Shown: positions 1-64,000 of the stretch, piece after piece
Position numbering within the stretch: position 1 is the stretch's first letter
Layout of the letters: the number at the start of each line of letters is the position of its first letter
Virus record (IMG/VR): IMGVR_UViG_3300045988_107814
Span: 96,001 to 160,000 of that record
Strand: one strand, 5' to 3'
Origin: a virus
DNA length: 64,000 bases
Position numbers and translations under genes: made by a program
Notes under the pieces: generated by a model
The model's database searches: none
Told to the model about the DNA's origin: nothing
What the model saw: only the letters and a program-made list of their open reading frames with translations

Positions 1-3000
1 AGTAATGATACTGGTTTTAAAGGCTTCTTAGGAAACTTTGTAAATGTATTTAAGTATGGTGTAAAACTATGGCAAAGTGGTGCTAATACAATTATAAATG
101 ATGTATTACCTGGATTTGTAGAGGCTATTGTTTCTAAGTTACCAGATATATTAAAATCTGTAGGTAAAGGTATTGTTGATGGTATTGCTTCTTGGTTTGA
201 TAAGAAAGATGGTACTGGTAAACAATCTCTTGATAAAATTGATGGTTCTATGGTATCTGGTGGCGGTGGTAATACTAGAGCAAATACGAATACTGATAAT
301 TCTACAATAGAGTTTAATAACACTGTAGGTGGAAAATTCTCTATGGAAGCACCTAAATACATGGGTTCTGGACCAGATTATAGTAGTATTCAAGTAAATG
401 ATGCATTAGCAGATACATCTCAAACAAAGAATAAAGATGGTACTACTACAATAACAAATAAAGATAATGGTAAAAATGTTACTACAGAAAAAATTAATGA
501 TGACGAAATGGTATCTGCTGGTGTTAATGCATCTGGAACAGAAATTTTCTATAAACTTTCTGATACAAATAGAACTCAGCCATATTCAAAAACAGGTGAT
601 GGCCAATATTTAAGAATAGATAATCAAACAGATGTAATGAATAATACATTACAAGATAATACAAGTTTTCAAGAAATGATTGAAAATGATAATGCCGGTA
701 ATGCTGGTGTTACAAATTCTTATACTGGCACAACTCCTGGATTAGATAATGCTATTAAAGGAACTAAAATCGGTGTTAAAGCACTCACTTCTAAGTCTGG
801 TGCTAAAGGTCTTACACTGGCTCTTAAAGCCGGTGGTAAAACTATTAAAACAGTTGGTAGAGTTGCTTCTATTCCTGTTGGTGGTAAACGTAGTATAGCT
901 GGTAAAGTAATAACTAAAACAACTAATGGATTAGGAAATATTGTAGAAAAAGGTGCTGATAAACTTTCTAACGATATATTTAATGTAGGTCAGAAAATAA
1001 CAAACAAAGCATTATCAAAGAGTAAAACACTACAAAAAGTAAATGAACTAGGATTAAAGATAAATGATTCTTGGATGAATAAATTCGGACATGGTCAAAA
1101 TAAACTAGATGCACTTGATAGAAGTATTGATAGAGCACTTGAAAAAGGTGATACTGCTAAAGCAGAAAAATTATTAGACAAAGCTACTAAAGTTGAAGAT
1201 AAAATAAATAATGGAAATGTCTTTAGTAAATTTAAAGATAAGGCTACTTCAAAAGTTAAGAATAGTAAAGCTGGTCAAGCTGTTACTAAAGTTAGCGAAG
1301 GTGCTAAAAATATAAAAACAAAAGCTAAAGATGTTGTTAAGAAAACTAAAGTAGGACAAGCAGCTACAAAAGTTAAAGGCGTAGCTGATGATGCTGTTAA
1401 ATCTGTAAAAGGAATATTCGAAAAAGCTAAAAAGAGTATAGTAGACTGGTTTAAGAAATTATTTAAAAATGGTACATTTAAGAAAGCACTTAAAGAAGCT
1501 GGTCAAGAAGCAAGTGATGAAGCTATTGAAAAAATGGCTAAAGAATCTGGTGAAAAACTAGTTAAGGAATGTGCTGAAGAGGGTGCTGAAAAAATTGCTA
1601 AAGCAGCTGGTAAGAATGCTATAGCAACTGCATCTGATGCAACTGGTATTGGTGTTGTTATTAATATAGCAATGGCTGTAGCAGACTTCGCACTGGGTAT
1701 GGATGATTGCAGAAACATTCTTCAAATAACAGATAAAGAAATTCCTATATCTTGGAGAATATTTGCTGGTCTTGCTAATGCACTTCAAGATATTCCAGCT
1801 GTAGGTATCATATTCGGCATTATCGGTGCTAAAAATATCGTTTATTTCTTAATTGATATTCTAGGTCCTATTATTGCTCCTGATGCAACCAAAAAGATAA
1901 GAGAAAAACAAAAACAAGCTGAAGAAACAGTAGCTGAATATAATAGACAACATAATACAAATCTTACATTAGAAGAATATAATAATAAATTTAATAAAAC
2001 TTTCTCTAGTGTTACTAAGGGATTAGCAGCCGATGCAGGTTCTTTCTTATCTGGTAGAGATGCTACAGTATCTCAATCAATGGAGTCTAGACGTATTGTT
2101 GAAGATGCCGGTAAAAAAGTAACTAAAATAAGAAAGAAACTAGAAGATATTGCTTCTCATATGTGGGAAAAAGAAGGTAAAAAGTTTAAAGGCTTTAATC
2201 TTACTAAAGAAACATATGGTACATTATGTGCAGAAGTAATTGATAAAATTGTAATGTTGCTAAATGGTTTAGATGAAGATAAATTAGATAAAGTTTTAGA
2301 ATCTGCTGGTAAAATGAGAATGAACTTTGCTGAAAATTATGGTAGTGGATATGTTAAAGTTCTTACATTTGGTGCTGTTGATTTGGACCCATTTGTAGAC
2401 GCTTGGGATGACGGTTATAAAGGTTTGTCATACTTAGGTCTAGATGAGGATAAATTTGAAAATACAGACGTGGTTAAATGTATTGGTGGTATTGCATCTG
2501 TATTTGTAAAATCATGTGGCGGTGCTAAATTAAAAGGAAAAATCATTGATATAGTAATTACTACATTCTGTAAGGGAATGTCAGCTGATGGTAAAAAAAT
2601 TGGTGAAAATGAAAAGAAAATGATAGAAGAAAGCGGTAAAGATATAGAAGAAATAAATAATCAATATACAGCAGTTCAGCAACAATTTAAAGAAGCTGGT
2701 CAAGCTCAATCAGTTGCTATTGATTCTAACGGTAATGTAACTACTGATAATATTGTAACAAATGCAAATGCTAATAATAAACTTTCTACTACCAATACTT
2801 TACAAACAGCAACTTCTCCATTAAGTAAAATCAGTAATAAATTTTCTGAAATTATAAATAATGCAGTTGGTGGATTTACTGGCGGATTAGATAATATTGA
2901 AGAATTGTTTAAATCTTTATCTAGTAAAAATAAGAGTACTAATGAAGCAATTGATGCTATGACACTATTACCAACTGATAAGAAATATTGGAAAATAGAA

Positions 3001-6000
3001 TTAGATAATACGAATCCATTTGTTAGTGCTATATTTAACTTTATGGAATCTATGAACAGAGTTGTTAAAGCTCCATTTGCATTAGCAGCAGCTTCTCTAG
3101 GTAGTGGTCTTGAAGTTATTTCTAGTAACTCTGCTGATAATGGTGGATCTGCTCAAACTGTAAATGATTCTAGTGGTAATACTGGAAGTTCAACAGCTTC
3201 TACTAATAATGCTTCTTCTGGTTCTACATCTTCTAAGAGTAGTGGAGGATTCTTAAGTAAAGTAGCAAGTAAAGGTAAAAGTATATTAAAGAAAATTGGT
3301 GGTGCATTTAAGAGTCTATTTGGTAGAGGTGCTGATGATGAATATACCGATGATACAGGTTATGGTGATGATCCATTCCATATTTATCAAAGAGACTATA
3401 AGAGATCATATAAAACAAATGGTGATACAGAAAATCAAACAGTAGCAGATTCTGGTTGTGGCCCAGCCGCAGCAGCTTCTCTATTAAGAATGTATGGTAA
3501 AAACGGTAATATGAATAATGCTGTTAGTTATGCACTTAATAATAACTACAAGGAAGTAAATGGTGGTACTTATCCACAATACTTCAATGATTATCTAAAT
3601 AAAAATGGTATTAGTACTAACTCTAATGCAAATAATAGAGATGTGGTAAATAGTCTTATTCATAATAAACCAGTTATATTAATGGGTCAAGATGCATCCA
3701 ATAGTGGTAGAACTCCATATGGATCTAAGTATTCTCACTATGTCGTTGCTAGAGGACTTGATTCTAATGGTAATGTAATAGTAGAAGATTCTGAAGATAA
3801 AAAGGGTTCTACTAGATATAGCCTTGCTGATACTTTAAGAAATTCTTCTGTAAGAATTACTACAGGTAGTGGAAAATATGGCAGAGCTAAAGGCACTGTG
3901 TTAGATAACTTTGTTAGTGGTGTTAACTCTGTAATGGCTTCTTCTGTTACAAGCATCTTAGGCAACTTATCTAGCAGTATAGGATATAGCGATAGTAGTA
4001 GCGGTAGCACATCATCTAGTGGTAATACTGGTAGTAGCGGTGGTACTGTTATCGCTGGTACTAATGGAACAATAAGTGATCTAACAAAAGACTCCGATGT
4101 TAAAACAAAATGTGGTTATACAGCTGAACAATTAACAGCCGCTATTAAAGCTATACATCCAGAAGGTTGCTCTGCTGAACAATTCCCAGAAGCAGCTATT
4201 AATGTAGAAAAATCTAAAGGTCTTAATGCATTATTTATAATTGCTGCTGCTATTCAAGAACATGGATGGGATGGTAAAGTTGGTATTAATACAACAGGTG
4301 CTAACTGGGGTAACTGGAATGTATTTAATATTATGGGTAGTCCACATGCTTCTAATGGTCGTTGGAAAGACTATAATGATCTTACTGATGCATTTAGTGG
4401 ATTCGGTGATCTTATTCTAGGTAGCACTTATTATGGTGCTGGATTAAAAACGCCTGAAGCGATTGGTAATAGATATTGTCCTCCAGATTTAGAAGAAAAT
4501 GCAAATTACGGTCAATGGGGCGAATCAGTATGTAATGTTGCTCAAAATATTGTAAAACACATTCCTACTTCTGGATCTGGTCGTGGTAATAATAAGATTG
4601 AACCAGCAATAAATAAAAAATTAATAAATAATATTACAGACTCTATTAGTTATGGAACAGTATCTGCTCTTAATGGCGGATCTGGTAAATGGGGTCGTGA
4701 TGGTGAAGAAGATACAACAACCGCTGATGATACCACAACAACAGATACTTCAACAGAAACAACTGATAGTACTACAACTACTACTAATACATCATCATCT
4801 AGTTCTAGTAGTGCTTCTGAATCTGCTGGATTATTAAGTAAACTAACTGAATATACAACTAATCTTACTAAGGGTGTATTTGGAGATTTTTACGATGCAT
4901 TATATGGTAAAACAGAAACAAGTACAACCACACCAACATCTGGTAATACTATTACTGGTACATTATCTTCTGGTGATTCAATTGCTAATATGAAAACCTT
5001 ATTTAGTTACTTTACATCTCAAGGATTAAGTGATAATTTAGCTGCCGGTATTCTTGGTAATATTAAAGCTGAATCTGGTTTTAATCCTAACGTATTATAC
5101 GGTGGTGCTATTGGTACTGTATTTGATCAGCAATCATTAGCATATGGTCTAATTCAATGGACAGGTACTGATGCAAGAGCTAGCTTATATAACTGGTGTA
5201 CTGCAAATAACTGTGATCCTGATACACTGGATGGCCAAGCTAAATGGATTGTTGCTCAAATTAAAGGTATAAATCTAAACGATGAAACAAATACTGCTAA
5301 TGCTTCTAAATTTAATGGTAGTACTGGTAGAGGTACTATGACATATAATGCTCAATTATTTAATGCTAGAGGTTCATTTGAAACATTTAATACTTATTCT
5401 ATAGAAAAAGCTACAAAATTATGGCTAGAATGTGTAGAAAGACCTGGTGATGTAAATAGTTTCTTACAAGCTAGAGTAGAAAATGCTAAGCAAATACTTG
5501 CAGAATGTAAAGGAACTAGCAGTGGTTCTGGAAGAGGTAGAGGAATAATTAATAAAGCTTTATCTAAACCTAATAAACTAAGAAAGAGAAGATTTGGCAG
5601 AGGTATTTGGGGTCGTGATGGTGAAGAAGAAACAACTACCACTACAACAACCACCACAACGACAGAAGCAGCAGATACTTCTACATCTGAAGATGAAAAT
5701 ACTGGTGTAACATATAGTAGTCCTATAGGTCCAACTAAACCAGATAACTCTACTGATGATACTACAACAACCAATGATTCCGATACAACATCGAGTACAG
5801 GTAGTAATGGTAGTGATACTCTATTAAGTAAACTTACAGATTACGCTTCTAAAGCTGTTAAGGGAGTATATGGTGATTTCTATGACGCATTATATGGATC
5901 TGATACATCTTCCAATGAATCTGATGCTTCATTATCTAATGTAACTGGAAATAGCACTATAACTCAAGGAACTGGTGTGCCATATGAAACTTATAAACAC

Positions 6001-7161
6001 TGGAAACAAGGTGATTATGGAACATATCCAGCACCTTGGGCAAGTAAGAACATTGCAACTGGTGGGGGATATGATACATGTGCTGATAGCGGTTGTGCAC
6101 TTGTATCCTCGGCTATATTATTAGTACACTCCGGATCTATAACCGATAGTTCATTTGACCCTGGTGTATTTATTGATGACGTTGTTGCAAGAGGAGCTAC
6201 AAATTATAAGGGTGAATGGTCAAGTCTAGATACATTAATGGATTATAAAAATTCTGGTATTATGACAGGTGTAGATTATCAAAAATGGTGTTTTGGTCAA
6301 GACTTCACTCAATCTGCATCTTGGGATACTATATATAATACATTATTAAAACAACTACAAGATGGTTATTATGTAATGATACGTGTATCTATTCATGGTA
6401 CTTGTGGTCACTTTGTAGCGTTAGATTATATTGATACGTCTTCTAAAACTATCTATATAATGGACCCTGGTTCATCTCATAAAGAAAATTTAACTGATTA
6501 TTCTGGAAGAATTCTTGGTTACGCAACATTTAAAACCAATGCATCTAATGCTAGTCAATATATTTTAAATGGTAAAAGAAGTGGCTCTGGTAGAGGTAAA
6601 TTTAGCAAGAATACATCTTCGTTTACAGGTAGAGGAAATGATAATAAATATACATTTGCTAATATTAATTCTTCTGTAAATAAGAGAATTGGTAGACAAA
6701 TGATGAAATATACTAAACCTGAGCATTTCTATCCACCTACTGGACAAGGAAGAGGTGTATCTGGTTTAGTAAGTTATGATCAAATTAAAAATAACACAAA
6801 GTCTACTTCTACAACATCAATGACTACTCCTACTAATAACAATAATCAAATAATTGCTTCTAACAATTATATTGGTTCAGCTTCTACTATCGGAACTTCT
6901 TCTGGTGGTAACGGTATAGATTTGAATCAATTAATTAGTTTAATATCTATTATAGCAAACAATGCTGATAAGATGGATGCAATATTACAGTTATTAGGAG
7001 CCATTGCAACTAATACTCAAAATACATCTACAGCTATTTCAAATAATAATAAATCTAAAACAACAAATAATAACGGTCTATCTGCATTGAGAAATGCATT
7101 AGATTCAAATAGTTCTGGAATAGATATTGCAAAAGCAGTTTATCAAATAGCAAAAAGTTAA
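1..7161 (+). CDS. Giant tape-measure-like tail polyprotein with four lytic/peptidase modules (5' end lies outside the window)
   Basis: Frame 1 is open from nt 1 with no stop before the first ATG at 250, so the gene starts upstream; stop TAA at 7159-7161. It has TMP-like hydrophobic segments (GIGVVINIAMAVADFALG, IIFGIIGAKNIVYFLIDILGPIIAP) and K/A-rich helical repeats. Four enzyme-like modules are listed as separate features. Confidence 0.85.
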   Translation, partial: SNDTGFKGFLGNFVNVFKYGVKLWQSGANTIINDVLPGFVEAIVSKLPDILKSVGKGIVDGIASWFDKKDGTGKQSLDKIDGSMVSGGGGNTRANTNTDNSTIEFNNTVGGKFSMEAPKYMGSGPDYSSIQVNDALADTSQTKNKDGTTTITNKDNGKNVTTEKINDDEMVSAGVNASGTEIFYKLSDTNRTQPYSKTGDGQYLRIDNQTDVMNNTLQDNTSFQEMIENDNAGNAGVTNSYTGTTPGLDNAIKGTKIGVKALTSKSGAKGLTLALKAGGKTIKTVGRVASIPVGGKRSIAGKVITKTTNGLGNIVEKGADKLSNDIFNVGQKITNKALSKSKTLQKVNELGLKINDSWMNKFGHGQNKLDALDRSIDRALEKGDTAKAEKLLDKATKVEDKINNGNVFSKFKDKATSKVKNSKAGQAVTKVSEGAKNIKTKAKDVVKKTKVGQAATKVKGVADDAVKSVKGIFEKAKKSIVDWFKKLFKNGTFKKALKEAGQEASDEAIEKMAKESGEKLVKECAEEGAEKIAKAAGKNAIATASDATGIGVVINIAMAVADFALGMDDCRNILQITDKEIPISWRIFAGLANALQDIPAVGIIFGIIGAKNIVYFLIDILGPIIAPDATKKIREKQKQAEETVAEYNRQHNTNLTLEEYNNKFNKTFSSVTKGLAADAGSFLSGRDATVSQSMESRRIVEDAGKKVTKIRKKLEDIASHMWEKEGKKFKGFNLTKETYGTLCAEVIDKIVMLLNGLDEDKLDKVLESAGKMRMNFAENYGSGYVKVLTFGAVDLDPFVDAWDDGYKGLSYLGLDEDKFENTDVVKCIGGIASVFVKSCGGAKLKGKIIDIVITTFCKGMSADGKKIGENEKKMIEESGKDIEEINNQYTAVQQQFKEAGQAQSVAIDSNGNVTTDNIVTNANANNKLSTTNTLQTATSPLSKISNKFSEIINNAVGGFTGGLDNIEELFKSLSSKNKSTNEAIDAMTLLPTDKKYWKIELDNTNPFVSAIFNFMESMNRVVKAPFALAAASLGSGLEVISSNSADNGGSAQTVNDSSGNTGSSTASTNNASSGSTSSKSSGGFLSKVASKGKSILKKIGGAFKSLFGRGADDEYTDDTGYGDDPFHIYQRDYKRSYKTNGDTENQTVADSGCGPAAAASLLRMYGKNGNMNNAVSYALNNNYKEVNGGTYPQYFNDYLNKNGISTNSNANNRDVVNSLIHNKPVILMGQDASNSGRTPYGSKYSHYVVARGLDSNGNVIVEDSEDKKGSTRYSLADTLRNSSVRITTGSGKYGRAKGTVLDNFVSGVNSVMASSVTSILGNLSSSIGYSDSSSGSTSSSGNTGSSGGTVIAGTNGTISDLTKDSDVKTKCGYTAEQLTAAIKAIHPEGCSAEQFPEAAINVEKSKGLNALFIIAAAIQEHGWDGKVGINTTGANWGNWNVFNIMGSPHASNGRWKDYNDLTDAFSGFGDLILGSTYYGAGLKTPEAIGNRYCPPDLEENANYGQWGESVCNVAQNIVKHIPTSGSGRGNNKIEPAINKKLINNITDSISYGTVSALNGGSGKWGRDGEEDTTTADDTTTTDTSTETTDSTTTTTNTSSSSSSSASESAGLLSKLTEYTTNLTKGVFGDFYDALYGKTETSTTTPTSGNTITGTLSSGDSIANMKTLFSYFTSQGLSDNLAAGILGNIKAESGFNPNVLYGGAIGTVFDQQSLAYGLIQWTGTDARASLYNWCTANNCDPDTLDGQAKWIVAQIKGINLNDETNTANASKFNGSTGRGTMTYNAQLFNARGSFETFNTYSIEKATKLWLECVERPGDVNSFLQARVENAKQILAECKGTSSGSGRGRGIINKALSKPNKLRKRRFGRGIWGRDGEEETTTTTTTTTTTEAADTSTSEDENTGVTYSSPIGPTKPDNSTDDTTTTNDSDTTSSTGSNGSDTLLSKLTDYASKAVKGVYGDFYDALYGSDTSSNESDASLSNVTGNSTITQGTGVPYETYKHWKQGDYGTYPAPWASKNIATGGGYDTCADSGCALVSSAILLVHSGSITDSSFDPGVFIDDVVARGATNYKGEWSSLDTLMDYKNSGIMTGVDYQKWCFGQDFTQSASWDTIYNTLLKQLQDGYYVMIRVSIHGTCGHFVALDYIDTSSKTIYIMDPGSSHKENLTDYSGRILGYATFKTNASNASQYILNGKRSGSGRGKFSKNTSSFTGRGNDNKYTFANINSSVNKRIGRQMMKYTKPEHFYPPTGQGRGVSGLVSYDQIKNNTKSTSTTSMTTPTNNNNQIIASNNYIGSASTIGTSSGGNGIDLNQLISLISIIANNADKMDAILQLLGAIATNTQNTSTAISNNNKSKTTNNNGLSALRNALDSNSSGIDIAKAVYQIAKS
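3367..3865 (+). other. Papain-like (C39-like/NlpC-type) cysteine peptidase module 1 inside the giant CDS
   Basis: Catalytic-type Cys context TVADSGCGPAAAASLLRMYG and downstream His context SKYSHYVVARGLD. Boundaries are approximate. Confidence 0.6.
4111..4560 (+). other. GH73 (N-acetylglucosaminidase, FlgJ-type)-like module inside the giant CDS
   Basis: NALFIIAAAIQEHGWDG...NWGNWNVFNIMG...YNDLTDAFSGFGDLI resembles the A-x-LESGWG...NN-FGI pattern of mannosyl-glycoprotein endo-beta-N-acetylglucosaminidases. Boundaries are approximate. Confidence 0.6.
4684..4908 (+). repeat. Inter-domain linker module, copy 1 (WGRDGEE, a T/S-rich tract, then LLSKLTxY...GDFYDALYG)
   Basis: GKWGRDGEED, a T/S-rich tract, then LLSKLTEYTTNLTKGVFGDFYDALYG. 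The partner copy is at 5602-5898. Confidence 0.85.
4981..5513 (+). other. Phage-tail-lysozyme-like module inside the giant CDS
   Basis: LAAGILGNIKAESGFNPNV...AYGLIQWTGTDARASLYNWC matches the GILGN-x-ES...GL-QW signature of the phage tail lysozyme family. Boundaries are approximate. Confidence 0.6.
5602..5898 (+). repeat. Inter-domain linker module, copy 2
   Basis: GIWGRDGEEE, a poly-T/S/D tract, then LLSKLTDYASKAVKGVYGDFYDALYG. The core ggggtcgtgatggtgaagaaga is identical at DNA level to copy 1. Confidence 0.85.
5974..6540 (+). other. Papain-like cysteine peptidase module 2 inside the giant CDS
   Basis: TCADSGCALVSSAILLVHSG (Cys context) and HGTCGHFVALDYID (His context) give the same Cys...His order as module 1. 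Confidence 0.55.
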
Positions 7162-7168
7162 AATAATA

Positions 7169-7192
7169 GAGGGTTGGATTGCTCCAACCCTC
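7169..7192 (+). terminator. Rho-independent terminator after the giant CDS
   Basis: GAGGGTTGG-attgct-CCAACCCTC (9-bp stem) followed by atattttta. Confidence 0.7.
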
Positions 7193-7251
7193 ATATTTTT
7201 ATGTCAAGAACATTAGTATAATATTCAAAATAATAATAAGGAGGTTTAGTA

Positions 7252-9513
7252 ATGGCTTACAATTATGTATACCCACTAAATATGAATAAGATAGCGGAAA
7301 CATTTTATGCTAAAAAAGCAAGCGATCTATCTAATAGTGGATTTTATATTATGTGTAAAACTGATACTAATATTTATGCATCTAGTGAAAAAGCACTTGC
7401 AAATGCAAATGTAACAACAGAAACAGATAAAGCAATGATGAGAATAAAAGGTAAATCGTCTGCTAAAATATATGATGTAGTTAAAGATCATAATAGAATA
7501 TTGGTTAAAATATACGCAGGTGCTAAAGAAGCTTGGTTATATATTGGAACAGTACAAGCATATGGTAGTTCAACAGGTAGCTATTATAGATGGACAGTTG
7601 GCCCTACAGTTAATATAGGTGCAACGAAAAATTGTCTTAAAAAATTTAATATAAGACGATTTAAAGAATCAAATACACCTAATAGATATGCTAATTTAAA
7701 TTTAAGTGTAACAGAAATAGATGCTAGTAGAGTATTGAAAACAAATCAAAGCGAAATAGATGGTGCTGATAATAATACTGAAGAAAAAAGAACAAATACA
7801 ACAGATAATATAACTAGTACTAGTACAGCAACTGGAGAATCTGGAGTAACATATGAATTTGCTGTAAAGGCTGCTCCAAATACTTACTATTATGATATTG
7901 GTAAGTATATAAGAGATAACTCTTATGAAGCATATGCATCTCAAAATAATATAAATTCTGGCATTGATTATAGTAAACTTAAATATATTTTTGGCATTCC
8001 ATATCAATATCTTCCTACAACAGATTGTAGAGTTGGGGATGATTTCTCAGATGAAATAGAACAAGCTGGATATGAATTTGCTGACAAAATTATATCTAGA
8101 ATGCCACTATTATATGTAACTCCAGGTAATACATCTTTTATGGGTAATGCCGGTTCTAAAGAAAATTACAGAACTTTTTTACTTGGTAAATTAGGTGTAA
8201 GCGGTGCTACATCTGGAGAAAATGATATAATGGAATCTTCTCTAGAAACTATGCTTGGAGAATACAATGGTAAACTATATACATTAACTCCAGCATATAA
8301 AGAATATTTTGAATATGTAAATCCATTATGTCGTGCTGGTGCAATATTCTTAGATATTGGAGAATTATCATTTGAATCTGAGACAACAAGTGGAACTAAT
8401 AAATTTCAAAACTATAACTGGGGTATTAACCAAGGTATAGCATATGAGATATATACCGAAGAAGAAAGTACAGAAGATGATACTAAAAAAAGTGATACTA
8501 AAGATGAGGAAGAAAATACAGATAATGCAGATGGGAAAAAGGCTAAATTTGATGAAGATTATTCTGATTTCTTTGAATCTACTATAACCAAGATCAGTGA
8601 AAAAATAAGTGATTTTGAGAGTAGATTATATTACGGTAACTCTATAGCTTTCTATATAAATTCCGATGCATCGTTTCAAGATTCTTTTGGTAATGAAACA
8701 ACAGAATCTTCTTTATCTTCTCTTATAAATGGTTTATCTGATAAAGCTAGAGAAATACAATTCTTATTGGGCACTTCTAGACAAATGGTTGGTGAAGCAT
8801 TTGATAAAGTAGACGGTACTCTTGGTCCAATAAAACAGCAAATTGATAATATAGTTAATAAAGTTGCTGGTGGTAACTCTATATTTACTACAATTGCAAA
8901 TAGTGTTAAAACTATTGTTTCTGGCGGTAGGTTACAATTTCCACAAATATGGTCTAATAGTTCTTTCTCAAAATCTTATAGTATATCTATTAAATTAAAT
9001 ACTCCAAGTACAGATAGAGTTTCTTGGTGGTTAGATATATATGTGCCACTTTGTCATCTTATGGGATTAATTCTTCCTAGATCTGAATATATTAACTCTT
9101 ATACTACTCCATTTATTGTAAAAGCATTCTATAAGGGTATGTTTAATATAGATATGGGCATTATAACAGAAATGACATTCACTAAAGGTAAAGAAGGCTC
9201 ATGGACTAAAGATGGCTTACCTACTGTAGTCGATGTAAGTTTCACTATTCAAGACTTATATAGTACGATGTCTATGACATCTACAGAAAGTATGTTTAAA
9301 GGAAAAACATTACAGAATGTAGCTGAGATGGATTATATAGCAAACTTATGTGGTATTAATATAAATGAGCCTGATATATTTAGAATGATTAGATTATGGT
9401 GTGTATTCAATATTTCTAATAGAGTATACGACTTTATTCCTAACCTTGAAATGGGAGTTGAAAAGTATATTGGTAATAGAGTATTAAGTGCTTATAATAA
9501 TTTTTGGTTTTAA
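7252..9513 (+). CDS. Hypothetical protein, 753 aa (directly downstream of the tape measure; a tail/baseplate role is only a positional guess)
   Basis: Long ORF with AAGGAGG upstream of the ATG. It has an acidic S/T/E/D-rich central linker. No motif recognised. Confidence 0.85.
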   Translation: MAYNYVYPLNMNKIAETFYAKKASDLSNSGFYIMCKTDTNIYASSEKALANANVTTETDKAMMRIKGKSSAKIYDVVKDHNRILVKIYAGAKEAWLYIGTVQAYGSSTGSYYRWTVGPTVNIGATKNCLKKFNIRRFKESNTPNRYANLNLSVTEIDASRVLKTNQSEIDGADNNTEEKRTNTTDNITSTSTATGESGVTYEFAVKAAPNTYYYDIGKYIRDNSYEAYASQNNINSGIDYSKLKYIFGIPYQYLPTTDCRVGDDFSDEIEQAGYEFADKIISRMPLLYVTPGNTSFMGNAGSKENYRTFLLGKLGVSGATSGENDIMESSLETMLGEYNGKLYTLTPAYKEYFEYVNPLCRAGAIFLDIGELSFESETTSGTNKFQNYNWGINQGIAYEIYTEEESTEDDTKKSDTKDEEENTDNADGKKAKFDEDYSDFFESTITKISEKISDFESRLYYGNSIAFYINSDASFQDSFGNETTESSLSSLINGLSDKAREIQFLLGTSRQMVGEAFDKVDGTLGPIKQQIDNIVNKVAGGNSIFTTIANSVKTIVSGGRLQFPQIWSNSSFSKSYSISIKLNTPSTDRVSWWLDIYVPLCHLMGLILPRSEYINSYTTPFIVKAFYKGMFNIDMGIITEMTFTKGKEGSWTKDGLPTVVDVSFTIQDLYSTMSMTSTESMFKGKTLQNVAEMDYIANLCGININEPDIFRMIRLWCVFNISNRVYDFIPNLEMGVEKYIGNRVLSAYNNFWF

Positions 9514-9595
9514 AAATGTCATAACTATATAGTAAGGGTAATAATAATTACTCTGTAATGGGTTAATGTCGGTATTTGTGTCTCCTGAAAAATAG

Positions 9596-9625
9596 TCCAC
9601 TGATAGGAATATTCCTATCAGTGGA
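9596..9625 (+). terminator. Rho-independent terminator
   Basis: TCCACTGATAGG-aatatt-CCTATCAGTGGA (12-bp perfect stem) followed by tccttttgc. It is itself flanked by CGGTATTTG / CAAAATACCG, which could form an outer helix. Confidence 0.7.
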
Positions 9626-9678
9626 TCCTTTTGCAAAATACCGTATCTGTAACAATTAATTAAAAAGGAGGTACTTGA

Positions 9679-10383
9679 ATGAGTAGTTTAAAAAAGAAAA
9701 TGCAAGATTATAAAAATAAATATGGAGATATACCGCTAGATTATAAAGAACGTCTAGAATGGATGTGTGATAAATATAAAATATCTTCAAATGATATGGA
9801 TTATATTTTGTATGAGCGTGATAGAAGAATGAATTCTCTATATTATACTAGTATAAAAGTTATATTATATCAAGTACCTCAAGGTGCTAAACGTCCTAGA
9901 TATAGGTTTGTTAATAGAAAAAATCTTGTGTCAGCGGCTATTTCAGATCCAGGCTACATACATGTATATTCTCCTGACGCTGCTAGTAACCACGATTATA
10001 TGAAAAGGCTTGTAAATGAACAAGAATTCATACAATTAGAACATCTTATTTGTACTCCATGTGATGTTTGCTATAAAGCCTATTTCCCTACGCCTAAATC
10101 ATATAATAAGACTGAAACGTTTATGGCTGAAATAGGACTCGATAGACCACTAGTAAAACCAGATTTTGATAATATAGAAAAACTATATGCAGATATGTAT
10201 AATAGTAATGTATGGATTGATGATGCTCTTACTGTAGATGCTGCAATAGGAAAATTCTATTCTATATTACCAAGAGTTGAAATTGATCTTAATTATCTTA
10301 ATGCTGTATATTGTAAGCAGCAATATGATAATATAACAAGTAGAAAAGATTATAAAGAAAACATGAACTTATCATTTATTTAA
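9679..10383 (+). CDS. rusA: RusA-like Holliday-junction resolvase with an N-terminal extension
   Basis: KPDFDNIEKLYADMYNSNVWIDDALTVDAAIGKFY matches the RusA core D-x-DN-x-x-K...W-x-DD-x-x-V. AAGGAGG RBS. Confidence 0.65.
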   Translation: MSSLKKKMQDYKNKYGDIPLDYKERLEWMCDKYKISSNDMDYILYERDRRMNSLYYTSIKVILYQVPQGAKRPRYRFVNRKNLVSAAISDPGYIHVYSPDAASNHDYMKRLVNEQEFIQLEHLICTPCDVCYKAYFPTPKSYNKTETFMAEIGLDRPLVKPDFDNIEKLYADMYNSNVWIDDALTVDAAIGKFYSILPRVEIDLNYLNAVYCKQQYDNITSRKDYKENMNLSFI

Positions 10384-10398
10384 GAAAGAGGTAAAGAA

Positions 10399-10779
10399 AT
10401 GAATACTTTTGTCAGAACTTCAAATGTTAAATCTATCAATCAAATAAGAAAATATCTATGGGAAAATGTATATTCTAAATTTCCAAACTTAGATAGATTA
10501 GTTAAACTCATTGGTGAGGAAATTAAAAACAATTATTCTATAGAAATAGAATCATTCCAGATTTATTTTCAGTCAATGAGTATGAATATTATATTTGCAC
10601 AAGATATTGTATATGATAGTAATTTATTAACATGCATTCATAAAGGATATAAAAAATATGTTCAAGAAACTGTTGGTAAATTAAAAGACGACGAAATGAA
10701 TAATGCTTGGTTAAGCAATTATGATAAATTTACTATTGTTACATTTAAAGGAAGACGAGAACTTATTATTGGATTATAA
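10399..10779 (+). CDS. Hypothetical protein, 126 aa
   Basis: ORF with a GAGG RBS, 15 nt after the preceding stop. Confidence 0.75.
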   Translation: MNTFVRTSNVKSINQIRKYLWENVYSKFPNLDRLVKLIGEEIKNNYSIEIESFQIYFQSMSMNIIFAQDIVYDSNLLTCIHKGYKKYVQETVGKLKDDEMNNAWLSNYDKFTIVTFKGRRELIIGL

Positions 10780-10783
10780 AAAT

Positions 10784-10811
10784 TGCAGGTAACCGATTAA
10801 GGTTACCTGCA
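10784..10811. terminator. Bidirectional terminator between convergent genes
   Basis: TGCAGGTAACC-gattaa-GGTTACCTGCA (11-bp perfect stem), A/T runs on both sides, placed between the stops at 10779 (+) and 10818 (-). Confidence 0.75.
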
Positions 10812-10817
10812 TATATT

Positions 10818-11777
10818 TTACTTCTTCATATCTTTAAGCATCTTTTCAATATATGCTTCATCAACATTAATAATCTTTAAAGAATCTAATGCAGTTACAA
10901 ATGTACAAATAGTTTCACAATGTTCAACAATCTTATCCATATTAAGTCTGGAATTATCAACAAATACTTTACCAGCAGATTCATTTACAATAGCCGCTTT
11001 GGAAAGAGTGTATACCATTTGTTCCAGTACATTTTTAGTCTTACTGTTTCTAATATCAGTTGCTCTTCTCTTACCCAAAGCAATGTAACCTTCTTCAATT
11101 TTAGCAGCTTTCTCTTGTTCTTTCTTGCTGTTTACTTTATCGGCAAGTTTCTGTTTGTTATTTTCAACTTTCTGCTGAGTCTTAGATAAGGATGCTGCAA
11201 GTTCTGCTTTTTCACTCATATTAGTATTCATGAATTCAGCGGCTTGATCTTGTACTCTGTCAGTAATCTTATCAACAGCATCACCAACTTCAATCTTACT
11301 TAGCTTATCATAAAACTTGTCCTTATCTTTCTTATCAGGTTTAAAAGATTCAGGATTATCTTTATCAGCTCTTTCAAGAATAGACTCTACTGTAGTTTCA
11401 ATTACATATGCCATCTCAGACATAATATAAGAAGTACCTCTAAATTTCTTTAAAAGCTTCATAGAACCTTCTTCATTTACAAAGTTTGTTACTAACTGTC
11501 TTACTAACTTTTGATGATACTGTTCTCTTACAAGTACAGGATTTAAACAGTTATCTACAATAGCTACTAATCCTTCAGTAACATATGCATCAGTAAGCTT
11601 CTTTTTATAATCAATATAAGAATAATCTACTCTATTACGAGAATTAAGTTTATTCCAAATAGCAGCTCTGTCTGCGGCTTCAGATAAATAGGCTAATCTT
11701 TCTTTAGATTGATTGTAACTTTGTTTAGCCTCTTTTCTTGCAGCAGCTTCAAGCATAAGTTTAGTATCTTCGTACAT
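10818..11777 (-). CDS. Hypothetical K/E-rich, probably coiled-coil protein, 319 aa
   Basis: ORF with an AAGGAGG RBS. It is the last gene of the 438-aa / 1473-aa / 319-aa minus-strand operon. Confidence 0.85.
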   Translation of the reverse strand: MYEDTKLMLEAAARKEAKQSYNQSKERLAYLSEAADRAAIWNKLNSRNRVDYSYIDYKKKLTDAYVTEGLVAIVDNCLNPVLVREQYHQKLVRQLVTNFVNEEGSMKLLKKFRGTSYIMSEMAYVIETTVESILERADKDNPESFKPDKKDKDKFYDKLSKIEVGDAVDKITDRVQDQAAEFMNTNMSEKAELAASLSKTQQKVENNKQKLADKVNSKKEQEKAAKIEEGYIALGKRRATDIRNSKTKNVLEQMVYTLSKAAIVNESAGKVFVDNSRLNMDKIVEHCETICTFVTALDSLKIINVDEAYIEKMLKDMKK

Positions 11778-11810
11778 ATTACAATCCTCCTTTTGATATT
11801 ATTAATATGT

Positions 11811-14800
11811 TTAAGAGGTTACTACACGTATGTTTATATACGGTGTACCATCCAAATCATCTGTATCTACATGCAAGAATTCTGGAACCATAGATAACAT
11901 TTCCATATTCTCAGTAGATATAATATGCTGATTAATAGCATCATAAATATTGAATGAAACGAATTCAAAATAAATAAGATATTCAGCAAATTCAGATTCT
12001 ATCATAGTAGTAATGTTCGGGAAGTGGATATCATCTAATTGATCAAGTTTCTCAAGATATCCCTTAATACTATCCTTAATATTAGTTATAATGCTAGCAG
12101 CATCGCTATCTTCATTATAGAACTTAGCTCTAAATGTCATAGTCAATGCAACGTTATCAATCAACTCTGTTGTAGCATCTCCATCATCATCTGTCAAGTG
12201 ATACATATTAGATGGGCCGTAAGTATTGAAGAACTTATAATCTAAACCAAATGTACATTCCAATGGAGAAATAGCATCAAGAACATAGTTAATCTTCTTC
12301 TTCATTTCTTTAATAAATGTATTAACTCTTTCTTCAGTATTCCAATAAAAATATCTTACACAAGGTACTCTATTAATAATATAAGATTCAATCTGATCAT
12401 TAGCAGGACTAAAGATATCATTTGTCTTAATAGAAGTCACATAAGAATTCATTATATTAGAATAGTCATATAGTAAGTTAATACCCTGATAAGTACTATA
12501 TACATTTGTCAATACCATCTGTCTTAATGTATAATTATCAATATATCCAGATTCTTCTTTCTCTACAGGAATAGTCATAGTAAACTCAGTATTTTGCGGT
12601 ACAGAATTATATAGAGATTCAGACTTAGAATTATTAATAGCTACATATTGACTTGTTAATCCATCTGTATATGTCTTAGGAGTTGGAATATCATACTTGT
12701 ATAAAACAAATATCTTCATTTCAGTGTTTAGATTTAAATAAGCACTAGATGCATAGAATTTGGATCCTCTTAAATTATCTAACCAACCACTCTTAAGCAT
12801 TTGATCATAATCTACAGGACGAGCATTATTAGCATCTGTATAGAAGCATCTATATCTTTCATAGAATAGCTTCTTTGCTTCTTCTGTATTTAATGGATCA
12901 TCTCCACCAATCTCATTAGCAATTTCATCCAATACTTCTTTTACACCAATATAAACATCGTTATTATCATCTATAATATCAGTAATATCTAAATCTTTAT
13001 CTTCTTTAGATGATGTGGTAAATGGTCTAGAATACAAATTAACTTCATATGGAATACCATTTGCAAAATCATCATCACCAGTAGTAGATCCAACATACTG
13101 AGCAATAGAATACATTATTGGTTTGGAAGCCGTATTATTTTTACCTTTCTTATAGAATACTGCAATTACTTGAGTTCTATTGATCATATTATTATCTATA
13201 GATCCGGTGTTTGGTTTTAAGTTTATACTAATTGTATACTTATATCTATTATCAGACAGATAAGAAGTTCTACAAGTTTTAACACTAGGAAGAATAAACT
13301 GTACTGGAGATTTACTATTAATACAATCAAATTCTTGATATCTTGTTTCGTTAATAATATCAAGATAATAGGATGCTGTAATTCTATGAGAATCTATCTC
13401 AGCATTATCTTTAAGAACTATACTTAATGGTGTAGTATATAAGAACTTAGTTATCTTAGATATTAGCACAATATAAGTACTGTCGAAATTCTTTTGATCA
13501 TCTGAAATGCTAGGAATAATATATCTATAGTGAGCAAGATCACCAATTTCAGTTTGTTCATTTACCATAACTTCTATACTTATAATCTTGCCATCATTCT
13601 TTTCTATAGATAATACTTCACCTAAAGTCCAAGTAGACGGATCTTTATAATAGAAACTTGAATTTATATCAGATCCATTATAAGTACTAAATCTAATCAA
13701 GTCCCCTTCAGTTAATGTCATAGAATCGAAGTTATATTTACCCTGACCATCATAAGAATACACATCAATAGTATTAATAGAATCTAGAATTAACCATGTA
13801 TTACTACCACCGTTAATATATCTAGATATAATATTGTTATAGAACGTCTCTATATAGCATATTTTATTATCATAACTTAAAGATCTTATATCTGTAAAAT
13901 AATCAGGTACCCAGACATTTCTATTAATATTCTCTGGATTTAATACAGTTACAGGTGCTTCAGAGAATTTAGTTGTCGAATCTACAAATGATATATTTGT
14001 ATACCAAAGATAGAAATTAACATTAATATCAGTTGTATTATTACCACTTACAATAAGATCAAAAGGTATGTCTATTACACATTTATTTTCTTTATCTACT
14101 ACATTTCCAGAAGTATCAAATACTCTTGGTCTATAGAATCTTACGGCAGTAATAAGATCATCATATTCAGAATTAACTTGTATAGATGATACGGTATATT
14201 TATAACTTCCATCATCATTAGTAGTTCGTACTAATCTTACAGTTAGATATTTACCATTTTCTGAATTAGGGTCATCAGATATTACTCGTCCACTAGTAGA
14301 ATTTTCGTATACGATTACTTTAGCAGCAGATAATTCAGCTACATCTCTCTTTGGAAAGTGAGTAGTGGTTGTTATACTTCCATTTACTTCTTTCCATTCT
14401 ATTTCCAAATCATGAATATCCATATAGTCAGATCCCATAGGAAAGAAAGTTAATAATAATGTGTTTAGAGACATCTTCACATTACGAAGATTACAATTTC
14501 TACATGTACCATAAAACCAATTATCATATAATTCTTCTTTACTAGGCTGCATATTCTTTATATTTTTAGAATAGAATGGTTTAAAATATACAGAAGAATT
14601 CTCATGAAAATCATAAGATAATTCTGGTTTCTTTGTTTTATATTCAAAATCAGGAATATCTAACTCATGTTCAAAAGATGTTCTATATGGTGACTTAGCC
14701 CACATAGCCATACTTTCATCAGTGGGTGTTCCTTGATAAGTTGTATAACCATCTACGTCATAAAAAGAATAGTTTGTTTCTACATTAGATACTTTCTGTT

Positions 14801-16232
14801 GTAAATATCCAATAAAATTATTCTTAAGTAATGGTAAATTTGCTCCATTACCAAACTTATAGTAATATATAGGAGTGCCACTTTCTAGATAGATCTTTCC
14901 ATTATATGAATCTCGTCTAGTACTTTCAATATAAATAGGAATAGTGTTTGTAGGAACAATATTTAATTGAGAATCTTTCATTAAGTTATATATATAATAT
15001 ACTCTATCTAATATATTATCTTCTTTTCTAAATACATGAAGAACAGAGTTTTCATTATTAAGACTATTAAAGAAATTTCTCAAGTCAGTAAGAGTTGTTA
15101 TACTTCCTCTAGATAAAGCTTCTTTAGGAATAATATGTTGTAGCTGTTCAATAGTCTGTCGATCAAGTCCTCCTGTAGAACCATCCTCACCTCTTTGAGC
15201 TACAATTACATATAGATTAGTGTATCTATCTGAAGTTAATCGTATTGTCTTTTCTTCAGAATATTCAAAGTTACCAGCAGAACCATCAGTAGTATATAGC
15301 TGAATTACTATATCAGAGTTTGCAGGTGGTTGATAATTAGTAGGATCAAATCTAATTCTTATCGTATTACTATTAATATACTGATAATAGCAATACTTTT
15401 GTTCTGCTATCTCTTGATTATATAATCCATCATATACTGGATTAAGATATACTGTTTTTCCTTCACTATCTGTAGAAGAATCAGAAGGTTCTTTTACAAG
15501 TACACTAAAGTGACTCATCTGTTTATCAAATGAGAAATTAATAGTTTTATTAGCAATCACATCAGAATCAAGAATCTTTTCATTAATCTCTTTATAATAA
15601 ACTTGATGTAAATTAGTTGATAATACAACCATGTTGTCTTCTTCATAATTAAAAATAGAAATAGGTGGTAAGAAAGGATTCTCAAGATCAGATATCGGAT
15701 TCTTGTGATCCATATTATACGTCGCTGTATATACATAATTACGATCACTACCATTTGTACTATCATTAAGATTTACATAATTAATAGTGATATCATAATC
15801 TGGATGAAATTCAAACTCATCAAACTTTAATGGTGTATCGGCAGTAAGAGTAAACTTACCATCTATCATATTTGCCTTTAATGCTTTTTCTGGAAACATC
15901 AAAAGTACTTTCATATTAGCCGCCGTAGCAGCTACTTTTTCAACACCAAGAGATAATGCATGAGTGATAACATTTCTATCAAACTTAGCTCTTGTTGGTA
16001 TAGCTTCATTTGATAACTCAGATGCAGTTACTATAGCATTTTGTAATAAAGACGAGAATTGATATCCTAGATAACCGTACATACCAATCATTAAAGTTTC
16101 TTTTGTATCTCCGTCTTTAGTGATACCATCTATATTTACTTTCTTTATATTATCTACAAACTTAGTAATATCATATATATCAGAATTAAGAATCTTCTGT
16201 GATGTCGTTTCTTCAGTTTTTTTTACAGACAT
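11811..16232 (-). CDS. Hypothetical large protein, 1473 aa (a virion role is likely only from size and context)
   Basis: 4.4-kb uninterrupted ORF with an AAGGAGG RBS. No catalytic motif recognised. Confidence 0.85.
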   Translation of the reverse strand: MSVKKTEETTSQKILNSDIYDITKFVDNIKKVNIDGITKDGDTKETLMIGMYGYLGYQFSSLLQNAIVTASELSNEAIPTRAKFDRNVITHALSLGVEKVAATAANMKVLLMFPEKALKANMIDGKFTLTADTPLKFDEFEFHPDYDITINYVNLNDSTNGSDRNYVYTATYNMDHKNPISDLENPFLPPISIFNYEEDNMVVLSTNLHQVYYKEINEKILDSDVIANKTINFSFDKQMSHFSVLVKEPSDSSTDSEGKTVYLNPVYDGLYNQEIAEQKYCYYQYINSNTIRIRFDPTNYQPPANSDIVIQLYTTDGSAGNFEYSEEKTIRLTSDRYTNLYVIVAQRGEDGSTGGLDRQTIEQLQHIIPKEALSRGSITTLTDLRNFFNSLNNENSVLHVFRKEDNILDRVYYIYNLMKDSQLNIVPTNTIPIYIESTRRDSYNGKIYLESGTPIYYYKFGNGANLPLLKNNFIGYLQQKVSNVETNYSFYDVDGYTTYQGTPTDESMAMWAKSPYRTSFEHELDIPDFEYKTKKPELSYDFHENSSVYFKPFYSKNIKNMQPSKEELYDNWFYGTCRNCNLRNVKMSLNTLLLTFFPMGSDYMDIHDLEIEWKEVNGSITTTTHFPKRDVAELSAAKVIVYENSTSGRVISDDPNSENGKYLTVRLVRTTNDDGSYKYTVSSIQVNSEYDDLITAVRFYRPRVFDTSGNVVDKENKCVIDIPFDLIVSGNNTTDINVNFYLWYTNISFVDSTTKFSEAPVTVLNPENINRNVWVPDYFTDIRSLSYDNKICYIETFYNNIISRYINGGSNTWLILDSINTIDVYSYDGQGKYNFDSMTLTEGDLIRFSTYNGSDINSSFYYKDPSTWTLGEVLSIEKNDGKIISIEVMVNEQTEIGDLAHYRYIIPSISDDQKNFDSTYIVLISKITKFLYTTPLSIVLKDNAEIDSHRITASYYLDIINETRYQEFDCINSKSPVQFILPSVKTCRTSYLSDNRYKYTISINLKPNTGSIDNNMINRTQVIAVFYKKGKNNTASKPIMYSIAQYVGSTTGDDDFANGIPYEVNLYSRPFTTSSKEDKDLDITDIIDDNNDVYIGVKEVLDEIANEIGGDDPLNTEEAKKLFYERYRCFYTDANNARPVDYDQMLKSGWLDNLRGSKFYASSAYLNLNTEMKIFVLYKYDIPTPKTYTDGLTSQYVAINNSKSESLYNSVPQNTEFTMTIPVEKEESGYIDNYTLRQMVLTNVYSTYQGINLLYDYSNIMNSYVTSIKTNDIFSPANDQIESYIINRVPCVRYFYWNTEERVNTFIKEMKKKINYVLDAISPLECTFGLDYKFFNTYGPSNMYHLTDDDGDATTELIDNVALTMTFRAKFYNEDSDAASIITNIKDSIKGYLEKLDQLDDIHFPNITTMIESEFAEYLIYFEFVSFNIYDAINQHIISTENMEMLSMVPEFLHVDTDDLDGTPYINIRVVTS

Positions 16233-16254
16233 AGTTAACCTCCTTTACTAAGCA

Positions 16255-17571
16255 TTAATTAACCCATAATAATCTATGAAATTCAGCAGATTTATCATTT
16301 GTATTTTGACCAGTTCTTAATGAACTACCCTTAAATATTTTTCCATCAGATGTCATTACTAATGGAAGACCAACCCAAGTTTTACCATCAGCAATAGTAT
16401 TTATTTCGCCCCAATGAGCAATAGCTTTTGTAATAGAACTAGAATAAGCTGATATATCCATAGATCTTGATGTAAGATAATTTAATTCTGCTAAATTAAT
16501 AGGATCCATATCTTTTACAAATTGTGCTTTCCAGTTAACAGTAAATTTAATATTACCTTCGATATTAGATATTGTTCCTCTAGGCACAGACATTGGAGTG
16601 CATCCTGTAGCTTTTGCCCAATACATAATTCTACCAGTATCATCAACAATAACTTTCCAAATAGATAACGCTTCTGGATATATCTTATTTATAATATAAT
16701 CATATCTAGTTGGCATTATCTCTTCCATGTATTTGGCTCTAAAATATTCATCATATATCTTAAATAACATATATACATCTAAATATTTGGTATCTTTAAA
16801 TTCTAAAGTAAAATCATATTGAAGGTCAGAAGCAATAGAACCTTCTCTATAACTTGTATTAATTTGATATAAGTTTTGATTATTTAATACATCTGTAGCT
16901 GTAATATCAGGTAAATCAAATGTACTAGTAACCATATTTGATAACAACGGAATAAATTTATTACTCAAATCGATATTTACACCACCATAATCACGAGTTC
17001 CAGCTTTACCTCCAAAACATTGCTGTAGTGAGTAATAACTTAGTTTATATCTATTAAATGCTTCTATAAAAAATGGTATACTCTTAAGCTTACTATACAT
17101 TTTATATGGTTCACCAGTTTCTACTAAATGCAGATCAGGTCTAGAGAAAAACAAGTATTCTCTAGTTCCAGTAACAAGTTCATGTGTAGGATCTAGATAA
17201 CCATATCTGCTGAACTTATTAAACCTATTATTTAGCATATCTTCTGGATCAGATAATGTACTTCCGTATAGCATATTATTATATTGGCTATCTGTAAATC
17301 TCATATCAGATGCTTTAAAATTTTTTATTTTAGAATTTACAGTTTCTTTTTTACCTTCACCTGTTACAATATATTTACTATAATCCCAGGATGTTTTATA
17401 ATTATCGTCATCTGTATTTTCTATTCCATCTACACCATTATCAACTCTTTCTTTAACAATATGTGCATAATCAGATGTGTGTTCATTCCAACCAGCTAAC
17501 TCTGAAGCATAATTCAAATCTTTCCCTTTATGATAAGTATTCATAAAAGAAAACTTTGCATCTGTCGACAT
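16255..17571 (-). CDS. Hypothetical protein, 438 aa
   Basis: ORF with an AAGGAGG RBS; first gene of the minus-strand operon. Confidence 0.85.
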   Translation of the reverse strand: MSTDAKFSFMNTYHKGKDLNYASELAGWNEHTSDYAHIVKERVDNGVDGIENTDDDNYKTSWDYSKYIVTGEGKKETVNSKIKNFKASDMRFTDSQYNNMLYGSTLSDPEDMLNNRFNKFSRYGYLDPTHELVTGTREYLFFSRPDLHLVETGEPYKMYSKLKSIPFFIEAFNRYKLSYYSLQQCFGGKAGTRDYGGVNIDLSNKFIPLLSNMVTSTFDLPDITATDVLNNQNLYQINTSYREGSIASDLQYDFTLEFKDTKYLDVYMLFKIYDEYFRAKYMEEIMPTRYDYIINKIYPEALSIWKVIVDDTGRIMYWAKATGCTPMSVPRGTISNIEGNIKFTVNWKAQFVKDMDPINLAELNYLTSRSMDISAYSSSITKAIAHWGEINTIADGKTWVGLPLVMTSDGKIFKGSSLRTGQNTNDKSAEFHRLLWVN

Positions 17572-17639
17572 TGTTTATCCTCCTTTCTTCCTATTCTCAG
17601 GATTTATTATGATGTTCAACCTGGTAAAGTAATACACAT

Positions 17640-17683
17640 TTATATACTATTATAATGATAAAAATAAAGTATATCATTTTAAC
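17640..17683 (+). promoter_or_regulatory. Phage promoter-like box, copy E (TATATACTATTATAATGATAA ... TATATCATTTT)
   Basis: Shares the TATATA-N2-3-TTATA(G/A)NGA(A)TAA ... TATATCA pattern with boxes at 42936, 48803, 32373(-) and 60684(-). In the leader, CCTATAAC (17686-17693) is complementary to GTTATAGG (17740-17747), which overlaps the SD. Confidence 0.4.
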
Positions 17684-17758
17684 ACCCTATAACTTCAAAG
17701 AAAAGGTTGTACAAAAATAGTACGAAAATTTTATTCAATGTTATAGGAGGATTTTATT

Positions 17759-18100
17759 ATGAATACAATTGACATGCATAACGGTATGGTGAACAACATG
17801 GAATGGGATGCAAAAAAATCTGCCGAGTTAGCTGCAATTCACAATAAACGTTATAATGAATGTATTAATAATGATAGACAAAATAATCAATCTTATAGTA
17901 ATACAGATATGTCTTCTATTAATCGAAGACTCGATTCTATTGAAAGAAAGATTGATAATTTGCGAAATCTTATCGTTAATAGTACATCAAATAACGGTGA
18001 GTTATTTATATTTGCTCCAAAGAAAAATATTAATGCTGGAGTTTCATTTGGTCTTACCGAAGCACAATTTAATGCTCTGCTAAAACGTATTTCAAAATAA
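17759..18100 (+). CDS. Hypothetical protein, 113 aa
   Basis: ORF with a TAGGAGG RBS. Confidence 0.75.
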   Translation: MNTIDMHNGMVNNMEWDAKKSAELAAIHNKRYNECINNDRQNNQSYSNTDMSSINRRLDSIERKIDNLRNLIVNSTSNNGELFIFAPKKNINAGVSFGLTEAQFNALLKRISK

Positions 18101-18170
18101 CAGATGTCGTTAGTTGATATACTTTATTTTTTTGAACATTCCTATAAAATTCGAACAAGGAGGTAAAAAT

Positions 18171-19730
18171 ATGTACGGAAGAGAATACTTTCATGAATCT
18201 GCTGTTCGAGATATTGTAGATATTTTAACTTCTCTTAAAGATTATGATGAAGTACAATTCATCAATAATGCCAAAACAAATAGAAGTTTCAAGTCTATTA
18301 CATCCGCAACAAAAGATTTAATTCTTACTTTCCCAATAATGGTAAGCTCTGATATTGAACCAGACAATGCTATTATGATTGCTAAGGCACATGAGAAAAA
18401 AATGGCATCATTACTTCATATTCTTTTTACTGCTATTAGTGTAGGAAATAATGAAGATGTTTTCGATTATGTCAAAAAATTCCATTCTAACATGGGTAGT
18501 ATGAATGGTACACTTGACGACTATGTTGATAGTCTTGATAGAATGGCTAATACATTCGGTGAATCATATGATCAAACTCTTAAAATTGATAAAGCTGTGT
18601 TAAATACTGTACTTGAAGATTTAAAAGAGTCTAATTATGTTTTACCTGATGACACTAAAGAAGCTAGTCTTGAATCTTTTAAAATTATTCCTGGTTATCG
18701 TACAGGAATGAATGATATGATTATTCAAGAAGCAAAATCTAAATCTAATAGAAATGGTGATATTTTTTTTAAAGATGAAAGAGAAGCTGCTGGGTATATT
18801 TCTGGTCGTGGTTTATCATTAGATTATGATATTTCCAAACTTGATTCAGATTATCCAGACGGTACAAAATTTCCTGATGGTACACTTGCTAGTAATTATA
18901 CAAGAAGTAGACTTAGAACTGCATTTACTACGATGAACTATGAAGAAAAACACAATAAATCAAATGATAATCATTATGTATCTAAAATGAACTATAAATC
19001 TGGATTTGCAAGTGATAAAGACTATGCAGATTATTTAAAGAATATGACAGATTATCATGGAAAAGTAATTCTAAATAATGAATACAAAAAAGCTAATGAA
19101 CTTCAGCCTACTATGATGGTAGTTAATTTTATGCGTCATTCTGAAGAAAATGGTGATCATATTAACACAGCTGTAATCGGTATTAAAGCTAAAATTTATC
19201 CAGTTTCTTCTGCTGATATTTGTAACAGAATTTCTAGTAAGCTTGATGATAAAAATGTACTTACTAATTTTGTAAGAGCTACTACAAATGAAATTGCATT
19301 TTTCCGAGATTTCTTATTTGCTATTGATAAGGCTAAAATCGATGCTACTTCTTATAGTAAGAAAGCTACATCTAATAAGCTTTGGAAAGTTCTAGAAAGA
19401 AGATCTCAAAAGAGTAAGTTTAGACGTTCATTAAAGATGTATAATGATGCTACAGCAATTTCTACTCTAGTGTTATCTGAGAACGATGTAGAATATCTAA
19501 AGAAAGTTAATGATGTAGATATTCTAAATGTAGGTAAAGCTAGAAAGATTTTAGATGCATATAACTTTATGTGTATCTGTATTCTCAATCAGTCTACAGA
19601 AGTTGCGTCTATTCTCTATGATACTGGTGACGATACTTACGAGATGATTCCTTTCTCTGGACTTGAAAGAGAAGCTAGTGATAATAGTTATAAGAAGATG
19701 GTAAATCTTCTATCTAAGGTTAGTAGATAA
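18171..19730 (+). CDS. Hypothetical protein, 519 aa
   Basis: The track ORF starts at 18114, but AAGGAGGTAAAAAT precedes the ATG at 18171 (MYGREYF...), so I take 18171 as the start. Confidence 0.85.
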   Translation: MYGREYFHESAVRDIVDILTSLKDYDEVQFINNAKTNRSFKSITSATKDLILTFPIMVSSDIEPDNAIMIAKAHEKKMASLLHILFTAISVGNNEDVFDYVKKFHSNMGSMNGTLDDYVDSLDRMANTFGESYDQTLKIDKAVLNTVLEDLKESNYVLPDDTKEASLESFKIIPGYRTGMNDMIIQEAKSKSNRNGDIFFKDEREAAGYISGRGLSLDYDISKLDSDYPDGTKFPDGTLASNYTRSRLRTAFTTMNYEEKHNKSNDNHYVSKMNYKSGFASDKDYADYLKNMTDYHGKVILNNEYKKANELQPTMMVVNFMRHSEENGDHINTAVIGIKAKIYPVSSADICNRISSKLDDKNVLTNFVRATTNEIAFFRDFLFAIDKAKIDATSYSKKATSNKLWKVLERRSQKSKFRRSLKMYNDATAISTLVLSENDVEYLKKVNDVDILNVGKARKILDAYNFMCICILNQSTEVASILYDTGDDTYEMIPFSGLEREASDNSYKKMVNLLSKVSR

Positions 19731-19754
19731 ATTATAGAAAGGAGGTTTATATAA

Positions 19755-21476
19755 ATGGCTATTTTTTCTGATTTAGAATTAGAAGGAATTCTAAATGAAG
19801 CAGAAGATGAAAGAAAGTATAAAGATAGTGTAAAAAGAAATATACAAAATATTAAAGATGCTGGTAATAAAGCCAAATCTAATATAAAGAATAATTCTTG
19901 GATTGGTAAGAAGATGTCTTCTAAGAATGAATCTGGTATGCAAACTATTACATTTAAAGAAGATGCAGACGGAAATGTTTTAGAAAGCTCTCTAGATGAA
20001 GGAACTAAAGAATCTAGATTTGAAGTAAAATTTGGTGATGATGGTAAGAATAAAAAAGAAACTGTTACTAAACATCGTCATTATGATTTTGAATTTGGAC
20101 TTGGTAATAGACGTGTAAGAGATTCATTTGATAGAAAATATGTCAAACTAGAAGATGATGATTCTTTTGAGGAATCTGAGAAAGTTGATCCTGAAAAAAT
20201 CACAAGAGATTTGACTCTTAAGGCTACTATAGGCATTGGTAAGGAAAAACAAGATTGGGAAGAAAATCCTGGAACTAAAACTGGTGAAATGATTGGAAAT
20301 ATTGCTACTGGTGGTAATTTCCTAAATGATGTTGGTAAGAAAGCTGGTAGAAGTATTGGTTCTAAAGTAGACGATTTCATTCATAAAAAGAATAGAGAAC
20401 GTAGAAAGTTAAAAGAAGATTCTGAAGTTATTTATAGAAGTCCAGAATATAATCGTATTATTGACGAGTTCTTTGACTTTACAGATAGAGAAACTCGTAA
20501 GGTTCTTTTAGCAGTGAATGAAGCTGATCAAAATAAGATTCTTGTTTCTTTAACTTCTAAGCTATATGATAATGTAGTAGATAAAGTAGATGATATCGAT
20601 TTTGGTGAGATTGAAATGTCTAAGGGTGATATTGAAAAACTTCCTAACTTCGAGACACTACATGAATGTCTAAATAATATGGCTAGATTATTGATTGAGT
20701 TTAAGCAAGATACACATCCAGTAGATCAAATCGCTGAATGTATTTCTAATATGATTGAAACTAAGGATATGTGGAAAAAAGCCTATGCTTTAAATGTAGA
20801 ACTTCCTATGATTACTTATAATACTATTGTATTAGCAATTATCGAAGCTACTTCTTATATGGTATCAATGTGTGTAGAATTTGTTAAGTCACCATCAGAA
20901 GATACAATGAAGATAATGATTGATAAGTCTGCTCTTACAAAATCTAAGAGTCATATGATTCTTAAGAATATCGAATCTTTCAACTCTGCATTTAGAAAAG
21001 GTCAAGTACAAAAGGCTATGTGGCATGTTATCGATGAATCTGCAAAGAAAAAGAACTTTGTTGGTCTCGGTATTTATGGCGGATTAGGAGTAGGTGCAGC
21101 TGCTGTAGCTGGAATTGCTGGCTTATTATTCTGTATTATTCCACTGCTTAGAGAATTGATCTTCCTATTCTATTATACTAGGGTGAGAGTTTCTGACTTC
21201 TTTGAAGTGCAGGCTGATCTATTACAAGTATCTTCTTATAATGTAGAGAATAATAGATTAGATCTAACTAAGGAAGAAAGAAAGAAGATTGCCACTAAAC
21301 AAATGAAGACTGCTGATAAGTTTAGAAATGCTTCTAGATTCATTGCTATTAAAACTTCTGAAGCTGAGAACAAAGCAGTCAAAGAAATTAAAAAAGAAGA
21401 TAATAAGAAATATAAAGTGAATGATGTTGTTGATGAACTCCCAGATTCAGCAGCAGCAAGTTCGGCATTATTCTAA
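19755..21476 (+). CDS. Hypothetical protein, 573 aa, with one predicted transmembrane segment
   Basis: AAGGAGG RBS. Hydrophobic stretch FVGLGIYGGLGVGAAAVAGIAGLLFCIIPLL near the C-terminal quarter. Confidence 0.85.
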   Translation: MAIFSDLELEGILNEAEDERKYKDSVKRNIQNIKDAGNKAKSNIKNNSWIGKKMSSKNESGMQTITFKEDADGNVLESSLDEGTKESRFEVKFGDDGKNKKETVTKHRHYDFEFGLGNRRVRDSFDRKYVKLEDDDSFEESEKVDPEKITRDLTLKATIGIGKEKQDWEENPGTKTGEMIGNIATGGNFLNDVGKKAGRSIGSKVDDFIHKKNRERRKLKEDSEVIYRSPEYNRIIDEFFDFTDRETRKVLLAVNEADQNKILVSLTSKLYDNVVDKVDDIDFGEIEMSKGDIEKLPNFETLHECLNNMARLLIEFKQDTHPVDQIAECISNMIETKDMWKKAYALNVELPMITYNTIVLAIIEATSYMVSMCVEFVKSPSEDTMKIMIDKSALTKSKSHMILKNIESFNSAFRKGQVQKAMWHVIDESAKKKNFVGLGIYGGLGVGAAAVAGIAGLLFCIIPLLRELIFLFYYTRVRVSDFFEVQADLLQVSSYNVENNRLDLTKEERKKIATKQMKTADKFRNASRFIAIKTSEAENKAVKEIKKEDNKKYKVNDVVDELPDSAAASSALF

Positions 21477-21496
21477 TATAAGAAAGGAGTTTAATA

Positions 21497-22828
21497 ATGG
21501 GTATTTACACATCTAATAGATACTTACAGTCTGAAGATTATGTATCTGACATTCCTGTTAATGAAGCATATGATGCTGCATTTGGTTGTGCACATGCACT
21601 TGCTGAATGTGAAATTAATGATATGGCTTTATTTGAAAGTGCTATCTATAGTGATATTGCAGAAGTTAGAGCTATGCAAGAAGGCTATGGTTATGTTAAC
21701 GAAAATGCATTTACTGATGTACTTAAGAGAGTTAAAGAAATTTTCATTAAGCTTATCGGTAAGATTAAAGGTATTTTTGCATCTTTCCTTACTAAATTAA
21801 CATCTGCATTTAAGAGTGGTGAAGATTTAGTAAAGAAGTATAGTACTAAGATTAACTCTTATCAGAATTGGAAAGGCTTTAAGTGTAAGAAGATCCGTAA
21901 GCCTATAGCAAGCGATATCAAAACTGCAATTTTGGACAAAGATGTTTTTGGAACATTTATAAATCAATACAAAACTGGAGCAATAAAATATACATTAAAT
22001 ATAAAGACAGATTCTAATGAAGCTAGTATATCAATTAATACTAAACTTAAAGACTATACTAAGGTAGAAGATATTAAAGAAGCAGATACTGAAGATCTTA
22101 AAAATGCTATTCTCGAAAAGCATATTACAGGCTGTGATGATATCAAGGAAATTACAAAGAGTGTAATGGATAAGTTATTTGAAGAAGAAGAAACAATTGA
22201 TGATGAAGTTAAAGATGGTCAATACTTTAATGCAAATTGGATCAAGGGTGCTTTAGTAGATAGTAAGGACTGGATCAAAGAAGTTAAAAAGTATAACGAT
22301 GAAGTTAATAAAGGTATAAATACAATAATTGATAATCTTAAAAAGACTAATGATAACTTAAATAATTTAATCGATAAAAAGGGAGATATGTATTTTCAAC
22401 ATGGTGCTGAATATGCTAAAAACTTTGCAAGAACTGATGGTAATACTAACAAAGTAATAAAAAATTATTACGGATTTAAAGATGAAAAAGAGACAAAGCA
22501 TAATGTAGCTGATGATAGATATATTAATGGTCAGAAACAAATTGATCCTGATTATCAATTAAGATCTGATAAGGGAGTGTATAGTTTATCTGATGTTCAA
22601 AAGGCAGTTCAAGCATTACAGAAGCTTGCTACTAATCACTCTGAAGTAATTACTACTGTTACAAATGAGTATATGAAAACTGTTAAATTCACTATTGCTC
22701 AGGCTAAGAAACTATATACTGCCGCAGCAGTTTGGTCTTCTGGTGTTCATAAAGAATCTGTAGAATTTTCTGAAGCTATGGGTGATGTAGCATTAGAACA
22801 ATTCTATTCTAATATGGAATCTCTTTAA
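21497..22828 (+). CDS. MGIYT-family paralogue 1, 443 aa
   Basis: AAGGAG RBS and N-terminus MGIYTSNRYL. It shares three 100%-identical DNA blocks with paralogue 2. Confidence 0.9.
   Translation: MGIYTSNRYLQSEDYVSDIPVNEAYDAAFGCAHALAECEINDMALFESAIYSDIAEVRAMQEGYGYVNENAFTDVLKRVKEIFIKLIGKIKGIFASFLTKLTSAFKSGEDLVKKYSTKINSYQNWKGFKCKKIRKPIASDIKTAILDKDVFGTFINQYKTGAIKYTLNIKTDSNEASISINTKLKDYTKVEDIKEADTEDLKNAILEKHITGCDDIKEITKSVMDKLFEEEETIDDEVKDGQYFNANWIKGALVDSKDWIKEVKKYNDEVNKGINTIIDNLKKTNDNLNNLIDKKGDMYFQHGAEYAKNFARTDGNTNKVIKNYYGFKDEKETKHNVADDRYINGQKQIDPDYQLRSDKGVYSLSDVQKAVQALQKLATNHSEVITTVTNEYMKTVKFTIAQAKKLYTAAAVWSSGVHKESVEFSEAMGDVALEQFYSNMESL
21554..21904 (+). repeat. Identical block 1 (351 bp) shared by paralogues 1 and 2
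   Basis: 21554-21904 reads identically to 22986-23336 (offset 1432) by eye. Confidence 0.85.
22052..22266 (+). repeat. Identical block 2 (215 bp) shared by paralogues 1 and 2
   Basis: 22052-22266 reads identically to 23490-23704 (offset 1438). Confidence 0.85.
22587..22822 (+). repeat. Identical block 3 (236 bp) shared by paralogues 1 and 2
   Basis: 22587-22822 reads identically to 23956-24191 (offset 1369). Confidence 0.85.
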
Positions 22829-22870
22829 AACTTTAATTATAAACATATAAATAAAATGTGTGTAAATCTT

Positions 22871-22898
22871 TTGATATTGAAAAGTATTAAAGTATATA
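22871..22898 (+). promoter_or_regulatory. Sigma-70-like promoter candidate
   Basis: TTGATA (22871-22876), a 16-nt spacer, then TATATA (22893-22898), about 28 nt upstream of the ATG at 22926. Confidence 0.3.
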
Positions 22899-22925
22899 AC
22901 AACACTAAACAAGGAGGTAAAATTA

Positions 22926-24197
22926 ATGGGTATTTATACATCTGGTAGATATCTGAATGAGGCATATGATTATGCTTCCGATGTTCCTGTTAATGAAGCA
23001 TATGATGCTGCATTTGGTTGTGCACATGCACTTGCTGAATGTGAAATTAATGATATGGCTTTATTTGAAAGTGCTATCTATAGTGATATTGCAGAAGTTA
23101 GAGCTATGCAAGAAGGCTATGGTTATGTTAACGAAAATGCATTTACTGATGTACTTAAGAGAGTTAAAGAAATTTTCATTAAGCTTATCGGTAAGATTAA
23201 AGGTATTTTTGCATCTTTCCTTACTAAATTAACATCTGCATTTAAGAGTGGTGAAGATTTAGTAAAGAAGTATAGTACTAAGATTAACTCTTATCAGAAT
23301 TGGAAAGGCTTTAAGTGTAAGAAGATCCGTAAGCCTGTTAATATTTCTGAAGGCATTATTACTAGTATTAATAAATTATTTGGAAATGAGTCAAGTGATT
23401 CAACTGGTATTGGTAATATCACATACACTATTAATTTAAAAAATACTGGCGATTCTACTAAAAGAATAGCACTTACTACCGGACTTAGAGACTATACTAA
23501 GGTAGAAGATATTAAAGAAGCAGATACTGAAGATCTTAAAAATGCTATTCTCGAAAAGCATATTACAGGCTGTGATGATATCAAGGAAATTACAAAGAGT
23601 GTAATGGATAAGTTATTTGAAGAAGAAGAAACAATTGATGATGAAGTTAAAGATGGTCAATACTTTAATGCAAATTGGATCAAGGGTGCTTTAGTAGATA
23701 GTAAAAAAGCTAAAGAAAAAGTAGAAAAGTATAATAAAAAATGTGTAGAAAATATCAATAAAATTATTGATAATCTTGATAGAGACGAGAAAGCAATTTC
23801 TGAACTTATCGGAAAAAATGTAGATAAATATAAAACAAAAGATACAAGTGCTGATATATCCTACTCTAATTCTGATAAAGGTAAAGTTAGTAAGACTGAT
23901 AAATTCAGTTATTCTGAAACTGATAATAAACCATCTGCTAGTTATGGTGTTAGTCTATCTGATGTTCAAAAGGCAGTTCAAGCATTACAGAAGCTTGCTA
24001 CTAATCACTCTGAAGTAATTACTACTGTTACAAATGAGTATATGAAAACTGTTAAATTCACTATTGCTCAGGCTAAGAAACTATATACTGCCGCAGCAGT
24101 TTGGTCTTCTGGTGTTCATAAAGAATCTGTAGAATTTTCTGAAGCTATGGGTGATGTAGCATTAGAACAATTCTATTCTAATATGGAATCTATCTAA
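22926..24197 (+). CDS. MGIYT-family paralogue 2, 423 aa
   Basis: AAGGAGG RBS and N-terminus MGIYTSGRYL. Mosaic relative of paralogue 1. Confidence 0.9.
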   Translation: MGIYTSGRYLNEAYDYASDVPVNEAYDAAFGCAHALAECEINDMALFESAIYSDIAEVRAMQEGYGYVNENAFTDVLKRVKEIFIKLIGKIKGIFASFLTKLTSAFKSGEDLVKKYSTKINSYQNWKGFKCKKIRKPVNISEGIITSINKLFGNESSDSTGIGNITYTINLKNTGDSTKRIALTTGLRDYTKVEDIKEADTEDLKNAILEKHITGCDDIKEITKSVMDKLFEEEETIDDEVKDGQYFNANWIKGALVDSKKAKEKVEKYNKKCVENINKIIDNLDRDEKAISELIGKNVDKYKTKDTSADISYSNSDKGKVSKTDKFSYSETDNKPSASYGVSLSDVQKAVQALQKLATNHSEVITTVTNEYMKTVKFTIAQAKKLYTAAAVWSSGVHKESVEFSEAMGDVALEQFYSNMESI

Positions 24198-24218
24198 TAG
24201 AAAGGAGATATAAACACA

Positions 24219-25529
24219 ATGGGTATTTATACTGAAGCTTATACTAGTTATGATCATTCTGATTATACTAGTGTAGAGCCATTTATTGGTGAGAGCTTTA
24301 ACTATCATGAATTAGGTATTATTGCTGCTCATGAAATTAACACTAATTATAATTCCTTTATGAAGAGCATTGCATTGTCTGAACTTGCTGCTCTTGAACA
24401 GACTGGTTCCACAGATGTGTTCTATGAGTCTGTAGATATTAAGGGTATCTTTGCTAAGATCAAGGCATTTTTCCAAAAGGTTCTTGAAAAGATTAGAAAG
24501 ATTTTCCATACATTCATTGCTAAGATGAAATCTTGGTTTGGTGATACTAAGAAGTTTGCTGAAAAGTATGGTAAAGAAATTAAGAATAAATGGAATAATG
24601 TTAAATCTGACTGGGAATTCAAAGGATATAACTTTAGTGTCGTTGATAATGTTAAAATTGATACCGACATTAAAGCAGATGCTAAAACTAATAGTAATGC
24701 ATTAAAGCAACTTATGGCTACTTCCGATTTTACAGGGCTTGCTAATAGTGGATATGCTAAAATTAGTGGTGGTACTTATAAAGATACTCAAGGTCAAGAT
24801 ACTAATAACGATGACTGGGCTAATCATAAAACAACAAAACCTGGACCCAATAACACTTATGCAGAACCTGAGAATGATCAAACTTTTAAAGATCTTAAAG
24901 CAGCAATCTCTTCTATTAATGAAAACTATGAAGATTGTGTAGATCATATGCGTCAGCAGGCAATTACAAGTATTGCTGGCAACGATCATAAACTTTTATT
25001 AAAATTTGATGTTTCTGCTTCTGGTGATGGTTTAGATGCTAAAGAGTTCTCTAAAGAATTATTTAAAGCATTTAGAAACGACGAAGATTCTAAGAAAAAT
25101 ATTACTAAGTCTGAAATTGAAACTATGTACGGTGGAAGCATTAATAACTTAGTTGAGTTTATTAAAAATTTTGATAAGACACTTAAAGATGTTAAGGAAG
25201 CTCAAAAGAAGATTGATGATTCTTACAAGAAGCTAATTTCTAAAATTGAATCTCAGGCTAGCAAATTAAAGTCTGAAAATACTGGAAAAAATGATAATCT
25301 AACATATTGTGCAGGATTCTATCAGAAAGTTTACAGTAGTATTTCTAGTATTGTTACTGAAGAATTCGCTGCATATATTTCTGCACTTAAAGAAAAGTGC
25401 ACACAGGCTAAGGAAATCTGCGTTAAGACTATTAGTCTTTCTAAGAAAATGACAGAATCTTATGACTATTTCGATAGTTATAGCGATAATGGTGGTTTTG
25501 ATTTTATTAGCTCTGTAAAGCTAGTTTAA
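24219..25529 (+). CDS. MGIYT-family paralogue 3, 436 aa
   Basis: Starts MGIYTEAY. Shares the amphipathic motif IFAKIKAFFQKVLEKIRKIFHTFIAKM with the family (compare VLKRVKEIFIKLIGKIKGIFASFLTKL). Confidence 0.85.
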   Translation: MGIYTEAYTSYDHSDYTSVEPFIGESFNYHELGIIAAHEINTNYNSFMKSIALSELAALEQTGSTDVFYESVDIKGIFAKIKAFFQKVLEKIRKIFHTFIAKMKSWFGDTKKFAEKYGKEIKNKWNNVKSDWEFKGYNFSVVDNVKIDTDIKADAKTNSNALKQLMATSDFTGLANSGYAKISGGTYKDTQGQDTNNDDWANHKTTKPGPNNTYAEPENDQTFKDLKAAISSINENYEDCVDHMRQQAITSIAGNDHKLLLKFDVSASGDGLDAKEFSKELFKAFRNDEDSKKNITKSEIETMYGGSINNLVEFIKNFDKTLKDVKEAQKKIDDSYKKLISKIESQASKLKSENTGKNDNLTYCAGFYQKVYSSISSIVTEEFAAYISALKEKCTQAKEICVKTISLSKKMTESYDYFDSYSDNGGFDFISSVKLV

Positions 25530-25567
25530 TAAATCAGAAGTTCTGATTATATAAATTGTAAATCAGA

Positions 25568-25593
25568 GCTGGGATACCTACAGGTGTCCCAGC
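25568..25593 (+). terminator. Hairpin / partial terminator inside the paralogue array
   Basis: GCTGGGATACC-taca-GGTGTCCCAGC (11 bp including one G-T) followed by cctttatatt. Confidence 0.55.
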
Positions 25594-25623
25594 CCTTTAT
25601 ATTATTATATAGGAGGTAAGTAA

Positions 25624-26799
25624 ATGTCTTTATTATTTTCTTTAGATAATATTCTCCTAAATGAATCTAACGATATTATCGATATCGATAATATTGAATG
25701 TATGGATAACAGTTTAAAAAATTATTCTTTTGTGCAAGAAGGATATAATTTTATTCTAGAAATGAATTCAGATTACATTACTGCTGAAAAGACATTTTGC
25801 GAAGCAGTTTTAGGTTCTTATGGTAATGATAATATTATTAACGAATCATTTAGTGGATTCTTTGATAAGATTAAAGCAATCATTCATAAATTTATTGATT
25901 GGGTTAAAAAGATCTTTAAAGAATTTTCTATCAAGATTCATTCTTTAGTTTCTAGTGATAAGTATATTAAGAAAAACCATAAACTTCTTGATAAATTTGA
26001 CGATTCTAAAGATGAATTTGAATTTGAAGGGTACGAATTTTCCAATATTAATAACACAACGATTCCAGCAAATAACGCTTTAGATGCGTTTTCTGAAGAT
26101 AATGATGGTAAAGGTTATCTTAATACTTGGTATGGTGCTTCTGGTACTGATGAAGAAAAAACAAATGAATTAAACAATAACCTAAATCAAAAATTATCAA
26201 ATCTTCAAGATAATATGGAAGATTTCTATGATAGTTTTAGAGCTAAAGTTATTAATAGAACAGATGAGTCATATGATTCTAGTGAATACGGAGAAGTACT
26301 ATTTAAATTATTTAGAAGTGGTGAAACTAGCCCTTCTTCAATTACAGTAGATAGTTCTCTTGTAAATGAAATCTATCATAGATTTGATAGCTATAAAGAA
26401 ACAGTAAAGTCTATCGAAAAAACTCAAAAAGATATTATAAAAAACTATCAAGATTTAGAAAAGTATCTAGATAAAATGATTAAATTATCGAAAGAGGGAG
26501 AAAAGCTAAAACTTTCTATTAGCGATACATCTAGTGTTTATGCAAATAAACAAATTGAAACATTAGGAAATGTGTCTAATCGAAAGTCAGACAATGAAAT
26601 TAAAAACAAATCTACATTTGATATTATGAATAATTATCTAAAAGTACAATCTACTAAAATAAATGAGATGTGTCAAATTCATACAAGAGCATTTACTGCT
26701 AAATTAGAAGCTGCTAAAGATTGCTTTAAACAAGATAAAAAGATTCTTTATAAAGCATTATCTAAAGTAGCTAAACGTTCTAATAAATCTGACTATTAA
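25624..26799 (+). CDS. Diverged family member 4, 391 aa
   Basis: TAGGAGG RBS. Motif FFDKIKAIIHKFIDWVKKIFKEFSIKI at the family-typical position. Confidence 0.85.
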   Translation: MSLLFSLDNILLNESNDIIDIDNIECMDNSLKNYSFVQEGYNFILEMNSDYITAEKTFCEAVLGSYGNDNIINESFSGFFDKIKAIIHKFIDWVKKIFKEFSIKIHSLVSSDKYIKKNHKLLDKFDDSKDEFEFEGYEFSNINNTTIPANNALDAFSEDNDGKGYLNTWYGASGTDEEKTNELNNNLNQKLSNLQDNMEDFYDSFRAKVINRTDESYDSSEYGEVLFKLFRSGETSPSSITVDSSLVNEIYHRFDSYKETVKSIEKTQKDIIKNYQDLEKYLDKMIKLSKEGEKLKLSISDTSSVYANKQIETLGNVSNRKSDNEIKNKSTFDIMNNYLKVQSTKINEMCQIHTRAFTAKLEAAKDCFKQDKKILYKALSKVAKRSNKSDY

Positions 26800-26816
26800 T
26801 ATGGAGGTGAAACAAT

Positions 26817-28280
26817 ATGGAATTAAGTTTAGATAATACTATTGTAAATGAAGTCGAATCTTCTATTGAAAGACAGAGTAGAGATATTAAATTTTGTTAT
26901 GATATTGCCGAGCAAAATCGTGAAATGGAAAGATATGTTAATGAATGTATTATCAAAGCTAGTGGTAATAAGAAAGCTATTAACGAAATGTATGTTCTTA
27001 ATGAATCTTCTTTTACGTCAAAAATCAAGAATTTCTTCTTAAAAATCATAAACTTCTTTAAAAAAATTTTTGAAAAATTTATTGCCGCTATGAGAGGTAT
27101 ATTTCAACAACATAAAAATTATATTGATTCATATAATGTTATAATTACTAAATGTAAATGGAAAGCTGGAGATGTCTATGATATAAAAAATAGATTTATC
27201 GGAATAGCTAGAATTCTTGAAGCTGCCAATAATGTAAATGATGCAATTATCGGAATGAATATAGATAGATTTGTAAATGAAAACAATGTACCTGAGTTAG
27301 AAATAAATGACTCAATATATTCAGATTCTAAAAAATTAGAAAGTTTAAAACTTCCAGAAAAAATTTCTAATGGAGAAGGAAAACAACAAATGTTTGATCA
27401 ATTTATCAAACAAGGATATTGGAAAAATGTCAAAGATTTTAATTCTTATAAAGAAACAGACTCCGAAGGTAATGTAGATACAGCTGCTACATTTTCTTCT
27501 TGGTTTGATGGTGGTAAAGGAACTGTAACATGGAATGAAAACTATGTAGATGAAAACTTTCAAACTATTATTAATGTAACATATGCTGGTGAATCTTATC
27601 TAAAAAAATTAGAAAGTATAGTGTCTGTTATTACTAAAAAGATGAAAGAATCTTCTGATAAAATGGAAAAATATGTTAAAGAAGCTTCTGATAAAATTAA
27701 TAAATCTATTGATTCTACACCAAATTCTACTTCCACCAAAACAGGTACGGGAACCCAAACAGATACAGAACAATCAACTCAAACAGCGTCAGCTGATATG
27801 ACATTGAATTATTCTGGCGGATATATCAATGAAGTAGGTTTTAGACCTAGTAGTTCAAATGATGAAAATAAGACTGATTTAAACAAAACTGGTGATAAAG
27901 AAATAAAAAATGCAACTAAGACACATCAAGATATACAAAATATGCAAGTTAAAGGTCTTAAGAGTGCAGATGTAGATACTTCTGGTGCCAATACTAAAGA
28001 CCTTAAAGATAAGGCACAAAAATATCTAGATATTGATATGAATAATAGACAGGTAAGAATTAATGAATCTGTAAATATCTCATCAACAATTGCTAAAAAA
28101 ATGCTTGAATCTTTTGAAAAGACGACTGATGATTTTTATAAGATTATCAAAGCACATGTTCAATGGTATTTATCTAATCCAGGTGAAGATAAAAAAGAAG
28201 AAAATAAAACTAATAGACCAAGAAATCTCAATTTAAACGCTGGAGCAGTTCAAGTGGAAAAGAATACTCCTAAATCTTAA
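26817..28280 (+). CDS. Diverged family member 5, 487 aa
   Basis: TGGAGG RBS. Motif SKIKNFFLKIINFFKKIFEKFIAAMRGIF. Confidence 0.85.
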   Translation: MELSLDNTIVNEVESSIERQSRDIKFCYDIAEQNREMERYVNECIIKASGNKKAINEMYVLNESSFTSKIKNFFLKIINFFKKIFEKFIAAMRGIFQQHKNYIDSYNVIITKCKWKAGDVYDIKNRFIGIARILEAANNVNDAIIGMNIDRFVNENNVPELEINDSIYSDSKKLESLKLPEKISNGEGKQQMFDQFIKQGYWKNVKDFNSYKETDSEGNVDTAATFSSWFDGGKGTVTWNENYVDENFQTIINVTYAGESYLKKLESIVSVITKKMKESSDKMEKYVKEASDKINKSIDSTPNSTSTKTGTGTQTDTEQSTQTASADMTLNYSGGYINEVGFRPSSSNDENKTDLNKTGDKEIKNATKTHQDIQNMQVKGLKSADVDTSGANTKDLKDKAQKYLDIDMNNRQVRINESVNISSTIAKKMLESFEKTTDDFYKIIKAHVQWYLSNPGEDKKEENKTNRPRNLNLNAGAVQVEKNTPKS

Positions 28281-28289
28281 TAAAAATTT

Positions 28290-28315
28290 ACCAGAGTACT
28301 TTAAAGTACTCTGGT
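28290..28315. terminator. Bidirectional terminator (perfect 26-nt palindrome)
   Basis: ACCAGAGTACTTT/AAAGTACTCTGGT lies between the convergent stops at 28280 (+) and 28320 (-). Confidence 0.75.
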
Positions 28316-28319
28316 ACTT

Positions 28320-29531
28320 TTATTCGTTAAATGCTTTCTTAAACTTTAATACAGTACTCATTATAAAATTCTCTGTCTGTTTTATAAATAGCTGTTGAAC
28401 TTGTAGTAATATATATCGTCCAGAATATGATTCATGTACTGGATCGTTTATAATATACTCTTTATTCAATGTAAATAAAGATGCATCTAAATCATTCTTT
28501 ACTATACTAATTACAACATTAGCAGATTCTACATTATGTGTTATAGGATTAATAGTATTTTGATCATTATTAGATACATTCATTACTTGATTAATAGTAG
28601 ATGTGATTTTTGCTTTGTTATCTTGTACTTCTTGTTCAAATACATCGCCTTTGGAATTTATAACAGTTACTTTATTTACCATCTTATTAGAAACCATGTT
28701 TTTAGTATATTCTACTTTAGAAGCATCTATTCCTATAGTACATTTTCCAGATCGTAGGTCTAAATAAGATCCAGGCTCTTCGGATGTAGTATTATCAATT
28801 TTTCTTATATCTATTACTATTGTATAAATATATTGATTACGAGCACGTATTGGGTTGCCTGACGATGATACAATATACGTAGTATCAAAATCAATAAAAA
28901 ACCTATAAGAAGTATCATAAAACGTTCCCAAGTTATCATTTAAGTACTTTACATAATTAGATATAGAATCAATAGGAGGAATTATAACTTGATCAAACTT
29001 AGTATCATATCTAATTGGTTCAAGCAACATATTACCTAGATAATTAGAAGATTGTAATATTAACGAATTCATACTAGCATTATGATATACTCCATTTATA
29101 GTATTTCTGTTATTATTAATAGCATCTTGTTGTATTAAGAATATAGTAACTTCTTTATATTGTCTATTACCAGTTTTTGAATCTATTCCATCTGGATTAT
29201 CTAATTTATCAGTTCTAGATAAATCTTCGTTTAAAATATATATGAATTTATCATTAAAATATTTCTCTGTTACATTATCACTTTGGTTAGTATTGTCATA
29301 TTTATATATACCTAATGTAACAAGATTATCATTAGAATGCTTGATCATATCATCTAGAATATTCTTTTCTATAGAACCAAATATAGTGATTACAGGCATA
29401 TTAGTATTATCAAAATCTTTATCTATAAGAATATATTGAATCTGTTTAGAATCTATTTCCACTTCAGTATTAGTAGAATTGATATATTTTAATACAATCT
29501 TATAGTTATACTGTTCACCTTGTTTAGCCAT
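28320..29531 (-). CDS. Hypothetical protein, 403 aa
   Basis: ORF with a GAAGGAG RBS. Confidence 0.85.
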   Translation of the reverse strand: MAKQGEQYNYKIVLKYINSTNTEVEIDSKQIQYILIDKDFDNTNMPVITIFGSIEKNILDDMIKHSNDNLVTLGIYKYDNTNQSDNVTEKYFNDKFIYILNEDLSRTDKLDNPDGIDSKTGNRQYKEVTIFLIQQDAINNNRNTINGVYHNASMNSLILQSSNYLGNMLLEPIRYDTKFDQVIIPPIDSISNYVKYLNDNLGTFYDTSYRFFIDFDTTYIVSSSGNPIRARNQYIYTIVIDIRKIDNTTSEEPGSYLDLRSGKCTIGIDASKVEYTKNMVSNKMVNKVTVINSKGDVFEQEVQDNKAKITSTINQVMNVSNNDQNTINPITHNVESANVVISIVKNDLDASLFTLNKEYIINDPVHESYSGRYILLQVQQLFIKQTENFIMSTVLKFKKAFNE

Positions 29532-29577
29532 TTTATCATCTCCTTCATTATAAAAAAGTTACAAAGCAAAAAAGAAA

Positions 29578-29603
29578 CACAAGTGACTTGTCCGTCACTT
29601 GTG
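29578..29603 (-). terminator. Rho-independent terminator (minus strand)
   Basis: CACAAGTGAC-ggacaa-GTCACTTGTG on the minus strand, followed by tttcttttttgc. Confidence 0.7.
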
Positions 29604-29612
29604 GATTTCTTT

Positions 29613-30620
29613 TTAATTAGAGTTCATAGCTCTAACAAATGGTTCATCAACTTCAAGTAAAAACAGGTAGTTAAGAATGTTCTCTTCATCTACATTGAAA
29701 GTCTTGTCCAATACGTTAGCTAAGTTGTTATAGTCGCATTGTTTGTACACACGCCAACTTTTAACAAGAGATTCATAAGAGTTCTCGTATACTTTAGTGT
29801 AAGTTATAAGATCGCTAATACAAAGTCTCCTAAACATATCTTCTGACTCTGTTTTCTGGAATATTACTGGAGAATTATAACCATTCAGAAGTTGTCCCTT
29901 CGAAATCTTTTCTCGTATAATTGTAATAGTCCGTTTGAAATTATTAATCATTTCCATACCAAGTTCAGGACACTTGTGATATGCCATTATTACTGGTATT
30001 AGTCCAGGATTAATATCAGATGTTACTGTAGAACCTTTCCTAGGATACATTATATCTATTACATTATTAAATGTAATAAACTTTGTATTGGTACTTGGTC
30101 TAATAACAAATGACGATGGAATGAATGCTGGAATCTGATAAGAATATATACTATTTGATATAATTAGAGCAGAATGTCTAACTGGTAATGTTTCTGATTT
30201 AATCAAACTGAATATAACAGAAGCAGAGTTATATACATTTCTCTCTATAAAATATACCAATGGAAAATATGGTGATATCTTCTTCAGTATAATAAACATA
30301 TCTTCGTTCTTAGCATTTATATTTTCAAAAATATTATTGATACTAGATAACGTATTGACTATAAAGATTCTAGTGTTAACGTTATACCTAGACTTAAAAT
30401 AGTGCCTGTAATGAGCAGCTAGATTAAGTATATTTACCGATAATATTTTAACATCATTAACTAACAAAGTTTCAGCAAGAACGTTCTTATATATCGACTG
30501 TACGTCAATATAAATATCAACTGGAGTCTTTGTTAGGATATTAGATGATGGATTGTTTATTAGAAACTGATCAAGAATGTTATACTTGACAAATTTCTGA
30601 AACAATAAAGCTCTATTCAT
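29613..30620 (-). CDS. Hypothetical protein, 335 aa (weak FEN/T4 RNase H-like block order with the acidic residues replaced)
   Basis: ORF with an AGGTGA RBS. IDVQSIYKN, IFIVNT, ERNVYNSASVIFSLI and ALIISNSIYSYQI loosely parallel the four acidic clusters of 5' nucleases, but most Asp/Glu are N/S. This is a low-confidence resemblance. Confidence 0.8.
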   Translation of the reverse strand: MNRALLFQKFVKYNILDQFLINNPSSNILTKTPVDIYIDVQSIYKNVLAETLLVNDVKILSVNILNLAAHYRHYFKSRYNVNTRIFIVNTLSSINNIFENINAKNEDMFIILKKISPYFPLVYFIERNVYNSASVIFSLIKSETLPVRHSALIISNSIYSYQIPAFIPSSFVIRPSTNTKFITFNNVIDIMYPRKGSTVTSDINPGLIPVIMAYHKCPELGMEMINNFKRTITIIREKISKGQLLNGYNSPVIFQKTESEDMFRRLCISDLITYTKVYENSYESLVKSWRVYKQCDYNNLANVLDKTFNVDEENILNYLFLLEVDEPFVRAMNSN

Positions 30621-30976
30621 TAATCATCACCTACGCTGTTTATAAGTTTTTTCAATTTGGATTCGCATTTATCGCAAATACTTGGTATATCTGTAAATGG
30701 ATGTTGTCCATCTGAAAATACTATACACATTGTAGAATTGCAGAGTTTACACTTAGTATAAAATCTTGTATGAAACGGAATAGAAATAGGATATAGTTTT
30801 CTTATACATGTTTCGAACAAACATCTATCCTGTATAGTATCAGCATACTGACAATTCTTACAATCATCAGTATACTTTACAATATCAACACCATCCTCTT
30901 TATCATAATTTGGAGTAGCGTTGTTATACTTTTTTAATGTTGAATCAAATACACCTTTTGACATATCAATCTCCAA
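30620..30976 (-). CDS. Cys-rich (zinc-ribbon-like) small protein, 118 aa
   Basis: CxxC pairs: CKNCQ, CLFETC, CKLCNSTMC, CDKCESK. Translationally coupled to its neighbours (overlapping start and stop). Confidence 0.75.
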   Translation of the reverse strand: MEIDMSKGVFDSTLKKYNNATPNYDKEDGVDIVKYTDDCKNCQYADTIQDRCLFETCIRKLYPISIPFHTRFYTKCKLCNSTMCIVFSDGQHPFTDIPSICDKCESKLKKLINSVGDD

Positions 30977-31352
30977 TCAGAGCTTTAGGATCATAGAAAT
31001 CATCTTCAATAGTACCAGCATCTGCATCATATAATTCATCAGATTCTCCAAGTACAGAATTCAATGATTTTCTAAAATCTTCTCTATTTTGAAGAATACC
31101 TAGAACTTCTTTTGTATTACCATAACCCATATTGAGTAATGTTTTTGCAAGTTCAGACGGGCCTTCTTCTGTCATAAAAGTATAACCTTTATTGCAGGTT
31201 TCTGTTCCATCTGGATTAGAAATCCATTTACGAACTTCCAATCTTTCAGTAGGATTATCTCCCCATCTAATTTTTCTTACAGCACCAAAAAGGTTCTGTT
31301 TTTCTTCAAATGTAAAGTCAATATTCTCTACAACTGTATATGAGAATGCCAT
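30966..31352 (-). CDS. PC4/YdbC-like ssDNA-binding protein, 128 aa
   Basis: AVRKIRWGDNPTERLEVRKWISNPDGTETCNKGYTFMTEEGPSELAKTLLNMGY parallels the YdbC/PC4 pattern (..V.W.....K.DIR.W......GKGITL..EE...L...L). AAGGAGG RBS. Confidence 0.6.
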   Translation of the reverse strand: MAFSYTVVENIDFTFEEKQNLFGAVRKIRWGDNPTERLEVRKWISNPDGTETCNKGYTFMTEEGPSELAKTLLNMGYGNTKEVLGILQNREDFRKSLNSVLGESDELYDADAGTIEDDFYDPKALIGD

Positions 31353-31378
31353 TTTATATCCTCCTTAAATATAAAAAA

Positions 31379-31407
31379 GACACATGCGGGAAAATCCCAC
31401 ATGTGTC
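31379..31407 (-). terminator. Rho-independent terminator (minus strand) after the 284-aa gene
   Basis: GACACATGTGGG-atttt-CCCGCATGTGTC (one C-A mismatch) followed by ttttttatattt on the minus strand. Confidence 0.7.
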
Positions 31408-31449
31408 CTTTATGTGTGTGCATGTCGTTTGTTTAATTACATATTTCTA

Positions 31450-32304
31450 TTACTGCTGGAACACTGCTCCAAGCTGGCTAGAAATACGACGCTTGTTGGC
31501 TACATTAATCTGTTCGATCTTGATAACAGAATTTGAACCAGTAGCATTAAATGCAGCCGGTACGAGATTGTACTCATACTTGTTCTTCTTGTCCTTACCT
31601 GCCAGCATAGCTAATACAGCCTTTGCATCAAGGTATACATCACCAATGATATTGGTAAATGTTACATTTGTCCAAGAGGTACCTGTCTGAGTAGTGATGA
31701 TATAATTGTTACCATTCACCCACTTATGCTTCGGATTATCCTGAGAGAAGTACAGAAGCTTAGTCAGGAGTTCCTTAGCAGATTTTGTGATCTTTGCATA
31801 CTTGGTTGCATCATATGCATTCATATTCTGCAACTGTACCATATTGATCAAGTTTGTAGCGATAGAATTCTTCGATACAATTTCCTCTGGATCAACAGTT
31901 GACGTGATGCAACGAACAAGATTAGTTTCGCTATTAGACAGCTTATCCTTAAACTGCTGTTCGGTCATATACTTAAACGAGCAGACGAATACGAAGCCGC
32001 CTCTGGAAAGATCCATTGTCAGTCTTACAGAGAAGATATCTGCAAAGATCTGATTCAAAATACCGAACACTGCGTTCTGAAGCTCAGACTGCTCCTTGAA
32101 GTAAACGATGCTATACGGCTCGGTGAGAATAGCATCTTCATCGGTTACTGCGATATCTTTGTAATCAGTGTCATTATCTTCCTTGTCCCCTTCGACCTGG
32201 ATAGAATGATTGTGAATCAAAGAATCATTGATTGCTTTCATTTTTGCCAGCAAATCTTCCTGAGAATCGATGGCGAGGTTGGCGTTTGCGTTGAAATTAC
32301 TCAT
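31450..32304 (-). CDS. Hypothetical protein, 284 aa, with atypical C/G-ending codon usage (cassette C)
   Basis: AAGGAGG RBS, its own promoter-like box and its own terminator. Visibly richer in CTG/ATC/GAC/TTC/AAC codons than its neighbours. Confidence 0.85.
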   Translation of the reverse strand: MSNFNANANLAIDSQEDLLAKMKAINDSLIHNHSIQVEGDKEDNDTDYKDIAVTDEDAILTEPYSIVYFKEQSELQNAVFGILNQIFADIFSVRLTMDLSRGGFVFVCSFKYMTEQQFKDKLSNSETNLVRCITSTVDPEEIVSKNSIATNLINMVQLQNMNAYDATKYAKITKSAKELLTKLLYFSQDNPKHKWVNGNNYIITTQTGTSWTNVTFTNIIGDVYLDAKAVLAMLAGKDKKNKYEYNLVPAAFNATGSNSVIKIEQINVANKRRISSQLGAVFQQ

Positions 32305-32331
32305 TTGTAATTTCCTCCTTTAAAATAATAT

Positions 32332-32373
32332 TTGATAACAGATTTCTTCTGTTTATCGCTATAATTATATATA
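32332..32373 (-). promoter_or_regulatory. Phage promoter-like box with a 5' hairpin, copy C
   Basis: Minus strand reads TATATATAATTATAGCGATAAACAGA-agaaa-TCTGTTATCAA (hairpin 32337-32353), then directly the SD of the 284-aa gene. Confidence 0.45.
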
Positions 32374-32386
32374 ACTATTAGATCAT

Positions 32387-33232
32387 TTACTTGAGCATAA
32401 AGTTAACCAAGTCAATATGATCCTCTAGATTTTGACGAGTTTTGATAGAATCCCTGAACTCGTCTATTACATACAGAATAAGATAATACTTATCTACATT
32501 ATGATCATATGCAATATAATGTTTCATATTTACTTTTTCCAAATCAATGCTTGGGTCGAGTTCATATACATCATAGCATCTAATGCTGGTATTAAGAATC
32601 TCTTCTGTATCATCTAAAACAACATCTGGGATTTTTGCTTTACCATCAGCAACATCACTAAGATTTACGATATTACTGAATTGTTCGTAGTCTATTACTT
32701 CATTGTTATTTACTTCATGAATGAAATATTTATACCATATATAATCAATGTCTTTTTCATTAAAGTTAGAAATCTTATTTAGATTTATAATATGTTTCAT
32801 CATATTCTTAAAAACAGATTTCTTATTATACTTATAGATATTGAATCCAAAGAAATTTGTTACATTATGACTATCTTTATAATAGTTGTTTATATAATAA
32901 TTGCAGATAACAAATTTCTTGTTATTTTTATCATTATTAATCCATTTATAGCCAGATGATTCGTATAAAATTTCCCAATCATAAGAAGGTACTTTTAAAA
33001 AAGAATAATTATCTTTAAGAGAATACTGAATCAAAATATCTTGTCTGTATCCAATCATAAGGGTGTATTTATCATTAAGAACAGACTCAGTAATTGTTTC
33101 AGTTTCAAAAGATTCTTCATCCATGAATATTCCAGAATCTTCATTTTTCTTAACAAGATACTTTATTCTAAATTCATCTTCAGATATAAAAGTATAGAAC
33201 TTTGTTCCGAGTTCAAATTTACTAATTTTCAT
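32387..33232 (-). CDS. Hypothetical protein, 281 aa
   Basis: ORF with an AAGGAG RBS. Confidence 0.85.
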   Translation of the reverse strand: MKISKFELGTKFYTFISEDEFRIKYLVKKNEDSGIFMDEESFETETITESVLNDKYTLMIGYRQDILIQYSLKDNYSFLKVPSYDWEILYESSGYKWINNDKNNKKFVICNYYINNYYKDSHNVTNFFGFNIYKYNKKSVFKNMMKHIINLNKISNFNEKDIDYIWYKYFIHEVNNNEVIDYEQFSNIVNLSDVADGKAKIPDVVLDDTEEILNTSIRCYDVYELDPSIDLEKVNMKHYIAYDHNVDKYYLILYVIDEFRDSIKTRQNLEDHIDLVNFMLK

Positions 33233-33246
33233 AACTCCAAATCTCC

Positions 33247-33798
33247 TTATTTGTTATAATGATAACCATTATATCTATCAGTTCTTGTAAAAGACTTTGA
33301 TGTTGTTGGTCCTTCTTGATTCTGATATCTACCATGATATAAGAAATCAACTTCTCCGTCAGGCTTTTCAAAATATACCTGTGCAACCTCGAAATTAGGA
33401 TATACAATTAACGGTACAACTACAGTAATCTCAAGTGTATATTTACCAGAAAATCCAATGTCACCAAATCCAGCTGTTAAATGTACTTGCATTCCTAATC
33501 TACCAATAGAACTTCTACCATCAATAGCAGAAATAAACTTATCAGAAGATACAGTTTCTTTAATAGATCCAATATACAAAGTATTAGGATATAAAGTTAG
33601 GCCAGATTCAGGGATAATCTTTTTTGTATATCTATTATCCTTCTTCTTCATATCTAATACAATATGCTTATCATATTGAATAATCTCATCGGCTAGATGT
33701 ACATTGTATGAATTGGGGTTTAGACAGTTGATATCGAATGGGTCAATGCCAATATTACCAAGTTTAATTTGCTTCAAAATTTCATTTGCAGTGAGCAT
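33247..33798 (-). CDS. dcd: dCTP deaminase (dUTPase-superfamily), 183 aa
   Basis: ILKQIKLGNIGIDPF...NPNSYNVHL...DGRSSIGRLGMQVHLTAGFGDIGFSGKYTLEI...AQVYF matches Dcd motifs. AAGGAGG sits 9 nt before the ATG at 33798, and the upstream ATG at 33825 lies upstream of the predicted transcription start. Confidence 0.8.
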   Translation of the reverse strand: MLTANEILKQIKLGNIGIDPFDINCLNPNSYNVHLADEIIQYDKHIVLDMKKKDNRYTKKIIPESGLTLYPNTLYIGSIKETVSSDKFISAIDGRSSIGRLGMQVHLTAGFGDIGFSGKYTLEITVVVPLIVYPNFEVAQVYFEKPDGEVDFLYHGRYQNQEGPTTSKSFTRTDRYNGYHYNK

Positions 33799-33829
33799 AA
33801 CTCTCAGCCTCCTTAATACGTTCATTTAT

Positions 33830-33859
33830 ATTATAGTTTGAAAAAGTGTATTTTGTAAA
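33830..33859 (-). promoter_or_regulatory. Sigma-70-like promoter (minus strand) upstream of dcd
   Basis: Minus strand reads TTTACA (33859-33854), an 18-nt spacer, then TATAAT (33835-33830). Confidence 0.45.
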
Positions 33860-33862
33860 AAT

Positions 33863-33890
33863 TAACCAGAGAGATAATACTCTCTGGTTA
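33863..33890 (-). terminator. Rho-independent terminator (minus strand) after the 1038-aa gene
   Basis: TAACCAGAGAG-tattat-CTCTCTGGTTA (11-bp stem) followed by atttttac. Confidence 0.7.
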
Positions 33891-33894
33891 AAAT

Positions 33895-36800
33895 TTATAG
33901 CAATCCTTTAATAGCTTTCATAGTATACTTTAATGTATTAGAAGTTATCTTAATAGAACTGTCAGAAAATGGTGTAGAATTATAGTAATCTGAGAAGTTA
34001 AATCCTTTTTCAGCTTTCATTACAAAATCTAAATTAAGTTTAAATACATTTAAGCAAACAGCTCTAGTATCTATTAAATCTTTATATTGTTCATTCTTTA
34101 AACGTTTCTTAAGTTCCTTTTCAATACAATCATTAATATACCATAATTTAGCAAGTTCATATTTAATACCTTCTATATTAGATTGATTTCTGTATGTTTC
34201 TAATAACTGTACTGAATCATCAATTTCATCCCCATATGATAATGATCCTGTACGAGCTTTATAAATAATAAGATTACCATCTTTATCAAACTCTATTGGA
34301 AATTGTTTTACTTCATTAAGAATAGAAGCTGATTCTTTTATTGATTTTGGAAATCTTACAACGCCAAAATATTTTTTACATTTTTTATTCGTGCATCTAT
34401 AAATTGGTTCACCCTCAAAAAATATGCCAACATCGGATCCACATTCTGTACATTTTTTAGGAACGTTTTGTCCTTTATCATTAACAAAAGATGCTTCATT
34501 TTGTACTTCTTTTTTCTTATTACTATGATCTTTAATCTTATGGAACCAGTGCCATTTATAATCATATTTGATAATGGTTTTCTTTTTATTATTAGCAAAC
34601 TTTCTTACATGTTCACCATTAACTTTATCTACTACAATACTACCTACATATTTTAATTGTACTGGTTCAAGAATCCACATTTCATTTGTAATATTTGCAT
34701 CGAAGATATCACCATCTTTGATAATTTGTTTATTAGATTTACATTTATAAGAACTGATAGGTTTTTCTGGTGTATATACATATAAAGTTTTACCAGCTAA
34801 CTTTAATCTACCAGTATCATTAATTATAGCATTTAAACATCCTTCTATAGAATTTGAGAAGCATACTCTAGGAGTTTTATATTCTTCAAAACCAAATCCA
34901 GAAGAGTCTTTTGCTAATTTTAGTTTCTCTAATGCTTGAATAAAGTTCTTGTCTTTCTTTAATTCATTAGTAATCCATGTAGGGACTCTTGGTTTTAAAG
35001 GTCCATGTTCATCTAAATCGGAGTCAAAAGAAATATGATAGAATCTCTTTTTAGAATACGGATTAACGCCATTCTTTATATCATTAAGATTCATACCAGT
35101 AATAGACTCTTCGATACTTTCTATACCAGTCTTTAATAAAGAATTAATCTTTTTCTTTGTCTTTTTACCATCGTACTTTGTAGCAACATCATTAAATACT
35201 TCAATGATCTTATTTGGAATTGCTTTAGCATGATCATATAATTGACCAGGATCAGGAATTTCAATATCTCCAACAAGATTGATATTTCCAGATTTCAATA
35301 CTGTATCTACAAAAGTAGAGCATACTTGATGGTATTCGTTTTTACTTACCTTATGATCAATCTTTAAAATCTTATTAAAGAAGATTCTTAGATCGAATGT
35401 AGTTTTATTATTTTCAAAATCTTTAACTTTATCTTTTAATTGTTTCACTATTTTAGTAGGAGCAAAGAAAGCCATTACAGAAATTATATTATCTTTGAAA
35501 GAGTCTAAATTTTCTTTAATAAATCCTGCTTTTTCTCTTATATTAAAACTATACACTTCTTTTAATTCTGGATCAAAAGAAATACTAGCATGAGAATAAG
35601 AGCTTCCAGTTACTAGTTTAATACCTTGAGAAACAATAGGTGTGTGTCCTTGTGTAAAGATTAATAATACTGGTTTATGTGTACTTTTATTTGCAGCTTC
35701 ACTTAACAATTCGTCATCATCACTTTCTGGAATATTATCTAGATTTATAAATATGTCTTTTGGAATTGTCTTGTCTAATATATCAGATACTCGTTTAGAT
35801 GCTTTTAGTCTATTCTTTCTATTAAATGGTATCTCTGGGTTCCATCCTAGATTTAGGATGGATTGTTTTCTTGCAAGGATCTTGTCTTCATTCCCAGACG
35901 ATTTAATATCTTCAAAATCAGAATATAATAAATCTAATGTATCTATCCAATCATTTCTATAATCTTCAAAAATATGATCCATGCTCATATCTTTATACGA
36001 TGCAAACCATGTAGGAATTTTTATATTTGTAATTAATCCATCATTATCTGCATCTTTACAATAAAAATTATGGTTACCATGAACCCCCATATCTATCATT
36101 TCAGAAGGAGTAAAGTATGGACAGTCGTTAAATCTTCTATGTTGTTTAGATTTAGTTGATTCTGCTTCATTTACAACTTTCATATTATTGTACACTTGAG
36201 AAACGAATTCTCCTAAAGTTTGTACAACAGAAGAAGTTTCTAATCCATCTTCTACTGGTGAAACAGATTTCTTTGTTTTAACAGTCATGGCATCCAATAA
36301 TTTCTTTTTAATATAATTATATCTATCTATGTTATTCATACCATATATAGCCATAGATTCATCATCAGATTGAACTTTATGATCATGAGATTGACCATTG
36401 TATTTGATAAATTGTTGTTCTAGGTCTTTTAATTTTTCTTCGTTTGTAATACCTTTAATACTACTGATAATAAATATATTTGAATCTATTTGAAATTGAT
36501 CAGCTATAGTATTCTTTTTAATATCATAGACAAGTTTACAGAATAAATCATCGTCATATAAATGAATTTTATTACAATCAGTTTCTGTATTAACAGGAAT
36601 CTCTGTTTCCTCATGTACTGTATCAGTTATATCATTCTCATTATCTGGAATGTCTTCATTGTCAGTATCTAATCCAATAAGATTATCAAATTCATCATCA
36701 TTAAAATTATCCTCATCTTCTTCGGGATCATAATAAACTGACTCATTATCATCTTCTTCAGAGTCTCCATATTTAGAATCTATATCAGACATAAGCTTAT

Positions 36801-37011
36801 CTCTAAGAGATTCATAATGCTCTTGATTTGTCATGTTCCAAATTTCTATAGATCTATCGTCACTTAATCTTTGTTGTCTCCTAGTCATTTGTGTCTCAAA
36901 TAATTCCCATTGACGTTGGAGTTCTTCTAGGTCATCTGTATCTTTGATAATGATATAGTTAGTATCTCGCATAAATTTATTAGCAAGAATGTTTTTATAA
37001 TTCTCTAACAT
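33895..37011 (-). CDS. Large multidomain protein (1038 aa from the ATG at 37011) with a permuted papain-like (YiiX/C92-type) domain and a C-terminal zinc ribbon
   Basis: LLIFTQGHTPIVSQGIKLVTGSSYSHASISF ... YHQVCSTFVDTVL shows the His-then-Cys order typical of permuted NlpC/P60 amidases. KKCTECGSD...YRCTNKKCKKYFG is the zinc ribbon. AGGAGAGGAG precedes the ATG at 37011; the track start at 37029 is less likely. Confidence 0.8.
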   Translation of the reverse strand: MLENYKNILANKFMRDTNYIIIKDTDDLEELQRQWELFETQMTRRQQRLSDDRSIEIWNMTNQEHYESLRDKLMSDIDSKYGDSEEDDNESVYYDPEEDEDNFNDDEFDNLIGLDTDNEDIPDNENDITDTVHEETEIPVNTETDCNKIHLYDDDLFCKLVYDIKKNTIADQFQIDSNIFIISSIKGITNEEKLKDLEQQFIKYNGQSHDHKVQSDDESMAIYGMNNIDRYNYIKKKLLDAMTVKTKKSVSPVEDGLETSSVVQTLGEFVSQVYNNMKVVNEAESTKSKQHRRFNDCPYFTPSEMIDMGVHGNHNFYCKDADNDGLITNIKIPTWFASYKDMSMDHIFEDYRNDWIDTLDLLYSDFEDIKSSGNEDKILARKQSILNLGWNPEIPFNRKNRLKASKRVSDILDKTIPKDIFINLDNIPESDDDELLSEAANKSTHKPVLLIFTQGHTPIVSQGIKLVTGSSYSHASISFDPELKEVYSFNIREKAGFIKENLDSFKDNIISVMAFFAPTKIVKQLKDKVKDFENNKTTFDLRIFFNKILKIDHKVSKNEYHQVCSTFVDTVLKSGNINLVGDIEIPDPGQLYDHAKAIPNKIIEVFNDVATKYDGKKTKKKINSLLKTGIESIEESITGMNLNDIKNGVNPYSKKRFYHISFDSDLDEHGPLKPRVPTWITNELKKDKNFIQALEKLKLAKDSSGFGFEEYKTPRVCFSNSIEGCLNAIINDTGRLKLAGKTLYVYTPEKPISSYKCKSNKQIIKDGDIFDANITNEMWILEPVQLKYVGSIVVDKVNGEHVRKFANNKKKTIIKYDYKWHWFHKIKDHSNKKKEVQNEASFVNDKGQNVPKKCTECGSDVGIFFEGEPIYRCTNKKCKKYFGVVRFPKSIKESASILNEVKQFPIEFDKDGNLIIYKARTGSLSYGDEIDDSVQLLETYRNQSNIEGIKYELAKLWYINDCIEKELKKRLKNEQYKDLIDTRAVCLNVFKLNLDFVMKAEKGFNFSDYYNSTPFSDSSIKITSNTLKYTMKAIKGLL

Positions 37012-37064
37012 AAACTCCTCTCCTTTCATAGAATATTATTATAAAGTTCAAATAGCAAAAATTT

Positions 37065-37089
37065 GTCCACATCCATTACAGATGTGGAC
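37065..37089 (-). terminator. Hairpin / terminator (minus strand) downstream of thyX
   Basis: GTCCACATC-tgtaatg-GATGTGGAC (9 bp) followed by aaatttttgc on the minus strand. Confidence 0.5.
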
Positions 37090-37137
37090 GGAGACTTTCT
37101 TATTACTTTACGGAGTTTGAAATTAGTAATGAACAAC

Positions 37138-37176
37138 AAAGGTGTAATCAACACCCATATACACCTTTACTATATA
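37138..37176 (-). promoter_or_regulatory. TATATAGT box plus 5' hairpin (minus strand), a possible start of a short transcript
   Basis: Minus strand reads CTATATAGT then AAAGGTGT-15 nt-ACACCTTT (37168-37161 / 37145-37138). The architecture matches the other promoter-like boxes. Confidence 0.3.
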
Positions 37177-37187
37177 GTTGCTTCAAT

Positions 37188-38348
37188 TTAAAAAGTTAAT
37201 AACTTATCAAATTTTTCTTTAATAGTTTGTGCATATTGTCTAATTTCATATTGTGCATGAGGATCAGTTCTAAGTTCAAGGAATTTTAATAATGAAAATA
37301 CTGTGAATGTCATATATAATTTTCCACAGTTTACATTAGAAGGTAAGAATGCTCTTGCTTCTTCTTTTTTGAGTCCAGCCTGCATTAGTTGAGGATATAC
37401 AGACATTAGATCATCTGCGATAGTATCAAGTGATCCATTATTAATAATATCCCCAATTTTTACTGAATATTGCTTATTTTTATCATAATCCTTAAGAGGA
37501 ATAGTAAATGATGCATCAGAGTAATTTACATATCTTTGGGATTCTTGTGTAATTGCATTTCTATGTCTTACTAACTGATGAGTGGCAGTTCTAGAAATAT
37601 TTTTGAATACTACTGTAACTGGCATCATTAAATTAGCTTCTTGCTCAAAATCTACATTATTAAGAAGTTTACGATACATTTCACGATCAAATCCAATATC
37701 AACACTTTTAATTGCTTTATCACCAGCAACTGGAACATTATTTACTTTTGCATTTTTGATAACGATGCCATAATGTAAGCCTTCATATGGATTTGTTACA
37801 TATCTATTAAAGTCATTTTCATTATTATCATTAAAGATTTCAATATCATTAAATTTAAAAGTGAAATCAGGATCTTCTTCATTAATCTTAAATGTTTTAC
37901 CAAATAAACATTTAGGAAGATTAGTTTGTAATGTATTACATAAATTTAGAATGATGTTACTGCATAGATCATGTGATCCAATATTTGTAATGAATTCTTT
38001 GTATGCTCTTACATCACCGTTAATAATAAGATTATATGTTTTCTTCGTTTTTCTAAGTTTCTTAAACGGATTTCTATTTTCAGTATAATTACAAGTAGAA
38101 TAGAACTGTAAAAATCTTGCATGTGGATTTGTAATTAAACTAATGATATCGAATTCATTTTCAATACCAGTAATTTCAATAACTACTCTCCCATGCTCAA
38201 GAATAGAATCATGACCAGCATTTATTCTCTTTTCAATATACTTTGTCTTTTCTAAGTAATCAATAGCCTTATTGTTATTATAACAACAAGAACAAGCTGC
38301 ATAAATATTGGTTACAAGATCATTCTTATAAATAATTTTAGATTCCAT
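37188..38348 (-). CDS. thyX: FAD-dependent thymidylate synthase ThyX with a large internal insertion, 386 aa
   Basis: GHDSILEH (aa 45-52), the ThyX signature HQLVRHRNAITQESQRY (aa 257-273), and the C-terminal LELRTDPHAQYEIRQYA. GAGGAGG RBS. Confidence 0.85.
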   Translation of the reverse strand: MESKIIYKNDLVTNIYAACSCCYNNNKAIDYLEKTKYIEKRINAGHDSILEHGRVVIEITGIENEFDIISLITNPHARFLQFYSTCNYTENRNPFKKLRKTKKTYNLIINGDVRAYKEFITNIGSHDLCSNIILNLCNTLQTNLPKCLFGKTFKINEEDPDFTFKFNDIEIFNDNNENDFNRYVTNPYEGLHYGIVIKNAKVNNVPVAGDKAIKSVDIGFDREMYRKLLNNVDFEQEANLMMPVTVVFKNISRTATHQLVRHRNAITQESQRYVNYSDASFTIPLKDYDKNKQYSVKIGDIINNGSLDTIADDLMSVYPQLMQAGLKKEEARAFLPSNVNCGKLYMTFTVFSLLKFLELRTDPHAQYEIRQYAQTIKEKFDKLLTF

Positions 38349-39130
38349 TACTTATCCTCCTCATTCATCTTTGAATTATCGTAGTTAGATGTGATTATAT
38401 TCTCAATTTCATCACAAATATCTTCTGTTGATTTTCTTTCTTTGTTAAGATTAGAATTGTTAGATGGTCCAATATCAATTGTATAAAAATTAAAATTACC
38501 GATAGAGTATTGATCTTTGTCAGATTTTATAAGATCCTTGATGGTATTAATATCAGTTTTAATTCTATCTTGTAATTTTTGGTTATTGTCATATTCAGTT
38601 TTATATTTAATAGTTTCTGTATTATCTTTTGGTAGTTCTATATTATGCTCATTAGTTATAATGATAATGTTTCTATTGATAACCAATGGAATTTTACTAT
38701 TATCATCAGATAATACTACATTATAGAAGAAATTGTGTAAGTTAACTTCTTCTGGTAAATCAATTCCCATAACTTCACAATAATGTTTATATTGATATAG
38801 ATACGTAGATAATGGTCCTCTGTCACAGATACTAATTTCAGCTCGATCTAAAATACTGTGATTACTAAATGTATATTTCATATCATTGATTAATACATCC
38901 ATTGTCACTTCAATAAGTTTTCCAATATCTGTTTTTGAAACTCTGTTATTAAATTTCATATCATTGATTAGATTATTAAAGAGTGTCATATAGTTTGTCA
39001 TTTTATGAGTTGGGAATCTATGATAGTCTACAGTTGTTTTAGGACTTATTAATTCTCTTTTCTTTAGTTCTTTAATAACAGTACTTTTACCAATGTTATC
39101 TTGACCTTCAATATAATAGACATATTTCAT
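38348..39130 (-). CDS. P-loop dNMP/thymidylate-kinase-like protein, 260 aa
   Basis: N-terminal YYIEGQDNIGKSTVIKEL resembles the Tmk P-loop (EG-x-DG-x-GKST). It is upstream of and overlaps thyX by 1 nt. Confidence 0.5.
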   Translation of the reverse strand: MKYVYYIEGQDNIGKSTVIKELKKRELISPKTTVDYHRFPTHKMTNYMTLFNNLINDMKFNNRVSKTDIGKLIEVTMDVLINDMKYTFSNHSILDRAEISICDRGPLSTYLYQYKHYCEVMGIDLPEEVNLHNFFYNVVLSDDNSKIPLVINRNIIIITNEHNIELPKDNTETIKYKTEYDNNQKLQDRIKTDINTIKDLIKSDKDQYSIGNFNFYTIDIGPSNNSNLNKERKSTEDICDEIENIITSNYDNSKMNEEDK

Positions 39131-39286
39131 TATATTGTACCTCCTTTAAAATATTATTAGTAAGTTTTTGAATATGTATTCTTTGACATTGAAATGTCTT
39201 GTAATTTTTTACAAACGAATTAACGTTATTAATAAAAACATCCTCGCCAAAACAAAGACTGAAAGACCTTATCCAAATACTAGAAG

Positions 39287-39307
39287 GACCAACCTTTCAG
39301 GTTGGTC
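39287..39307 (+). terminator. Terminator-like hairpin inside the divergent intergenic region
   Basis: GACCAACC-tttca-GGTTGGTC followed by atctttattattattttt. It lies 65 nt upstream of the ATG at 39372. Confidence 0.4.
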
Positions 39308-39371
39308 ATCTTTATTATTATTTTTATTATTCTTAAGGATTATATTATTATTAATTAAAGGAGTTATTAGT

Positions 39372-39767
39372 ATGAATACGAGTAAATATGATCATAAAGG
39401 GAATGTAATATATTCAGAATCTTTAGATCTTGAAGGAATGATAGTGCGTCATTTTTATAAATATGATCAAAATAATAAAAGAATATACTATAAAGCACAA
39501 ACAGATACAAGTATATTTGAAGAATATACTACATATAATAATCATGGTACAAAGGTTTCTGTTACTACATATAAATATCCAGAATACCTATATTGTAAAC
39601 GAATCTTTAATTCTATGGGAAGAGTTATAAATGAAACTATTATAGATAGTCTTACTGGACAAATATCTTATAAGAAATATGATGCTTTTAGAGACAAGTA
39701 TATTATAACAAAGACAATTTCACCTTTTGTTATATATAATAATAGTGATAGACAAGATCTATCATAA
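39372..39767 (+). CDS. Small YD-repeat-like protein, 131 aa
   Basis: AAAGGAG precedes the ATG at 39372, and the track start at 39168 runs through the hairpin and T-tract. Repeated YDxxGxxIY-like units: YDHKGNVIY, YKYDQNNKRIYY, YNNHGTKV, NSMGRVINE. Confidence 0.7.
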   Translation: MNTSKYDHKGNVIYSESLDLEGMIVRHFYKYDQNNKRIYYKAQTDTSIFEEYTTYNNHGTKVSVTTYKYPEYLYCKRIFNSMGRVINETIIDSLTGQISYKKYDAFRDKYIITKTISPFVIYNNSDRQDLS

Positions 39768-39792
39768 ACTTATTTTATTGGAGGAATTTATA

Positions 39793-40533
39793 ATGAACAA
39801 GAAATTCGAAAAGATGGTTAGTAAAGAAGAGTTATCAGCATCACAAGGTTATTATACACGATTCTGTGATGCAGCATTCTCTAAATTTGTATCTAGTAGA
39901 GGAGAAGTCTATATAACTAACGAAGATTTATATGTCATTAATCCTGGAAGACAAACCAAGGACATTTCAAAATTGAAAGTTCTCTATTGCATTAATAATG
40001 AGATAGTAAAAATAGACCTTCTTATCTATGATCTGGTTAAAGTATTAAATGAACAAGGTATTACTACATTATACTCTTGCTCTGGACATGAAGATGATGC
40101 GTTCGAAGGATTTTATATTCGTTTTGACAAATTATCTATGACTCAGTCAAATATGTACCTTATTAAAAAGGTATGTGATGAATTGGGACTGGTATTCGAG
40201 CATGTGCTCGTTATTAATACAAATGAAAACGATGTATATAAAGAATCAACAATAAGTATCCTCAATCCAACAGATAAAGATATTAAACAAGCAAAAAGTC
40301 TAGTTTTAAAAGATCCTATTAATTCATCATTTAATCCAGATTATTATGATGTAGATTATAATGAATTTATTGATGTAAGATTATATGGAAATAATGAAAG
40401 AACAACAGAGCAAATAGATCATGATTATATTATTAACAACAGATCTATTGCAATTACTATGATCAGTAAGTTTACAAGAATGCTGGAATCTGAATTTAAT
40501 AAAATTAAAATGCCGAACAAAATCGAATTCTAA
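39793..40533 (+). CDS. Hypothetical protein, 246 aa
   Basis: TGGAGG precedes the ATG at 39793; the track start at 39727 lacks an RBS. Confidence 0.8.
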   Translation: MNKKFEKMVSKEELSASQGYYTRFCDAAFSKFVSSRGEVYITNEDLYVINPGRQTKDISKLKVLYCINNEIVKIDLLIYDLVKVLNEQGITTLYSCSGHEDDAFEGFYIRFDKLSMTQSNMYLIKKVCDELGLVFEHVLVINTNENDVYKESTISILNPTDKDIKQAKSLVLKDPINSSFNPDYYDVDYNEFIDVRLYGNNERTTEQIDHDYIINNRSIAITMISKFTRMLESEFNKIKMPNKIEF

Positions 40534-40559
40534 GTTTATAACCTTAATCTAGAAAAAAT

Positions 40560-40583
40560 AACCAGGGATTTTGGTCCCTGGTT
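40560..40583. terminator. Bidirectional terminator between convergent genes
   Basis: AACCAGGGA-ttttgg-TCCCTGGTT, flanked by aaaaaat on the left and ttattttttg on the right. Confidence 0.75.
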
Positions 40584-40611
40584 TTATTTTTTGTCCAGTT
40601 AGTTTTCTATG

Positions 40612-42180
40612 TTACTGATGATGACTATAGGTTACTGTATTGCCATTTCTTATAACGTAAATATTATCTGTGATAAGATCAGAATTTTTATAATCTGACT
40701 TATTACTTACATACAAAAGTGTATTTCCAAGTCTCTTAAACTCGGATGCAAGATAATTTATACAGTTAATACTAGTTATTTCATCGAGTGCAGATGTTAC
40801 CTCATCCAATGCAATTAAAGCATCAGGATGTCTTCTTGCATACACAATAACTCTAGCAAGATTGATTCTTTGAATCTGACCTGTAGAAAGTTTATCACCT
40901 TTTTCTCCAACAGAATCATTTTCAATATCAAGATCTACATCGACTTCTAAATGTTCAAGAATATCTTTTACTTCAGAAACAGATATAGAATCATCTCCCA
41001 AAGCTATATTATCATAGATTGACATGTTGAACATTTCACTTTCGGCAAACATATAGATGCAATCGATGTTATCTATATGATTTGACGCTGCACAAGGTTC
41101 GATTGTATTTGTGATTAACTTAATAAAAGTAGACTTTCCAAATCCACTTTTACCAGTAATACAATAACGTTTACCCTTTTCGATCTTAATATCATCAATT
41201 CTAAAGGTTACATCTGACTCTGGATAATTATAGAAAACACCATTGATATTTAAACCAGAAGATTCCAATGTTATCTTCTTTAATCTATCAGGTTCAAGTT
41301 CTCCAATTAACTTAAGACTAGCTTTCTTATCACTATACAATTCAAATATACCAGAAATTGTACCAGCAATATTCTCAATGATATAATCAGACATCAGCAA
41401 GAATAATACTGTTCCTTTATCATCCCAGCATAGATATGAGTTAATTATAGCACTAGCCCATCCAAGAATAACAAATACATTACAAAATATTTGCTTTCTA
41501 AAATTGATTCTATCGATGAATAATTTCTTTTGGCCATTGCTCTGCCTATCTATACTCCAAGATTCTTTCTGGAAATATTTGACTGTCTTACTATTATGAA
41601 TACAGTCGACTGTAACGCTAGAAATTGTTGCTACAGCTTTTGCCGCTAGTTTGTTTGTCTTCATATTTACTACTACTCCGACATTGAGAATAATAAATAC
41701 TAAGATAATAGATACGTTTACTATAACTGGCAATATACCAGCAGTTTTATATTCTTTATGACAAACCATTGCAAAAGGTACAATATATGGCAATAATTGT
41801 ACTACATACATAATAATCTGCTTATTGCACTGAACAATGTTATTGATTGTGCTATTAATACCGCCTGTACCCATACTAGTTATACTACTAATTTTAGAAT
41901 AAGTTAATTTCCTGATCCATTTCATATAATTAGTATCTATAATTTTGATATTGGTTATCTTATTAATTACAGAAGTCATAGCCCTAATCAATGTCCAAAT
42001 TAGAACAAGCATAATAAGTGTCTTAGCAAATTCTTCTCTGTATTTATAGTCTCCTACATTACTATAGAGAAGATTGATGTTAGACATGACTGTACCAAGC
42101 CAATAGTTAGCAATTGCCATAGCGATAATAAATACTGGTGTTGGCATAATCCAAAGAAATTGTTTTAATTTTTCTTTCAT
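40612..42180 (-). CDS. ABC transporter, fused permease-ATPase half-transporter (exporter type), 522 aa
   Basis: Multiple N-terminal hydrophobic helices; Walker A GKSGFGKST; signature LSTGQIQRINLARV; Walker B LIALDEVTSALD. AAGGAGG precedes the ATG at 42180; the track start is a GTG at 42204. Confidence 0.8.
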   Translation of the reverse strand: MKEKLKQFLWIMPTPVFIIAMAIANYWLGTVMSNINLLYSNVGDYKYREEFAKTLIMLVLIWTLIRAMTSVINKITNIKIIDTNYMKWIRKLTYSKISSITSMGTGGINSTINNIVQCNKQIIMYVVQLLPYIVPFAMVCHKEYKTAGILPVIVNVSIILVFIILNVGVVVNMKTNKLAAKAVATISSVTVDCIHNSKTVKYFQKESWSIDRQSNGQKKLFIDRINFRKQIFCNVFVILGWASAIINSYLCWDDKGTVLFLLMSDYIIENIAGTISGIFELYSDKKASLKLIGELEPDRLKKITLESSGLNINGVFYNYPESDVTFRIDDIKIEKGKRYCITGKSGFGKSTFIKLITNTIEPCAASNHIDNIDCIYMFAESEMFNMSIYDNIALGDDSISVSEVKDILEHLEVDVDLDIENDSVGEKGDKLSTGQIQRINLARVIVYARRHPDALIALDEVTSALDEITSINCINYLASEFKRLGNTLLYVSNKSDYKNSDLITDNIYVIRNGNTVTYSHHQ

Positions 42181-42248
42181 ATGTGTTACCTCCTTAATAT
42201 ACACATCTTAATCACTGGACACTATAATAATATGTAATAAAATTAATT

Positions 42249-42277
42249 TTTACACTTCTCTAACATATAAGTAATTA
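42249..42277 (+). promoter_or_regulatory. Sigma-70-like promoter candidate for the tRNA cluster
   Basis: TTTACA (42249-42254), a 17-nt spacer, then TAATTA (42272-42277), about 10 nt before the first tRNA. Confidence 0.35.
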
Positions 42278-42286
42278 AATATATTT

Positions 42287-42369
42287 GCGGATGTGGTGAA
42301 ATAGGCAGACACGATAGTCTTAGGAACTATTGCTTTAGCGTGCAGGTTCGATCCCTGTCATCCGCACCA
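42287..42369 (+). tRNA. trnL-UAG: tRNA-Leu (anticodon UAG), type II, CCA encoded
   Basis: Acceptor GCGGATG/CATCCGC, anticodon stem ATAGT/ACTAT, loop CTTAGGA, long variable arm, T-arm GCAGG-TTCGATC-CCTGT, and 3' ACCA. Confidence 0.9.
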
Positions 42370-42377
42370 TTATTTAT

Positions 42378-42754
42378 GCTGCTGTGGTGAAATAGGCAGA
42401 CACGAGGGACTTTAACGAAAATTCTATAAGAAAATATTTTTATTTTCAAAGTCTAATGAAGAGAGTTTGGGTATATCATTAGAACCATTTTATATGGTAG
42501 ACAAGAGCAGCTTGGGAGGGATCCCTTGGCTGAATGTGGACTAAACGGTGAAACCTAACCCAATGGTAATACCGTGCCAAATAACAAGTAATTGTTATGT
42601 GCGTAGAGAATATACATCCACCATCTAGAACAGATGAAGATTGATTCCAGACTATCAAACTACAATTTAATTAAATTGTAGGTAGTGAAAACTATAGTAG
42701 TACGAAAATCCCTTTCTTAATTGAGTGCGGGTTCAAGTCCCGCCAGCAGCACCA
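42378..42754 (+). tRNA. trnL-UAA: tRNA-Leu (anticodon UAA) interrupted by a group I intron
   Basis: 5' exon is 42378-42412 and 3' exon is 42705-42754. Joined, they give acceptor GCTGCTG/CAGCAGC, a D-arm identical to the neighbouring tRNA-Leu, anticodon stem AGGGA/TCCCT, loop CUUAAAA, T-arm GCGGG-TTCAAGT-CCCGC and 3' ACCA. Confidence 0.85.
42413..42704 (+). ncRNA. Group I intron (292 nt, no ORF) between U34 and A35 of tRNA-Leu(UAA)
   Basis: The 5' exon ends in U and the intron ends in G (42704). AAAGTC (42448-42453) pairs with exon GACTT plus the first intron T (P1). ATTTT (42442-42446) pairs with the 3' exon AAAAT (P10). P2 hairpin is 42454-42459/42476-42481. Core-like strings are GAAACCTAA (42550-42558), GATGAAG (42633-42639) and CAGACTATC (42648-42656). 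P9-like hairpin is 42660-42668/42673-42681. Confidence 0.75.
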
Positions 42755-42760
42755 TTTTTA

Positions 42761-42837
42761 GGGCCGTTGGCTTAATTGGTTAAAGCTACCGGCTCATAAC
42801 CGGTTGATTACAGGTTCGAGTCCTGTACGGCCCACCA
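42761..42837 (+). tRNA. trnM: tRNA-Met (anticodon CAU; elongator-type, or Ile2 if lysidine-modified)
   Basis: Acceptor GGGCCGT/ACGGCCC, anticodon arm ACCGG-CTCATAA-CCGGT, T-arm ACAGG-TTCGAGT-CCTGT, ACCA. It lacks the initiator hallmarks (G1-C72 is paired and there is no GGG/CCC in the anticodon stem). Confidence 0.9.
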
Positions 42838-42881
42838 CCATTATGTGTCTCCAAAATATAATACTTTTATTCTCTATCTTG

Positions 42882-42905
42882 CTCTACAGGTTAATTCCTG
42901 TAGAG
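42882..42905 (+). terminator. Rho-independent terminator after the tRNA cluster
   Basis: CTCTACAGG-ttaatt-CCTGTAGAG followed by tctctcttttg. Confidence 0.7.
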
Positions 42906-42935
42906 TCTCTCTTTTGTAAAACTTCTTATTTTCGC

Positions 42936-43091
42936 ATATATATAATTATAGTGAATAAGAGATAATATTATACATATTAATCTCTTATATCAAAAACATG
43001 GAGGTCTGCATATTACTCCATACGTCACAAGGCAGACATTCATAAGTGTCAAAAGCTTATGATCCTAGACGTTAAAAGGGAAAGGAACATT
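42936..43091 (+). promoter_or_regulatory. Promoter-like box, 5' hairpin and conserved pseudoknot leader, copy A
   Basis: ATATATATAATTATAGTGAATA; hairpin 42957-42963/42980-42986; TATATCAA. Helix S1 is ATGGAG 42998-43003 / CTCCAT 43016-43021. Helix S2 is GTCTGC 43004-43009 / GCAGAC 43032-43037. Hairpin ATAAG-9 nt-CTTAT is at 43042-43060, followed by GATCCTAGACGTTAAAAGGGAAAGG and the ATG. Confidence 0.6.
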
Positions 43092-43463
43092 ATGAATATA
43101 ACTACAATGATTAACGCAAACTCCGTTGCTGAAATTGCTGAGTCCATTATTATGAATGCAATCATCGCTGCTGAAAAATTTAATGATGAAAGGCAGAATG
43201 CATTCATGAGACAGAGGATCACATTTGAGTGCAGCTCCAAGCTCAATCTGTTCTTTTCAATTGAGTTTTTGAAATCTATTAAGAATGGAGATGAATTGAG
43301 CTGTCATGCATTGGCATCTAGATTCGAAGAAGAATGCAATGATATCGATATTGCATGCGAAATGTATTATGATCAGATTAAAAGCAGTCTGACACTTATG
43401 AATGCATTGATAAACTATGCGAATGCATTGGATAAACTTAAGAAATTTTATCTCTGCGACTAA
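43092..43463 (+). CDS. Hypothetical small helical protein, 123 aa (cassette A)
   Basis: GGGAAAGG RBS before the ATG at 43092; the track start at 43059 lies inside the conserved leader. C/G-ending codon bias. Opposite orientation to the flanking genes. Confidence 0.75.
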   Translation: MNITTMINANSVAEIAESIIMNAIIAAEKFNDERQNAFMRQRITFECSSKLNLFFSIEFLKSIKNGDELSCHALASRFEEECNDIDIACEMYYDQIKSSLTLMNALINYANALDKLKKFYLCD

Positions 43464-43492
43464 TTCTACGATGTTACCAAACGGCAAAAATA

Positions 43493-43520
43493 ATAAACTG
43501 GGCTTGGCAACCCAGTTTAT
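43493..43520. terminator. Bidirectional terminator
   Basis: ATAAACTGGG-cttggcaa-CCCAGTTTAT with aaaaa on the left and tttttt on the right, between the stop at 43463 (+) and the stop at 43527 (-). Confidence 0.75.
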
Positions 43521-43526
43521 TTTTTA

Positions 43527-46500
43527 TTAAAATTTATGTCTGATAGTATAGTCTTGTTTTATTCCCATTATATCTTTAACTTGTCTATCTAGTTCTACTA
43601 ATCCTTTACCAGCTAATGTATACTGTAATGGAGCACAGCACATACGTTTATCAAACGATACCATAGATGCAATAGCATCGATAGGTTCATTAGGTCTATA
43701 GGATGATGTAGGTTCGTATCCTTTTTGAACAACTTCTTTAGCTACACCTTTTTGAGCACCTAGAAAAATTAGTTTATCACCAACAGAGAAGTCATCTTTA
43801 TAAGATACATATATTTCAATTAATACGCCATCTTCTATATTTTTTAGTTTTCCTTCTTGAGGAAGTTTCTGACAAGTATATTGTTTTGCTAGATTCTCAT
43901 CATATTTAGCAATTTGTTTTGCCTTAGCATTACGTTTTCTTTCATATTCAGATACTATCTTCTTTAATGACGGAGACATTTCATCTAGTTCACAAGTTCT
44001 ATAGATATTAATATCTTCTATAACACCTGTATTATTAGACTTAATTGGAATACGTCCAAGAGATGTTACTGTGTCTTCATCATCAACTAAGTTCTTTAAC
44101 AATACGTTTACATCATTATCTTCGAATGTATTCTGAATAATTAATAATGGATCTCCTTCTTGCACTTGATCTCCAACTTTAATCATATTGAATATATTTG
44201 TATTTTTAGATAATGTAACTGGTACTTCCATTATTACATTAGATGATAATGCGTCAGAAATATAACTAGATACAATACAGGAGTCTTCGAATCCTTTATC
44301 AGAAGTAATAATTGCTACTTTTGCTAATGTACCTTGATTATAAGTAGCACTATTATCATAACCACAATTAACACTATATGACATAGGATCATAAGCAATT
44401 AACTGACCTTTCTTTACTTTAGTACCGAGACCTTTATCTACTTCTAGTTTAACTGATGTATAAAAACCACCATCAGAGTTTTTATATACTTTATTATTAA
44501 GATCAACAAAATCAATACTACCATCATTATATTGAATAACAACATGATCATCATCACGTTCAACAACAGTACCATTGTCTTTAGCGTTAAAAGAGAATAC
44601 ATCTGGTGTGAACATTGTAAGAGCGTCATCCATACCATTTGTGATAAGTAATGGATCACCACCTGCAACTCTCATATCATGCTTACTTCTCTGTACATAT
44701 GACATTGCTAAACGGAATGGGTCATCATGAGTAGTACACATAGGAGTAAGATTTTCTGCTGTGGTCATTGTATTTACATCATTCATCTTAGATTTTTCAT
44801 TTGACTTATCAGAGATATATCCACGTTTACCGTTTATATTTGCATTAGTAGTCATAATACGGTCAACACCAACTGTAGCAGCGAAACCTGTAGACATTCC
44901 TAGAATATTTGTCATAGATTCGTCATAGGTACGCTTTTCTAGTGAATAAGATCTATCACTGTTAAGACCAGATAGTCCTTTAAATGAAGCCATACTATTA
45001 CTATTAGCATAGTTTAATTCATTAATTGTAGATAAGTCTGAACATGTATTATCCATCATTATTGCATCAATAATAGCAGATTGTTTTACTGTCATTGTAG
45101 CTTTACCGGTTTTCTTTAACTTTGTTCTATAATCAGCATAAGCCTTAGATAAAACTTTGTAAGCATAACCGGCTACAATTTCATTAGTTCTAAATCTATT
45201 ACCAGAAATATCTACATGCTTATTATATTTAGTATCTGATAATAAATTAGATGCATAGATTAATGCTTCACAAAAATCTTGTGGAAGATCATACATATTA
45301 CAAACACGTTGAGAGATAGGATCAAACATAAGATCGTAGAAGTTATCAAGACCATCTGCTTTAATCCTGCCACCAAAGTTATCTAACATTTCTGTCCACA
45401 TTGTCTTAGAGTTTACATCCTTAATAGAATAATCTATTGTATCGCATTCCTTTAATCCATTCATGAACAAAGAAGAATTATAATCAATTCTATATAATAA
45501 GAATGCATCCTTAAATTTAATAAGATCATGTGTAGTATAATCTATCTTGCTAGGACGTTTATCAGTAATTTCATAAGAAATAGCAGCTTTGTTAAGTGTT
45601 TTAATAAGGCCTTCACAATATGCACAAATAACAATTACTGGCATCTTGGTATTAAGAATAGATGCTTGAGAATATGCATATTTAACAGATGGCTTTGCTT
45701 CGTTATAATAAGTAGCGAATTCTTCATCTTTACACAATTCAGCAGCGATAATATTAGAGCATAAAATAGCTCCATCGCTATAGATAATCTTCTTTTCACT
45801 GGCATCATATCCAATAGGCAATCCTTTAGACAAGTCAATAATGTCTTGATATTTTTCTCTGATATCATCTTGATCAAAATAGAATGTAACGTTTTTATAT
45901 TTAATATAAGAATATGCTTTACCAATATCCATATAATCCATTGGGATTTCATATTTAAGAGCAGTTATAGCATTATTACCAGACATATTTGTAATAGATT
46001 TACCAGTATATTTAGACAATGCTTTTATAATTTTACCAGACACTACATTTGATTTACCAACAGCACTACCAAATGTACGGAAGAAAATCTTGTTATAATT
46101 TGTAGTAATTTGTGCTGTATCAAATTCTGTTTTTATAATAGGAAGATTTATTAACTGAGCATTAATTGTCTTATCATTACCTCTTAGTCTCATAAATCTA
46201 TTATTCTTGAACAAAGGAATATCGAATTTCAATTGGAATCTAGTACCGCCGATATCTTCACATTGTACAGTCCAAGTTTCTTTCAAATCTTCAGATGTAG
46301 TTGTATTTTCAACATCAACATTTCTGATACCAACTGGAACAGTTCTTGTAGAAAAGAAATCTAAGATAGCCATTATATCTTCGTCTACATTATATTCTTT
46401 ATTAAAATTAATGTATTGAAGATTATCCCATTGATCATTATTAATACTATTAATATTAGCAGAAGATACTGGTAATGGATCTTCACCTGTATCTTGGGAA

Positions 46501-48734
46501 TCTTCTAGCATTTGACTAATAGATTCACCTTTAACTTTTTTCTTTTTAAGATCATCACTAAGAGAATTTATTCTTGCTTTACGAGTTGCAGAAGCTTTAA
46601 TCTCTGTAGATTCTTCATCAGAAATATCTTGAATCAGATTAGCAATATAATCGTTATCAAGTTTTTCTAATGCTTCGTCTGTAGAAGTAGAATTTTGTGC
46701 AGCATCTTTAATACTCTCAACAAGTTCTTCTTTCTTTTTCTCTGTTACTTCCTTAGCTACTTCTTTCTCAGATTTTTCTACATTATTTTTATCTTTTACA
46801 GTTACTTTCTTTTGAGATACCTTTTCTATCTTCTCATCACTATTAGAAGAAGATGTAATTTCTTTTGATACTTTACCTAATGCTCCATATAGATTAACTT
46901 TTTTAGAATTCTCGATCTTATCTACAATATCAGTAACAATTGCATTAGGAGTATCTTTTACCATATCTTCATCATTAGGTACAATCTTATTAAAGATATT
47001 ATTTATATTAGATATAAATCTTTGTAGTTCGGATTTCTTAAATTCAGAAAAGTTAATCTTAAAATAAGAGTTTTTACCAAAGAAGAAAACGTTGTTATTT
47101 CCAAATATCTTCTTAAGTTCATCAAAATCATTACGCTTAACTAAACGTGTTATGAGACTTACAGGATTTAAAGATTTGGTATAATCTATTACATTTACAT
47201 CATCACTGTAGTAGTCTAAAACAGGAATAAAAATTGATTTAGTCTTATATTCTCTATCTATAGTAGAATTGTTCAGAAAACGTCTCAATGTTTCAGAATA
47301 TAACTTAATACCCTGTTCGCCCATCTTTTTATTATTCTCTATAAAGAGTTTATTGTAATAAGATACATCTACAAAAAGATTCATCTTATTATATGCTTCT
47401 ATATTTACTTTGGTAAATTGAATTGCAGGGCATTGAGCTTTGACAACTTTATATACGTCAAATAATTCTTTTTGATTTCTGATTCGTTCATTATACATAT
47501 ATTGACGTAGTCTATTATCAATGGCATCTTCAGTAAATATTTCATCACCAAAGAATACAGCATTATCGCCATATCTAAATCCTTCTGAATTAATTTCAGA
47601 TTCAGGAATTTGTGGAGATTTTTCTTTTTCTATATTAACCTTTATTAGATCAATATATACAACTGGATATTTATCTTTATTCTTACTGGTTTTACCAATA
47701 AACTTTAATGCCGTTGCTCTATCAATAAAATTACCATCTTGAATAATAGAAGTCTTGATATTTTGGATCAATAGTTTATCTCTATTTAAAGAATATACTG
47801 GAACAATTCTATTACCCTTAGATGCAATTTGTTTATTGATATCTCTATTATACATAACATCTCTAAATGTATAGATTAAATACATAGAGATTTCTTCTTT
47901 TTCATCATCGTCATCAAAATATGAATCTTCTAGATAAATTCCGAATTCATTACCATATATAGGATTCTTATGAGAAACACCAAAACCTGCAAGATTATCA
48001 TTTGTATCATAACATAGGGCTAGGAAATTAGCATTGGTTAACATTTCACATACATTTTTATAATCTCTTATATCTTTAATAAGTTTTTGACATTCTTTTA
48101 TATACTTATTAATATCCTTACCAGTATAGTATTCGAATCTATAATCTGTTAGAATTTTTAATGGAATACCACCAGAAGTTTTAACAGTAACTTCTTTCAA
48201 GCTTCTATAATATTTAGAGAATCTATTCTCTTCACCAACTTCAATATCAGTAATATTAAAGTGCTTTAGCTTTTTAATGATATTCTTAGCTAATGTTTTC
48301 TCATATTCTTTTGGACAATGATTAAACATTCTTATCGCTGCTCTAACATGTTCTTCATCATTGATAGGGTATGATCTAGTTTGAGGAATGCCAAATTCAC
48401 TATCAGATAACTCTTTTCTATCTTTAGTAGATAATTTAGATTCATTAATAAAAGAACTAATAAAATCGTCCTTATACTCAACAAATTCTTTTATCTGATT
48501 AGTATCTGCTTTGATAATAGCATCAATAGATTTATCAATATAATATGATCTAAACCATTTACGATTGTTTATAATTATATCACTATTAATCATTCTAATA
48601 GAAGATGATATATCAGATGTTAGTAGATAGATTAAACTTCCATGTTTATCATCATCTGGATTTAAAGGTATAAAAAGTCTGTTGTTCTTATTATACAGCT
48701 TTAAATTTTTCATATCTTTAATGTGTATAGACAT
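43527..48734 (-). CDS. 1735-aa protein with a C-terminal multisubunit-RNAP beta (RpoB)-like region fused to a long unrelated N-terminal part
   Basis: SFKGLSGLNSDRSYSLEKRTYDESMTNILGMSTGFAATVG (about 44945-44992) parallels GPGGL.R......R..H.S.YGR.CP.ETPEG. HDDPFRLAMSYVQRSKHD (about 44701-44740) parallels HDDANRALMG.NMQRQ. GDKLIFLGAQKGVAKEV (about 43745-43790) parallels GDK...RHGNKGV. ASMVSFDKRMCCAPLQYTLAGKG parallels PSRMN.GQ..E..LG. The protein ends before the GEME motif. Confidence 0.7.
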   Translation of the reverse strand: MSIHIKDMKNLKLYNKNNRLFIPLNPDDDKHGSLIYLLTSDISSSIRMINSDIIINNRKWFRSYYIDKSIDAIIKADTNQIKEFVEYKDDFISSFINESKLSTKDRKELSDSEFGIPQTRSYPINDEEHVRAAIRMFNHCPKEYEKTLAKNIIKKLKHFNITDIEVGEENRFSKYYRSLKEVTVKTSGGIPLKILTDYRFEYYTGKDINKYIKECQKLIKDIRDYKNVCEMLTNANFLALCYDTNDNLAGFGVSHKNPIYGNEFGIYLEDSYFDDDDEKEEISMYLIYTFRDVMYNRDINKQIASKGNRIVPVYSLNRDKLLIQNIKTSIIQDGNFIDRATALKFIGKTSKNKDKYPVVYIDLIKVNIEKEKSPQIPESEINSEGFRYGDNAVFFGDEIFTEDAIDNRLRQYMYNERIRNQKELFDVYKVVKAQCPAIQFTKVNIEAYNKMNLFVDVSYYNKLFIENNKKMGEQGIKLYSETLRRFLNNSTIDREYKTKSIFIPVLDYYSDDVNVIDYTKSLNPVSLITRLVKRNDFDELKKIFGNNNVFFFGKNSYFKINFSEFKKSELQRFISNINNIFNKIVPNDEDMVKDTPNAIVTDIVDKIENSKKVNLYGALGKVSKEITSSSNSDEKIEKVSQKKVTVKDKNNVEKSEKEVAKEVTEKKKEELVESIKDAAQNSTSTDEALEKLDNDYIANLIQDISDEESTEIKASATRKARINSLSDDLKKKKVKGESISQMLEDSQDTGEDPLPVSSANINSINNDQWDNLQYINFNKEYNVDEDIMAILDFFSTRTVPVGIRNVDVENTTTSEDLKETWTVQCEDIGGTRFQLKFDIPLFKNNRFMRLRGNDKTINAQLINLPIIKTEFDTAQITTNYNKIFFRTFGSAVGKSNVVSGKIIKALSKYTGKSITNMSGNNAITALKYEIPMDYMDIGKAYSYIKYKNVTFYFDQDDIREKYQDIIDLSKGLPIGYDASEKKIIYSDGAILCSNIIAAELCKDEEFATYYNEAKPSVKYAYSQASILNTKMPVIVICAYCEGLIKTLNKAAISYEITDKRPSKIDYTTHDLIKFKDAFLLYRIDYNSSLFMNGLKECDTIDYSIKDVNSKTMWTEMLDNFGGRIKADGLDNFYDLMFDPISQRVCNMYDLPQDFCEALIYASNLLSDTKYNKHVDISGNRFRTNEIVAGYAYKVLSKAYADYRTKLKKTGKATMTVKQSAIIDAIMMDNTCSDLSTINELNYANSNSMASFKGLSGLNSDRSYSLEKRTYDESMTNILGMSTGFAATVGVDRIMTTNANINGKRGYISDKSNEKSKMNDVNTMTTAENLTPMCTTHDDPFRLAMSYVQRSKHDMRVAGGDPLLITNGMDDALTMFTPDVFSFNAKDNGTVVERDDDHVVIQYNDGSIDFVDLNNKVYKNSDGGFYTSVKLEVDKGLGTKVKKGQLIAYDPMSYSVNCGYDNSATYNQGTLAKVAIITSDKGFEDSCIVSSYISDALSSNVIMEVPVTLSKNTNIFNMIKVGDQVQEGDPLLIIQNTFEDNDVNVLLKNLVDDEDTVTSLGRIPIKSNNTGVIEDINIYRTCELDEMSPSLKKIVSEYERKRNAKAKQIAKYDENLAKQYTCQKLPQEGKLKNIEDGVLIEIYVSYKDDFSVGDKLIFLGAQKGVAKEVVQKGYEPTSSYRPNEPIDAIASMVSFDKRMCCAPLQYTLAGKGLVELDRQVKDIMGIKQDYTIRHKF

Positions 48735-48802
48735 ACTATTTACTCCTTTCGCAAGTTATTATAAGAATGTTTTCGTACGTGAAATACTAAAGAATAATAT
48801 CT

Positions 48803-48944
48803 ATATATTATTATAGTGAATAGGAGACATAAATCTACCTATATCAATAACTGGAGACTTACAATTACTCCAGTCGTCAAAAGGTAAGTAATCATAAGTG
48901 TCAAAAACTTATGATCCCAGACGTTAAAGGGGAAAGGTATTATC
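48803..48944 (+). promoter_or_regulatory. Promoter-like box, 5' hairpin and conserved pseudoknot leader, copy B
   Basis: TATATATTATTATAGTGAATA; hairpin 48821-48841; TATATCAA. S1 is CTGGAG 48851-48856 / CTCCAG 48868-48873. S2 is ACTTAC 48857-48862 / GTAAGT 48884-48889. Hairpin ATAAG-9 nt-CTTAT is at 48894-48912, followed by GATCCCAGACGTTAAAGGGGAAAGG and the ATG. Confidence 0.6.
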
Positions 48945-49496
48945 ATGGCAACAATTATTATCAATACTATCACTTGCACATTTTCATCTATCATCAATAC
49001 AATCAAAAATGTATGGTCTAAGATCATGCACTTTTTATTTGTATATGAAGACGATGAAGAAGCTGTAAGAGAAAGAGAGGATTGCGAATTCGCAATCAAA
49101 TTTGGCAAGATTGCTGTTAGCATCTTACTTGTTATTGCATTGTTTGTTACTGGTGTAAATATATATAAAACATATTTGCGTAAAAATGGTAAACTAACAA
49201 TAACAGTATACTGCACATCCAATACCGAACATTATGACACCGATCCTGGTTGGGCAGATTGTCGTTTCACAGATAAATTGGTAGAGAAGATCGAAAGCCA
49301 TGAGATTGATCTCTGCGGAACAAAATTATCTTCTGTATATAAAGGAGATGATTACGAAATTTCTAATTCCGTAGAAGTTTACTTCGACGGAAAGGAAGCA
49401 TCTGATCCTACAGCAGTGGATCATTTGGAATTTGTTGGTCTTGAAGAATATGATGGAACTACTGATAAGAGGTGGGTCGTTGATTACAAAGACTAA
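48945..49496 (+). CDS. Hypothetical membrane-anchored protein, 183 aa (cassette B)
   Basis: One hydrophobic segment FGKIAVSILLVIALFVTGVNIY. C/G-ending codon bias. Has its own leader and terminator. Confidence 0.8.
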   Translation: MATIIINTITCTFSSIINTIKNVWSKIMHFLFVYEDDEEAVREREDCEFAIKFGKIAVSILLVIALFVTGVNIYKTYLRKNGKLTITVYCTSNTEHYDTDPGWADCRFTDKLVEKIESHEIDLCGTKLSSVYKGDDYEISNSVEVYFDGKEASDPTAVDHLEFVGLEEYDGTTDKRWVVDYKD

Positions 49497-49522
49497 TCAA
49501 ATCTTACATGGTAAAAAGAACG

Positions 49523-49545
49523 AGGGACCGTTTAAAACGGTCCCT
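49523..49545. terminator. Bidirectional terminator
   Basis: AGGGACCG-tttaaaa-CGGTCCCT followed by tattttttatt, between the stops at 49496 (+) and 49552 (-). Confidence 0.75.
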
Positions 49546-49551
49546 TATTTT

Positions 49552-52197
49552 TTATTTATACGACCAGATTACATTACCATCAGAGATAATATCATTATCA
49601 TTTTTTAGAAGAATTACATCGCATTCATTCATAGGAATTTCAGAGTTATGACTAATCAATACACATTGAGATGATTTTACTAATGACATGAGTTGATTTA
49701 GAATATCGATAAACTCTCTTCTATTCTGTGAATCAAATGGAGCATCAATTTCATCGCCTACAATAATATTAAGTTTAGTAGATGTTTGACTTAATAGTGA
49801 AATAGATATAATCATAGAAATTAAAGCTATTTGTGCTGAAGACATACTTGTAATATCATCATGATTAATTCCGCCATTTACAGCTACAGGAATTCTAAAT
49901 TCACTTTCTGTAATAACCAGAGGAAGCAAAGCAAATGTTCCGTTAAACAATCTACTCAAGATATTATTAGCATTCTCCATAATCTTATTCAAATACATAT
50001 TAGCAAATAGTAATTGAATACCTGTTGTCGGAGAACAATAATATTTAAGAGTTTCTATTTTAGTATAAGCAGAGTTATATTGATCATATTCTTTAGAATA
50101 TTCAACACTCATTGTAAGCTTATATTTGATAGATTCAGCTTTACTTCTCATAGGAGATAACTGAGATTTGAGTTCAGAAATATTCACACCAAGTTTCTCA
50201 ATATCAGAATTAAGTTTTTCAATCTTATCAATACTAGATTTATCTTTCTCAATTTCATCATTTAAGATCTTTAATGCTTCATTGTACTCATTTAAGTTAG
50301 CCTTTAGATTATAGATATTTTCCAGATTAACGCAAAGTGTACACATATCATTATATTTTTTTGTTAATGAAGAAATCTGATTACTATAATTATTGATAGT
50401 TTCAGTATCTTGATTGATACTATTGTTAAGACGCTCGATACTATCTGTAATCAAATCAATAAGATTCTTTTGAGAATTGATAGAGTTATATTTATTTGTT
50501 ATATCACTAAGATCCTTGTTGATAGATTTGTATTCTTTCAGATCATTAGTATATTCCATAACTCCATTCAACAATGCAATTATCTTCATGCCATCTCTGG
50601 ACAAGAAAGTTACACACTCATTGTAGTTTCTAAATCCTAATTGAAGTTTGTTTATGATATACTTATTAGCATTATATATACTGAGAAGTTGTTTATTCTT
50701 TTCAATATTTTTTAAAGTTTGCTCATATGATTCCTTTTCTTTATTTAACTCAGCTACAGAATTTATACAGTTTTGTCTTTCTGCTAACAATCTATCTATA
50801 GTTACTTTTGCCTTTAAAGCATCTGCAATAAAAGGACAAGTATCATCTTTACAACTAGACGGTCTTTTTTCAAGTATATCTAGTTTATATTCGTTAGCTT
50901 CTACTTTATTTCTAAAAGATACAGCTTCTTCAATTTCAGTATCAATTCTAGATATATTATCATTAGCAAGTATATATTCTCTATTAATAGAATCTTCTGG
51001 AATTACATTAACAATACTTGATAAAAGTTCCATCATCTGCTTGATAATGTCATAAGCCATCATGAATTCATCATATGTGATAGTATCAAGATCTACAATA
51101 TCACCCCAACGATTTTTAATATTGTTTTTTCTGTTAGTGAGATTATCCTTAATAGATTCTATTTCTATAATAGAAGTACCAGAATTGATAGATTTAAGTT
51201 TTGCTGTTTCATCTTCTAATCTAGATGCTTCTTGTTCTCTTTCTTTAACAAGACTTTCAATCTTTTCTTTCAAAGAATCAATCATATACTTTGTATCTAA
51301 GATATCCTTATTGAGTTTATCTAGTATTTCTTGATTTATTACAGCAGTCATAAGTGCTGGGTTTACAGAATATATCTTATTAAGACGTTTGTTACATTCA
51401 TCTATCTTAGCTGTATATACAGATGTATTTTCTGTAAATGATTTGATTCTATTTGAGAGTTCATTGTTAGGATCTATAGATAATAGCATGCCTTTTTCTT
51501 TATTGATAATTTCAGTATGCTGTTCAATCATATCTTCAATATCTTTTACCTTCGCTTCTACAGATTTAAGTTCTTCTTGCAATTGTGTTACATTACCAAC
51601 ACTATCAATCTTTGAAGAAATGCTAGTCATTAAAGCTTTATATGTAGATGCTTTCTTGGATAGATTCTTATACATAGTATTATATACGTCAGTAGAAGAA
51701 AGAATAGCATTTACATATCTTTTTCTTTCAGCAGGTCTTAAATCAGCAATGCCTCTCTTAGTACTAGATAACTGTGTAAGTGTAATATAATTAGCGTCTA
51801 GTTCTAGCTCTTCATTGACCATTTCTTTACAGCTAGAAATATTTCCAGAAGCATTAAGGTTAATAACATTTCCATCTGGCATTATCTTCATAAAGTATCC
51901 TTTAGAAGTTCTTGAGTTGTTCTTACATTCATGAATATATTTGATACTATATATAATACCAGTAAGCTCATCAAGATATTCTATTTCTTTACTAGCATCC
52001 ATTCCAGAAATGAAACTAGAATTGTCATCAGGTAGTGGTTTTAAAGCACTTTCAATTGTACTTTTACCAGAACCATTATCACCTTTAATCAATACTATTC
52101 TGTGCATACATCTAGTAAAGTCTATTTCGATTTCATATAAACCCATACCATTGTATATACCACCGTAGTTTATTAGCTTTAAACGTTTTAATAGCAT
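49552..52197 (-). CDS. Rad50/SbcC-like (SMC-type) ATPase with a long coiled coil, 881 aa
   Basis: N-terminal Walker A VLIKGDNGSGKST, about 600 aa of heptad-like coiled coil, then C-terminal ITSMSSAQIALISM (signature-like) and LNIIVGDEIDAPFD (Walker B/D-loop). AAGGAGG RBS. Confidence 0.65.
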   Translation of the reverse strand: MLLKRLKLINYGGIYNGMGLYEIEIDFTRCMHRIVLIKGDNGSGKSTIESALKPLPDDNSSFISGMDASKEIEYLDELTGIIYSIKYIHECKNNSRTSKGYFMKIMPDGNVINLNASGNISSCKEMVNEELELDANYITLTQLSSTKRGIADLRPAERKRYVNAILSSTDVYNTMYKNLSKKASTYKALMTSISSKIDSVGNVTQLQEELKSVEAKVKDIEDMIEQHTEIINKEKGMLLSIDPNNELSNRIKSFTENTSVYTAKIDECNKRLNKIYSVNPALMTAVINQEILDKLNKDILDTKYMIDSLKEKIESLVKEREQEASRLEDETAKLKSINSGTSIIEIESIKDNLTNRKNNIKNRWGDIVDLDTITYDEFMMAYDIIKQMMELLSSIVNVIPEDSINREYILANDNISRIDTEIEEAVSFRNKVEANEYKLDILEKRPSSCKDDTCPFIADALKAKVTIDRLLAERQNCINSVAELNKEKESYEQTLKNIEKNKQLLSIYNANKYIINKLQLGFRNYNECVTFLSRDGMKIIALLNGVMEYTNDLKEYKSINKDLSDITNKYNSINSQKNLIDLITDSIERLNNSINQDTETINNYSNQISSLTKKYNDMCTLCVNLENIYNLKANLNEYNEALKILNDEIEKDKSSIDKIEKLNSDIEKLGVNISELKSQLSPMRSKAESIKYKLTMSVEYSKEYDQYNSAYTKIETLKYYCSPTTGIQLLFANMYLNKIMENANNILSRLFNGTFALLPLVITESEFRIPVAVNGGINHDDITSMSSAQIALISMIISISLLSQTSTKLNIIVGDEIDAPFDSQNRREFIDILNQLMSLVKSSQCVLISHNSEIPMNECDVILLKNDNDIISDGNVIWSYK

Positions 52198-52266
52198 CGT
52201 AATTCCTCCTTATTGCGTACGCTGACATTATATATAAGTTTTAATATCTATAAAAAACAAAAGGTT

Positions 52267-52292
52267 GTCTGTAGAGATTTCTCTCTACAGAC
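52267..52292 (-). terminator. Rho-independent terminator (minus strand) downstream of tRNA-Pro
   Basis: GTCTGTAGAGA-gaaa-TCTCTACAGAC (11 bp) followed by aaccttttgtttttt on the minus strand. Confidence 0.7.
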
Positions 52293-52362
52293 TTAGACTA
52301 GGCAATCAATTTTGAATTCAAATAGGTTTATATGAGAATATTTGTAGGATGGAGAAACCTAC

Positions 52363-52439
52363 TGGTCGAGGCAACAGGACTCGAACCTGCGGCATCTTGG
52401 TCCCAAACCAAGCACTCTACCAAACTGAGCTATACCTCG
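52363..52439 (-). tRNA. trnP: tRNA-Pro (anticodon UGG), CCA encoded
   Basis: Minus strand reads CGAGGTA-TA-GCTC...GAGT-G-CTTGG-TTTGGGA-CCAAG-ATGCC-GCAGG-TTCGAGT-CCTGT-TGCCTCG-ACCA. Confidence 0.9.
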
Positions 52440-52444
52440 TTAAT

Positions 52445-52517
52445 CTCTCCTGAAAGATACGACCCTGAGGTACAATACGATACAATTCCACTACATACAA
52501 TACAATTTTCAGGAGAG
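52445..52517 (-). other. Long hairpin abutting the 5' end of tRNA-Pro
   Basis: CTCTCCTGAAA (52445-52455) pairs with TTTCAGGAGAG (52507-52517). The 51-nt loop holds ACAATAC/TTGTAT-type short repeats. Confidence 0.5.
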
Positions 52518-52559
52518 TATTAAAATAATGATTATGTGAGCAAAGAAAGGAAGTAACAA

Positions 52560-54875
52560 TTACATCATATTAGATACATAATAATCAGTATCATAAGCTG
52601 TAACAAATCTCACACTATCATTATCTTCAATAATATGTTGGTCATTTGAAAAAATAATATCAGCCGTTTTTGGATCAGATACTAGATTACCTCTTGCACA
52701 AGCATTGAGAACAATAAGATCATACAAGTTAGGTCTGCCAATATCAATAATGGCTTTTACAATTTCAATGACTTTATTAGAACCGTTTTCAATTGTATTA
52801 GTAATATTAGCAAGAATATCATATGTCATATCACACCAGATAAACTCTCTATTAATACAATCGAAGATAACGGGCACACAAGTAGTAGATTCAGCATTAA
52901 CATCGATTCTATCTTGGACAGTAGACGGTTCAAAGATTTCTCCGCTATTCATATCGTTTCTGTACATCCATCCAAAACAACAATTCTTCATAGAACTGAA
53001 ATGTTCTCTAGAGTAGTTATGAACAGAGAGGATTACATATCTACCTCCAGTTTTGATAACCTTGTTAATATCTATATCAATAAACTCTGCTACACCAGCA
53101 CCATCTTCTGGACCACCATTTGTGATATCTCCAGAATGGCAACCGATATCAGACTTTAGATTAGTAAATGAAATATGGGATATAGATTTAAAATCTTCGC
53201 TAAATACACCAGCAGACAAATCTACATCTACATTACCGGTCCACCAAATAAAACTTCTTAGAATATTGGTACTATCGGAAATACTAATATGACTTCCTCT
53301 CGTAATATTCTTGGAAGATGGACTTGCACTTCTAAGATTAAATGGAACAATAAAGTTCTTAAAATCTTTGTCTACATAAACATTTCCTAACTTGTCTAGA
53401 TTAGATTGTTTACTAATAATAGCCTTAGCACAAACACCTGCTACTTCAGTACAAATATCAGACTCCAGATCTTTTAGGTTATAAGGGATAACTTTAATCT
53501 TAGCAGTAGATCCTTTGAGGAAAAATACTCTACTAGTCTTTTCATCACCAGAAGCTCTATGAGAGAAATATTGGAAAAGTTGAATTAGAATCGGAACAGG
53601 AATTTTATCAGCAACCTTTTTAAATTCTCTAATAACAAGCTTGCTATCATTAGGATTTTTACAAGCACTTAGAATTCTGTTTAGATTTCTTGCAAACTCA
53701 CCTGGACGAGTAGAACACATACCACAAATAGAAACAATAAGATTTTGATTATTATGACTAAAATCATCAATAAGTTTAGTCAAATGACCGTTAAACGATC
53801 TTATAGGACACTTACTGTAGTTTCTTAAGATGAAAAACATCTTAACTGCATTTGGGTATTGTTTACTGTATGTGTAAGGATGAACTCTCTCACCAACTCT
53901 TAACCATCTTTCTCTATATCTATACATATCTTCAATCATTCTCGGATTTAAACCACTGATGTCAACCGAAGGATTGTGAGAAGTAAAATAATCAAGTTCT
54001 TCATTCTGAATAGCAATATTATCAAGAACACTCATTAGAATTTTTCTATGTTTTCTTGGAATATTTCTATAATGACAAGGTTTAGATAATGAAGAATCAC
54101 TAGTATTAACATATGCTAGATATCTTAAGATATCTGTAGCTGTTTTATACTTACTTTTAATAAAGTCAATTCCTTTTGTATAGAAAAGTAACAAAGATAA
54201 ACTTGCTAAATTTTCCTTGTTAGGAATTTCAATATCGTTTGGAATGATAAAATCACCAAAGTATTTGAGTACTTTATATGCATCAATATTTCTCTCATAA
54301 TAGGTATTCGAACTAAATGTATTGATATCATTTTTATCAATAACGGATAGCGAAACCTTACTAGACATTAAGTTAGTAGTGATCTCTTTTACCATTTGAA
54401 TTGCTTCATATGGTGTGATGATTGAAATAGTCTTAAGCTTTTCAAGTTTATCTATTTCAATTAACGGAGTTCTTTGTTTTGTTTCATAATACGGAACTAA
54501 TCTTCCATCAGACATATAGTGAATAATTGCATTGATATATAATTCAGCATTACTCATATCCATTACTTGTTGAGGGAAATTAGGATACATACAATTGTAT
54601 TCAACATCGTCCCCTAAGTATTGCTTAATTGAAATAAGCAATACTTTATTATACCAATCTACAATATCTTCTTTATTGAATTTTAGAGCCAAAATATTAA
54701 ATGATTTTTCATCAAGTTTGAATCCATAATCATATAGATTCTTACAGATAGTAGCAACCATTTCTTTGGTCTCTGGATTAAATTCACAAGGATAAGGTAA
54801 TTTGCTATCATTATAAGGGCTGATAACACAGCCCTTTCTTCTGAAGAGTACGATTGATAAACTTGTTTTGTTCAT
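52560..54875 (-). CDS. 771-aa protein with a C-terminal TerD-like domain
   Basis: VDVDLSAGVFSEDF...FTNLKSDIGCHSGDITNGGPEDGAGVAEFIDIDINKV...GGRYVILSVHNYS (about 52980-53250) follows the TerD pattern vDLD......hSGDn.tG.g.GDdE.I.vdL. The N-terminal ~520 aa are unrecognised. AAGGAG RBS. Confidence 0.6.
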   Translation of the reverse strand: MNKTSLSIVLFRRKGCVISPYNDSKLPYPCEFNPETKEMVATICKNLYDYGFKLDEKSFNILALKFNKEDIVDWYNKVLLISIKQYLGDDVEYNCMYPNFPQQVMDMSNAELYINAIIHYMSDGRLVPYYETKQRTPLIEIDKLEKLKTISIITPYEAIQMVKEITTNLMSSKVSLSVIDKNDINTFSSNTYYERNIDAYKVLKYFGDFIIPNDIEIPNKENLASLSLLLFYTKGIDFIKSKYKTATDILRYLAYVNTSDSSLSKPCHYRNIPRKHRKILMSVLDNIAIQNEELDYFTSHNPSVDISGLNPRMIEDMYRYRERWLRVGERVHPYTYSKQYPNAVKMFFILRNYSKCPIRSFNGHLTKLIDDFSHNNQNLIVSICGMCSTRPGEFARNLNRILSACKNPNDSKLVIREFKKVADKIPVPILIQLFQYFSHRASGDEKTSRVFFLKGSTAKIKVIPYNLKDLESDICTEVAGVCAKAIISKQSNLDKLGNVYVDKDFKNFIVPFNLRSASPSSKNITRGSHISISDSTNILRSFIWWTGNVDVDLSAGVFSEDFKSISHISFTNLKSDIGCHSGDITNGGPEDGAGVAEFIDIDINKVIKTGGRYVILSVHNYSREHFSSMKNCCFGWMYRNDMNSGEIFEPSTVQDRIDVNAESTTCVPVIFDCINREFIWCDMTYDILANITNTIENGSNKVIEIVKAIIDIGRPNLYDLIVLNACARGNLVSDPKTADIIFSNDQHIIEDNDSVRFVTAYDTDYYVSNMM

Positions 54876-54898
54876 AACTATTAACTCCTTTATATAAA

Positions 54899-55531
54899 AT
54901 TTATTGGGTGAATAAATTTAAATTTCGGAAACGGAAATCATGATATCTGTATTCAAACCAAAATTATTTTAAAGAAGGAAGATATCACATAGCCGGAATT
55001 TAAATTAATAGAGTTCTTTGTATATGTATAATCAATAAATTTTGTCCAATCTTGATATCTATTTTCATAGGCTATAAGCCTAAACACTTAATAAGAAGGA
55101 AGATATCAAATATAACATTTAAAATCATATACAAAGAACAAGAGGCTCAGCTCAATCGTATATTCTAAATAAGGCTTTTATTATAAAATGAAGAAGGAAG
55201 AATATACATATAGCTGAATAAGCACTTATATTACAACAAAAAGTTCGCAAGATAACTTTTTGGTGTAAACAAATAGAAGACTGGTGTAGAGATAATAAAT
55301 CGGGGAAGTGAGTTATGTCGTAGTTCTTCTCTACACCAGCCAATTTAGTGAGGAAATTGGAAATTTGATAGAAGAAAAATAAGGGAGTACTCTTAAGGGA
55401 GTTACCCTCTTGAGTACATATAGATGGGATATAAGGACTGAAACTTATATCCCTGAAGTAAAAAATTAGGAGGTCGCTAGTTTCCATGCATGTACAATAA
55501 AAACTAACTATGTCAACGCAAATCGTTGCGT
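54899..55531. ncRNA. Gene-free, hairpin-dense region: candidate large structured ncRNA (alternative: iteron-type origin). Strand unresolved.
   Basis: At least 11 perfect or near-perfect helices. Three nested-helix modules each carry AAGAAGGAAGAT(A)ATC (54972-54987, 55093-55108, 55191-55207). There is no RBS-preceded ORF. Details are in the findings. Confidence 0.5.
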
Positions 55532-55541
55532 GGAAAGTGTC

Positions 55542-55871
55542 TTATAGTCTATCACAGATATCTTTAATATGCTTATCACAATTATAGATTCTGTTTTCAA
55601 TTTTAGCAATCTGGCCTTCTGTCTCTGATACTAATTCCTTAAGCATCTCAAGCTTTTCTTTATAGAAACGCTTAGAAGCCTTGTAGTATCTACGTTCCAT
55701 CTTAGCTTCGGCAATACGAGTAGCTTCCAGTTCATTACTAATATCACCTTCCTTCAAGGTTGCTACACCTTCGAATACTTCATCTCTACCACAAACTTTC
55801 ATGTTGATAGATGCGATGATTTTTCCATCTTCGACCTTAATAGTCTTATTGTCTTCCAAAAACTTAATCAT
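55542..55871 (-). CDS. Hypothetical coiled-coil protein, 109 aa
   Basis: AAAGGAA lies 9 nt before the ATG at 55871; the track start at 55880 is a TTG inside the RBS spacing. Confidence 0.7.
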   Translation of the reverse strand: MIKFLEDNKTIKVEDGKIIASINMKVCGRDEVFEGVATLKEGDISNELEATRIAEAKMERRYYKASKRFYKEKLEMLKELVSETEGQIAKIENRIYNCDKHIKDICDRL

Positions 55872-55900
55872 AATAAACAATTCCTTTCTTTAATTTGGAA

Positions 55901-55976
55901 TGGTGAGATATAAGAGGCTTGAACTCTTGACCCTCACATTAAAAGTGTGATGCTCTACCAACTGAGCTAATATCTC
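55901..55976 (-). tRNA. trnK: tRNA-Lys (anticodon UUU), CCA encoded
   Basis: Minus strand reads GAGATAT-TA-GCTC-AGTTGGTA-GAGC-A-TCACA-CTTTTAA-TGTGA-GGGTC-AAGAG-TTCAAGC-CTCTT-ATATCTC-ACCA. Confidence 0.9.
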
Positions 55977-56038
55977 AATTGACATATATATTTTACATAT
56001 ATGTTAGGGTTAAGTAATTTTTAACAATTTAAAAGAAG

Positions 56039-56066
56039 AAGCCACTGAGCTAATGCCCAGTGACTT
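56039..56066 (-). terminator. Rho-independent terminator (minus strand) after the holin gene
   Basis: AAGTCACTG...CAGTGGCTT (one mismatch) followed by cttcttttaaa on the minus strand. Confidence 0.5.
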
Positions 56067-56145
56067 AAACCTTAAACTAAGAACAACCAATAGATTTGCA
56101 ATTTCAGCAATATTTATATTTGTGTAAATTTATAATAAATAAAAG

Positions 56146-56556
56146 TTACTGTTCTTCTATATCACTAGTATTATCTTTGTTTTCTTGAGGTACATCCTCT
56201 TGTGTTTGACTAGAAGATTCGCTTTTATTTATAATATTGTTGTATATCTGTTTAAGATCTATACTAAATCTATTCTTTACAATAATACAAATTGCTTCAT
56301 ACATACCAGTAGATGACAATCCAAGAAAGATAAGTACAATGATCTTAGCAATAATATTTTCATTATCATAAGTACCTGGAATAGCAAAACCAAGGATAAC
56401 AGAAACAACAGAGTTGATATAAGGAATATATTTATTGGGTAGTTTCTTAATAGTACCTTTCAAAATAGTACCAATAACAAAACAACCGATAACAATGATA
56501 ATACCATTACCAACAAATAAATCAGAAACGTTAGTTAAAATGTCTTCCATATTCAT
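56146..56556 (-). CDS. Holin-like membrane protein (Hol118/phage_holin_4-5-like), 136 aa
   Basis: Three hydrophobic segments. TILKGTIKKLPNKYIPYINSVVSVILGFAIPG...LGLSSTGMYEAI parallels A118 Hol118 (IKKT.LVPSKWLPTVSILIGAILG...GGTGLFE). Charged S/E/D-rich tail. Confidence 0.55.
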   Translation of the reverse strand: MNMEDILTNVSDLFVGNGIIIVIGCFVIGTILKGTIKKLPNKYIPYINSVVSVILGFAIPGTYDNENIIAKIIVLIFLGLSSTGMYEAICIIVKNRFSIDLKQIYNNIINKSESSSQTQEDVPQENKDNTSDIEEQ

Positions 56557-56598
56557 AATAACTACCTCCTTTTTAATGATATGTTAAAAAATAAAGGC

Positions 56599-56622
56599 GT
56601 GGGTAGGATAACTCCTACCCAC
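56599..56622 (-). terminator. Rho-independent terminator (minus strand)
   Basis: GTGGGTAGGA-gtta-TCCTACCCAC (10 bp) followed by gcctttatttttt on the minus strand. Confidence 0.7.
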
Positions 56623-56634
56623 AACCTCTATTAA

Positions 56635-57066
56635 TTAAAACGGAATATCATCTTCTAATAACTTATCACAAACTGCAACTACATTCTTTGACTCATCATC
56701 TTCTAATAACTTATCCATAGTTGTCGTTATAGTCTGCGATGGTTCATTTGTATTTACAAATGGATTTGTCTCATCACATTTAAGAAGTTTAGCACTTACA
56801 AGTGCAGCACTTTCTTTTCTATTTGGATCAAGAACAAATTCAGCATCGATAAAAGTAGGATAGATCATATACTTTCCAAAGTGAGGAATTGCCATAAGTT
56901 GAATATTACAATGCTGACAGTATGCTGCTACTTTATACATTAAATGATTCAGTTTATTAGGAAATCCATCCTTATCAAGTGTATAATCATACAATGAACT
57001 TTCTATTATATCTACTTGTCCTCTACAATAGGGACAAGTCCCGTCAATTTTAGTAAATAGATCCAT
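56635..57066 (-). CDS. Zinc-ribbon protein, 143 aa
   Basis: CPYCRG ... CQHCN pairs. GGGGGA RBS. Confidence 0.75.
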   Translation of the reverse strand: MDLFTKIDGTCPYCRGQVDIIESSLYDYTLDKDGFPNKLNHLMYKVAAYCQHCNIQLMAIPHFGKYMIYPTFIDAEFVLDPNRKESAALVSAKLLKCDETNPFVNTNEPSQTITTTMDKLLEDDESKNVVAVCDKLLEDDIPF

Positions 57067-57069
57067 ATT

Positions 57070-57312
57070 TTAATCCCCCGATTCATATACAATTTTTCTG
57101 ATATCGCCAGATACAACTATTCTAGCATCAGAATAACGTTTACTATAACTTTCTGGATCATTAGTTAACATAGTATACTTCTTAAAGTTACCAGCAACCA
57201 ATACTTTACCAAGCTTAGGATTCATATTTCCGTTCTTAATACTAAGCTCCTTAATCTTATTAAGATGCTCATGTGAGAACATGAAATATCTAGTATATAA
57301 ACTAGAAGCCAT
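57070..57312 (-). CDS. Hypothetical protein, 80 aa
   Basis: GGAGGTGAATATA precedes the ATG at 57312; the track start at 57327 is a TTG inside the RBS. Confidence 0.65.
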   Translation of the reverse strand: MASSLYTRYFMFSHEHLNKIKELSIKNGNMNPKLGKVLVAGNFKKYTMLTNDPESYSKRYSDARIVVSGDIRKIVYESGD

Positions 57313-57327
57313 TATATTCACCTCCAA

Positions 57328-59058
57328 TCACTTATACTCTACATCTTGTTTGATTGTAAAGTTAGAAAGATTATCAAGTTTTCCAAGAATAGATTCAAGA
57401 AATTCTTTACCATTCTCAGTACCAAGTAATTCTTCTTTAGTTTGAAAGATAGAAGACATACTATAGATTTTTCTATAATCATCAATAAGTCTGTCTTGAA
57501 TATCTCTCCAATTACAAGGTTCTTGATAATCACTTAGATACATTCCGTCATATACCTTTGCATATGGACAAAGTAATCCAGTCATACCAGGATCACCAGC
57601 AGACGAGGTATCACAATCAACTTTTCCAATATGACTAGGATTAGCAAGTCTATACTTTACAGGAACTGCACTAGCTTTGTTTTCACCAATACCAGATGAT
57701 CCTTTAAAAGTATACTTTAATACACTGAATGTATCATCATCATTAACATTGTTTTTATAGCTTACTAGATTGTTTTTCTTAAGACAATCAAGAATAAACA
57801 TGTGATCAATATTCAATGTCTTAAAGAACTTTTCGATAGTAAGACTATTAATTCCGTTTGCCGCATTGATAAGAACTTTAGATAACTTAGCAGCATAAAA
57901 CCCTGCAATATATACAGCTATCTTAAGTTTCTTGAAAGACATATCGTAATTATCTTTATTGTATAATGCATCGAAATTGTACATCATCCAACGAAGAATA
58001 GCGATAAGATCTTCTTTATCTTCTTCTGGCAGTCTGAGTGTTTCTTTCATCATAATAGAGTAGTTCTTCTTTGTAGATTCAAGCATAGCCTGACCCTTTT
58101 CAACACTCTTATTTTTGAAATCTTGACCCAGAACACAAAGCCAATAATCTTTAGAATATAACTTCTCAAGACTAATAGCTTTCTTTGGACAATTCATAAG
58201 AATAGTTGCAATAAATGACTGAGTTACAGGTGCCTGATCCCAAATCATATATGGAACTGAGATATATACATTGTCCTTTTCATTAACAAATGCTACAAAC
58301 GATTCATTTGGCATATACGGTTCATCTTGAGTAATATATACTTCTTTAATACACAGATATTCCATTGCTTTTACAAGACCATATTTGGCCAAGAAATATT
58401 TACAAACCGGAATATCTACACCAAATAGATTTGTAGTGTAATTAATACACTGAACAATCTCTGTACTTTTTGTTCCATCTGAATTGAAGATTACATGATT
58501 AAGTTTATATTTCTTTTCAGATACAGTATGCTTTTGGAATACTTGTCTGAAATTAACACAACGCATCTTCTTCTTGTTAGAATTGTTGTTATAAGTCGAA
58601 GCATCTGCAATTTGATATAAAGTACTATACATAGTACCGCTAATTCTAAAGTAGTATTTATCTACAACCTTAGGAATATCAATGAATACAGATTTATCTG
58701 CAACTTCTCCATTGACTTCGATATGATAATTTACTTCAAGAAGTATAATATCACTATCTTTCAAGTCAATATAATCGTGAATATTATACATGATTCGTTT
58801 ATTTCTTCTCTTACCATCAGATTCAAGATCATAAACGATTCTCATTACATCTCTATAGTCATCAATTACTCTAAAGTAATTAACTCCAATAAAGAGTCGC
58901 TTACCCTCTACATTTACATTAGATGGTTCTGCGACAGACATGATAACTTTCTTGATAGCATCTACGATATCATACTCGCTTCTTATATAAAGCTTTTCAT
59001 TAAACGGTTCTCTGAAAAGTCTAGAATATTCAGCGAGCATAACTTTTGGGTTAATCAT
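57328..59058 (-). CDS. RNAP beta-subunit N-terminal-fragment-like protein, 576 aa
   Basis: Near the C-terminus, FKGSSGIGENKASAVPVKYRLANPSHIGKVDCDTSSAGDPGMTGLLCP (about 57560-57710) parallels GPGGL......R..HPSHYGR.CP.ETPEG..IGL. The protein stops about 70 aa later, i.e. it is a split beta. AGGAG lies 9 nt before the ATG at 59058. Confidence 0.6.
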   Translation of the reverse strand: MINPKVMLAEYSRLFREPFNEKLYIRSEYDIVDAIKKVIMSVAEPSNVNVEGKRLFIGVNYFRVIDDYRDVMRIVYDLESDGKRRNKRIMYNIHDYIDLKDSDIILLEVNYHIEVNGEVADKSVFIDIPKVVDKYYFRISGTMYSTLYQIADASTYNNNSNKKKMRCVNFRQVFQKHTVSEKKYKLNHVIFNSDGTKSTEIVQCINYTTNLFGVDIPVCKYFLAKYGLVKAMEYLCIKEVYITQDEPYMPNESFVAFVNEKDNVYISVPYMIWDQAPVTQSFIATILMNCPKKAISLEKLYSKDYWLCVLGQDFKNKSVEKGQAMLESTKKNYSIMMKETLRLPEEDKEDLIAILRWMMYNFDALYNKDNYDMSFKKLKIAVYIAGFYAAKLSKVLINAANGINSLTIEKFFKTLNIDHMFILDCLKKNNLVSYKNNVNDDDTFSVLKYTFKGSSGIGENKASAVPVKYRLANPSHIGKVDCDTSSAGDPGMTGLLCPYAKVYDGMYLSDYQEPCNWRDIQDRLIDDYRKIYSMSSIFQTKEELLGTENGKEFLESILGKLDNLSNFTIKQDVEYK

Positions 59059-59779
59059 TATCATCATCTCCTAACTTTATCGGTCCTTCCTTAGAGAGAG
59101 CGTTGTTGATATAATCTACATATTTATTATCATTAACACCATCTCCAATCCAAGGAAATACTAATGTCTTTCCAATAGGATTAGCTACATTAGGATTCAT
59201 ATCTTGAATTACTAGTGTAGCTCTTATATCCAATTTACCACAGATAGCTTCAGCCTTACCAGCAGTAATACTGTTACCTGAAAACTTTCTTTTATCATTA
59301 TTAAAGTCAGGACCAAATCTTTCAGCATAATTATTGATATTACAATGTTTAGCAGCAACGGCAGATTTAACTGCAAACATCAATGCTGTGTCATTAGTCT
59401 GATCAATATTAGGTGTGAATGCTTCATCACTAGATACAAGATGATTATATTCATCTTTAGATATCTTTTCTTTTGCATCCAATATATCCTGGAACGTAGA
59501 TGCTGAACCAAAATATGCTAAATGAGAATCTGAATAATTTTGTTTATCTTCTTCTGTAATTGGATAAACCATTGTCATAAAGATAGCACCATTAATATAA
59601 ACACCAGGCTTACTATAATCAATACCTGTGTTTGAATAGAATGGTAAAATATATCCATTGATATGAAGAGCTGTATTACAATCAATACAACAATTCATAT
59701 AGTCTTTAGAAAACATGTCACTCTGTTCTATTACTTCATAAATCTTACCATTTATAAAGGCTTTATTTTTTGCAACCAT
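59051..59779 (-). CDS. Hypothetical protein, 242 aa, with a possible C-terminal HTH
   Basis: AAGGAGAAATCTAAA precedes the ATG at 59779; the track start at 59824 lies inside the upstream terminator. ALMFAVKSAVAAKHCNINNYAERFG...SGNSITAGKAEAICGKL looks like an Xre-type HTH (weak). Confidence 0.75.
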   Translation of the reverse strand: MVAKNKAFINGKIYEVIEQSDMFSKDYMNCCIDCNTALHINGYILPFYSNTGIDYSKPGVYINGAIFMTMVYPITEEDKQNYSDSHLAYFGSASTFQDILDAKEKISKDEYNHLVSSDEAFTPNIDQTNDTALMFAVKSAVAAKHCNINNYAERFGPDFNNDKRKFSGNSITAGKAEAICGKLDIRATLVIQDMNPNVANPIGKTLVFPWIGDGVNDNKYVDYINNALSKEGPIKLGDDDND

Positions 59780-59809
59780 TTTAGATTTCTCCTTTTTTAT
59801 TAAAAATAA

Positions 59810-59840
59810 AGCACCTGCCGACATGAAATCGACAGGTGCT
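59810..59840 (-). terminator. Rho-independent terminator (minus strand) after the 246-aa gene
   Basis: AGCACCTGTCGA-7 nt-TCGGCAGGTGCT (one mismatch) followed by ttatttttaat on the minus strand. Confidence 0.7.
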
Positions 59841-59868
59841 ATTATTTTATCAAGCTATGTTAAAGGTT

Positions 59869-60609
59869 TTAGCTATTCATATCATTGCTACCCTTTGCGA
59901 TAGCTTTCATTTCTTCGCCGAACTGAATAGAAATGTTCTTGACATCCTTTACAACTTCGACAGAACCAGTTGCTACAACAACCAAAGAATTGCTATATTC
60001 TTCGTCACTCATCTGATCATTGTAAACTCCGATATAACCATCAATGATCAGTTCAACGATCTCATCGGTCTTTGCGTTAACATCAAACCAATGGTACAAA
60101 GTTTCAAATGCCTGCATAGTCAGCGTATAGATCATCTTCTCGTCGCTGATTGCATAGTTGTATGTCTTACAGAGAGTATTGTTGAAAATCTCCCAATAAG
60201 TCATGTTGCGTTCTTCGTCTTTAAAGTCGGTATAGTTTATCAACTTATCCTTGCTAATGTTCTTGATGTCAGCCGGATCGAAAGTGATATTATAGAAATA
60301 ATTCTCACCATCGGCATCGTAATCACTGACACAAGCTGCGATAAATTCACCTGTTTCTTTCTGAAATACAAGTGCTGCTTTTGCCTTGCACTTGAAGAAA
60401 GATGTGCTCATGATATCAGCACAAGTCTTGATTACATTTGCAAAGCAGTCAACGCTGCTATTGAAATGTGAACGTGGTGCAGGATTCAGACTAAGCTGAA
60501 CTTTGATTTCTTCTCCTGTGATTTTGTTTACAAAGCTAGGTGCTGCTGTTTCTACAGCACATTTATAGCTCTGTGGAATTGTTGATTCTCTCAAATAAAT
60601 AGTACTCAT
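59869..60609 (-). CDS. Hypothetical protein, 246 aa, with atypical C/G-ending codon usage (cassette D)
   Basis: GAGGAGG RBS, its own promoter-like box and its own terminator. The overlapping plus-strand track ORF 59836-60471 has no RBS. Confidence 0.85.
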   Translation of the reverse strand: MSTIYLRESTIPQSYKCAVETAAPSFVNKITGEEIKVQLSLNPAPRSHFNSSVDCFANVIKTCADIMSTSFFKCKAKAALVFQKETGEFIAACVSDYDADGENYFYNITFDPADIKNISKDKLINYTDFKDEERNMTYWEIFNNTLCKTYNYAISDEKMIYTLTMQAFETLYHWFDVNAKTDEIVELIIDGYIGVYNDQMSDEEYSNSLVVVATGSVEVVKDVKNISIQFGEEMKAIAKGSNDMNS

Positions 60610-60640
60610 CGTTAAAGTACCTCCTCAAAAATATTTTATA

Positions 60641-60684
60641 TTGATAGAGACATGTGTGTCTCTTATCGTTTATATGATATATAT
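60641..60684 (-). promoter_or_regulatory. Phage promoter-like box with a 5' hairpin, copy D
   Basis: Minus strand reads ATATATATCATATAAACGATAAGAGAC-acacat-GTCTCTATCAA (hairpin 60646-60663), then the SD. Confidence 0.4.
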
Positions 60685-60713
60685 TTATATCTTTGTTTAA
60701 CATGTGTTAAAAT

Positions 60714-63035
60714 TTAAACTTCACTAAGGTATGAAGACTCATTAAGTCTGAACTCATCAAGAGTAAGAATCTTAACTCCATACTTATTAGCTTTATCCAC
60801 CTTTGATGAAGTATAACCAACAAATGGAATCAACAAGAAGTCTGTTGTTTTTGTAACAGAACCTTCAGAACAATCATGACCTTGAATACTCAATCTGTTC
60901 TCAAGTTCCTTATCTCTTACACCAGAGAATCTGATAGTCTTACATAAAGTTACCTTATCATTCTCTAGTCCTTTACTTGTAATAACATTTGGCATATTGT
61001 TACAAATATATACTAGATCTTTGATAAAGAACTGTCGCTCTTTGATAATAGTAGTGGCTGTTTTAGGACCGATACCCCTACCGCTATTCTCAAGTTTATA
61101 ATATAATGACATATCACTATCTGTTGCAAGTTCATGCAATGACACTTTCTTCAAGATTAGTTTCCATTTCTTGTCTCCAATATCAGAGAAACCAAGAGAA
61201 CCAAGCAGAATATAATCTGGTACTTTAGAATCATATAAATGATCAATAGCCTTGATTAGATTTTCTGCATTTGTAGGACCAAGTGCCTTTGCTCTTTCTT
61301 CAGTCATTGACATAAGATCGTTAAATGATGTTAAATTAAGGGTCTTAATAGTTTCTTCAGAGAATCCTTTAAATCCTAATTTATTAACCATATTAACTAC
61401 TCTTGCCCTTGTTCTACCTGGACAACCAATATTACTACAGAATACACTTTTACTTGTATCTGATACAGATAACGGTTGACCACATTCTGGACAATTAGTA
61501 ATAAATCCAAAAGGTTTCAATGGATTGAAATCATTCTCAGGTACATTAGCTTTGTGGACATATGCCATTACATCATTAGTAAATTCAATTTCCAAGATAT
61601 CATTAGGTCTTAGATTTAACTTCATGAATCTAGCATAACTATGACCAGAACTCTTTGTGTTGATCATACCATAAAACTCTACTGGATCATAATGAATCAT
61701 CGGTGTTATATCGCCAGTAGCACCAACAGTATAACTAATTCCTCTACAACGAGTAAGTTTCTTTTTGGTTTGAAACTTAATTGCAATAGAATACTCATTA
61801 ATTGAATTAGATCTACCAAGAGTTTTTCTAATTTGAGGATCTAGATAAGATACAACTACTCCATCATACATAAATGGAAGAACATCTCTTACTGCTTGTG
61901 CTTCTTCTACGAATTTCTTTACTAAGAATAATACCTTGTTATAATCTCCACGAACAACTGTATATCTACAAGGTTCACCAGTAGCATAATATTTGTTCAT
62001 GAATTCAAGCTCTACATCTCTAGTCATATTATCATGACTTGTCTGCAATGGAACTAAAGTAATATACTTAGCATATTTTGAAGCCTTAGAATTACCAAGA
62101 ATACCAATAATAGCATTTCTTGCATTTGCATACGTTTTACCACATTCTGCATTGAGCTGTCTGATAGCATTATACGAAATAACTGCTTCAAACTTCATAC
62201 CAAATGGTTTAATATCAAATTTACCTACAGACTTAGTAAAGGTATATCCTTGAAGAATAGATGTCAGATCAGATGCTTTATCCATTTGGGTTTCACCTCT
62301 GGTTCTAGCACTTAATACTTTATCTGTTACTTCAGCTTCGATACTAACACCATCATATTTAAGCTCTAACACAAGCTCAATATAGTTTGGATTTATGATT
62401 CCTGCTTGTACATGTTTTCTCAAGAAATCTCTTTCAAATACACGTACATTGGGGTCATTATAAACTCCACAATTAATAGCTTCGCTATCCAATACAAACT
62501 TAGCTTTGTGAAGTGTTCCAACCAATTGAGGATACTTATGACTAGTATTTCTCAATCTCTTGGAAATAGTTTTATTCTCTTGAGAATCTACAAATTTAGA
62601 TTGACCATAAGAATTACGTTTAGTAAGTTCATTACCGAATAAAAATCCATTTGTATTCATATAAGGTTGAAACTCAAACAATGATCCTTTAGGTTCTTCA
62701 TCAACAAACTCTACATCAGACGTAGAGAAGTTTGTTAATTCTACTGGTTCTGCACCTACTTGAAAATTTGGATTATATCTCTTATACTTTTCAAGAAGCA
62801 TATCATAAACACCATCTTCAAGAACGAGAATACTTCTATCAGTGTTGTTATAGATAATATTAGAGATATGCAAGATATCATCTACAATACCTTGCTCAAC
62901 TTCTGTCAGTGGTTCTTTGTTTAATAGATATACAATATAGCTATTAATATTAGCGATGACATCTTGTGTTAAACAAGATGCATCACCAGCTAACAGTTTT
63001 TCCACAATTGAATGCATAGGTGAAATGTTGTTCAT
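60714..63035 (-). CDS. ligA: NAD-dependent DNA ligase (LigA) with an N-terminal extension, 773 aa
   Basis: Adenylation motif ELKYDGVSIE (KxDG), TRGE, FMYDGVVVS, IAIKFQ, Zn finger CPECGQPL...CSNIGCPG, HhH-like region and a BRCT-like C-terminus. Confidence 0.85.
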   Translation of the reverse strand: MNNISPMHSIVEKLLAGDASCLTQDVIANINSYIVYLLNKEPLTEVEQGIVDDILHISNIIYNNTDRSILVLEDGVYDMLLEKYKRYNPNFQVGAEPVELTNFSTSDVEFVDEEPKGSLFEFQPYMNTNGFLFGNELTKRNSYGQSKFVDSQENKTISKRLRNTSHKYPQLVGTLHKAKFVLDSEAINCGVYNDPNVRVFERDFLRKHVQAGIINPNYIELVLELKYDGVSIEAEVTDKVLSARTRGETQMDKASDLTSILQGYTFTKSVGKFDIKPFGMKFEAVISYNAIRQLNAECGKTYANARNAIIGILGNSKASKYAKYITLVPLQTSHDNMTRDVELEFMNKYYATGEPCRYTVVRGDYNKVLFLVKKFVEEAQAVRDVLPFMYDGVVVSYLDPQIRKTLGRSNSINEYSIAIKFQTKKKLTRCRGISYTVGATGDITPMIHYDPVEFYGMINTKSSGHSYARFMKLNLRPNDILEIEFTNDVMAYVHKANVPENDFNPLKPFGFITNCPECGQPLSVSDTSKSVFCSNIGCPGRTRARVVNMVNKLGFKGFSEETIKTLNLTSFNDLMSMTEERAKALGPTNAENLIKAIDHLYDSKVPDYILLGSLGFSDIGDKKWKLILKKVSLHELATDSDMSLYYKLENSGRGIGPKTATTIIKERQFFIKDLVYICNNMPNVITSKGLENDKVTLCKTIRFSGVRDKELENRLSIQGHDCSEGSVTKTTDFLLIPFVGYTSSKVDKANKYGVKILTLDEFRLNESSYLSEV

Positions 63036-64000
63036 TTATTTTCATCTCCCATAAATTTAAACAATTGTCCTTGTACTTTGTTTACTGGGACGAACAAAGC
63101 GTCGATATCTGGATTGTTATCATAAGGTACAAACAATTTAGATTGTGCCTCATTAACATCAGTAAACAGACCATTTGAATCCCAGCCAACAAAATAGAAC
63201 AATGTGTCTTGTTGTTCTGTCGCAATGTCATTATACTTAATAGGAACTTTCTTAAATTCACAAGCAACACCCATGACTTTAAGAGTTGCATTAAGAATTT
63301 CTGCACTGCGAGACTTACCATCCTCATCCAATACTACATTGAATTCATATGATTCAAGCATATTCTTACTACCTCTTCTTGCTTGAGGAGAAGTACTATA
63401 AATCATAAGAACTGTAACATTGACTTCAGGCCCCATAAGCATATAGATATTTTGCTCCATCTCACCATTTCTAATAGGTGTATTAGATGTAACACGCATA
63501 AACATCTTTGCTGCTTTTGATTTAGAGTTTAGACCTCTTACATTGGTTGCAGACATAGAAGTAGCAGAATGTTTTTCTTCCGAATTCTGCTTCATTCTAT
63601 ATATATACTGCTTTGCAACAATACTAGGTTTATTACTCTTTACCCATCTAGTATTTCCTCTAGAATCTTTGATAGGCACAATTGTAAATACAGGTTTGAT
63701 CCATGGGAATGTATTATATAATTCCACCAAAGTATCAAATGACACTGCATCTGAAATAGGTTCAAGAGGAATATATAATCCATCTGAATCTTCTGTTAAA
63801 CAACTTACAACATTAAAACAAGCTTCTTGATCATTAATACTACTATCGATAGCATCCATAAAATATCTATCCCAATCATCTGATAAAATGCTAAAATACT
63901 CGTGCAATAATCCAACACACATTTCAACATCAAATGACATAGTAGCCATATATCTGATGATATTCTCAGATATAAAGTTAAGCGATACCTCGTTCAACTG
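63032..64000 (-). CDS. RNAP beta-subunit C-terminal-fragment-like protein (5' end outside the window)
   Basis: The frame is open to nt 64000; the 'start' at 63997 is a TTG. QYIYRMKQNSEEKHSATSMSATN...PIRNGEMEQNIYMLMGPEVNVTVLMIYSTSPQARRG parallels RpoB Y..KL.H.V.DK.HARS.GP...QP..G....GGQRFGEME.WAL.AYGA...L.E.LT.KSDD..GR. The GEME codons are at 63452-63469. Confidence 0.6.
   Translation of the reverse strand, partial: QLNEVSLNFISENIIRYMATMSFDVEMCVGLLHEYFSILSDDWDRYFMDAIDSSINDQEACFNVVSCLTEDSDGLYIPLEPISDAVSFDTLVELYNTFPWIKPVFTIVPIKDSRGNTRWVKSNKPSIVAKQYIYRMKQNSEEKHSATSMSATNVRGLNSKSKAAKMFMRVTSNTPIRNGEMEQNIYMLMGPEVNVTVLMIYSTSPQARRGSKNMLESYEFNVVLDEDGKSRSAEILNATLKVMGVACEFKKVPIKYNDIATEQQDTLFYFVGWDSNGLFTDVNEAQSKLFVPYDNNPDIDALFVPVNKVQGQLFKFMGDENK

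Follow-up and report, generated by a model that had tools for sequence, protein, structure and literature searches.

In the 64,000-nucleotide stretch of viral DNA analysed here (the window), the best overall explanation of one locus, which we consider very likely, is that an Azoarcus-like group I intron (type IC3) interrupts a jumbo-phage tRNA-Leu(UAA) gene between U34 and A35. That the 292-nt insert itself (42413-42704, plus strand, as are all features below) represents such an intron, and that the interrupted tRNA gene belongs to a phage, is close to certain. The insert matches a covariance model, R1, has its boundaries fixed by the allele of a related phage, and falls in a viral clade with a short P8. 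An earlier note on this DNA had proposed a phage tRNA-Leu(UAA) interrupted at the U34/A35 site, and this core of its reading is borne out by the covariance model, by covariation among relatives, by an intron-less syntenic allele and by the phage context.

The split tRNA gene

The interrupted gene sits in a small tRNA cluster. An intact tRNA-Leu(UAG) with an encoded CCA (42287-42369; ARAGORN, and Rfam tRNA at 55.5 bits) is followed, after an 8-nt spacer, by a second type-II tRNA that starts at 42378 and has the same D-arm, as had been noticed earlier. Downstream are a tRNA-Met(CAU) (42761-42837; ARAGORN and Rfam) and, past the cluster, a terminator-like hairpin with a T-run (42881-42906) picked up by a consensus scan only. 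Exon 1 (42378-42412) carries the acceptor 5´ strand, the D-arm, the 5´ strand of the anticodon stem and C32, U33 and U34. Exon 2 (42705-42754) runs from A35, A36, A37 and A38 and the 3´ strand of the anticodon stem through the long variable arm, the T-arm and the acceptor 3´ strand to ACCA. Joined, they form an 85-nt tRNA-Leu(UAA) that ARAGORN recognizes, with the anticodon loop CUUAAAA. U42412 precedes the insert, and G42704 is its last nucleotide; the joined tRNA and both insert ends agree with the earlier description. In the syntenic contig L167 the tRNA gene reads GGGACTT followed directly by AAAATCCC, exactly exon 1 plus exon 2, and this intron-less allele fixes the intron boundaries at nucleotide resolution. 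The intron mode of ARAGORN, run on the unspliced DNA, called a tRNA-Phe(GAA) with the intron misplaced by 1 nt; its labels "Ser(aga)" and "Tyr(gta)" were likewise set aside as unreliable.

The two exons behave as one tRNA. Across the intron, the acceptor stem (7/7) and the anticodon stem (5/5) are fully paired in all seven members of the tRNA-Leu family, and the stems formed by exon 1 and exon 2 show compensatory changes among these members. One such change separates the window from its nearest relative, L033 (G4-C69 versus A-U in the acceptor stem), and points to recent selection on the joined tRNA.

Evidence for a group I core

R1 was built from eight independent viral tRNA introns; five of these training introns (L014, L016, L021, L023 and L025) pass the gathering threshold of the Rfam model RF00028 (Intron_gpI). 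The model matches 42496-42704 over its full length, with 72.9 bits and an E-value of 1.2e-13, and the match ends at G42704; the second-best match in the 64-kb window has an E-value of 0.85. RF00028 itself found nothing in the insert at gathering, nor at E<=10 on 42250-42900. Among control introns it detected L014, L016, L021, L022, L023, L025, L026 and L029 and missed L002, L010, L011, L017, L032, L033, L036, L039 and L040. Because RF00028 misses the whole clade as well as other clear relatives, we read its silence as a sensitivity gap, which does not exclude the insert. The earlier note had counted the lack of any hit to group I models as refutation; the Rfam model is indeed silent, but that yardstick proves too strict, since R1 detects the insert.

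The paired structure is strongly conserved. Of 413 cells for the 38 pairs defined in the window, 95.4% are paired across 11 relatives, as compared with 30-41% for 3´ partners slid out of register; double changes occur in 22 pairs, and none of 500 shuffles attains the observed values. Covariation is strong across relatives throughout helices P2-P9, including an A-U/C-G switch in P7 and P9.0, and the minimum free energy (MFE) fold regains 42 of 47 model pairs. The architecture is IC3-like: R1, whose training introns are Azoarcus-like, scores 75-194 bits on 59 tRNA introns of the cellular IC3 type and 72.9 bits on the window intron, and the subgroup is presumably IC3. Six loci matched by a first degenerate core pattern (L004-L009) and one from a later scan (L027) were discarded as chance matches, the six lying in coding sequence.

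P2 is a hairpin (42511-42528; strands 42511-17 and 42522-28) with a GGGA loop of the GNRA type and two U.U mismatches in the window copy. The R1 structure omits this helix, and its columns in one MAFFT alignment, like those for P6 and P9a, are not structural (P6 and P9a were checked sequence by sequence); five of its seven pairs have double changes, 80% of cells are paired, and compensatory changes occur in L029, L030 and L032. The 5´ strand of P3 (42536-42540) pairs with 42617-42621, the 3´ strand supported by covariation: all cells are paired and four of five pairs show double changes, such as U42537-A42620 to C-G in L002. P4 (42545-42575; 42545-50 with 42570-75) encloses J4/5, AAA at 42551-53, and a reduced P5, in which CC 42554-55 faces GG 42565-66 and 12 R1 model positions are replaced by 4 nt. 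P5 reads CCUAAC-CC-AAUGG, has no distal stem and carries a degenerate 11-nt tetraloop receptor. Among clade members its UAA bases differ (CCUCC, CCUAG, CCUUU), as do the third J4/5 base and the receptor bases. The string GAAACCUAA, previously singled out as a core motif, is J4/5-P5.

P6 (42581-42598, GUAA loop) appears in the MFE fold, and every family member has a hairpin here, of differing sequence. J6/7 and the 5´ strand of P7, GUGCGUAGAGAAU (42599-42611), align in R1 to GUGUAGAGACU, and the P7 strand comprises G42606, a bulged A42607 and G42608-U42611. The pair G42608-C42647, which is G-C in all but one of 11 sequences (there G-U), is the predicted guanosine-binding pair; A42610-U42645 is a compensatory C-G in five relatives. 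The 3´ strand of P7 (AUUCC) follows J8/7 (AAGAUUG) within 42637-42648, a placement based on the R1 alignment and covariation. The motif GAUGAAG...AGACUA, earlier equated with J6/7-P7 of Azoarcus, was misplaced: it spans the P8 3´ strand, J8/7, the P7 3´ strand and P9.0, and the true J6/7-P7 is GUGCGUAGAGAAUAUAC at 42599-42615. P8 (42622-42636) is a plain 5-bp hairpin, CAUCU-AGAAC-AGAUG, paired in all cells, and was recognized by pattern scan as the signature of the viral subclade.

The 3´ domain (42651-42701), supported by covariation and compensatory changes, contains P9.0 (42651-54 with 42698-701), the peripheral hairpin P9a (42660-68 with 42673-81; compensatory changes in L002 and L028) and P9 (42683-86 with 42691-94), whose loop L9 is a GAAA tetraloop (42687-90). 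The 3´-domain helices numbered 7 and 8 in the covariation set have double changes in 4/4 and 3/4 pairs. An alternative register of P9.0, 42651-54 with 42695-98, was dropped for 42698-701 because L032 and L025 show compensatory U-A to C-G changes only in the latter. The terminal guanosine (omega-G), G42704, marks the 3´ splice site; it is the last R1 position and is invariant in the alignment.

The 5´ splice site and guide sequence

The 5´ strand of P1 consists of exon C, U and U and the first intron U (42410-42413) and pairs with the internal guide sequence (A)GAG at 42504-42507, which aligns to the GuG guide of R1. The 5´ splice site lies after U42412, which forms the canonical U.G wobble with G42505. 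GAG (42505-07) is invariant in all seven tRNA-Leu family members, and the +1/-1 pair of P1 covaries (U-A, U.G, C-G, A-U). With just 4 bp, P1 has a duplex energy of -1.5 kcal/mol.

A different P1 had been drawn in the earlier note, with AAAGTC at 42448-53 as the guide. This segment falls inside a decayed endonuclease reading frame and is not conserved in L033 or L002, and the homologous guide is GAG 42505-07. With this guide the wobble U42412.G42505 is present, so that the reported oddity of a splice-site U paired with A disappears. The complementarity between AAAGUC and GACUU plus the first intron U is real, at -7.4 kcal/mol, and specific to the window; the segment 42447-42453, three bases of which differ from L033, complements the 5´ splice-site region and could form a competitor helix. 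The P10 once placed at 42442-46 (ATTTT) falls within the same endonuclease debris, and we found no convincing P10 pairing at the locus. An early P1 candidate with a U.G pair, AGAGUUU (42462-68), is not adjacent to P2, and both homology to L025 and R1 favour GAG 42505-07; AGAGUUU is conserved solely because it codes for EESLG in the HNH reading frame.

A decayed HNH endonuclease gene in L1

Loop L1 (42414-42503) holds the remains of an HNH homing-endonuclease gene, as seen in a pairwise alignment with L033, an alignment of the reading frames and frame translations. L033, 95% identical over shared positions, has a ~160-aa HNH reading frame in L1. Relative to it, the window has two deletions and a 1-nt frameshift in the kept EESLG..LEP fragment, and it has lost most of the gene, of which two out-of-frame fragments are retained. 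The earlier statement that the insert has no reading frame therefore stands for the window copy (none on the plus strand exceeds 26 aa) and fails for its relatives: intact homologous HNH genes of ~150-170 aa are found in L033, L002, L028, L032 and L029. The relatives' product, an HNH protein with a treble-clef zinc finger, matches phrog_14913 (E 3e-15) and the Pfam family HNH_3 at 23.2 bits, just below the 24.8 cutoff.

Divergence is uneven between the window and L033, with 7/208 differences in the core (3.4%), 3/85 in the exons and 8/64 in the remains of the reading frame (12.5%). Among related ~215-kb phages we find the empty site, the intron with HNH and the intron with decayed HNH. L167, a 214.8-kb contig that is syntenic with the window and whose RNA polymerase gene is 82.7% identical over 3.3 kb, carries its tRNA-Leu(UAA) gene without interruption, and L033, from the same sample, carries the intron with HNH at the site that is empty in L167. 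Judged by these comparisons, the window intron is evidently a deletion derivative of an HNH-encoding intron and, with its core and exons conserved, appears as a mobile intron late in the homing cycle. After the decay of the endonuclease gene, the ribozyme could follow.

Phage context and relatives

The window has PHROG matches to virion structural proteins (E 1e-26 to 1e-41) and to a phage-type RNA polymerase beta subunit (E 4e-129), and the relatives come from IMG/VR contigs 212-221 kb long. Introns at the same site, unannotated, are also present in Agrobacterium phage Atu_ph07, at ~112.9-113.25 kb of MF403008, and in the 735-kb huge phage LR756501; in Atu_ph07, spurious coding sequences have been called over the tRNA exons. 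When the locus and 24 kb of surrounding DNA were compared by BLAST with GenBank phages, there were only generic tRNA matches or none at all.

It is highly improbable that the window and its relatives are instead cellular or plasmid DNA misclassified as viral. Such an error could be entertained given the absence of DNA-level similarity to cultured phages, the automated nature of IMG/VR calls and an ABC-ATPase-like gene adjoining the tRNA cluster. It is hard to square with the structural and polymerase genes in the window, the syntenic relatives on ~214-kb IMG/VR contigs and the same-site introns in the bona fide phages Atu_ph07 and LR756501, and the intron is at a p-distance of at least 0.40 from every cellular intron sampled.

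The distances to these cellular introns are 0.40-0.44, as against 0.32-0.33 to the viral L025 and L029. A neighbour-joining tree of 168 model columns, drawn without bootstrap, puts the window in the viral short-P8 clade and the cyanobacterial introns in a separate clade. The window intron shares its site with the cyanobacterial and plastid trnL intron named in the earlier note, and we tentatively suggest from these sequence comparisons that the window intron is no close relative of that lineage. In the same tree, which is without support values, viral CAU introns nest among betaproteobacterial ones.

Splicing and its alternatives

By analogy with the family, splicing of the window intron may proceed as follows. 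The Leu(UAG)-Leu(UAA)-Met cluster would be transcribed, the intron would fold into P2-P9 with a P3/P7 pseudoknot, and exon CUU would pair with the guide GAG 42505-07 to form the U42412.G42505 wobble. At the P7 site (G42608-C42647) an exogenous guanosine would bind and attack after U42412, and the terminal G42704 would then take its place. Attack of the freed 3´-OH of exon 1 after G42704 would ligate CUU to AAAA, giving the junction GGGACUU followed by AAAAUCCC and a functional tRNA reading UUA/UUG. The anticodon stem AGGGA/UCCCU likely aids exon alignment.

Does the window copy still splice? From the conservation of its sequence, it probably does, and among the Leu codons of the window UUA is used most, at 39.6%. 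We think it unlikely that the intron is dead and the gene a pseudo-tRNA without efficient splicing, with a host tRNA-Leu(UAA) or another phage copy serving UUA/UUG. With 64 kb of a ~215-kb genome visible, a second decoder of UUR codons may exist, and several features could be taken as decay: the lost endonuclease gene, the silence of Rfam, the degenerate P5 receptor, the U.U mismatches in P2, the lack of P10 and, at 42447-53, a 7-bp competitor helix (-7.4 kcal/mol) that is more stable than P1 and could sequester the 5´ splice site. However, all core helices are intact, and the reduced P5 and the P2 mismatches also occur in L033, L002 and L028, in which the HNH gene is intact, and are thus features of the clade and not of decay. 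The core and exons, moreover, diverge 3-4 times more slowly than the remains of the endonuclease gene, and the compensatory acceptor-stem change between the window and L033 also speaks against a dead gene.

The same alternative helix could be cast as a switch. The earlier note had suggested that the intron might make the UUA/UUG decoder conditional, and splicing could in principle be tuned by GTP or Mg2+ levels, by the helix peculiar to the window or by a factor from the phage or its host. In favour of this, UUA and UUG together make up ~50% of Leu codons in the window, and three substitutions relative to L033 have created the alternative 5´-splice-site helix. Yet that helix is conserved in no relative, the closely related L167 phage does without the intron altogether, we found no regulatory element at the locus, and the pattern of presence and absence with a decaying endonuclease gene fits a selfish homing element. 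We therefore find no support for conditional supply of this tRNA and regard a regulatory intron as very unlikely. Most likely, the intron is a selfish passenger, neutral to the phage while it splices.

Comparison with known introns

Among the closest known systems is the IC3 intron in the pre-tRNA-Ile(CAU) of Azoarcus sp. BH72 and its betaproteobacterial relatives, compared here through loci from Rhodocyclaceae, Burkholderiales and Neisseriaceae. Both have the compact helix order P2-P3-P4-P5-P6-P7-P8-P9.0-P9 and are anticodon-loop insertions in a tRNA; in each, P1 pairs 3 nt of exon with the guide, includes a U.G wobble and lies immediately before P2. J4/5 AAA, the bulged A in P7, GAAA on P9 and the terminal G are also common to both, and R1, trained on introns of this type, covers the window core end to end. 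In IC3 introns, the L9 GAAA docks in the P5 11-nt receptor (CCUAAG...UAUGG) and the L2 tetraloop in P8. The window intron, in contrast, lies in a Leu UAA tRNA at 34/35, has GAAU/AUUC in P7 instead of GACU/AGUC, has a reduced P5 that lacks the 11-nt receptor and a short 5-bp P8 with no receptor, and has an additional P9a hairpin and a 90-nt L1 with endonuclease debris; it scores 72.9 bits, as against 165-203 bits for CAU-type introns. Its clade has a version of the Azoarcus fold in which P5 and P8 are minimal.

The cyanobacterial and plastid trnL(UAA) intron shares the U34/A35 site, the tRNA species and an IC3-type core, and like it the window copy has no reading frame; cellular examples were recovered, such as L042, L045 and L047. 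Relatives of the window intron, in contrast, encode HNH, and we know of no report of an endonuclease gene in cyanobacterial trnL introns. In their biology, the phage introns with HNH-family endonucleases offer a parallel: the SPO1/SP82 DNA polymerase introns with I-HmuI/II and those of Bastille (I-BasI) and Twort (I-TwoI) are likewise phage-borne, and in the window's relatives, too, the endonuclease gene runs into the ribozyme core and the intron is polymorphic for presence among related phages. The SPO1/SP82, Bastille and Twort introns lie in protein genes and belong to IA-type subgroups, whereas the host gene in the window encodes a tRNA, the ribozyme is IC3-like and the reading frame has decayed. 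I-Ssp6803I, a cellular homing endonuclease of the PD-(D/E)XK type, resides in a group I intron of a tRNA anticodon loop and targets the tRNA gene; the window's relatives, in contrast, are viral and encode an HNH, treble-clef zinc-finger protein. The Synechocystis PCC 6803 tRNA-fMet intron with I-Ssp6803I is referenced in a 2014 review of bacterial group I introns (PMC3984707).

Implications

According to the same review, all phage introns then known lay in protein-coding genes, despite the many phage tRNA genes (PMC3984707), and our literature searches and targeted reading turned up no later report of a group I intron in a phage tRNA gene. The huge-phage paper never uses the word intron (PMC7162821), and papers that mention Atu_ph07 together with introns describe no tRNA intron in that phage. 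The intron type is ordinary; what we found no published report of is a phage tRNA gene as its host. Default tRNA finders overlook split tRNAs and RF00028 overlooks this clade, which leaves inventories of phage tRNAs, analyses of codon supply and predictions of hosts slightly wrong. Atu_ph07 is cultured, and splicing of a phage tRNA intron is therefore directly testable. The locus also provides a natural series, from the empty site through introns with an intact and with a decayed HNH gene to a compact intron that has no ORF, in which the homing cycle could be followed at a tRNA target.

It is possible, and we offer it as a tentative reading, that the tRNA genes of phages, especially jumbo phages, are a sizeable and overlooked niche for mobile IC3 introns with HNH endonucleases, and that phages move anticodon-loop introns between bacterial phyla. 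Hints come from the introns found at this site in Atu_ph07, in the 735-kb phage and in several phages of ~215 kb, and from the nesting of the viral CAU introns among betaproteobacterial ones; standard annotation misses all of them. If true, it would overturn the textbook split between bacterial introns, in tRNA genes and ORF-less, and phage introns, in protein genes and with ORFs, and phage transfer could account for the scattered occurrence of introns in tRNA-Leu(UAA) and tRNA-CAU genes.

Results

The tRNA-Leu(UAG) gene (42287-42369; called by ARAGORN and Rfam tRNA) is followed, after an 8-nt spacer, by a second long-arm tRNA that starts at 42378 and has an identical D-arm. Only with 42413-42704 removed are exon 1 (42378-42412) and exon 2 (42705-42754) called as an 85-nt tRNA-Leu(UAA) with the anticodon loop CUUAAAA. 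The insert is 292 nt long with 34% GC, is preceded by U, has G as its last base, and contains no plus-strand ORF longer than 26 aa. An earlier note, made from sequence alone, had described a second tRNA with the same D-arm that folds only without 42413-42704, and an insert that follows a U and ends in G; both descriptions were borne out. ARAGORN in intron mode detected the split gene in unspliced DNA, but set the intron one base off and labelled the gene wrongly as tRNA-Phe(GAA).

Rfam 15 gave no Intron_gpI match at the gathering threshold across the whole window, and nothing at E<=10 on 42250-42900. The earlier note had named a lack of matches to group I models as grounds for rejecting the intron, but the Rfam model (RF00028) also misses clear Azoarcus-like introns. 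A sequence pattern over the putative J4/5, J6/7 and P7 core, used to retrieve introns for comparison, yielded 17 viral contigs with such introns, the majority inside tRNA genes (CAU, Arg, Asn/Tyr, Gln and, in locus L025, tRNA-Leu(UAA)). RF00028 matches part of these (L014, 74.9 bits; L025, 69.8 bits) and fails on others, the window's own relatives among them, so its miss here is a problem of sensitivity. Eight independent introns of this set, with the window and its near relatives left out, were aligned (A2). RNAalifold, unaided, found P3, P4, P5, P8 and P9 in this alignment; with the P7 pseudoknot added, 97.7% of cells are paired, versus ~33% with the 3´ partners slid, and 16 pairs show double changes. 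The covariance model built from A2 (R1) has a single strong match in the 64-kb window, at 42496-42704 (72.9 bits, E 1.2e-13), which covers the whole model length and places the guide GuG on GAG 42505-07 and the final position on G42704; the second-best match within the window has an E of 0.85. We conclude that a jumbo-phage tRNA-Leu(UAA) is interrupted at U34/A35, over 42413-42704, by a real group I intron of the Azoarcus-like IC3 type.

Helices were assigned from homology to L025 and from the R1 alignment. P1 (42410-13 x 42504-07) has a canonical U42412.G42505 wobble at the 5´ splice site, where a U-A pair had been drawn, and encloses L1 (42414-42503), the debris of an endonuclease ORF. Next come P2 (42511-17 / 42522-28, GGGA loop), P3 (42536-40 / 42617-21), P4 (42545-50 / 42570-75), J4/5 (AAA, 42551-53), a reduced P5 (42554-55 / 42565-66) and P6 (42581-87 / 42592-98, GUAA loop), a hairpin in all members with differing sequences. 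P7 consists of G42606, a bulged A42607 and 42608-11, with 42644-48 as the 3´ strand; P8 (42622-26 / 42632-36), P9.0 (42651-54 / 42698-701), P9a (42660-68 / 42673-81), P9 (42683-86 / 42691-94, GAAA loop) and omega-G (42704) complete the intron. In the R1 alignment the true J6/7-P7 element is GUGCGUAGAGAAUAUAC (42599-42615); the string GATGAAG...AGACTA, previously read as a match to the conserved core, resembles the J6/7-P7 element of Azoarcus but is the P8 3´ strand, J8/7, the P7 3´ strand and P9.0. P5 is minimal across the window's clade (CC-NNN-CCCAAU-GG, 42554-42566 in the window), and there the receptor bases 'UAA' vary (UAA, UCC, UAG, UUU) and the L9 GAAA is invariant.

Covariation was counted in A4, an alignment of 11 members of the short-P8 subclade, over which the window structure is 95.4% paired, versus 30-41% when slid; both partners vary in 22 of the 38 pairs, and none of 500 shuffles reached the observed values. 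P7 is unusual in the window, with GAAU/AUUC rather than GACU/AGUC, and one of its pairs shows a clean compensatory switch in A4 (A-U, n=6; C-G, n=5). The pair adjacent to the splice site, intron +1 x guide -1, co-varies (U-A, U.G, C-G, A-U), the peripheral hairpin P9a has compensatory changes in the related loci L002 and L028, and 42 of the 47 model pairs are also found in the minimum free energy fold of the core.

The P1 and P10 guides proposed earlier (AAAGTC, 42448-53; ATTTT, 42442-46) both lie inside L1; the former is not kept in the closest relatives and the latter shows no conservation there. The AAAGUC complementarity is real, in that 42447-42453 form a 7-bp complement with 42406-42413 in the 5´ splice-site region, at -7.4 kcal/mol versus -1.5 for the true 4-bp P1. 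It is exclusive to the window copy and arose from substitutions at 42448, 42451 and 42453 as compared with L033, the nearest relative. This complement could act as a misfolding trap or a helix that sequesters the splice site, or could have arisen by chance as dead ORF sequence drifted.

Viral loci L002, L003, L028, L029, L032 and L033 carry tRNA-Leu(UAA) genes split at the same site by introns of 587-621 nt, as does L030, a locus cut at its 5´ end. L1 of these loci holds an ORF of ~150-170 aa with HNH (EDVHHxD...NN...NL...H) and zinc-module (CxxC...CSRxCS) motifs, which matches phrog_14913 'HNH endonuclease' (E 3e-15) and scores slightly below the cutoff for Pfam HNH_3; it spans P2-P4, with its stop within or past the GAAACCUAA core. 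On its 214-kb contig, L033 has the window's gene order, Leu(UAG)-Leu(UAA)-Met, and 95% identity over 376 shared positions. The window lacks two L033 blocks, one with the RBS, start codon and N-terminus and one with the HNH and zinc modules, and keeps an 'EESLG..LEP' fragment with a 1-nt frameshift. Thus the description of the intron as ORF-less holds for the window copy, where no plus-strand ORF exceeds 26 aa, but the ORF has decayed and the relatives carry it intact as an HNH ORF. Judged by this comparison, the intron derives by deletion from a mobile intron that encoded an HNH endonuclease.

Differences from L033 number 8/64 in the ORF debris (12.5%), 7/208 in the ribozyme core (3.4%) and 3/85 in the exons, one of the last being a compensatory acceptor-stem change across the intron. 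The acceptor and anticodon stems, with one strand in each exon, are paired at 7/7 and 5/5 positions in seven family members, with several compensatory changes. The exons thus evolve together as a single tRNA, an argument for their being joined.

A syntenic locus without the intron, L167, lies on a 214.8-kb contig from the same sample as L033. It shares the window's ABC-ATPase gene and tRNA cluster, and the two RNAP genes show 82.7% identity over 3.3 kb. Its tRNA-Leu(UAA) reads GGGACTT|AAAATCCC, and this uninterrupted allele locates the splice junction to the nucleotide. Comparison with the window shows that intron presence is polymorphic among close relatives.

A scan of genome collections listed at least 120 loci, among which the classic IC3 hosts were cyanobacteria (mostly tRNA-Leu(UAA)), Betaproteobacteria including Rhodocyclaceae (tRNA-CAU), Patescibacteria and Acidobacteria. 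In a neighbour-joining tree without support values (R1 alignment of 79 introns, 168 columns), the window groups first with L033, L002, L028, L030 and L032; viral L025 and L029 join next, followed by viral L023, L031 and L034. The cyanobacterial trnL introns fall into a clade of their own, and the p-distance from the window to every sampled cellular intron is at least 0.40. Although they share the insertion site, the window and cyanobacterial trnL introns thus appear, tentatively, to belong to different lineages. Viral tRNA-CAU introns L016 and L011 nest among the betaproteobacterial (Azoarcus-type) L043, L057, L062 and L080; this could reflect phage-host exchange, or bacterial or prophage DNA labelled viral by mistake.

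The source of the window is a jumbo phage: it encodes virion structural PHROGs (E 1e-26 to 1e-41), a phage multisubunit-RNAP beta subunit (E 4e-129), and SbcC and thymidylate-synthase domains, and its relatives are IMG/VR contigs of 212-221 kb. DNA-level comparison with cultured phages gave no match. UUA is the commonest Leu codon in the window (39.6% of Leu; UUA and UUG together ~50%), and therefore the interrupted tRNA serves the phage's main Leu codons. No support was found for the earlier idea that splicing makes the supply of this decoder conditional.

Discussion

The fold and mechanism of this intron are ordinary, and its conservation suggests that it is probably still splicing-competent. 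A 2014 review (PMC3984707) places every phage intron known at that time in protein-coding genes. Full-text searches of the searchable literature turned up no later account of a group I intron in a phage tRNA, and the huge-phage paper never mentions introns (PMC7162821). Within that literature, the host-gene class, a phage tRNA, and the partnership with an HNH endonuclease are apparently unreported.

Same-site tRNA-Leu(UAA) introns are unannotated in two deposited genomes. The cultured 490-kb Agrobacterium jumbo phage Atu_ph07 (L039 1375-1736; MF403008 ~112.9-113.25 kb) has a 278-nt U34/A35 group I intron (R1, 107.6 bits), and a 'hypothetical protein' CDS over exon 2, AUZ94936.1, is probably spurious. 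LR756501, an uncultured 735-kb phage and the largest reported phage genome, has a 205-nt intron (L036 1507-1797, ~190.2-190.5 kb; 134.6 bits) that clusters with it; the paper behind this genome is silent on introns.

Other phages gave further matches. An ARAGORN-called tRNA-Lys(UUU) of Gordonia phage Daredevil (NC_048021; L040 1379-1690) contains a ~238-nt group I intron (66% GC, R1 68 bits); gp51, which encodes a free-standing HNH endonuclease, lies a few hundred bases from it. Two weaker R1 matches (L021 1334-1484 and 1843-2023; 27.6 and 40.9 bits) upstream of the main tRNA intron of a 142-kb viral contig may represent additional introns of greater divergence within the same tRNA cluster. 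Partial R1 matches to the P4-P6 core, unannotated in both cases, came from two more phages. In Alteromonas phage AD45-P1 (L038 1509-1590) they are flanked by two hypothetical CDSs, and in Enterococcus phage phiEF17H (L037 1510-1553, 2161-2270) by split ribonucleotide-reductase CDSs, the classic context of protein-gene introns. A 135-nt Rfam tRNA match, oddly long, in L032 (1021-1155) and an ARAGORN 'tRNA-Leu(CAG) with 37-nt intron' in L031/L035 (sub-region 513-626) could be artefacts or additional interrupted tRNAs. The 104-kb viral contig of L029, with its HNH-bearing tRNA-Leu(UAA) intron, also has a tmRNA (1042-1442; Rfam beta_tmRNA, 105 bits; ARAGORN tag ANDSIFEVRLAA) alongside at least 10 tRNAs.

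Every stage of a homing cycle is represented among these loci: the empty site in L167, the intron with its HNH ORF in L033, the decayed ORF in the window, and the compact 198-nt intron in the tRNA-Leu(UAA) of L025. Uninterrupted tRNA-Leu(UAA) genes with the same anticodon arm occur on at least 120 other viral contigs and are potential targets.

Follow-up and report, generated by a model that had tools for sequence, protein, structure and literature searches.

Introduction

Two small genes of an uncultivated jumbo phage, one on either side of an RNA polymerase gene, are preceded by homologous stretches of about 150 nucleotides, and the question is what these stretches do and at which level of gene expression they act. 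The phage has a genome of ~215 kb, encodes its own multisubunit RNA polymerase and is distant kin of AR9 and PBS1. An earlier note on the DNA analyzed here, a stretch of 64,000 nucleotides (the window), described the two copies as leaders with two helices, S1 and S2, in the topology of an H-type pseudoknot, and proposed a translational operator or a small-ligand sensor that regulates both genes together. Structured leaders shared by many genes are rare in phages, and for jumbo phages that encode their own RNA polymerase a literature search found nothing comparable.

Genomic setting of the two copies

The repeat occupies positions 42934-43094 (copy A) and 48799-48947 (copy B), each time 5' of a small plus-strand gene, and a 1735-aa RNA-polymerase beta-like gene separates the two genes (Table 1). 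The copies are 77-85% identical over ~150 nt in pairwise alignment, blastn within the window assigns the repeat an E-value of 1e-26, and the 25-mer CATAAGTGTCAAAARCTTATGATCC has two exact occurrences in the window against 0 expected. Sequence blocks said to be shared in the downstream part (CGTCA.AAG, the ATAAG hairpin and GATCC.AGACGTTAAA.GGGAAAGG) are indeed present in both. A covariance-model search of the window, also with filters off, found copies A and B only; a weak third match to the model (54370-54456, minus strand; 19 bits, E = 0.06-0.4) falls within a 771-aa gene and was set aside.

In contrast to the leaders, the 123-aa and 183-aa proteins share no detectable similarity, in agreement with the earlier observation that homologous leaders precede unrelated coding regions, and neither protein matched Pfam, PHROG or PADLOC. 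The gene between the cassettes, previously called RpoB-like, proved to match PHROG 3148 'RNA polymerase beta subunit' (E = 4e-129), and its product is only ~30% identical to its nearest cultured relatives, the AR9/PBS1-type and Staphylococcus jumbo phages.

Both cassettes have the order early promoter, 5' UTR (139 nt in A, 127 nt in B), Shine-Dalgarno (SD), small orphan gene and bidirectional terminator. The terminator at the left border of cassette A has a 10-bp stem, GCTCTACAGG/CCTGTAGAGT, followed by a T-run, and its hairpin is syntenic in two relatives (L002 and L003).

Table 1. Positions in the window of the two cassettes, their leader helices and the neighboring features
Feature	Position	Strand	Details
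Intrinsic terminator	42881..42916	+	closes upstream tRNA cluster; left border of cassette A
Copy A early-promoter box	42934..42953	+	GCATATATATAAT, TATAGT, predicted start G42953
Copy A P0 hairpin	42957..42986	+	AAGAGAT 42957-42963 / ATCTCTT 42980-42986; 4 nt from predicted 5' end
Copy A single-stranded box	42986..42993	+	TATATCAA; invariant in 12/12 aligned leaders
Copy A P1 hairpin	42998..43021	+	ATGGAG 42998-43003 / CTCCAT 43016-43021
Copy A PK	43004..43037	+	GTCTGC 43004-43009 / GCAGAC 43032-43037
Copy A P2 closing helix	43022..43072	+	ACGTC 43022-43026 / GACGT 43068-43072; encloses PK 3' strand and P3
Copy A P3 hairpin	43040..43062	+	TCATAAG 43040-43046 / CTTATGA 43056-43062; loop TGTCAAAAG
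Copy A P4 small hairpin	43063..43086	+	TCCT 43063-43066 / GGGA 43078-43081; P2 3' strand in loop
Cassette A gene	43092..43463	+	123-aa orphan protein; no family match; orthologue in relative L135 59% identical
Bidirectional terminator	43492..43521	.	between gene A and convergent RNA-polymerase beta-like gene
RNA-polymerase beta-like gene	43527..48734	-	1735 aa; between cassettes; context, outside the element
Copy B early-promoter box	48799..48818	+	ATCTATATATTAT, TATAGT, predicted start G48818
Copy B P0	48821..48847	+	TAGGAGA 48821-48827 / TCT-A-CCTA 48834-48841; box TATATCAA 48840-48847
Copy B P1 and PK core	48851..48889	+	CTGGAG 48851-48856 / CTCCAG 48868-48873; ACTTAC 48857-48862 / GTAAGT 48884-48889
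Copy B downstream part	48874..48937	+	P2 CGTC 48875-48878 / GACG 48920-48923
Copy B P3	within 48874..48937	+	ATCATAAG 48891-48898 / CTTATGAT 48908-48915
Copy B P4 and SD	within 48874..48937	+	CCC 48916-48918 / GGG ~48930-48932; SD GAAAGG 48932-48937
Cassette B gene	48945..49496	+	183-aa orphan protein with hydrophobic segment; no significant family match
Bidirectional terminator	49522..49546	.	closes cassette B

Probable early promoter and predicted transcript start

The early promoters of AR9, which are used by its virion RNA polymerase, have the consensus AAATATATATTAT-(6N)-G+1 (PMC5312081). The copy A box agrees with this consensus at 10 of 13 positions and the copy B box at 11 of 13; the 6-nt spacer and the G are kept in each. 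By analogy with AR9, the first ~20 nt of the repeat are probably an AR9-type early promoter acting as DNA, and the predicted starts in Table 1 follow from that assignment; ~150 nt is thus the length of the repeat, as had been reported, but not of the leader. The same box stands before other, short-leader genes in the window, and only a subset of the window's early-promoter boxes carries the pseudoknot leader. In one relative (L006) the SD comes directly after TTATAGTG, so the transcript must start at the box. A sigma-70-type reading of the TATATCAA box was rejected, as the minus-strand TTGATA-N17-TAATAT of copy A is not kept in copy B or in type II leaders (see below).

Terminators flank each cassette and there are none inside the leaders, which supports an action after transcription. 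We regard it as extremely unlikely that the leader works on the phage RNA polymerase during transcription, whether by attenuation or as a put-like antiterminator. Such a device would suit a position immediately 3' of an early promoter, and with at least two copies per genome it would resemble that of phage HK022, which has putL and putR. However, an intrinsic terminator is absent inside or just after the leader, and the single-gene units end at a strong bidirectional terminator facing a convergent gene, so that read-through would yield only antisense RNA.

Covariation among related leaders

Retrieval of relatives through RNA-polymerase proteins yielded one or two contigs per protein, with one locus for each of 11 proteins and two for P0009. 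The leader set comprises 12 distinct sequences from related phage contigs of 212-225 kb, namely type I leaders, type II leaders and one minimal form (L143). Two alignments were used, one of six type I leaders made with MAFFT and one of all 12 leaders in which types I and II were joined by hand on structure. Six helices are recognized in the leader, P0, P1, PK, P2, P3 and P4, of which P1 and PK are the S1 and S2 of the earlier note. Their positions and sequences there were correct: the S1 closing pair changes from A-T in copy A to C-G in copy B, four of the six S2 pairs are doubly replaced between the copies, and a check of the sequence places the 3' strand of S2 10 nt past S1.

In the six type I leaders 96.5% of cells are paired and 10 pairs are changed on both sides, and in all 12 leaders 93.6% are paired, cell counts that overstate the independent events since copies within a genome are near-identical. 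None of 500 shuffles of the six type I leaders reached the observed pairing or covariation measures. Sliding the partners by 1-3 columns leaves 28-42% paired in the type I set and 28-39% in the full set. PK is paired in 100% of cells in the six type I leaders and in 98.5% in the 12, with five of its six pairs changed on both sides. It occurs in at least six versions (GTCTGC/GCAGAC, ACTTAC/GTAAGT, ATCTGT/ACAGAT, ACTTGC/GCAAGT, GCTTGC/GTAAGC and GATGC/GCATC), and the helix is unbroken in every one found; the crossing pairs described for copies A and B are therefore upheld in additional homologues. The minimal form consists of P1 and PK alone, directly 5' of the SD with 2 nt between, and the knot is therefore the core of the element.

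A pseudoknot of this topology may also arise by chance. Two helices of 6 bp are found in 12 of 1278 100-nt tiles of the window (~1%) and two of 5 bp in ~15% of the tiles; given this frequency a single occurrence means little, and the reality of the helices rests on covariation among homologues. The frequency of chance knots, together with a mosaic cassette in one relative (L063), could suggest that the repeat is a DNA homology patch or a recombination linker left by gene shuffling, with chance helices and no function as RNA. That reading has next to no probability in our judgment, as there are at least seven compensatory double substitutions in PK and no disruptions, P1 and P3 behave alike, and substitutions cluster in the helix strands whereas the flanks are 85-100% identical.

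An Rfam 15 search of the whole window at the gathering threshold returned tRNAs only, and at E <= 10 two leader slices of 266-301 nt gave only chance matches of at most 19 bits, in line with the earlier failure to place the leader in a known riboswitch class. Judged from these comparisons of sequence, the leader is a real RNA element whose fold is kept by matching mutations and which fits no described family. The proposal of a conserved, functional-looking RNA structure common to both cassettes thus gains from the covariation in further homologues.

Helices, loops and junctions

P0 keeps its pairing with changed letters in copy B (TAGGAGA/TCT-A-CCTA) and in type II (TAGAG/CTCTA), and P0-like hairpins also follow other early-promoter boxes in the window. 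The single-stranded box has the variant TATATCGA in further type II copies, which gives an RNA consensus of UAUAUC(A/G)A.

The loop of P1 in copy A consists of the PK 5' strand (GTCTGC, 43004-43009) and loop L2 (ATATTA). P1 is 94-97% paired, and comparison of the two leader types shows double-sided changes in four of its six pairs. The order of the strands is crossing and both helices carry compensatory changes, by which P1 and PK are an H-type pseudoknot. By inspection, loop lengths of 0-1 nt (L1), 1-8 nt (L2) and 9-10 nt (L3) would sterically allow the two helices to coexist. The two-helix pseudoknot first described was thus right as to the crossing of S1 and S2, and the fold is larger, with P0, P2, P3 and P4 in addition.

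P3 begins 0-2 nt after PK in full-length members, and a P1-PK-P3 stack like that of the pistol ribozyme is possible because PK is also contiguous with P1. Changes on both sides are seen in four of seven P3 pairs in type I alone and in five of eight in all leaders. One leader (L137) has a wholly replaced P3 stem (TATAGA/TCTATA) and retains the loop TGTAAAAG; conservation of the type I P3 loop UGU(C)AAAA despite complete replacement of the stem fits a contact surface. P2 is the least supported helix, invariant in type I and present in type II as ACCT/GGGT, with one double-sided change and one G-U. P4, which in copy A adjoins the SD GAAAGGA (43080-43086), is a predicted helix of moderate support: RNAfold forms it in most members, its two strands are shortened in step (CC/GG) in L060 and, as a separate event, in L002, and double substitutions are not seen among the leaders.

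P1, a 6-bp PK, P3 and the closing P2 together reproduce the secondary-structure topology of the pistol ribozyme, and a self-cleaving RNA, whether a divergent pistol or a new class, could cut the early mRNA just 5' of the SD. Firmicutes and their phages often carry pistol ribozymes, the stack of P1, PK and P3 would be available, and a purine-rich 'AAG' lies 5' of the PK 3' strand. Even so, we hold self-cleavage to be very unlikely: RF02679 is absent at E <= 10 on the 266-301-nt slices, the P3-P2 junction measures 3-5 nt in 11 of 12 leaders and is GU in none, an equivalent of G40-C41-G42 is missing after the PK 3' strand, and P2 is weak (3-4 bp) in type II and, like P3, missing from the minimal form.

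The loops bear on the small-ligand sensor proposed earlier, that is, on a riboswitch with an H-type pseudoknot aptamer. The pseudoknot is near the SD, and P2 and P4 could be alternative pairings around the SD flank. Known riboswitch classes give no match, so it would have to be a new class, and L2 is ATATTA in one leader type and A or AA in the other, L3 varies (ACGTCACAAG, AAACCTCAA or AAAACAAAG), and, the UAUAUC(A/G)A box aside, almost no unpaired position is invariant across type I, type II and the minimal form. The downstream genes are unrelated phage orphans and neither transport nor metabolic genes, a terminator-type expression platform is absent, nested-model folds show no conserved SD-sequestering alternative, and the multi-copy cassette is limited to one phage clade. 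The idea is accordingly very improbable, with loops unconserved between the types and no ligand-dependent expression platform visible.

Ribosome-binding site

In the predicted folds the SD core is unpaired and P4 touches only its 5' edge. From SD to AUG, all 12 leaders have the same unpaired probability as dinucleotide-shuffled versions under a nested folding model in which the knot is left out of the energetics. Occlusion or insulation of the SD was rejected, native leaders being neither more open nor more closed than shuffled ones in this nested model, and in silico the leader shows no effect in cis on initiation. A conserved upstream ORF was likewise rejected, as P1 of copy A has an ATG where CTG or GTG stands elsewhere.

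Cassette behavior and downstream genes

The leader stands 5' of at least 10 unrelated orphan gene families, none with a family match, and single genomes carry 3-5 copies. In identity profiles the homology comprises promoter and leader and stops at the start codon. From the number of gene families, the up to five copies per genome and the end of homology at the start codon, it follows that the leader behaves as a mobile early-gene regulatory cassette. Co-regulation of the two window cassettes, as first proposed, is consistent with their common element, but the pair is part of a larger set, multi-copy and shuffled among unrelated genes. Near-identical leaders may have different genes behind them, as in copy A and L060, and the mosaic leader L063 joins a copy-B-like 5' part to copy-A-like P1 and L3. 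This mosaicism suggests that genes move by recombination through the cassette.

Types I and II differ wholly in P1, P3 and the loops, and their phages are 81% identical in the RNA-polymerase protein. Many relatives found through the RNA polymerase carry other leaders at the corresponding positions, and in some the orthologous gene has a leader with a different small pseudoknot or a plain hairpin. Exact-pattern scans of IMG/VR and GTDB genomes for type I leaders gave none, and near and distant DNA searches of cultured-phage records gave no match. A metagenome scan with a loose promoter-plus-box pattern returned at least 117 loci, with ~8 true members among the matches listed, and further members surely exist. 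The genes are rich in SD sequences and one relative is binned with a Bacilli MAG, so the host is probably a Firmicute.

An autogenous operator of the T4 gene 32 kind, in which the encoded protein binds the knot of its own leader and spreads over an unstructured tract, would account for a phage mRNA whose leader contains a 5' pseudoknot. It is exceedingly improbable here: at least 10 unrelated proteins have this leader in front of their genes, which makes autogenous control impossible, and the interval between knot and SD is structured (P3, P4) or nearly absent (minimal form), with no long AU-rich tract. The comparison with gene 32 drawn in the earlier note fails on these two points, the mutually unrelated genes and the missing unstructured tract.

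A more serious contender, though in our view unlikely, is an autonomous stabilizer or insulator that needs no trans-acting factor. P0 and a robust knot would block RNase J-type and endonuclease-initiated decay, and the leader, folding by itself, would give predictable expression of any gene behind the cassette. This would suit a cassette with its border at the start codon of so many unrelated genes, helices whose letters drift freely while the structure is retained, and relatives with another small knot or a plain hairpin at orthologous positions. It also agrees with a P0 that begins 4 nt from the predicted 5' end, with the unpaired SD core of the predicted folds and with a probable Firmicute host. 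Ribosome-binding sites are, however, predicted to be equally open in native and shuffled leaders, P0 alone serves most early-promoter genes in the window, and a simple hairpin would suffice, which leaves the four-to-five-helix fold, the P3 loop and the UAUAUC(A/G)A box unexplained.

Proposed role of the leader

The best explanation, which we hold tentatively, is a modular early-gene cassette whose knotted leader RNA offers a post-transcriptional handle in cis to a putative trans-acting factor. The inferred mechanism would begin with transcription by the virion RNA polymerase from the AR9-type early promoter. Once transcribed, the compact knot would act in cis as RNA, a control handle that the small early genes of one regulon have in common. 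Most likely the knot would dock a factor in trans, which may be a phage or host protein, an RNase or the 30S ribosomal subunit, and the docked factor would set translation, mRNA lifetime or both. The knot apparently neither senses a small ligand nor masks the SD.

A counterpoint to a trans-acting factor is that one reading sequence must have co-evolved with P1, P3 and the loops, which differ between types I and II. As a separate observation, the other structured elements at orthologous leaders are explained by a generic structural role no less well than by a specific operator.

A decidedly unlikely alternative is a new catalytic or nuclease-directed fold. The leader would then be a ribozyme of pistol architecture with another active site, or an exonuclease-resistant knot that blocks RNase J-type 5'-to-3' decay, with which this clade of jumbo phages processes or protects its shuffled early mRNAs. 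An exonuclease-resistant knot would be the counterpart in a bacterial virus of the flavivirus exonuclease-resistant RNAs.

The element is compact (~90 nt), multi-copy and well backed by covariation, and its tie to a defined promoter class makes it directly testable. It suggests that some of the early genes of AR9-like giant phages are under a post-transcriptional layer of control, and the cassette illustrates how orphan early genes are shuffled behind a ready-made promoter-plus-leader module. If the pistol-like fold turned out to be catalytic, or to resist nucleases, it would represent a new class of RNA and provide a useful part for expression in Firmicutes.

Comparison with known systems

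The 5' stabilizers of mRNAs from Firmicutes and phages, such as the aprE leader and the polypurine element of phage SP82, are simple hairpins or ribosome-binding sites. The window leader likewise has a hairpin a few nucleotides from the start and, farther on, a strong purine-rich ribosome-binding site in an early phage mRNA, but its conserved pseudoknot domain is left unexplained by them. The T4 gene 32 mRNA likewise carries an H-type pseudoknot in its leader, 5' of the ribosome-binding site, whereas the window element is multi-copy, serves many unrelated genes, lacks the long unstructured tract and has a different loop geometry (L1 0-1 nt, middle loop 1-8 nt, L3 9-10 nt). With the H-type riboswitches (preQ1-I/-II, SAM-II/-V and guanidine-III) it shares a small knot near the SD and an A-rich third loop; unlike them it has no Rfam match and no pocket nucleotides conserved between the types, it controls phage orphan genes and its SD lies outside the knot.

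Its promoter resembles the AR9 early promoters in consensus, 6-nt spacer and start G, and the phage encodes an AR9-group RNA-polymerase beta-like protein. That protein is only ~30% identical to those of AR9-group phages, and recognition by a virion polymerase is presumed for this phage. The AR9 paper (PMC5312081) does not mention the word 'hairpin' and so appears to report no structured pseudoknot leader.

The pistol ribozyme has helices P1, P2 and P3, and its P1 loop pairs with the left P2/P3 junction to form a pseudoknot (PMC4604425, PMC6154101); the right P3/P2 junction, where cleavage occurs, is always 2 nt long and as a rule GU (PMC4604425). The ribozyme is frequent in Firmicutes and their phages (PMC4604425, PMC6154101), and ten of its nucleotides are highly conserved. 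The leader has the four-helix topology of pistol (RF02679), with P3 directly after the knot, although type II has only a weak P2 and the minimal form has none. It differs in its junction, which reads CCTA, CCCA, CCA, CCT or CCC, with a 2-nt CC in L002, and never GU. The conserved catalytic nucleotides and a covariance-model match are also lacking, P1 has an extra loop (L2) of 1-8 nt, and a minimal variant without P2 and P3 occurs naturally.

The PeSL (promoter-early stem-loop) cassettes of T4-type phages are repeated composites of terminator, early promoter and stem-loop (PMC2839356, PMC4122927). As in those phages, the repeated module of the window flanks small variable orphan genes and marks the borders of modular shuffling: promoter and stem-loop are repeated together, the small genes vary and homology ends at the borders. 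The window module differs in reaching ~130 nt into the transcript with a covarying multi-helix pseudoknot, and its promoter is of the AR9 virion-polymerase type rather than the sigma-70 type of PeSL.

Repeat, promoter and flanking genes

Copies A and B of the repeat align over ~150 nt at 77-85% identity (blastn E-value 1e-26 within the window), and diagnostic 21-25-mers of the repeat occur exactly twice each against 0-0.2 expected. The repeat sequences, the positions of helices S1 and S2 and the four double substitutions between the two versions of S2 were all described correctly in the earlier note. The genes behind the repeats are unrelated, as it stated: their products (123 and 183 aa) share no similarity, and neither matched a protein family. 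Likewise, the product of the gene flanked by the two leaders is RNA-polymerase beta-like and 1735 aa long. Its nearest cultured relatives (AR9/PBS1-type Bacillus, Staphylococcus and Listeria jumbo phages, and phiR1-37) are only ~30% identical, and closer relatives at 69-97% identity lie on uncultivated contigs of 212-225 kb. In the window's protein ~600 residues precede the RNA-polymerase-homologous region, and an N-terminal DUF6582 (PF20223) segment occupies residues ~100-142.

The 5' block of the repeat, …TATATA(A/T)TTATAGTGAATA, recurs upstream of other short-leader genes in the window and in relatives. By sequence comparison it fits the experimentally defined early-promoter consensus of phage AR9, AAATATATATTAT-(6N)-G+1 (PMC5312081). 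In the related locus L006 the Shine-Dalgarno (SD) sequence comes immediately 3' of TTATAGTG, so the transcript start must sit at the promoter block. We infer that a virion RNA polymerase transcribes cassettes A and B (promoter, folded leader and small gene) early, the 5' UTRs being 139 and 127 nt long; the ~150-nt leader proposed earlier shrinks to these lengths, its 5' block being promoter-like. Boxes of the same type (TATAT.AT.ATAGTGA-like) at five further window genes together outline the phage's early regulon, and most are followed by a 5' hairpin resembling the leader's P0 and a short (~30-100 nt) leader without a pseudoknot. Intrinsic terminators bracket the units and none was found within the leader of copy A or copy B; attenuation or antitermination is therefore unlikely in these single-gene units.

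Coordinates of features in the window and in related loci (L numbers)
Feature	Location	Strand	Detail
Copy A promoter	start G42953 (predicted)		GCATATATATAAT-TATAGT-G42953
Copy B promoter	start G48818 (predicted)		ATCTATATATTAT-TATAGT-G48818
Cassette A gene	43092-43463		123 aa
Cassette B gene	48945-49496		183 aa
RNA-polymerase beta-like gene	43527-48734	-	1735 aa, between cassettes
Intrinsic terminators	42881-42906, 43492-43521, 49522-49546
Other early-promoter boxes	42234, 32371	-
Other early-promoter boxes	39733, 17643, 25598	+
Putative split tRNA, 5' half	42378-42413	+	…GGCAGACACGAGGGACTTTAA
Putative split tRNA, 3' half	about 42705-42753	+	AAAATCCC…GGTTCAAGTCCCGCCAGCAGCACCA
Direct repeats	21536-24197	+	three, 242-300 nt
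Other knot, L141	~9840-9910	-
Other knot, L136	~2785-2870	-
Other knot, L139	~9833-9900	-
Other knot, L142	~9829-9900	-
Other knot, L144	~3522-3600	-
Other knot, L147	~306-390	-
L143, cassette A position	~6429-6620	-	unrelated leader

Homologous leaders

Homologues were gathered by pattern scans and by contig retrieval around RNA-polymerase homologues and, among the matches listed, fall into two types of leader plus a minimal form (L143). Type I comprises the two window copies, L060, L063, L135 position A, L135 position B (truncated) and L137. Type II (L002, L003, L014, L037, L134, L138, L148, L150, L151, L154, L155 and L158) is clearly diverged with the same layout. Trained on type I leaders alone, a covariance model picks up type II leaders at E ~1e-4, and in the window it finds only copies A and B, even with filters off. 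Four type II copies lie on contig CAADXH010000018.1 (212,719 bp; L148-L151), which is as long as a whole genome in this phage clade. GTDB files it under the MAG 'Bacilli bacterium HGM10607'; either a phage was mis-binned here, or the filing hints at a gut Bacilli host.

Fold and covariation

The leader is a real RNA element, and our confidence in its anatomy is high. When six type I leaders were aligned by ordinary MAFFT (86% mean column identity), 96.5% pairing was seen across the four helices; PK (the former S2) reached 100% with both-side changes in 5/6 pairs, and P3 has them in 4/7. None of 500 shuffles attained the observed pairing or covariation measures, and only 28-42% pairing remained when partners were slid by 1-3 columns. 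A structure-following hand alignment of 12 distinct leaders, with N padding added, is paired in 93.6% of cells overall versus 28-39% when slid. Here both sides have changed in 4/6 pairs of P1 (the former S1), 5/6 of PK, 5/8 of P3 and 1/5 of P2, which upholds the S1/S2 pairing in further homologues.

PK occurs as GTCTGC/GCAGAC, ACTTAC/GTAAGT, ATCTGT/ACAGAT, ACTTGC/GCAAGT, GCTTGC/GTAAGC and GATGC/GCATC, with a G-U variant, GATGT/GCATC; by our count these versions need at least seven double events, and none is disrupted. Because such a topology is not rare by chance (6+6-bp in ~1% and 5+5-bp in ~15% of 100-nt tiles), the case for the knot rests on covariation.

The leader further contains P0, a hairpin that begins 4 nt from the predicted 5' end and drifts in sequence while its pairing stays; a single-stranded box, UAUAUC(A/G)A; and P4, a C-rich/G-rich hairpin that holds the P2 3' strand in its loop and adjoins the SD GAAAGG. 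RNAfold predicts P4 in most members, and in L060 and L002 both strands of its stem are shortened jointly. Since L143 retains P1 and PK alone, 2 nt upstream of the SD, the knot is the core of the element.

A probable mobile cassette

Identity between the copies is limited to promoter and leader and falls to background from the start codon on. The leaders of copy A and L060 are nearly identical in front of unrelated genes, in L063 a 5' part like that of copy B is joined as a mosaic to P1 and knot loop L3 like those of copy A, and type II copies number 3-5 per genome. The genes behind the leader belong to at least 10 unrelated orphan families, a diversity that rules out autogenous control of the T4 gene 32 type, the analogy drawn in the earlier note.

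Proteins encoded downstream of type II leaders are unrelated except at their N-termini, where each has an Asn/Thr/Ala-rich tract (e.g. MNTDTNINNTIASATTTA, MTNTTTATNNAIASATT, MAKNTTTTNNT), judged on the first ~20 codons in L002, L003, L014, L037, L134, L148, L150, L151, L154, L155 and L158. The codons are G-poor and A- and C-rich (AAC, ACA, ACT); the tract may reflect RNA-level selection for an unstructured start region or a common N-terminal signal.

Possible modes of action

Any mechanism can be put forward only tentatively. A riboswitch, the small-ligand sensor suggested earlier, is unlikely: loop sequences are not kept between the two types and the downstream genes are orphans. No cis effect that would mask or expose the SD is visible, the SD-to-AUG unpaired probability predicted by folding without knots equalling that of shuffled leaders. 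We slightly favour a docking site, on which a trans-acting factor would co-regulate a subset of early mRNAs; the leader is present at only some early promoters, and the drift of the stems has spared the P3 loop and the box. Slightly behind stands an autonomous stabiliser or insulator, consistent with the different small knot or plain hairpin that other relatives have at the orthologous gene. A ribozyme or nuclease-resistant fold is a minority possibility. The earlier proposal of a functional RNA element shared by two cassettes survives without its gp32 analogy and, probably, without its ligand. The element matched no Rfam family, in line with the failure to place it in a known riboswitch class, and was not found in the literature searched; it merits experimental follow-up.

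Other leaders and RNAs nearby

In relatives, the leader of the cassette B orthologue (~185 aa, adjoining the RNA-polymerase gene start) has a knot of another kind, a small, classical H-type pseudoknot in which (C)CCG is followed by 2-3 nt, strand b (5-6 nt), CGG-AA and the complement b' (e.g. CCCGAAAGTGTACGGAATACACT, CCCGAAGATGTGCGGAATACATC, ACCGACAGCATACGGAATATGCA). The b/b' helix covaries strongly and CCCG and CGGAA are invariant; in L003, L138 and L145 a plain hairpin takes the place of the knot. Rfam at gathering threshold, with L141 as the sole locus of this set, returned tRNAs only. At the cassette A position L143 has the same early-promoter box, then an unrelated ~165-nt leader with its own hairpins (e.g. 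GGAACAG…TGTTCC), in which the covariance model detected nothing.

Upstream of copy A, a tRNA gene is apparently split by a ~290-nt insert that is conserved in L001 and L147. ARAGORN did not call the gene and Rfam gave no group I intron match at E <= 1; the locus may represent a tRNA(Leu-UAA)-like gene with an intron. Elsewhere, three long direct repeats (97-99% identical, spaced 1369-1438 nt) indicate recent tandem duplication of a ~1.4-kb segment or gene.

Comparison with known systems

P1, PK, P2 and P3 reproduce the layout of the pistol ribozyme (PMC4604425, PMC6154101), with a 6-bp PK contiguous with P1 and 0-2 nt away from P3, and the element may fold like pistol. Membership of that family fails on three points. 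The pistol P3/P2 junction is exactly 2 nt (PMC4604425), whereas here 11 of the 12 leaders have 3-5 nt and L002 a 2-nt CC, with GU in none; the pistol family model did not match the leaders of copies A and B; and, unlike pistol, the L143 form lacks P2 and P3. The known kind involved is a structured cis-acting leader/pseudoknot carried on a mobile early-gene cassette, which behaves similarly to the promoter-early stem-loop (PeSL) cassettes of T4-type phages.

What the first reader, a model, noticed from the sequence alone, without database searches (positions are those of the whole stretch)
54899..55531. 650-nt ORF-free, hairpin-dense region with three nested-helix modules, sitting between tRNA-Pro and tRNA-Lys: a candidate large ornate ncRNA or an iteron-type origin
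**Seen in sequence.** About 665 nt separate the TerD-domain gene start (54875) from the stop of the 109-aa gene (55542), and they contain no RBS-preceded ORF.
- Module 1: outer helix 54914-54928/54993-55006 (14 bp). Its single G-T pair is a legal wobble only on the plus strand. It encloses inner helix 54941-54948/54980-54987.
- Module 2: outer helix 55013-55026/55126-55139 (14 bp, perfect). It encloses inner helix 55052-55060/55101-55109 and a tip hairpin at 55068-55082.
- Module 3: outer helix 55147-55152/55212-55217, enclosing inner helix 55158-55166/55199-55207.
- Each inner helix is led by the same purine string: AAGAAGGAAGATATCA at 54972-54987 and 55093-55108, and AAGAAGGAAGAATATAC at 55191-55207.
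- In module 3 both strands of the inner helix have changed together (TGATATCT/AGATATCA becomes GTATATTCT/AGAATATAC). This is a compensatory change.
- Further helices: 55237-55245/55254-55262 (9 bp), 55281-55292/55328-55339 (12 bp), 55340-55346/55354-55360, 55387-55392/55412-55417 with 55396-55399/55405-55408, 55426-55435/55444-55453 (10 bp), and 55516-55521/55526-55531.

**Established knowledge.** The very large bacterial ncRNAs GOLLD and ROOL are repeatedly phage- or prophage-borne and lie next to tRNA genes.

**Inference.** This is either such an RNA (possibly a new class) or a DNA-level element. Three 16-bp direct repeats spaced 121 and 98 bp apart would also suit iterons of a replication origin.
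Basis: partly seen in the sequence, partly recalled or inferred. Interest (0 to 1): 0.8.

Follow-up and report, generated by a model that had tools for sequence, protein, structure and literature searches.

The report
Tandem Y-RNA-like hairpin RNAs in phage

Summary

- It is not one large ornate RNA, and it is not an iteron origin.
- Modules 1-3 are three separate 70-130-nt hairpin RNAs read on the minus strand, which is the coding strand of both neighbouring genes.
- Each has the layout P1 – GGCUAU – P2 (7 bp) – CUUCCUUCUA – variable loop – YAG – P2' – RAUUUCC – P1'.

The evidence for a conserved RNA family is strong.
- A covariance model built only from distant relatives finds exactly these three sites in the window (E 5e-12 to 3e-7).
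- The same model finds 256 sites in 69 of 72 related phage loci. All are on the gene strand, flanking homologues of the 771-aa gene at 52560-54875.
- Covariation is very strong, and G·U pairs outnumber A·C pairs 92 to 9.
- An RNA-only pattern search of bacterial genomes returns 25 loci, and 20 carry the same protein gene directly downstream.
- Longer family members carry a tRNA-like module that matches Rfam YrlA (Y RNA-like).
- Neighbouring genes at related loci include the RNA-repair enzymes Thg1 and RlaP.

The partner protein is a helical N-terminal domain plus a TerD-like domain. It is not detectably Ro60 by sequence. No Rfam family covers the RNA.

The parts
54927..55000 (-). Unit C, the copy nearest the gene and the best match to the family. 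Its segments are GGCUAU 54994-54989, P2 5' strand 54988-54982, CUUCCUUCUU 54981-54972, CAG 54949-54947, P2 3' strand 54946-54940 and GAUUUCC 54939-54933.
   Evidence: Covariance model R1 scores 49.5 bits, E 4.8e-12, full length. The minus-strand minimum-free-energy fold reproduces P1 and P2.
55041..55119 (-). P2 is UUGAUAU/AUAUCAA and the 10-mer is CUUCCUUCUU. The apical loop holds a small hairpin, 55068-55082. A further perfect 14-bp closing helix lies at 55013-55026/55126-55139.
   Evidence: R1 scores 33.7 bits, E 2.6e-7. Fold z-score is -4.6. The inverted repeat is I5.
55147..55217 (-). P1 is UCAGCU/AGCUGA, P2 is GUAUAUU(CU)/(AG)AAUAUAC, and the 10-mer is CUUCCUUCUU.
   Evidence: R1 scores 42.5 bits, E 5.9e-10. 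Fold z-score is -4.2.
52560..54875 (-). 771-aa gene immediately downstream of the units, and their proposed protein partner. It has a helical N-terminal domain of about 445 residues and a TerD-like beta domain at the C terminus. It belongs to phrog_33734, of unknown function.
   Evidence: RNA units flank its homologues in 69 of 72 phage loci and in 20 of 25 bacterial loci that were found from the RNA pattern alone.
55367..55512 (-). A second conserved multi-hairpin element, upstream of the units. Its order is CAUAG, hairpin Ha, CGACCUCCUAAU (55475-55467 holds GACCUCCUA), hairpin Hb (55426-55453), AUAUGUAC, then hairpin Hc (55387-55417). Its role is unknown.
   Evidence: It is shared with relatives whose neighbouring protein is only ~40% identical: L104, L111, L105-108, L113 and L121. 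Hb is completely replaced by a compensatory stem in L104 and L111. Fold z-score is -4.4. RNAalifold on a MAFFT alignment gave no usable consensus.
55231..55360 (-). Three further hairpins: 55340-55360, 55281-55339 (12 bp, perfect) and 55231-55268. There is no evidence that they belong to the family.
   Evidence: The 12-bp helix carries three uncompensated mismatches in the 93% relative L103. R1 gives no hit here.
55516..55531 (-). Small hairpin directly after the stop codon of the upstream 112-aa gene, with a T-rich stretch a few bases downstream. It may be that gene's terminator (inference).
   Evidence: Read from the sequence. The terminator scan did not call it.

Best explanation
The 54927-55217 part of the region encodes, on the minus strand, three tandem short-form members of a conserved hairpin RNA family.

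**Layout of each RNA.**
- A closing stem P1 is formed by its own 5' and 3' ends. It ends in an invariant GG/CC.
- Next comes a conserved asymmetric internal loop, (C)UAU opposite RAUUU.
- Next comes a 7-bp helix, P2.
- The apical region begins with the near-invariant pyrimidine string CUUCCUUCUA and ends with YAG.
- Between those two strings almost anything can sit: about 20-50 nt in the window's copies, and a complete tRNA-like module in some relatives.

**Proposed mechanism (inferred).** These RNAs work like bacterial Y RNAs (YrlA/YrlB).
- The conserved stem, internal loop and pyrimidine string would be the docking site for the protein encoded immediately downstream, which has a helical N-terminal domain and a TerD-like C-terminal domain.
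- The variable apical module would recruit or block a second factor.
- The resulting ribonucleoprotein would act in RNA, probably tRNA, surveillance or repair during infection. A plausible use is countering host nucleases that cut tRNAs.

**Shown:** the RNA-level structure, the strand, the family, the tight linkage to the protein gene, the YrlA-type tRNA-like module in long-form relatives, and RNA-repair genes nearby at related loci.

**Inferred:** transcription and processing into separate RNAs, binding to the protein, and the repair or counter-defence role.
For: **Structure and strand.**
- The 3' half of each unit was located from its conserved anchor alone, without using pairing. P2 then pairs 7/7 in 72 and 6/7 in 52 of 155 units. 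Mismatched-partner controls give 1.5 and 5.0.
- On the 66-sequence alignment A4, 412 cells show changes on both sides of a pair, against 145±10 in shuffles. The covariation score is 0.90, against 0.16-0.24 for slid registers.
- In P2, G·U pairs number 92 and A·C pairs 9.

**The window's copies.** Model R1 was built without any sequence from the window's clade. It hits only 54927-55000, 55041-55119 and 55147-55217, all on the minus strand. The next best hit in 64 kb has E 0.13.

**Linkage to the protein gene.**
- 256 R1 hits fall in 69 of 72 loci chosen through the protein. All are on the gene strand.
- In the reverse direction, an RNA-only pattern in 185,579 bacterial and archaeal genomes gave 25 loci. 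Twenty have a protein homologue (35-48% identity) starting 20-150 nt downstream on the same strand.
- The same arrangement holds in cultured phages Xoo-sp13, LpeD and Weasels2.

**Likeness to Y RNAs.**
- Long-form units have a T-arm, an acceptor stem closed by a loop, and a D-arm, in that order.
- They match Rfam YrlA RF02553 at 30-42 bits, E 2e-8 to 1e-2, in part over the full model.
- This is the architecture described for YrlA in PMC4201824 and bioRxiv 10.1101/312249.

**RNA-repair context at related loci.**
- A Thg1-like gene and an AAA_33 kinase sit beside the units in Paenibacillus loci L335 and L333.
- A Thg1-like gene sits beside them in phage L129 and lies within the locus in L168.
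- RlaP lies nearby in RcXuper and Xoo-sp13.

**The protein.** It has an all-helical N-terminal domain. Outside its own family, its best structural matches in BFVD that cover that domain are a phage TROVE-domain protein (E 1.3e-3, 419 columns) and a Ro-like protein (E 1.3e-2).
Against: - No expression data exist. Transcription, RNA ends and processing are not shown.
- The window's three copies lack the tRNA-like module, and Rfam YrlA gives no hit in the window even at E<=10.
- The conserved 5' motif is GGCUAU...CUUCCUUCUA, not the GNCGAAN0-1G Ro-binding motif of YrlA (PMC4201824).
- The partner protein is not Ro60 by sequence. There is no Pfam TROVE hit. hhalign probability is 0.1-0.6% against Ro60 profiles. 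Foldseek against the PDB gives only generic HEAT/ARM matches at E>=0.018.
- Most units lie in what would be the 5' leader of the protein gene, so a purely cis-regulatory role is not excluded.
- Three bacterial loci carry a unit with no homologue of the protein detected in the locus.
- YrlA matches stay below Rfam's gathering score of 69 bits.
Confidence: 0.62

Rival explanations
1. The hairpins are cis-acting leader or operator elements of the 771-aa gene's mRNA. For example, they could be repeated binding sites through which the protein represses its own translation or stabilises its transcript. In this reading they are not free-standing RNAs.
For: In the window, in most relatives and in every bacterial locus that has the gene, the units lie directly upstream of the gene on its own strand. 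The last unit ends about 50 nt before the start codon.
Against: - Many loci also, or only, carry units downstream of the gene. Examples are L156 and L157 with units downstream only, L109, and Weasels2.
- Copy number ranges from 1 to at least 7.
- Some units hold a complete YrlA-type tRNA-like module. A translational operator has no need for one.
- Each unit has its own closing stem, as expected for a separately excised RNA.
- A few units occur without the gene.
- The two roles do not exclude each other. Salmonella yrlA and yrlB are co-transcribed with rsr (10.1101/312249).
Confidence: 0.2
2. The units are small RNAs that mimic the anti-Shine-Dalgarno sequence. The exposed CUUCCUUCUA, and the CGACCUCCUA of the upstream element, would pair with purine-rich ribosome-binding sites such as GAAGGAAG or AGGAGG, and so redirect translation during infection.
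For: The most conserved single-stranded string is pyrimidine-rich, and by my own comparison it resembles the 3' end of 16S rRNA. It is kept across phages of 23-59% GC and many hosts, as expected if its target is universal. The upstream element carries ACCUCCU.
Against: - This reading does not explain the equally conserved internal loop GGCUAU/RAUUUCC.
- It does not explain the obligatory linkage to one protein gene, the tRNA-like inserts, or the RNA-repair neighbourhood.
- No target was identified.
Confidence: 0.07
3. The hairpins are processing or termination signals of the phage's tRNA and small-gene region, such as RNase III sites, with no function of their own.
For: The stems are long and irregular, and the units sit in tRNA-rich regions.
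Against: - Loop sequences are invariant across very distant genomes.
- The order and spacing of motifs is fixed.
- The units are linked specifically to one protein family rather than to tRNA genes in general. R1 finds nothing near the other tRNAs of the window.
Confidence: 0.05
4. One reading: the whole 650 nt is one large ornate non-coding RNA of the GOLLD, ROOL, OLE, HEARO or raiA kind.
For: The intergenic gap is long (620-810 nt) and is kept at this position in all relatives examined. It is dense in hairpins, and a second conserved element lies upstream of the units.
Against: - No Rfam family matches at the gathering threshold, or at E<=10.
- The number of units varies from 1 to 7 between relatives and their order is not fixed. 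This fits a tandem array, not a single fold.
- Some of the hairpins are not conserved even at 93% identity.
Confidence: 0.03
5. One reading: the three direct repeats are iterons of a replication origin, acting at the DNA level.
For: Three exact 11-16-bp direct repeats lie in a non-coding region.
Against: - The repeat is half of a hairpin whose partner arm covaries.
- Pairing is strand-specific, with G·U 92 against A·C 9.
- Orientation is always that of the neighbouring gene.
- Cumulative GC skew falls steadily from 28 to 64 kb with no extremum at 55 kb, and the region is not unusually AT-rich.
- The same element occurs in bacterial chromosomes upstream of the same gene.
Confidence: 0.01

Closest known systems
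Bacterial Y RNA-like RNAs YrlA and YrlB (Rfam RF02553; Chen et al. 2014, PMC4201824; Wang et al. 2018, bioRxiv 10.1101/312249)
   Same: - They are modular RNAs of 80-130 nt whose 5' and 3' ends pair into a long stem carrying a conserved protein-binding site.
- They are encoded in one to several tandem copies within a few hundred nt of one particular protein gene, on the same strand.
- They occur in phages as well as bacteria.
- Long forms carry a tRNA-like module in the order T-arm, loop-closed acceptor stem, D-arm. Short forms, like YrlB, lack it.
- They have RNA-repair genes nearby.
   Different: - The conserved stem motif is GGCUAU / RAUUUCC plus CUUCCUUCUA...YAG, not GNCGAAN0-1G.
- The adjacent protein is not a recognisable TROVE/Ro60 protein and carries a TerD-like domain where Ro60 has a vWA domain.
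- Matches to RF02553 rest on the tRNA-like module alone and stay below the gathering score.
- The window's three copies have no tRNA-like module.
- R1 finds nothing next to canonical Ro-like genes of actinophages.
Metazoan and Deinococcus Y RNAs with Ro60/Rsr
   Same: Both have a stem formed by the RNA's own ends and a pyrimidine-rich unpaired region next to it. Both are proposed to tether a ring- or solenoid-shaped protein to an effector (as described in PMC4201824).
   Different: There is no sequence similarity. The protein partner here is not detectably homologous to Ro60.
Two-piece (permuted) tmRNA and permuted tRNA genes
   Same: In the long-form relatives the T-arm and 3' acceptor strand come before the 5' acceptor strand and D-arm. 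In phage RcXuper a permuted tmRNA lies right next to the YrlA-like element.
   Different: - There is no tag reading frame.
- No standard seven-base anticodon loop could be pieced together from the two tRNA halves in the four long-form units examined by eye.
- The acceptor stem is closed by a 4-8-nt loop.
- ARAGORN finds no tmRNA.
- The window's own copies have no tRNA-like part.
GOLLD, ROOL and other large phage-associated non-coding RNAs
   Same: They are phage-borne, lie next to tRNA genes, and have unknown biochemical function.
   Different: Those are single RNAs of 400-800 nt with complex folds. Here there is an array of small hairpins, and no Rfam match.

Membership tests
YrlA / Y RNA-like (Rfam RF02553) | Reaches the family's curated Rfam score (69 bits). 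| tested here: not met
   No hit in the window even at E<=10. Long-form relatives score 30-42 bits, E 2e-8 to 1e-2, below the gathering score.
YrlA / Y RNA-like | A long stem formed by pairing the RNA's 5' and 3' ends. | tested here: met
   P1 and P2 covary strongly. Minimum-free-energy folds of the window's units show the stem.
YrlA / Y RNA-like | A tRNA-like effector module: T-arm, loop-closed acceptor stem, D-arm. | tested here: not met
   The module is absent from the three window copies, whose loops are 22-37 nt. It is present in at least 14 long-form units in relatives.
YrlA / Y RNA-like | The conserved 5' motif GNCGAAN0-1G, the presumed Ro-binding site (PMC4201824). | tested here: not met
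   The family consensus is GGCUAU-N7-CUUCCUUCUA. In the YrlA alignment of L177 the stem part does not match the model consensus.
YrlA / Y RNA-like | Encoded within about 4 kb of a Ro60/TROVE gene, on the same strand. | tested here: not met
   Same-strand adjacency to a conserved gene is met. That gene is not TROVE: there is no PF05731 hit and hhalign probability is below 1%. The rest of the phage genome, outside the 64-kb window, could not be examined.
Ro60 / TROVE (for the neighbouring 771-aa protein) | A TROVE HEAT-repeat ring recognisable by sequence profile. | tested here: not met
   Pfam gives no TROVE hit in 18 family members at E<=1. A PDB profile search returns only TerD, 3ibz, E 0.13. 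hhalign against Ro60 profiles gives probability 0.1% and 0.6%.
Ro60 / TROVE (for the neighbouring 771-aa protein) | A Ro60-like fold. | tested here: inconclusive
   The AlphaFold2 model has mean pLDDT 78, with an all-helical N-terminal domain and a beta C-terminal domain. BFVD matches a phage TROVE protein at E 1.3e-3 and a Ro-like protein at E 1.3e-2, with TM-scores of 0.2-0.3. The PDB search gives only generic HEAT/ARM proteins, and Ro60 is not among the top 50.
GOLLD / ROOL / HEARO / OLE / raiA | A match to the Rfam covariance model. | tested here: not met
   Searches give no such match on either strand.
Iteron-type replication origin | Direct repeats that act as double-stranded DNA sites with no dependence on strand, usually beside an initiator gene, an AT-rich unwinding region and a skew shift. 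| tested here: not met
   The repeats are arms of strand-specific covarying hairpins. There is no skew extremum and no drop in GC. No initiator gene lies alongside.
tRNA / tmRNA | Detected by ARAGORN or by the Rfam tRNA or tmRNA models. | tested here: not met
   Only the flanking tRNA-Pro and tRNA-Lys are detected. Nothing is found in 54876-55541.

The most novel reading that the evidence does not exclude
The hairpins and the adjacent protein (helical domain plus TerD-like domain) form a previously unrecognised ribonucleoprotein system. It would be a second system resembling Ro60 and its Y RNAs, built on a protein not recognisably related to Ro60. It is spread through jumbo phages of Gram-positive and Gram-negative hosts and through Paenibacillus, Bacillus and other bacteria. 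It would use short hairpin RNAs and tRNA-mimicking RNAs to direct tRNA or RNA repair, or to decoy tRNA-targeting defence nucleases, during infection. TerD-domain proteins of phages, so far read as tellurite-resistance or superinfection-exclusion factors (PMC7824862), would then be RNA-binding proteins.
Probability: 0.45. Interest if true: 0.85.

Novelty: new variant of a known kind. Interest (0 to 1): 0.78.

Why it matters
**A new RNA family.** If it holds, this adds a large, well-supported structured RNA family that Rfam 15 lacks. About 300 copies were seen here alone, in phages of 23-59% GC and in several bacterial phyla. The records of Xoo-sp13, LpeD, Weasels2 and RcXuper do not annotate it.

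**A testable role for an orphan protein.** It gives a function to test for a widespread protein family, phrog_33734, annotated as "hypothetical" or "TerD-like".

**A broader view of Y RNAs.** It suggests that the Y-RNA principle is not tied to Ro60. That principle is a stem that docks a protein plus an exchangeable, often tRNA-like, effector module.

**Relevance to phage biology.** It points to an unexplored RNA-based layer of tRNA repair or counter-defence. This is of current interest because many bacterial defence systems act by cutting tRNAs.

**Ready experimental systems.** Cultured phages with the module exist (Xanthomonas Xoo-sp13, Lactobacillus LpeD, Rhodococcus Weasels2, Rhodobacter RcXuper), so the hypothesis can be tested directly.

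Tried and rejected
- **DNA searches of the phage collection.** Searches with the region and with 10 kb around it against 50,697 phage records found nothing.
- **First viral scan for two spaced copies of the 11-mer.** It returned about 100 loci that looked like chance purine-rich matches. They were not examined further.
- **The search for related loci with the single protein.** It found nothing. A profile of distant homologues was needed.
- **Permuted tRNA gene.** I first read the long-form units as genes whose halves would be religated. In L177, L109, L127 and L129 no standard anticodon loop can be assembled from the two halves. The YrlA model explains the topology better, so I dropped this reading.
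- **Homology of the protein to Ro60.** Two profile-profile comparisons and a PDB fold search did not establish it. Only weak matches to phage TROVE and Ro-like models remain.
- **RNAalifold on the upstream element.** The MAFFT alignment put the hairpins out of register and my window coordinates started too late. The compensatory stems were then seen by eye and were not tested statistically.
- **Viral scan for CATAG...CGACCTCCTA.** It gave a list I judged to be mostly chance matches, likely ribosome-binding sites on the other strand. It was not followed up.
- **Extra pairs CUA/UAG and AU/UA in the unit.** The columns are invariant or unpaired, so nothing can be concluded.
- **A fourth, degenerate unit.** I looked for one at 55281-55339 and at the start of the intergenic region. 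R1 gives no support.
- **Burroughs & Aravind 2016 on RNA-repair systems.** I could not read it. A prior description there cannot be excluded.
Full report
**1. What is in the sequence**

The window comes from a ~30% GC phage.
- It encodes a multisubunit-RNA-polymerase beta-like protein, an SbcC-like protein, a holin, an NAD-dependent DNA ligase and many virion proteins.
- Near-identical contigs are about 219 kb long and come from metagenome assemblies.
- The flagged stretch, 54876-55541, lies between two minus-strand genes: a 112-aa gene (55542-55880) and a 771-aa gene (52560-54875).
- tRNA-Lys and tRNA-Pro lie further out, also on the minus strand.

- The three direct repeats are at 54972, 55093 and 55191.
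- The perfect 14-bp, 12-bp and 10-bp inverted repeats are also recovered.
- The 11-mer AAGAAGGAAGA occurs nowhere else in the 64 kb.

The only sizeable ORF is not a gene.
- It spans 55152-55487 on the minus strand (111 aa) and has no family match.
- Indels remove it in the 97% relative L102 and truncate it to 40 aa in the 93% relative L103.

**2. The repeats are part of a hairpin family read on the minus strand**

Homologues of the 771-aa protein are numerous: 960 at E<=1e-5. They fall into a 93-99% group and a large group below about 43% identity.
- In every contig fetched through them, a gene-free gap of 620-810 nt precedes the gene.
It occurs in 1-5 tandem copies upstream of the gene, and often again just downstream.
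- This holds in loci whose GC content ranges from 23 to 59%.

Lining up 180 distinct copies shows a two-part 5' motif, GGCTAT-N7-CTTCCTTCTA. Each copy also has a 3' counterpart, YAG-N7'-RATTTCC.
- N7' is the complement of N7. This is helix P2.
- The bases outside GG and CC also pair. This is helix P1.

The pairing was tested without circularity.
- The 3' half was placed from its conserved anchor alone. P2 then pairs 7/7 in 72 and 6/7 in 52 of 155 units, against 1.5 and 5.0 with shuffled partners.
- On a gap-free 66-sequence alignment, 13 of 15 pairs show changes on both sides.
- 412 cells show double changes, against 145±10 in shuffles. All slid registers collapse to background.
- In P2 there are 92 G·U pairs and 9 A·C pairs. 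The helix therefore forms in a single strand with the polarity of the genes, which is the window's minus strand.

**3. The window's copies**

Covariance model R1 was built from those 66 units. None of them comes from the window's own clade.
- With filters off, over the whole window and both strands, R1 finds three significant hits:
  - 54927-55000: 49.5 bits, E 5e-12.
  - 55147-55217: 42.5 bits, E 6e-10.
  - 55041-55119: 33.7 bits, E 3e-7.
- All three are on the minus strand. The next best hit has E 0.13.
The "purine string" is the complement of P2's 5' arm plus CUUCCUUCU. The "outer helices" are P1 or extensions of it.
- Minus-strand folds reproduce the family structure.

The remaining 320 nt, 55220-55541, does not belong to this family. 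It holds two kinds of feature.
- A second conserved multi-hairpin element lies at about 55367-55512. It is shared with the ~40%-identity relatives, and one stem is replaced by a fully compensatory one.
- Several hairpins follow that are not conserved even in the 93% relative.

**4. Association with the protein, tested in both directions**

- R1 gives 256 hits in 69 of 72 loci selected through the protein, and every hit is on the gene strand.
- A pattern made only of the RNA's conserved letters was scanned against one genome for each of 185,579 bacterial and archaeal species. It returned 25 loci, mostly Paenibacillus and Bacillus/Gottfriedia, with single hits in Acidobacteria, Sericytochromatia, Anaerobutyricum and others.
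- In 20 of these 25, a homologue of the protein (35-48% identity) starts 20-150 nt downstream on the same strand.
- In two more the locus ends before a gene could appear. In the other three no homologue was found.
- The bacterial loci carry 1-3 tandem units.
- Cultured phages show the same arrangement, unannotated:
  - Xanthomonas phage Xoo-sp13: two units, E 6e-12 and 1e-7.
  - Lactobacillus phage LpeD: two units with the variant CUUACUUCUA.
  - Rhodococcus phage Weasels2: two weak units downstream of the gene.
  - Rhodobacter phage RcXuper: a YrlA-like element.

**5. What the RNA resembles**

About a tenth of the units are 135-148 nt long. Their loop holds a T-arm, a 3' acceptor strand, a 4-8-nt linker, the complementary 5' acceptor strand and a D-arm, in that order.
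- I first took these for permuted tRNA genes, but no anticodon loop can be reconstructed from them.
- The topology is that of bacterial Y RNA-like RNAs (YrlA). In those, a stem formed by the RNA's ends carries the Ro60-binding site, and the other end is a tRNA mimic with a closed acceptor stem (PMC4201824; bioRxiv 10.1101/312249).
- Rfam's YrlA model matches these units at 30-42 bits (E 2e-8 to 1e-2), in three cases over the full model. All matches are below the curated 69 bits. Only the tRNA-like part aligns to the model consensus.
- As for YrlA and YrlB, the RNAs come in long and short forms, in tandem, next to one protein gene and on its strand.
- The differences are the stem motifs, and the fact that the window's three copies are all short forms.
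- R1 finds nothing beside canonical Ro-like genes of four actinophages. This is a separate family.

**6. The protein**

- AlphaFold2 (57-sequence alignment, mean pLDDT 78) gives an all-helical N-terminal domain of about 445 residues and a beta-rich C-terminal domain.
- The C-terminal domain is TerD-like. Pfam TerD hits 4 of 18 members, and the PDB profile search returns 3ibz at E 0.13.
- Foldseek against the PDB finds only generic HEAT/ARM solenoids at E>=0.018.
- In BFVD, after its own family and several TerD-sized proteins of unnamed function, the best matches covering the helical domain are a phage TROVE-domain protein (E 1.3e-3, 419 columns) and a Ro-like protein (E 1.3e-2).
- Profile-profile comparison with vertebrate Ro60, and with a mixed phage and vertebrate Ro60 alignment, shows no similarity (probability 0.1% and 0.6%).
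- I therefore treat the protein as a possible analogue of Ro60 in architecture: a helical repeat domain plus a second, possibly metal-binding, domain. It is not a member of the TROVE family.

**7. Functional context**

Genes next to the module at related loci repeatedly belong to RNA repair or tRNA end-healing.
- A Thg1-like 3'-5' polymerase and an AAA_33 kinase lie directly upstream of the units in two Paenibacillus loci.
- A Thg1-like gene lies beside the units in phage L129, and another lies within phage locus L168.
- RlaP nucleotidyltransferases lie nearby in RcXuper and Xoo-sp13.
- tRNA genes occur at many of the loci, and a permuted tmRNA in RcXuper.

None of these enzymes was found inside this 64-kb window.

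**8. Interpretation**

Shown:
- A strand-specific, covarying RNA structure.
- A large family that Rfam 15 lacks.
- Three copies of it in the window.
- Obligate linkage to one protein family.
- YrlA-type tRNA mimicry in long-form members.

Inferred:
- The RNAs are excised as separate molecules.
- They dock the adjacent protein through the conserved internal loop and pyrimidine string.
- The complex acts in RNA or tRNA surveillance or repair during infection.

The main rival is a cis-regulatory leader of the protein's mRNA. It is weakened by the downstream copies, the tRNA-like inserts and the rare orphan copies, but it is not excluded, and the two roles could coexist. The origin reading and the single-large-RNA reading are rejected.

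**9. Novelty**

- No Rfam family matches. The library search found no paper linking TerD-domain phage proteins to Y-like RNAs.
- The jumbo-phage survey PMC7824862 mentions TROVE proteins with a tRNA-like partner only in a small subset of phages. It discusses phage TerD genes, including standalone TerD in actinobacterial phages, under the Ter stress and exclusion system.
- I could not read Burroughs & Aravind 2016, so an earlier mention cannot be ruled out.
- I rate it a new variant of a known kind: a Y RNA-like system with a new stem module and a partner that is not Ro60.

Noticed in passing
window 55367-55512 (minus strand): A second conserved structured element lies upstream of the three units. 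Its order is CAUAG, a hairpin, CGACCUCCUAAU (an anti-Shine-Dalgarno-like string), a hairpin at 55426-55453, AUAUGUAC, and a hairpin at 55387-55417 with apical GGUAACUCC. It is shared with relatives L104, L111, L105-108, L113 and L121, and the middle stem is swapped for a fully compensatory one in L104 and L111. There is no Rfam match.
   Followed up: partly
window 55281-55339: This perfect 12-bp hairpin starts with GGCUGGU, which recalls the family's 5' motif. It lacks the 10-mer, gets no covariance-model hit, and carries three uncompensated mismatches in the 93% relative L103.
   Followed up: partly
window 55152-55487 (minus strand): A 111-aa ATG ORF spans the structured region. One gene caller annotated a 126-aa version of it in L101. 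Indels destroy it in L102 and truncate it in L103, so it is spurious.
   Followed up: yes
L180 2580-2714: One family member carries an ordinary, non-permuted tRNA-like sequence in its loop, with the D-arm before the T-arm. ARAGORN calls it a tRNA of undetermined type. Other long forms carry the YrlA-type order.
   Followed up: no
L193 (Rhodobacter phage RcXuper) 1023-1556: A permuted tmRNA gene (Rfam tmRNA_permuted, 108 bits) is followed directly by a YrlA-like element. Next come the protein homologue and, a short way downstream, an RlaP RNA-repair nucleotidyltransferase. Neither RNA is annotated in the GenBank record.
   Followed up: partly
L329, L338 (Paenibacillus sp. DMB20); L341 (marine bacterium AO1-C): These loci carry canonical RNA units (59-61 bits) with no homologue of the protein detected. 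In DMB20 the unit sits upstream of SUFU-like, DUF6138 and SUKH-family genes. In AO1-C it sits near an AbiEii-like nucleotidyltransferase.
   Followed up: partly
L335 1671-2872, L333, L129 5485-6315, L168 7508-8005: Thg1-like tRNA-His guanylyltransferase genes lie at these loci, beside the RNA units in L335 and L129. The two Paenibacillus loci also carry an AAA_33 kinase. This points to tRNA 5'-end repair.
   Followed up: partly
L109 9804-11320: An IS605-type element (Y1 transposase plus a TnpB/Cas12f-like gene) and a Mom-like gene lie just downstream of the module in one distant jumbo-phage contig.
   Followed up: no
window 56039-56066 (minus strand): This is the only intrinsic-terminator-like hairpin in the neighbourhood (12 bp, 6 G-C pairs, T-run). 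It lies between the holin gene and tRNA-Lys.
   Followed up: no
window 250-7161 and 43527-48734: A 2303-aa ORF matches only phrog_512, of unknown function. A 1735-aa RNA-polymerase beta-like ORF has an N-terminal DUF6582 hit. Both fit a giant phage that carries its own multisubunit RNA polymerase.
   Followed up: no
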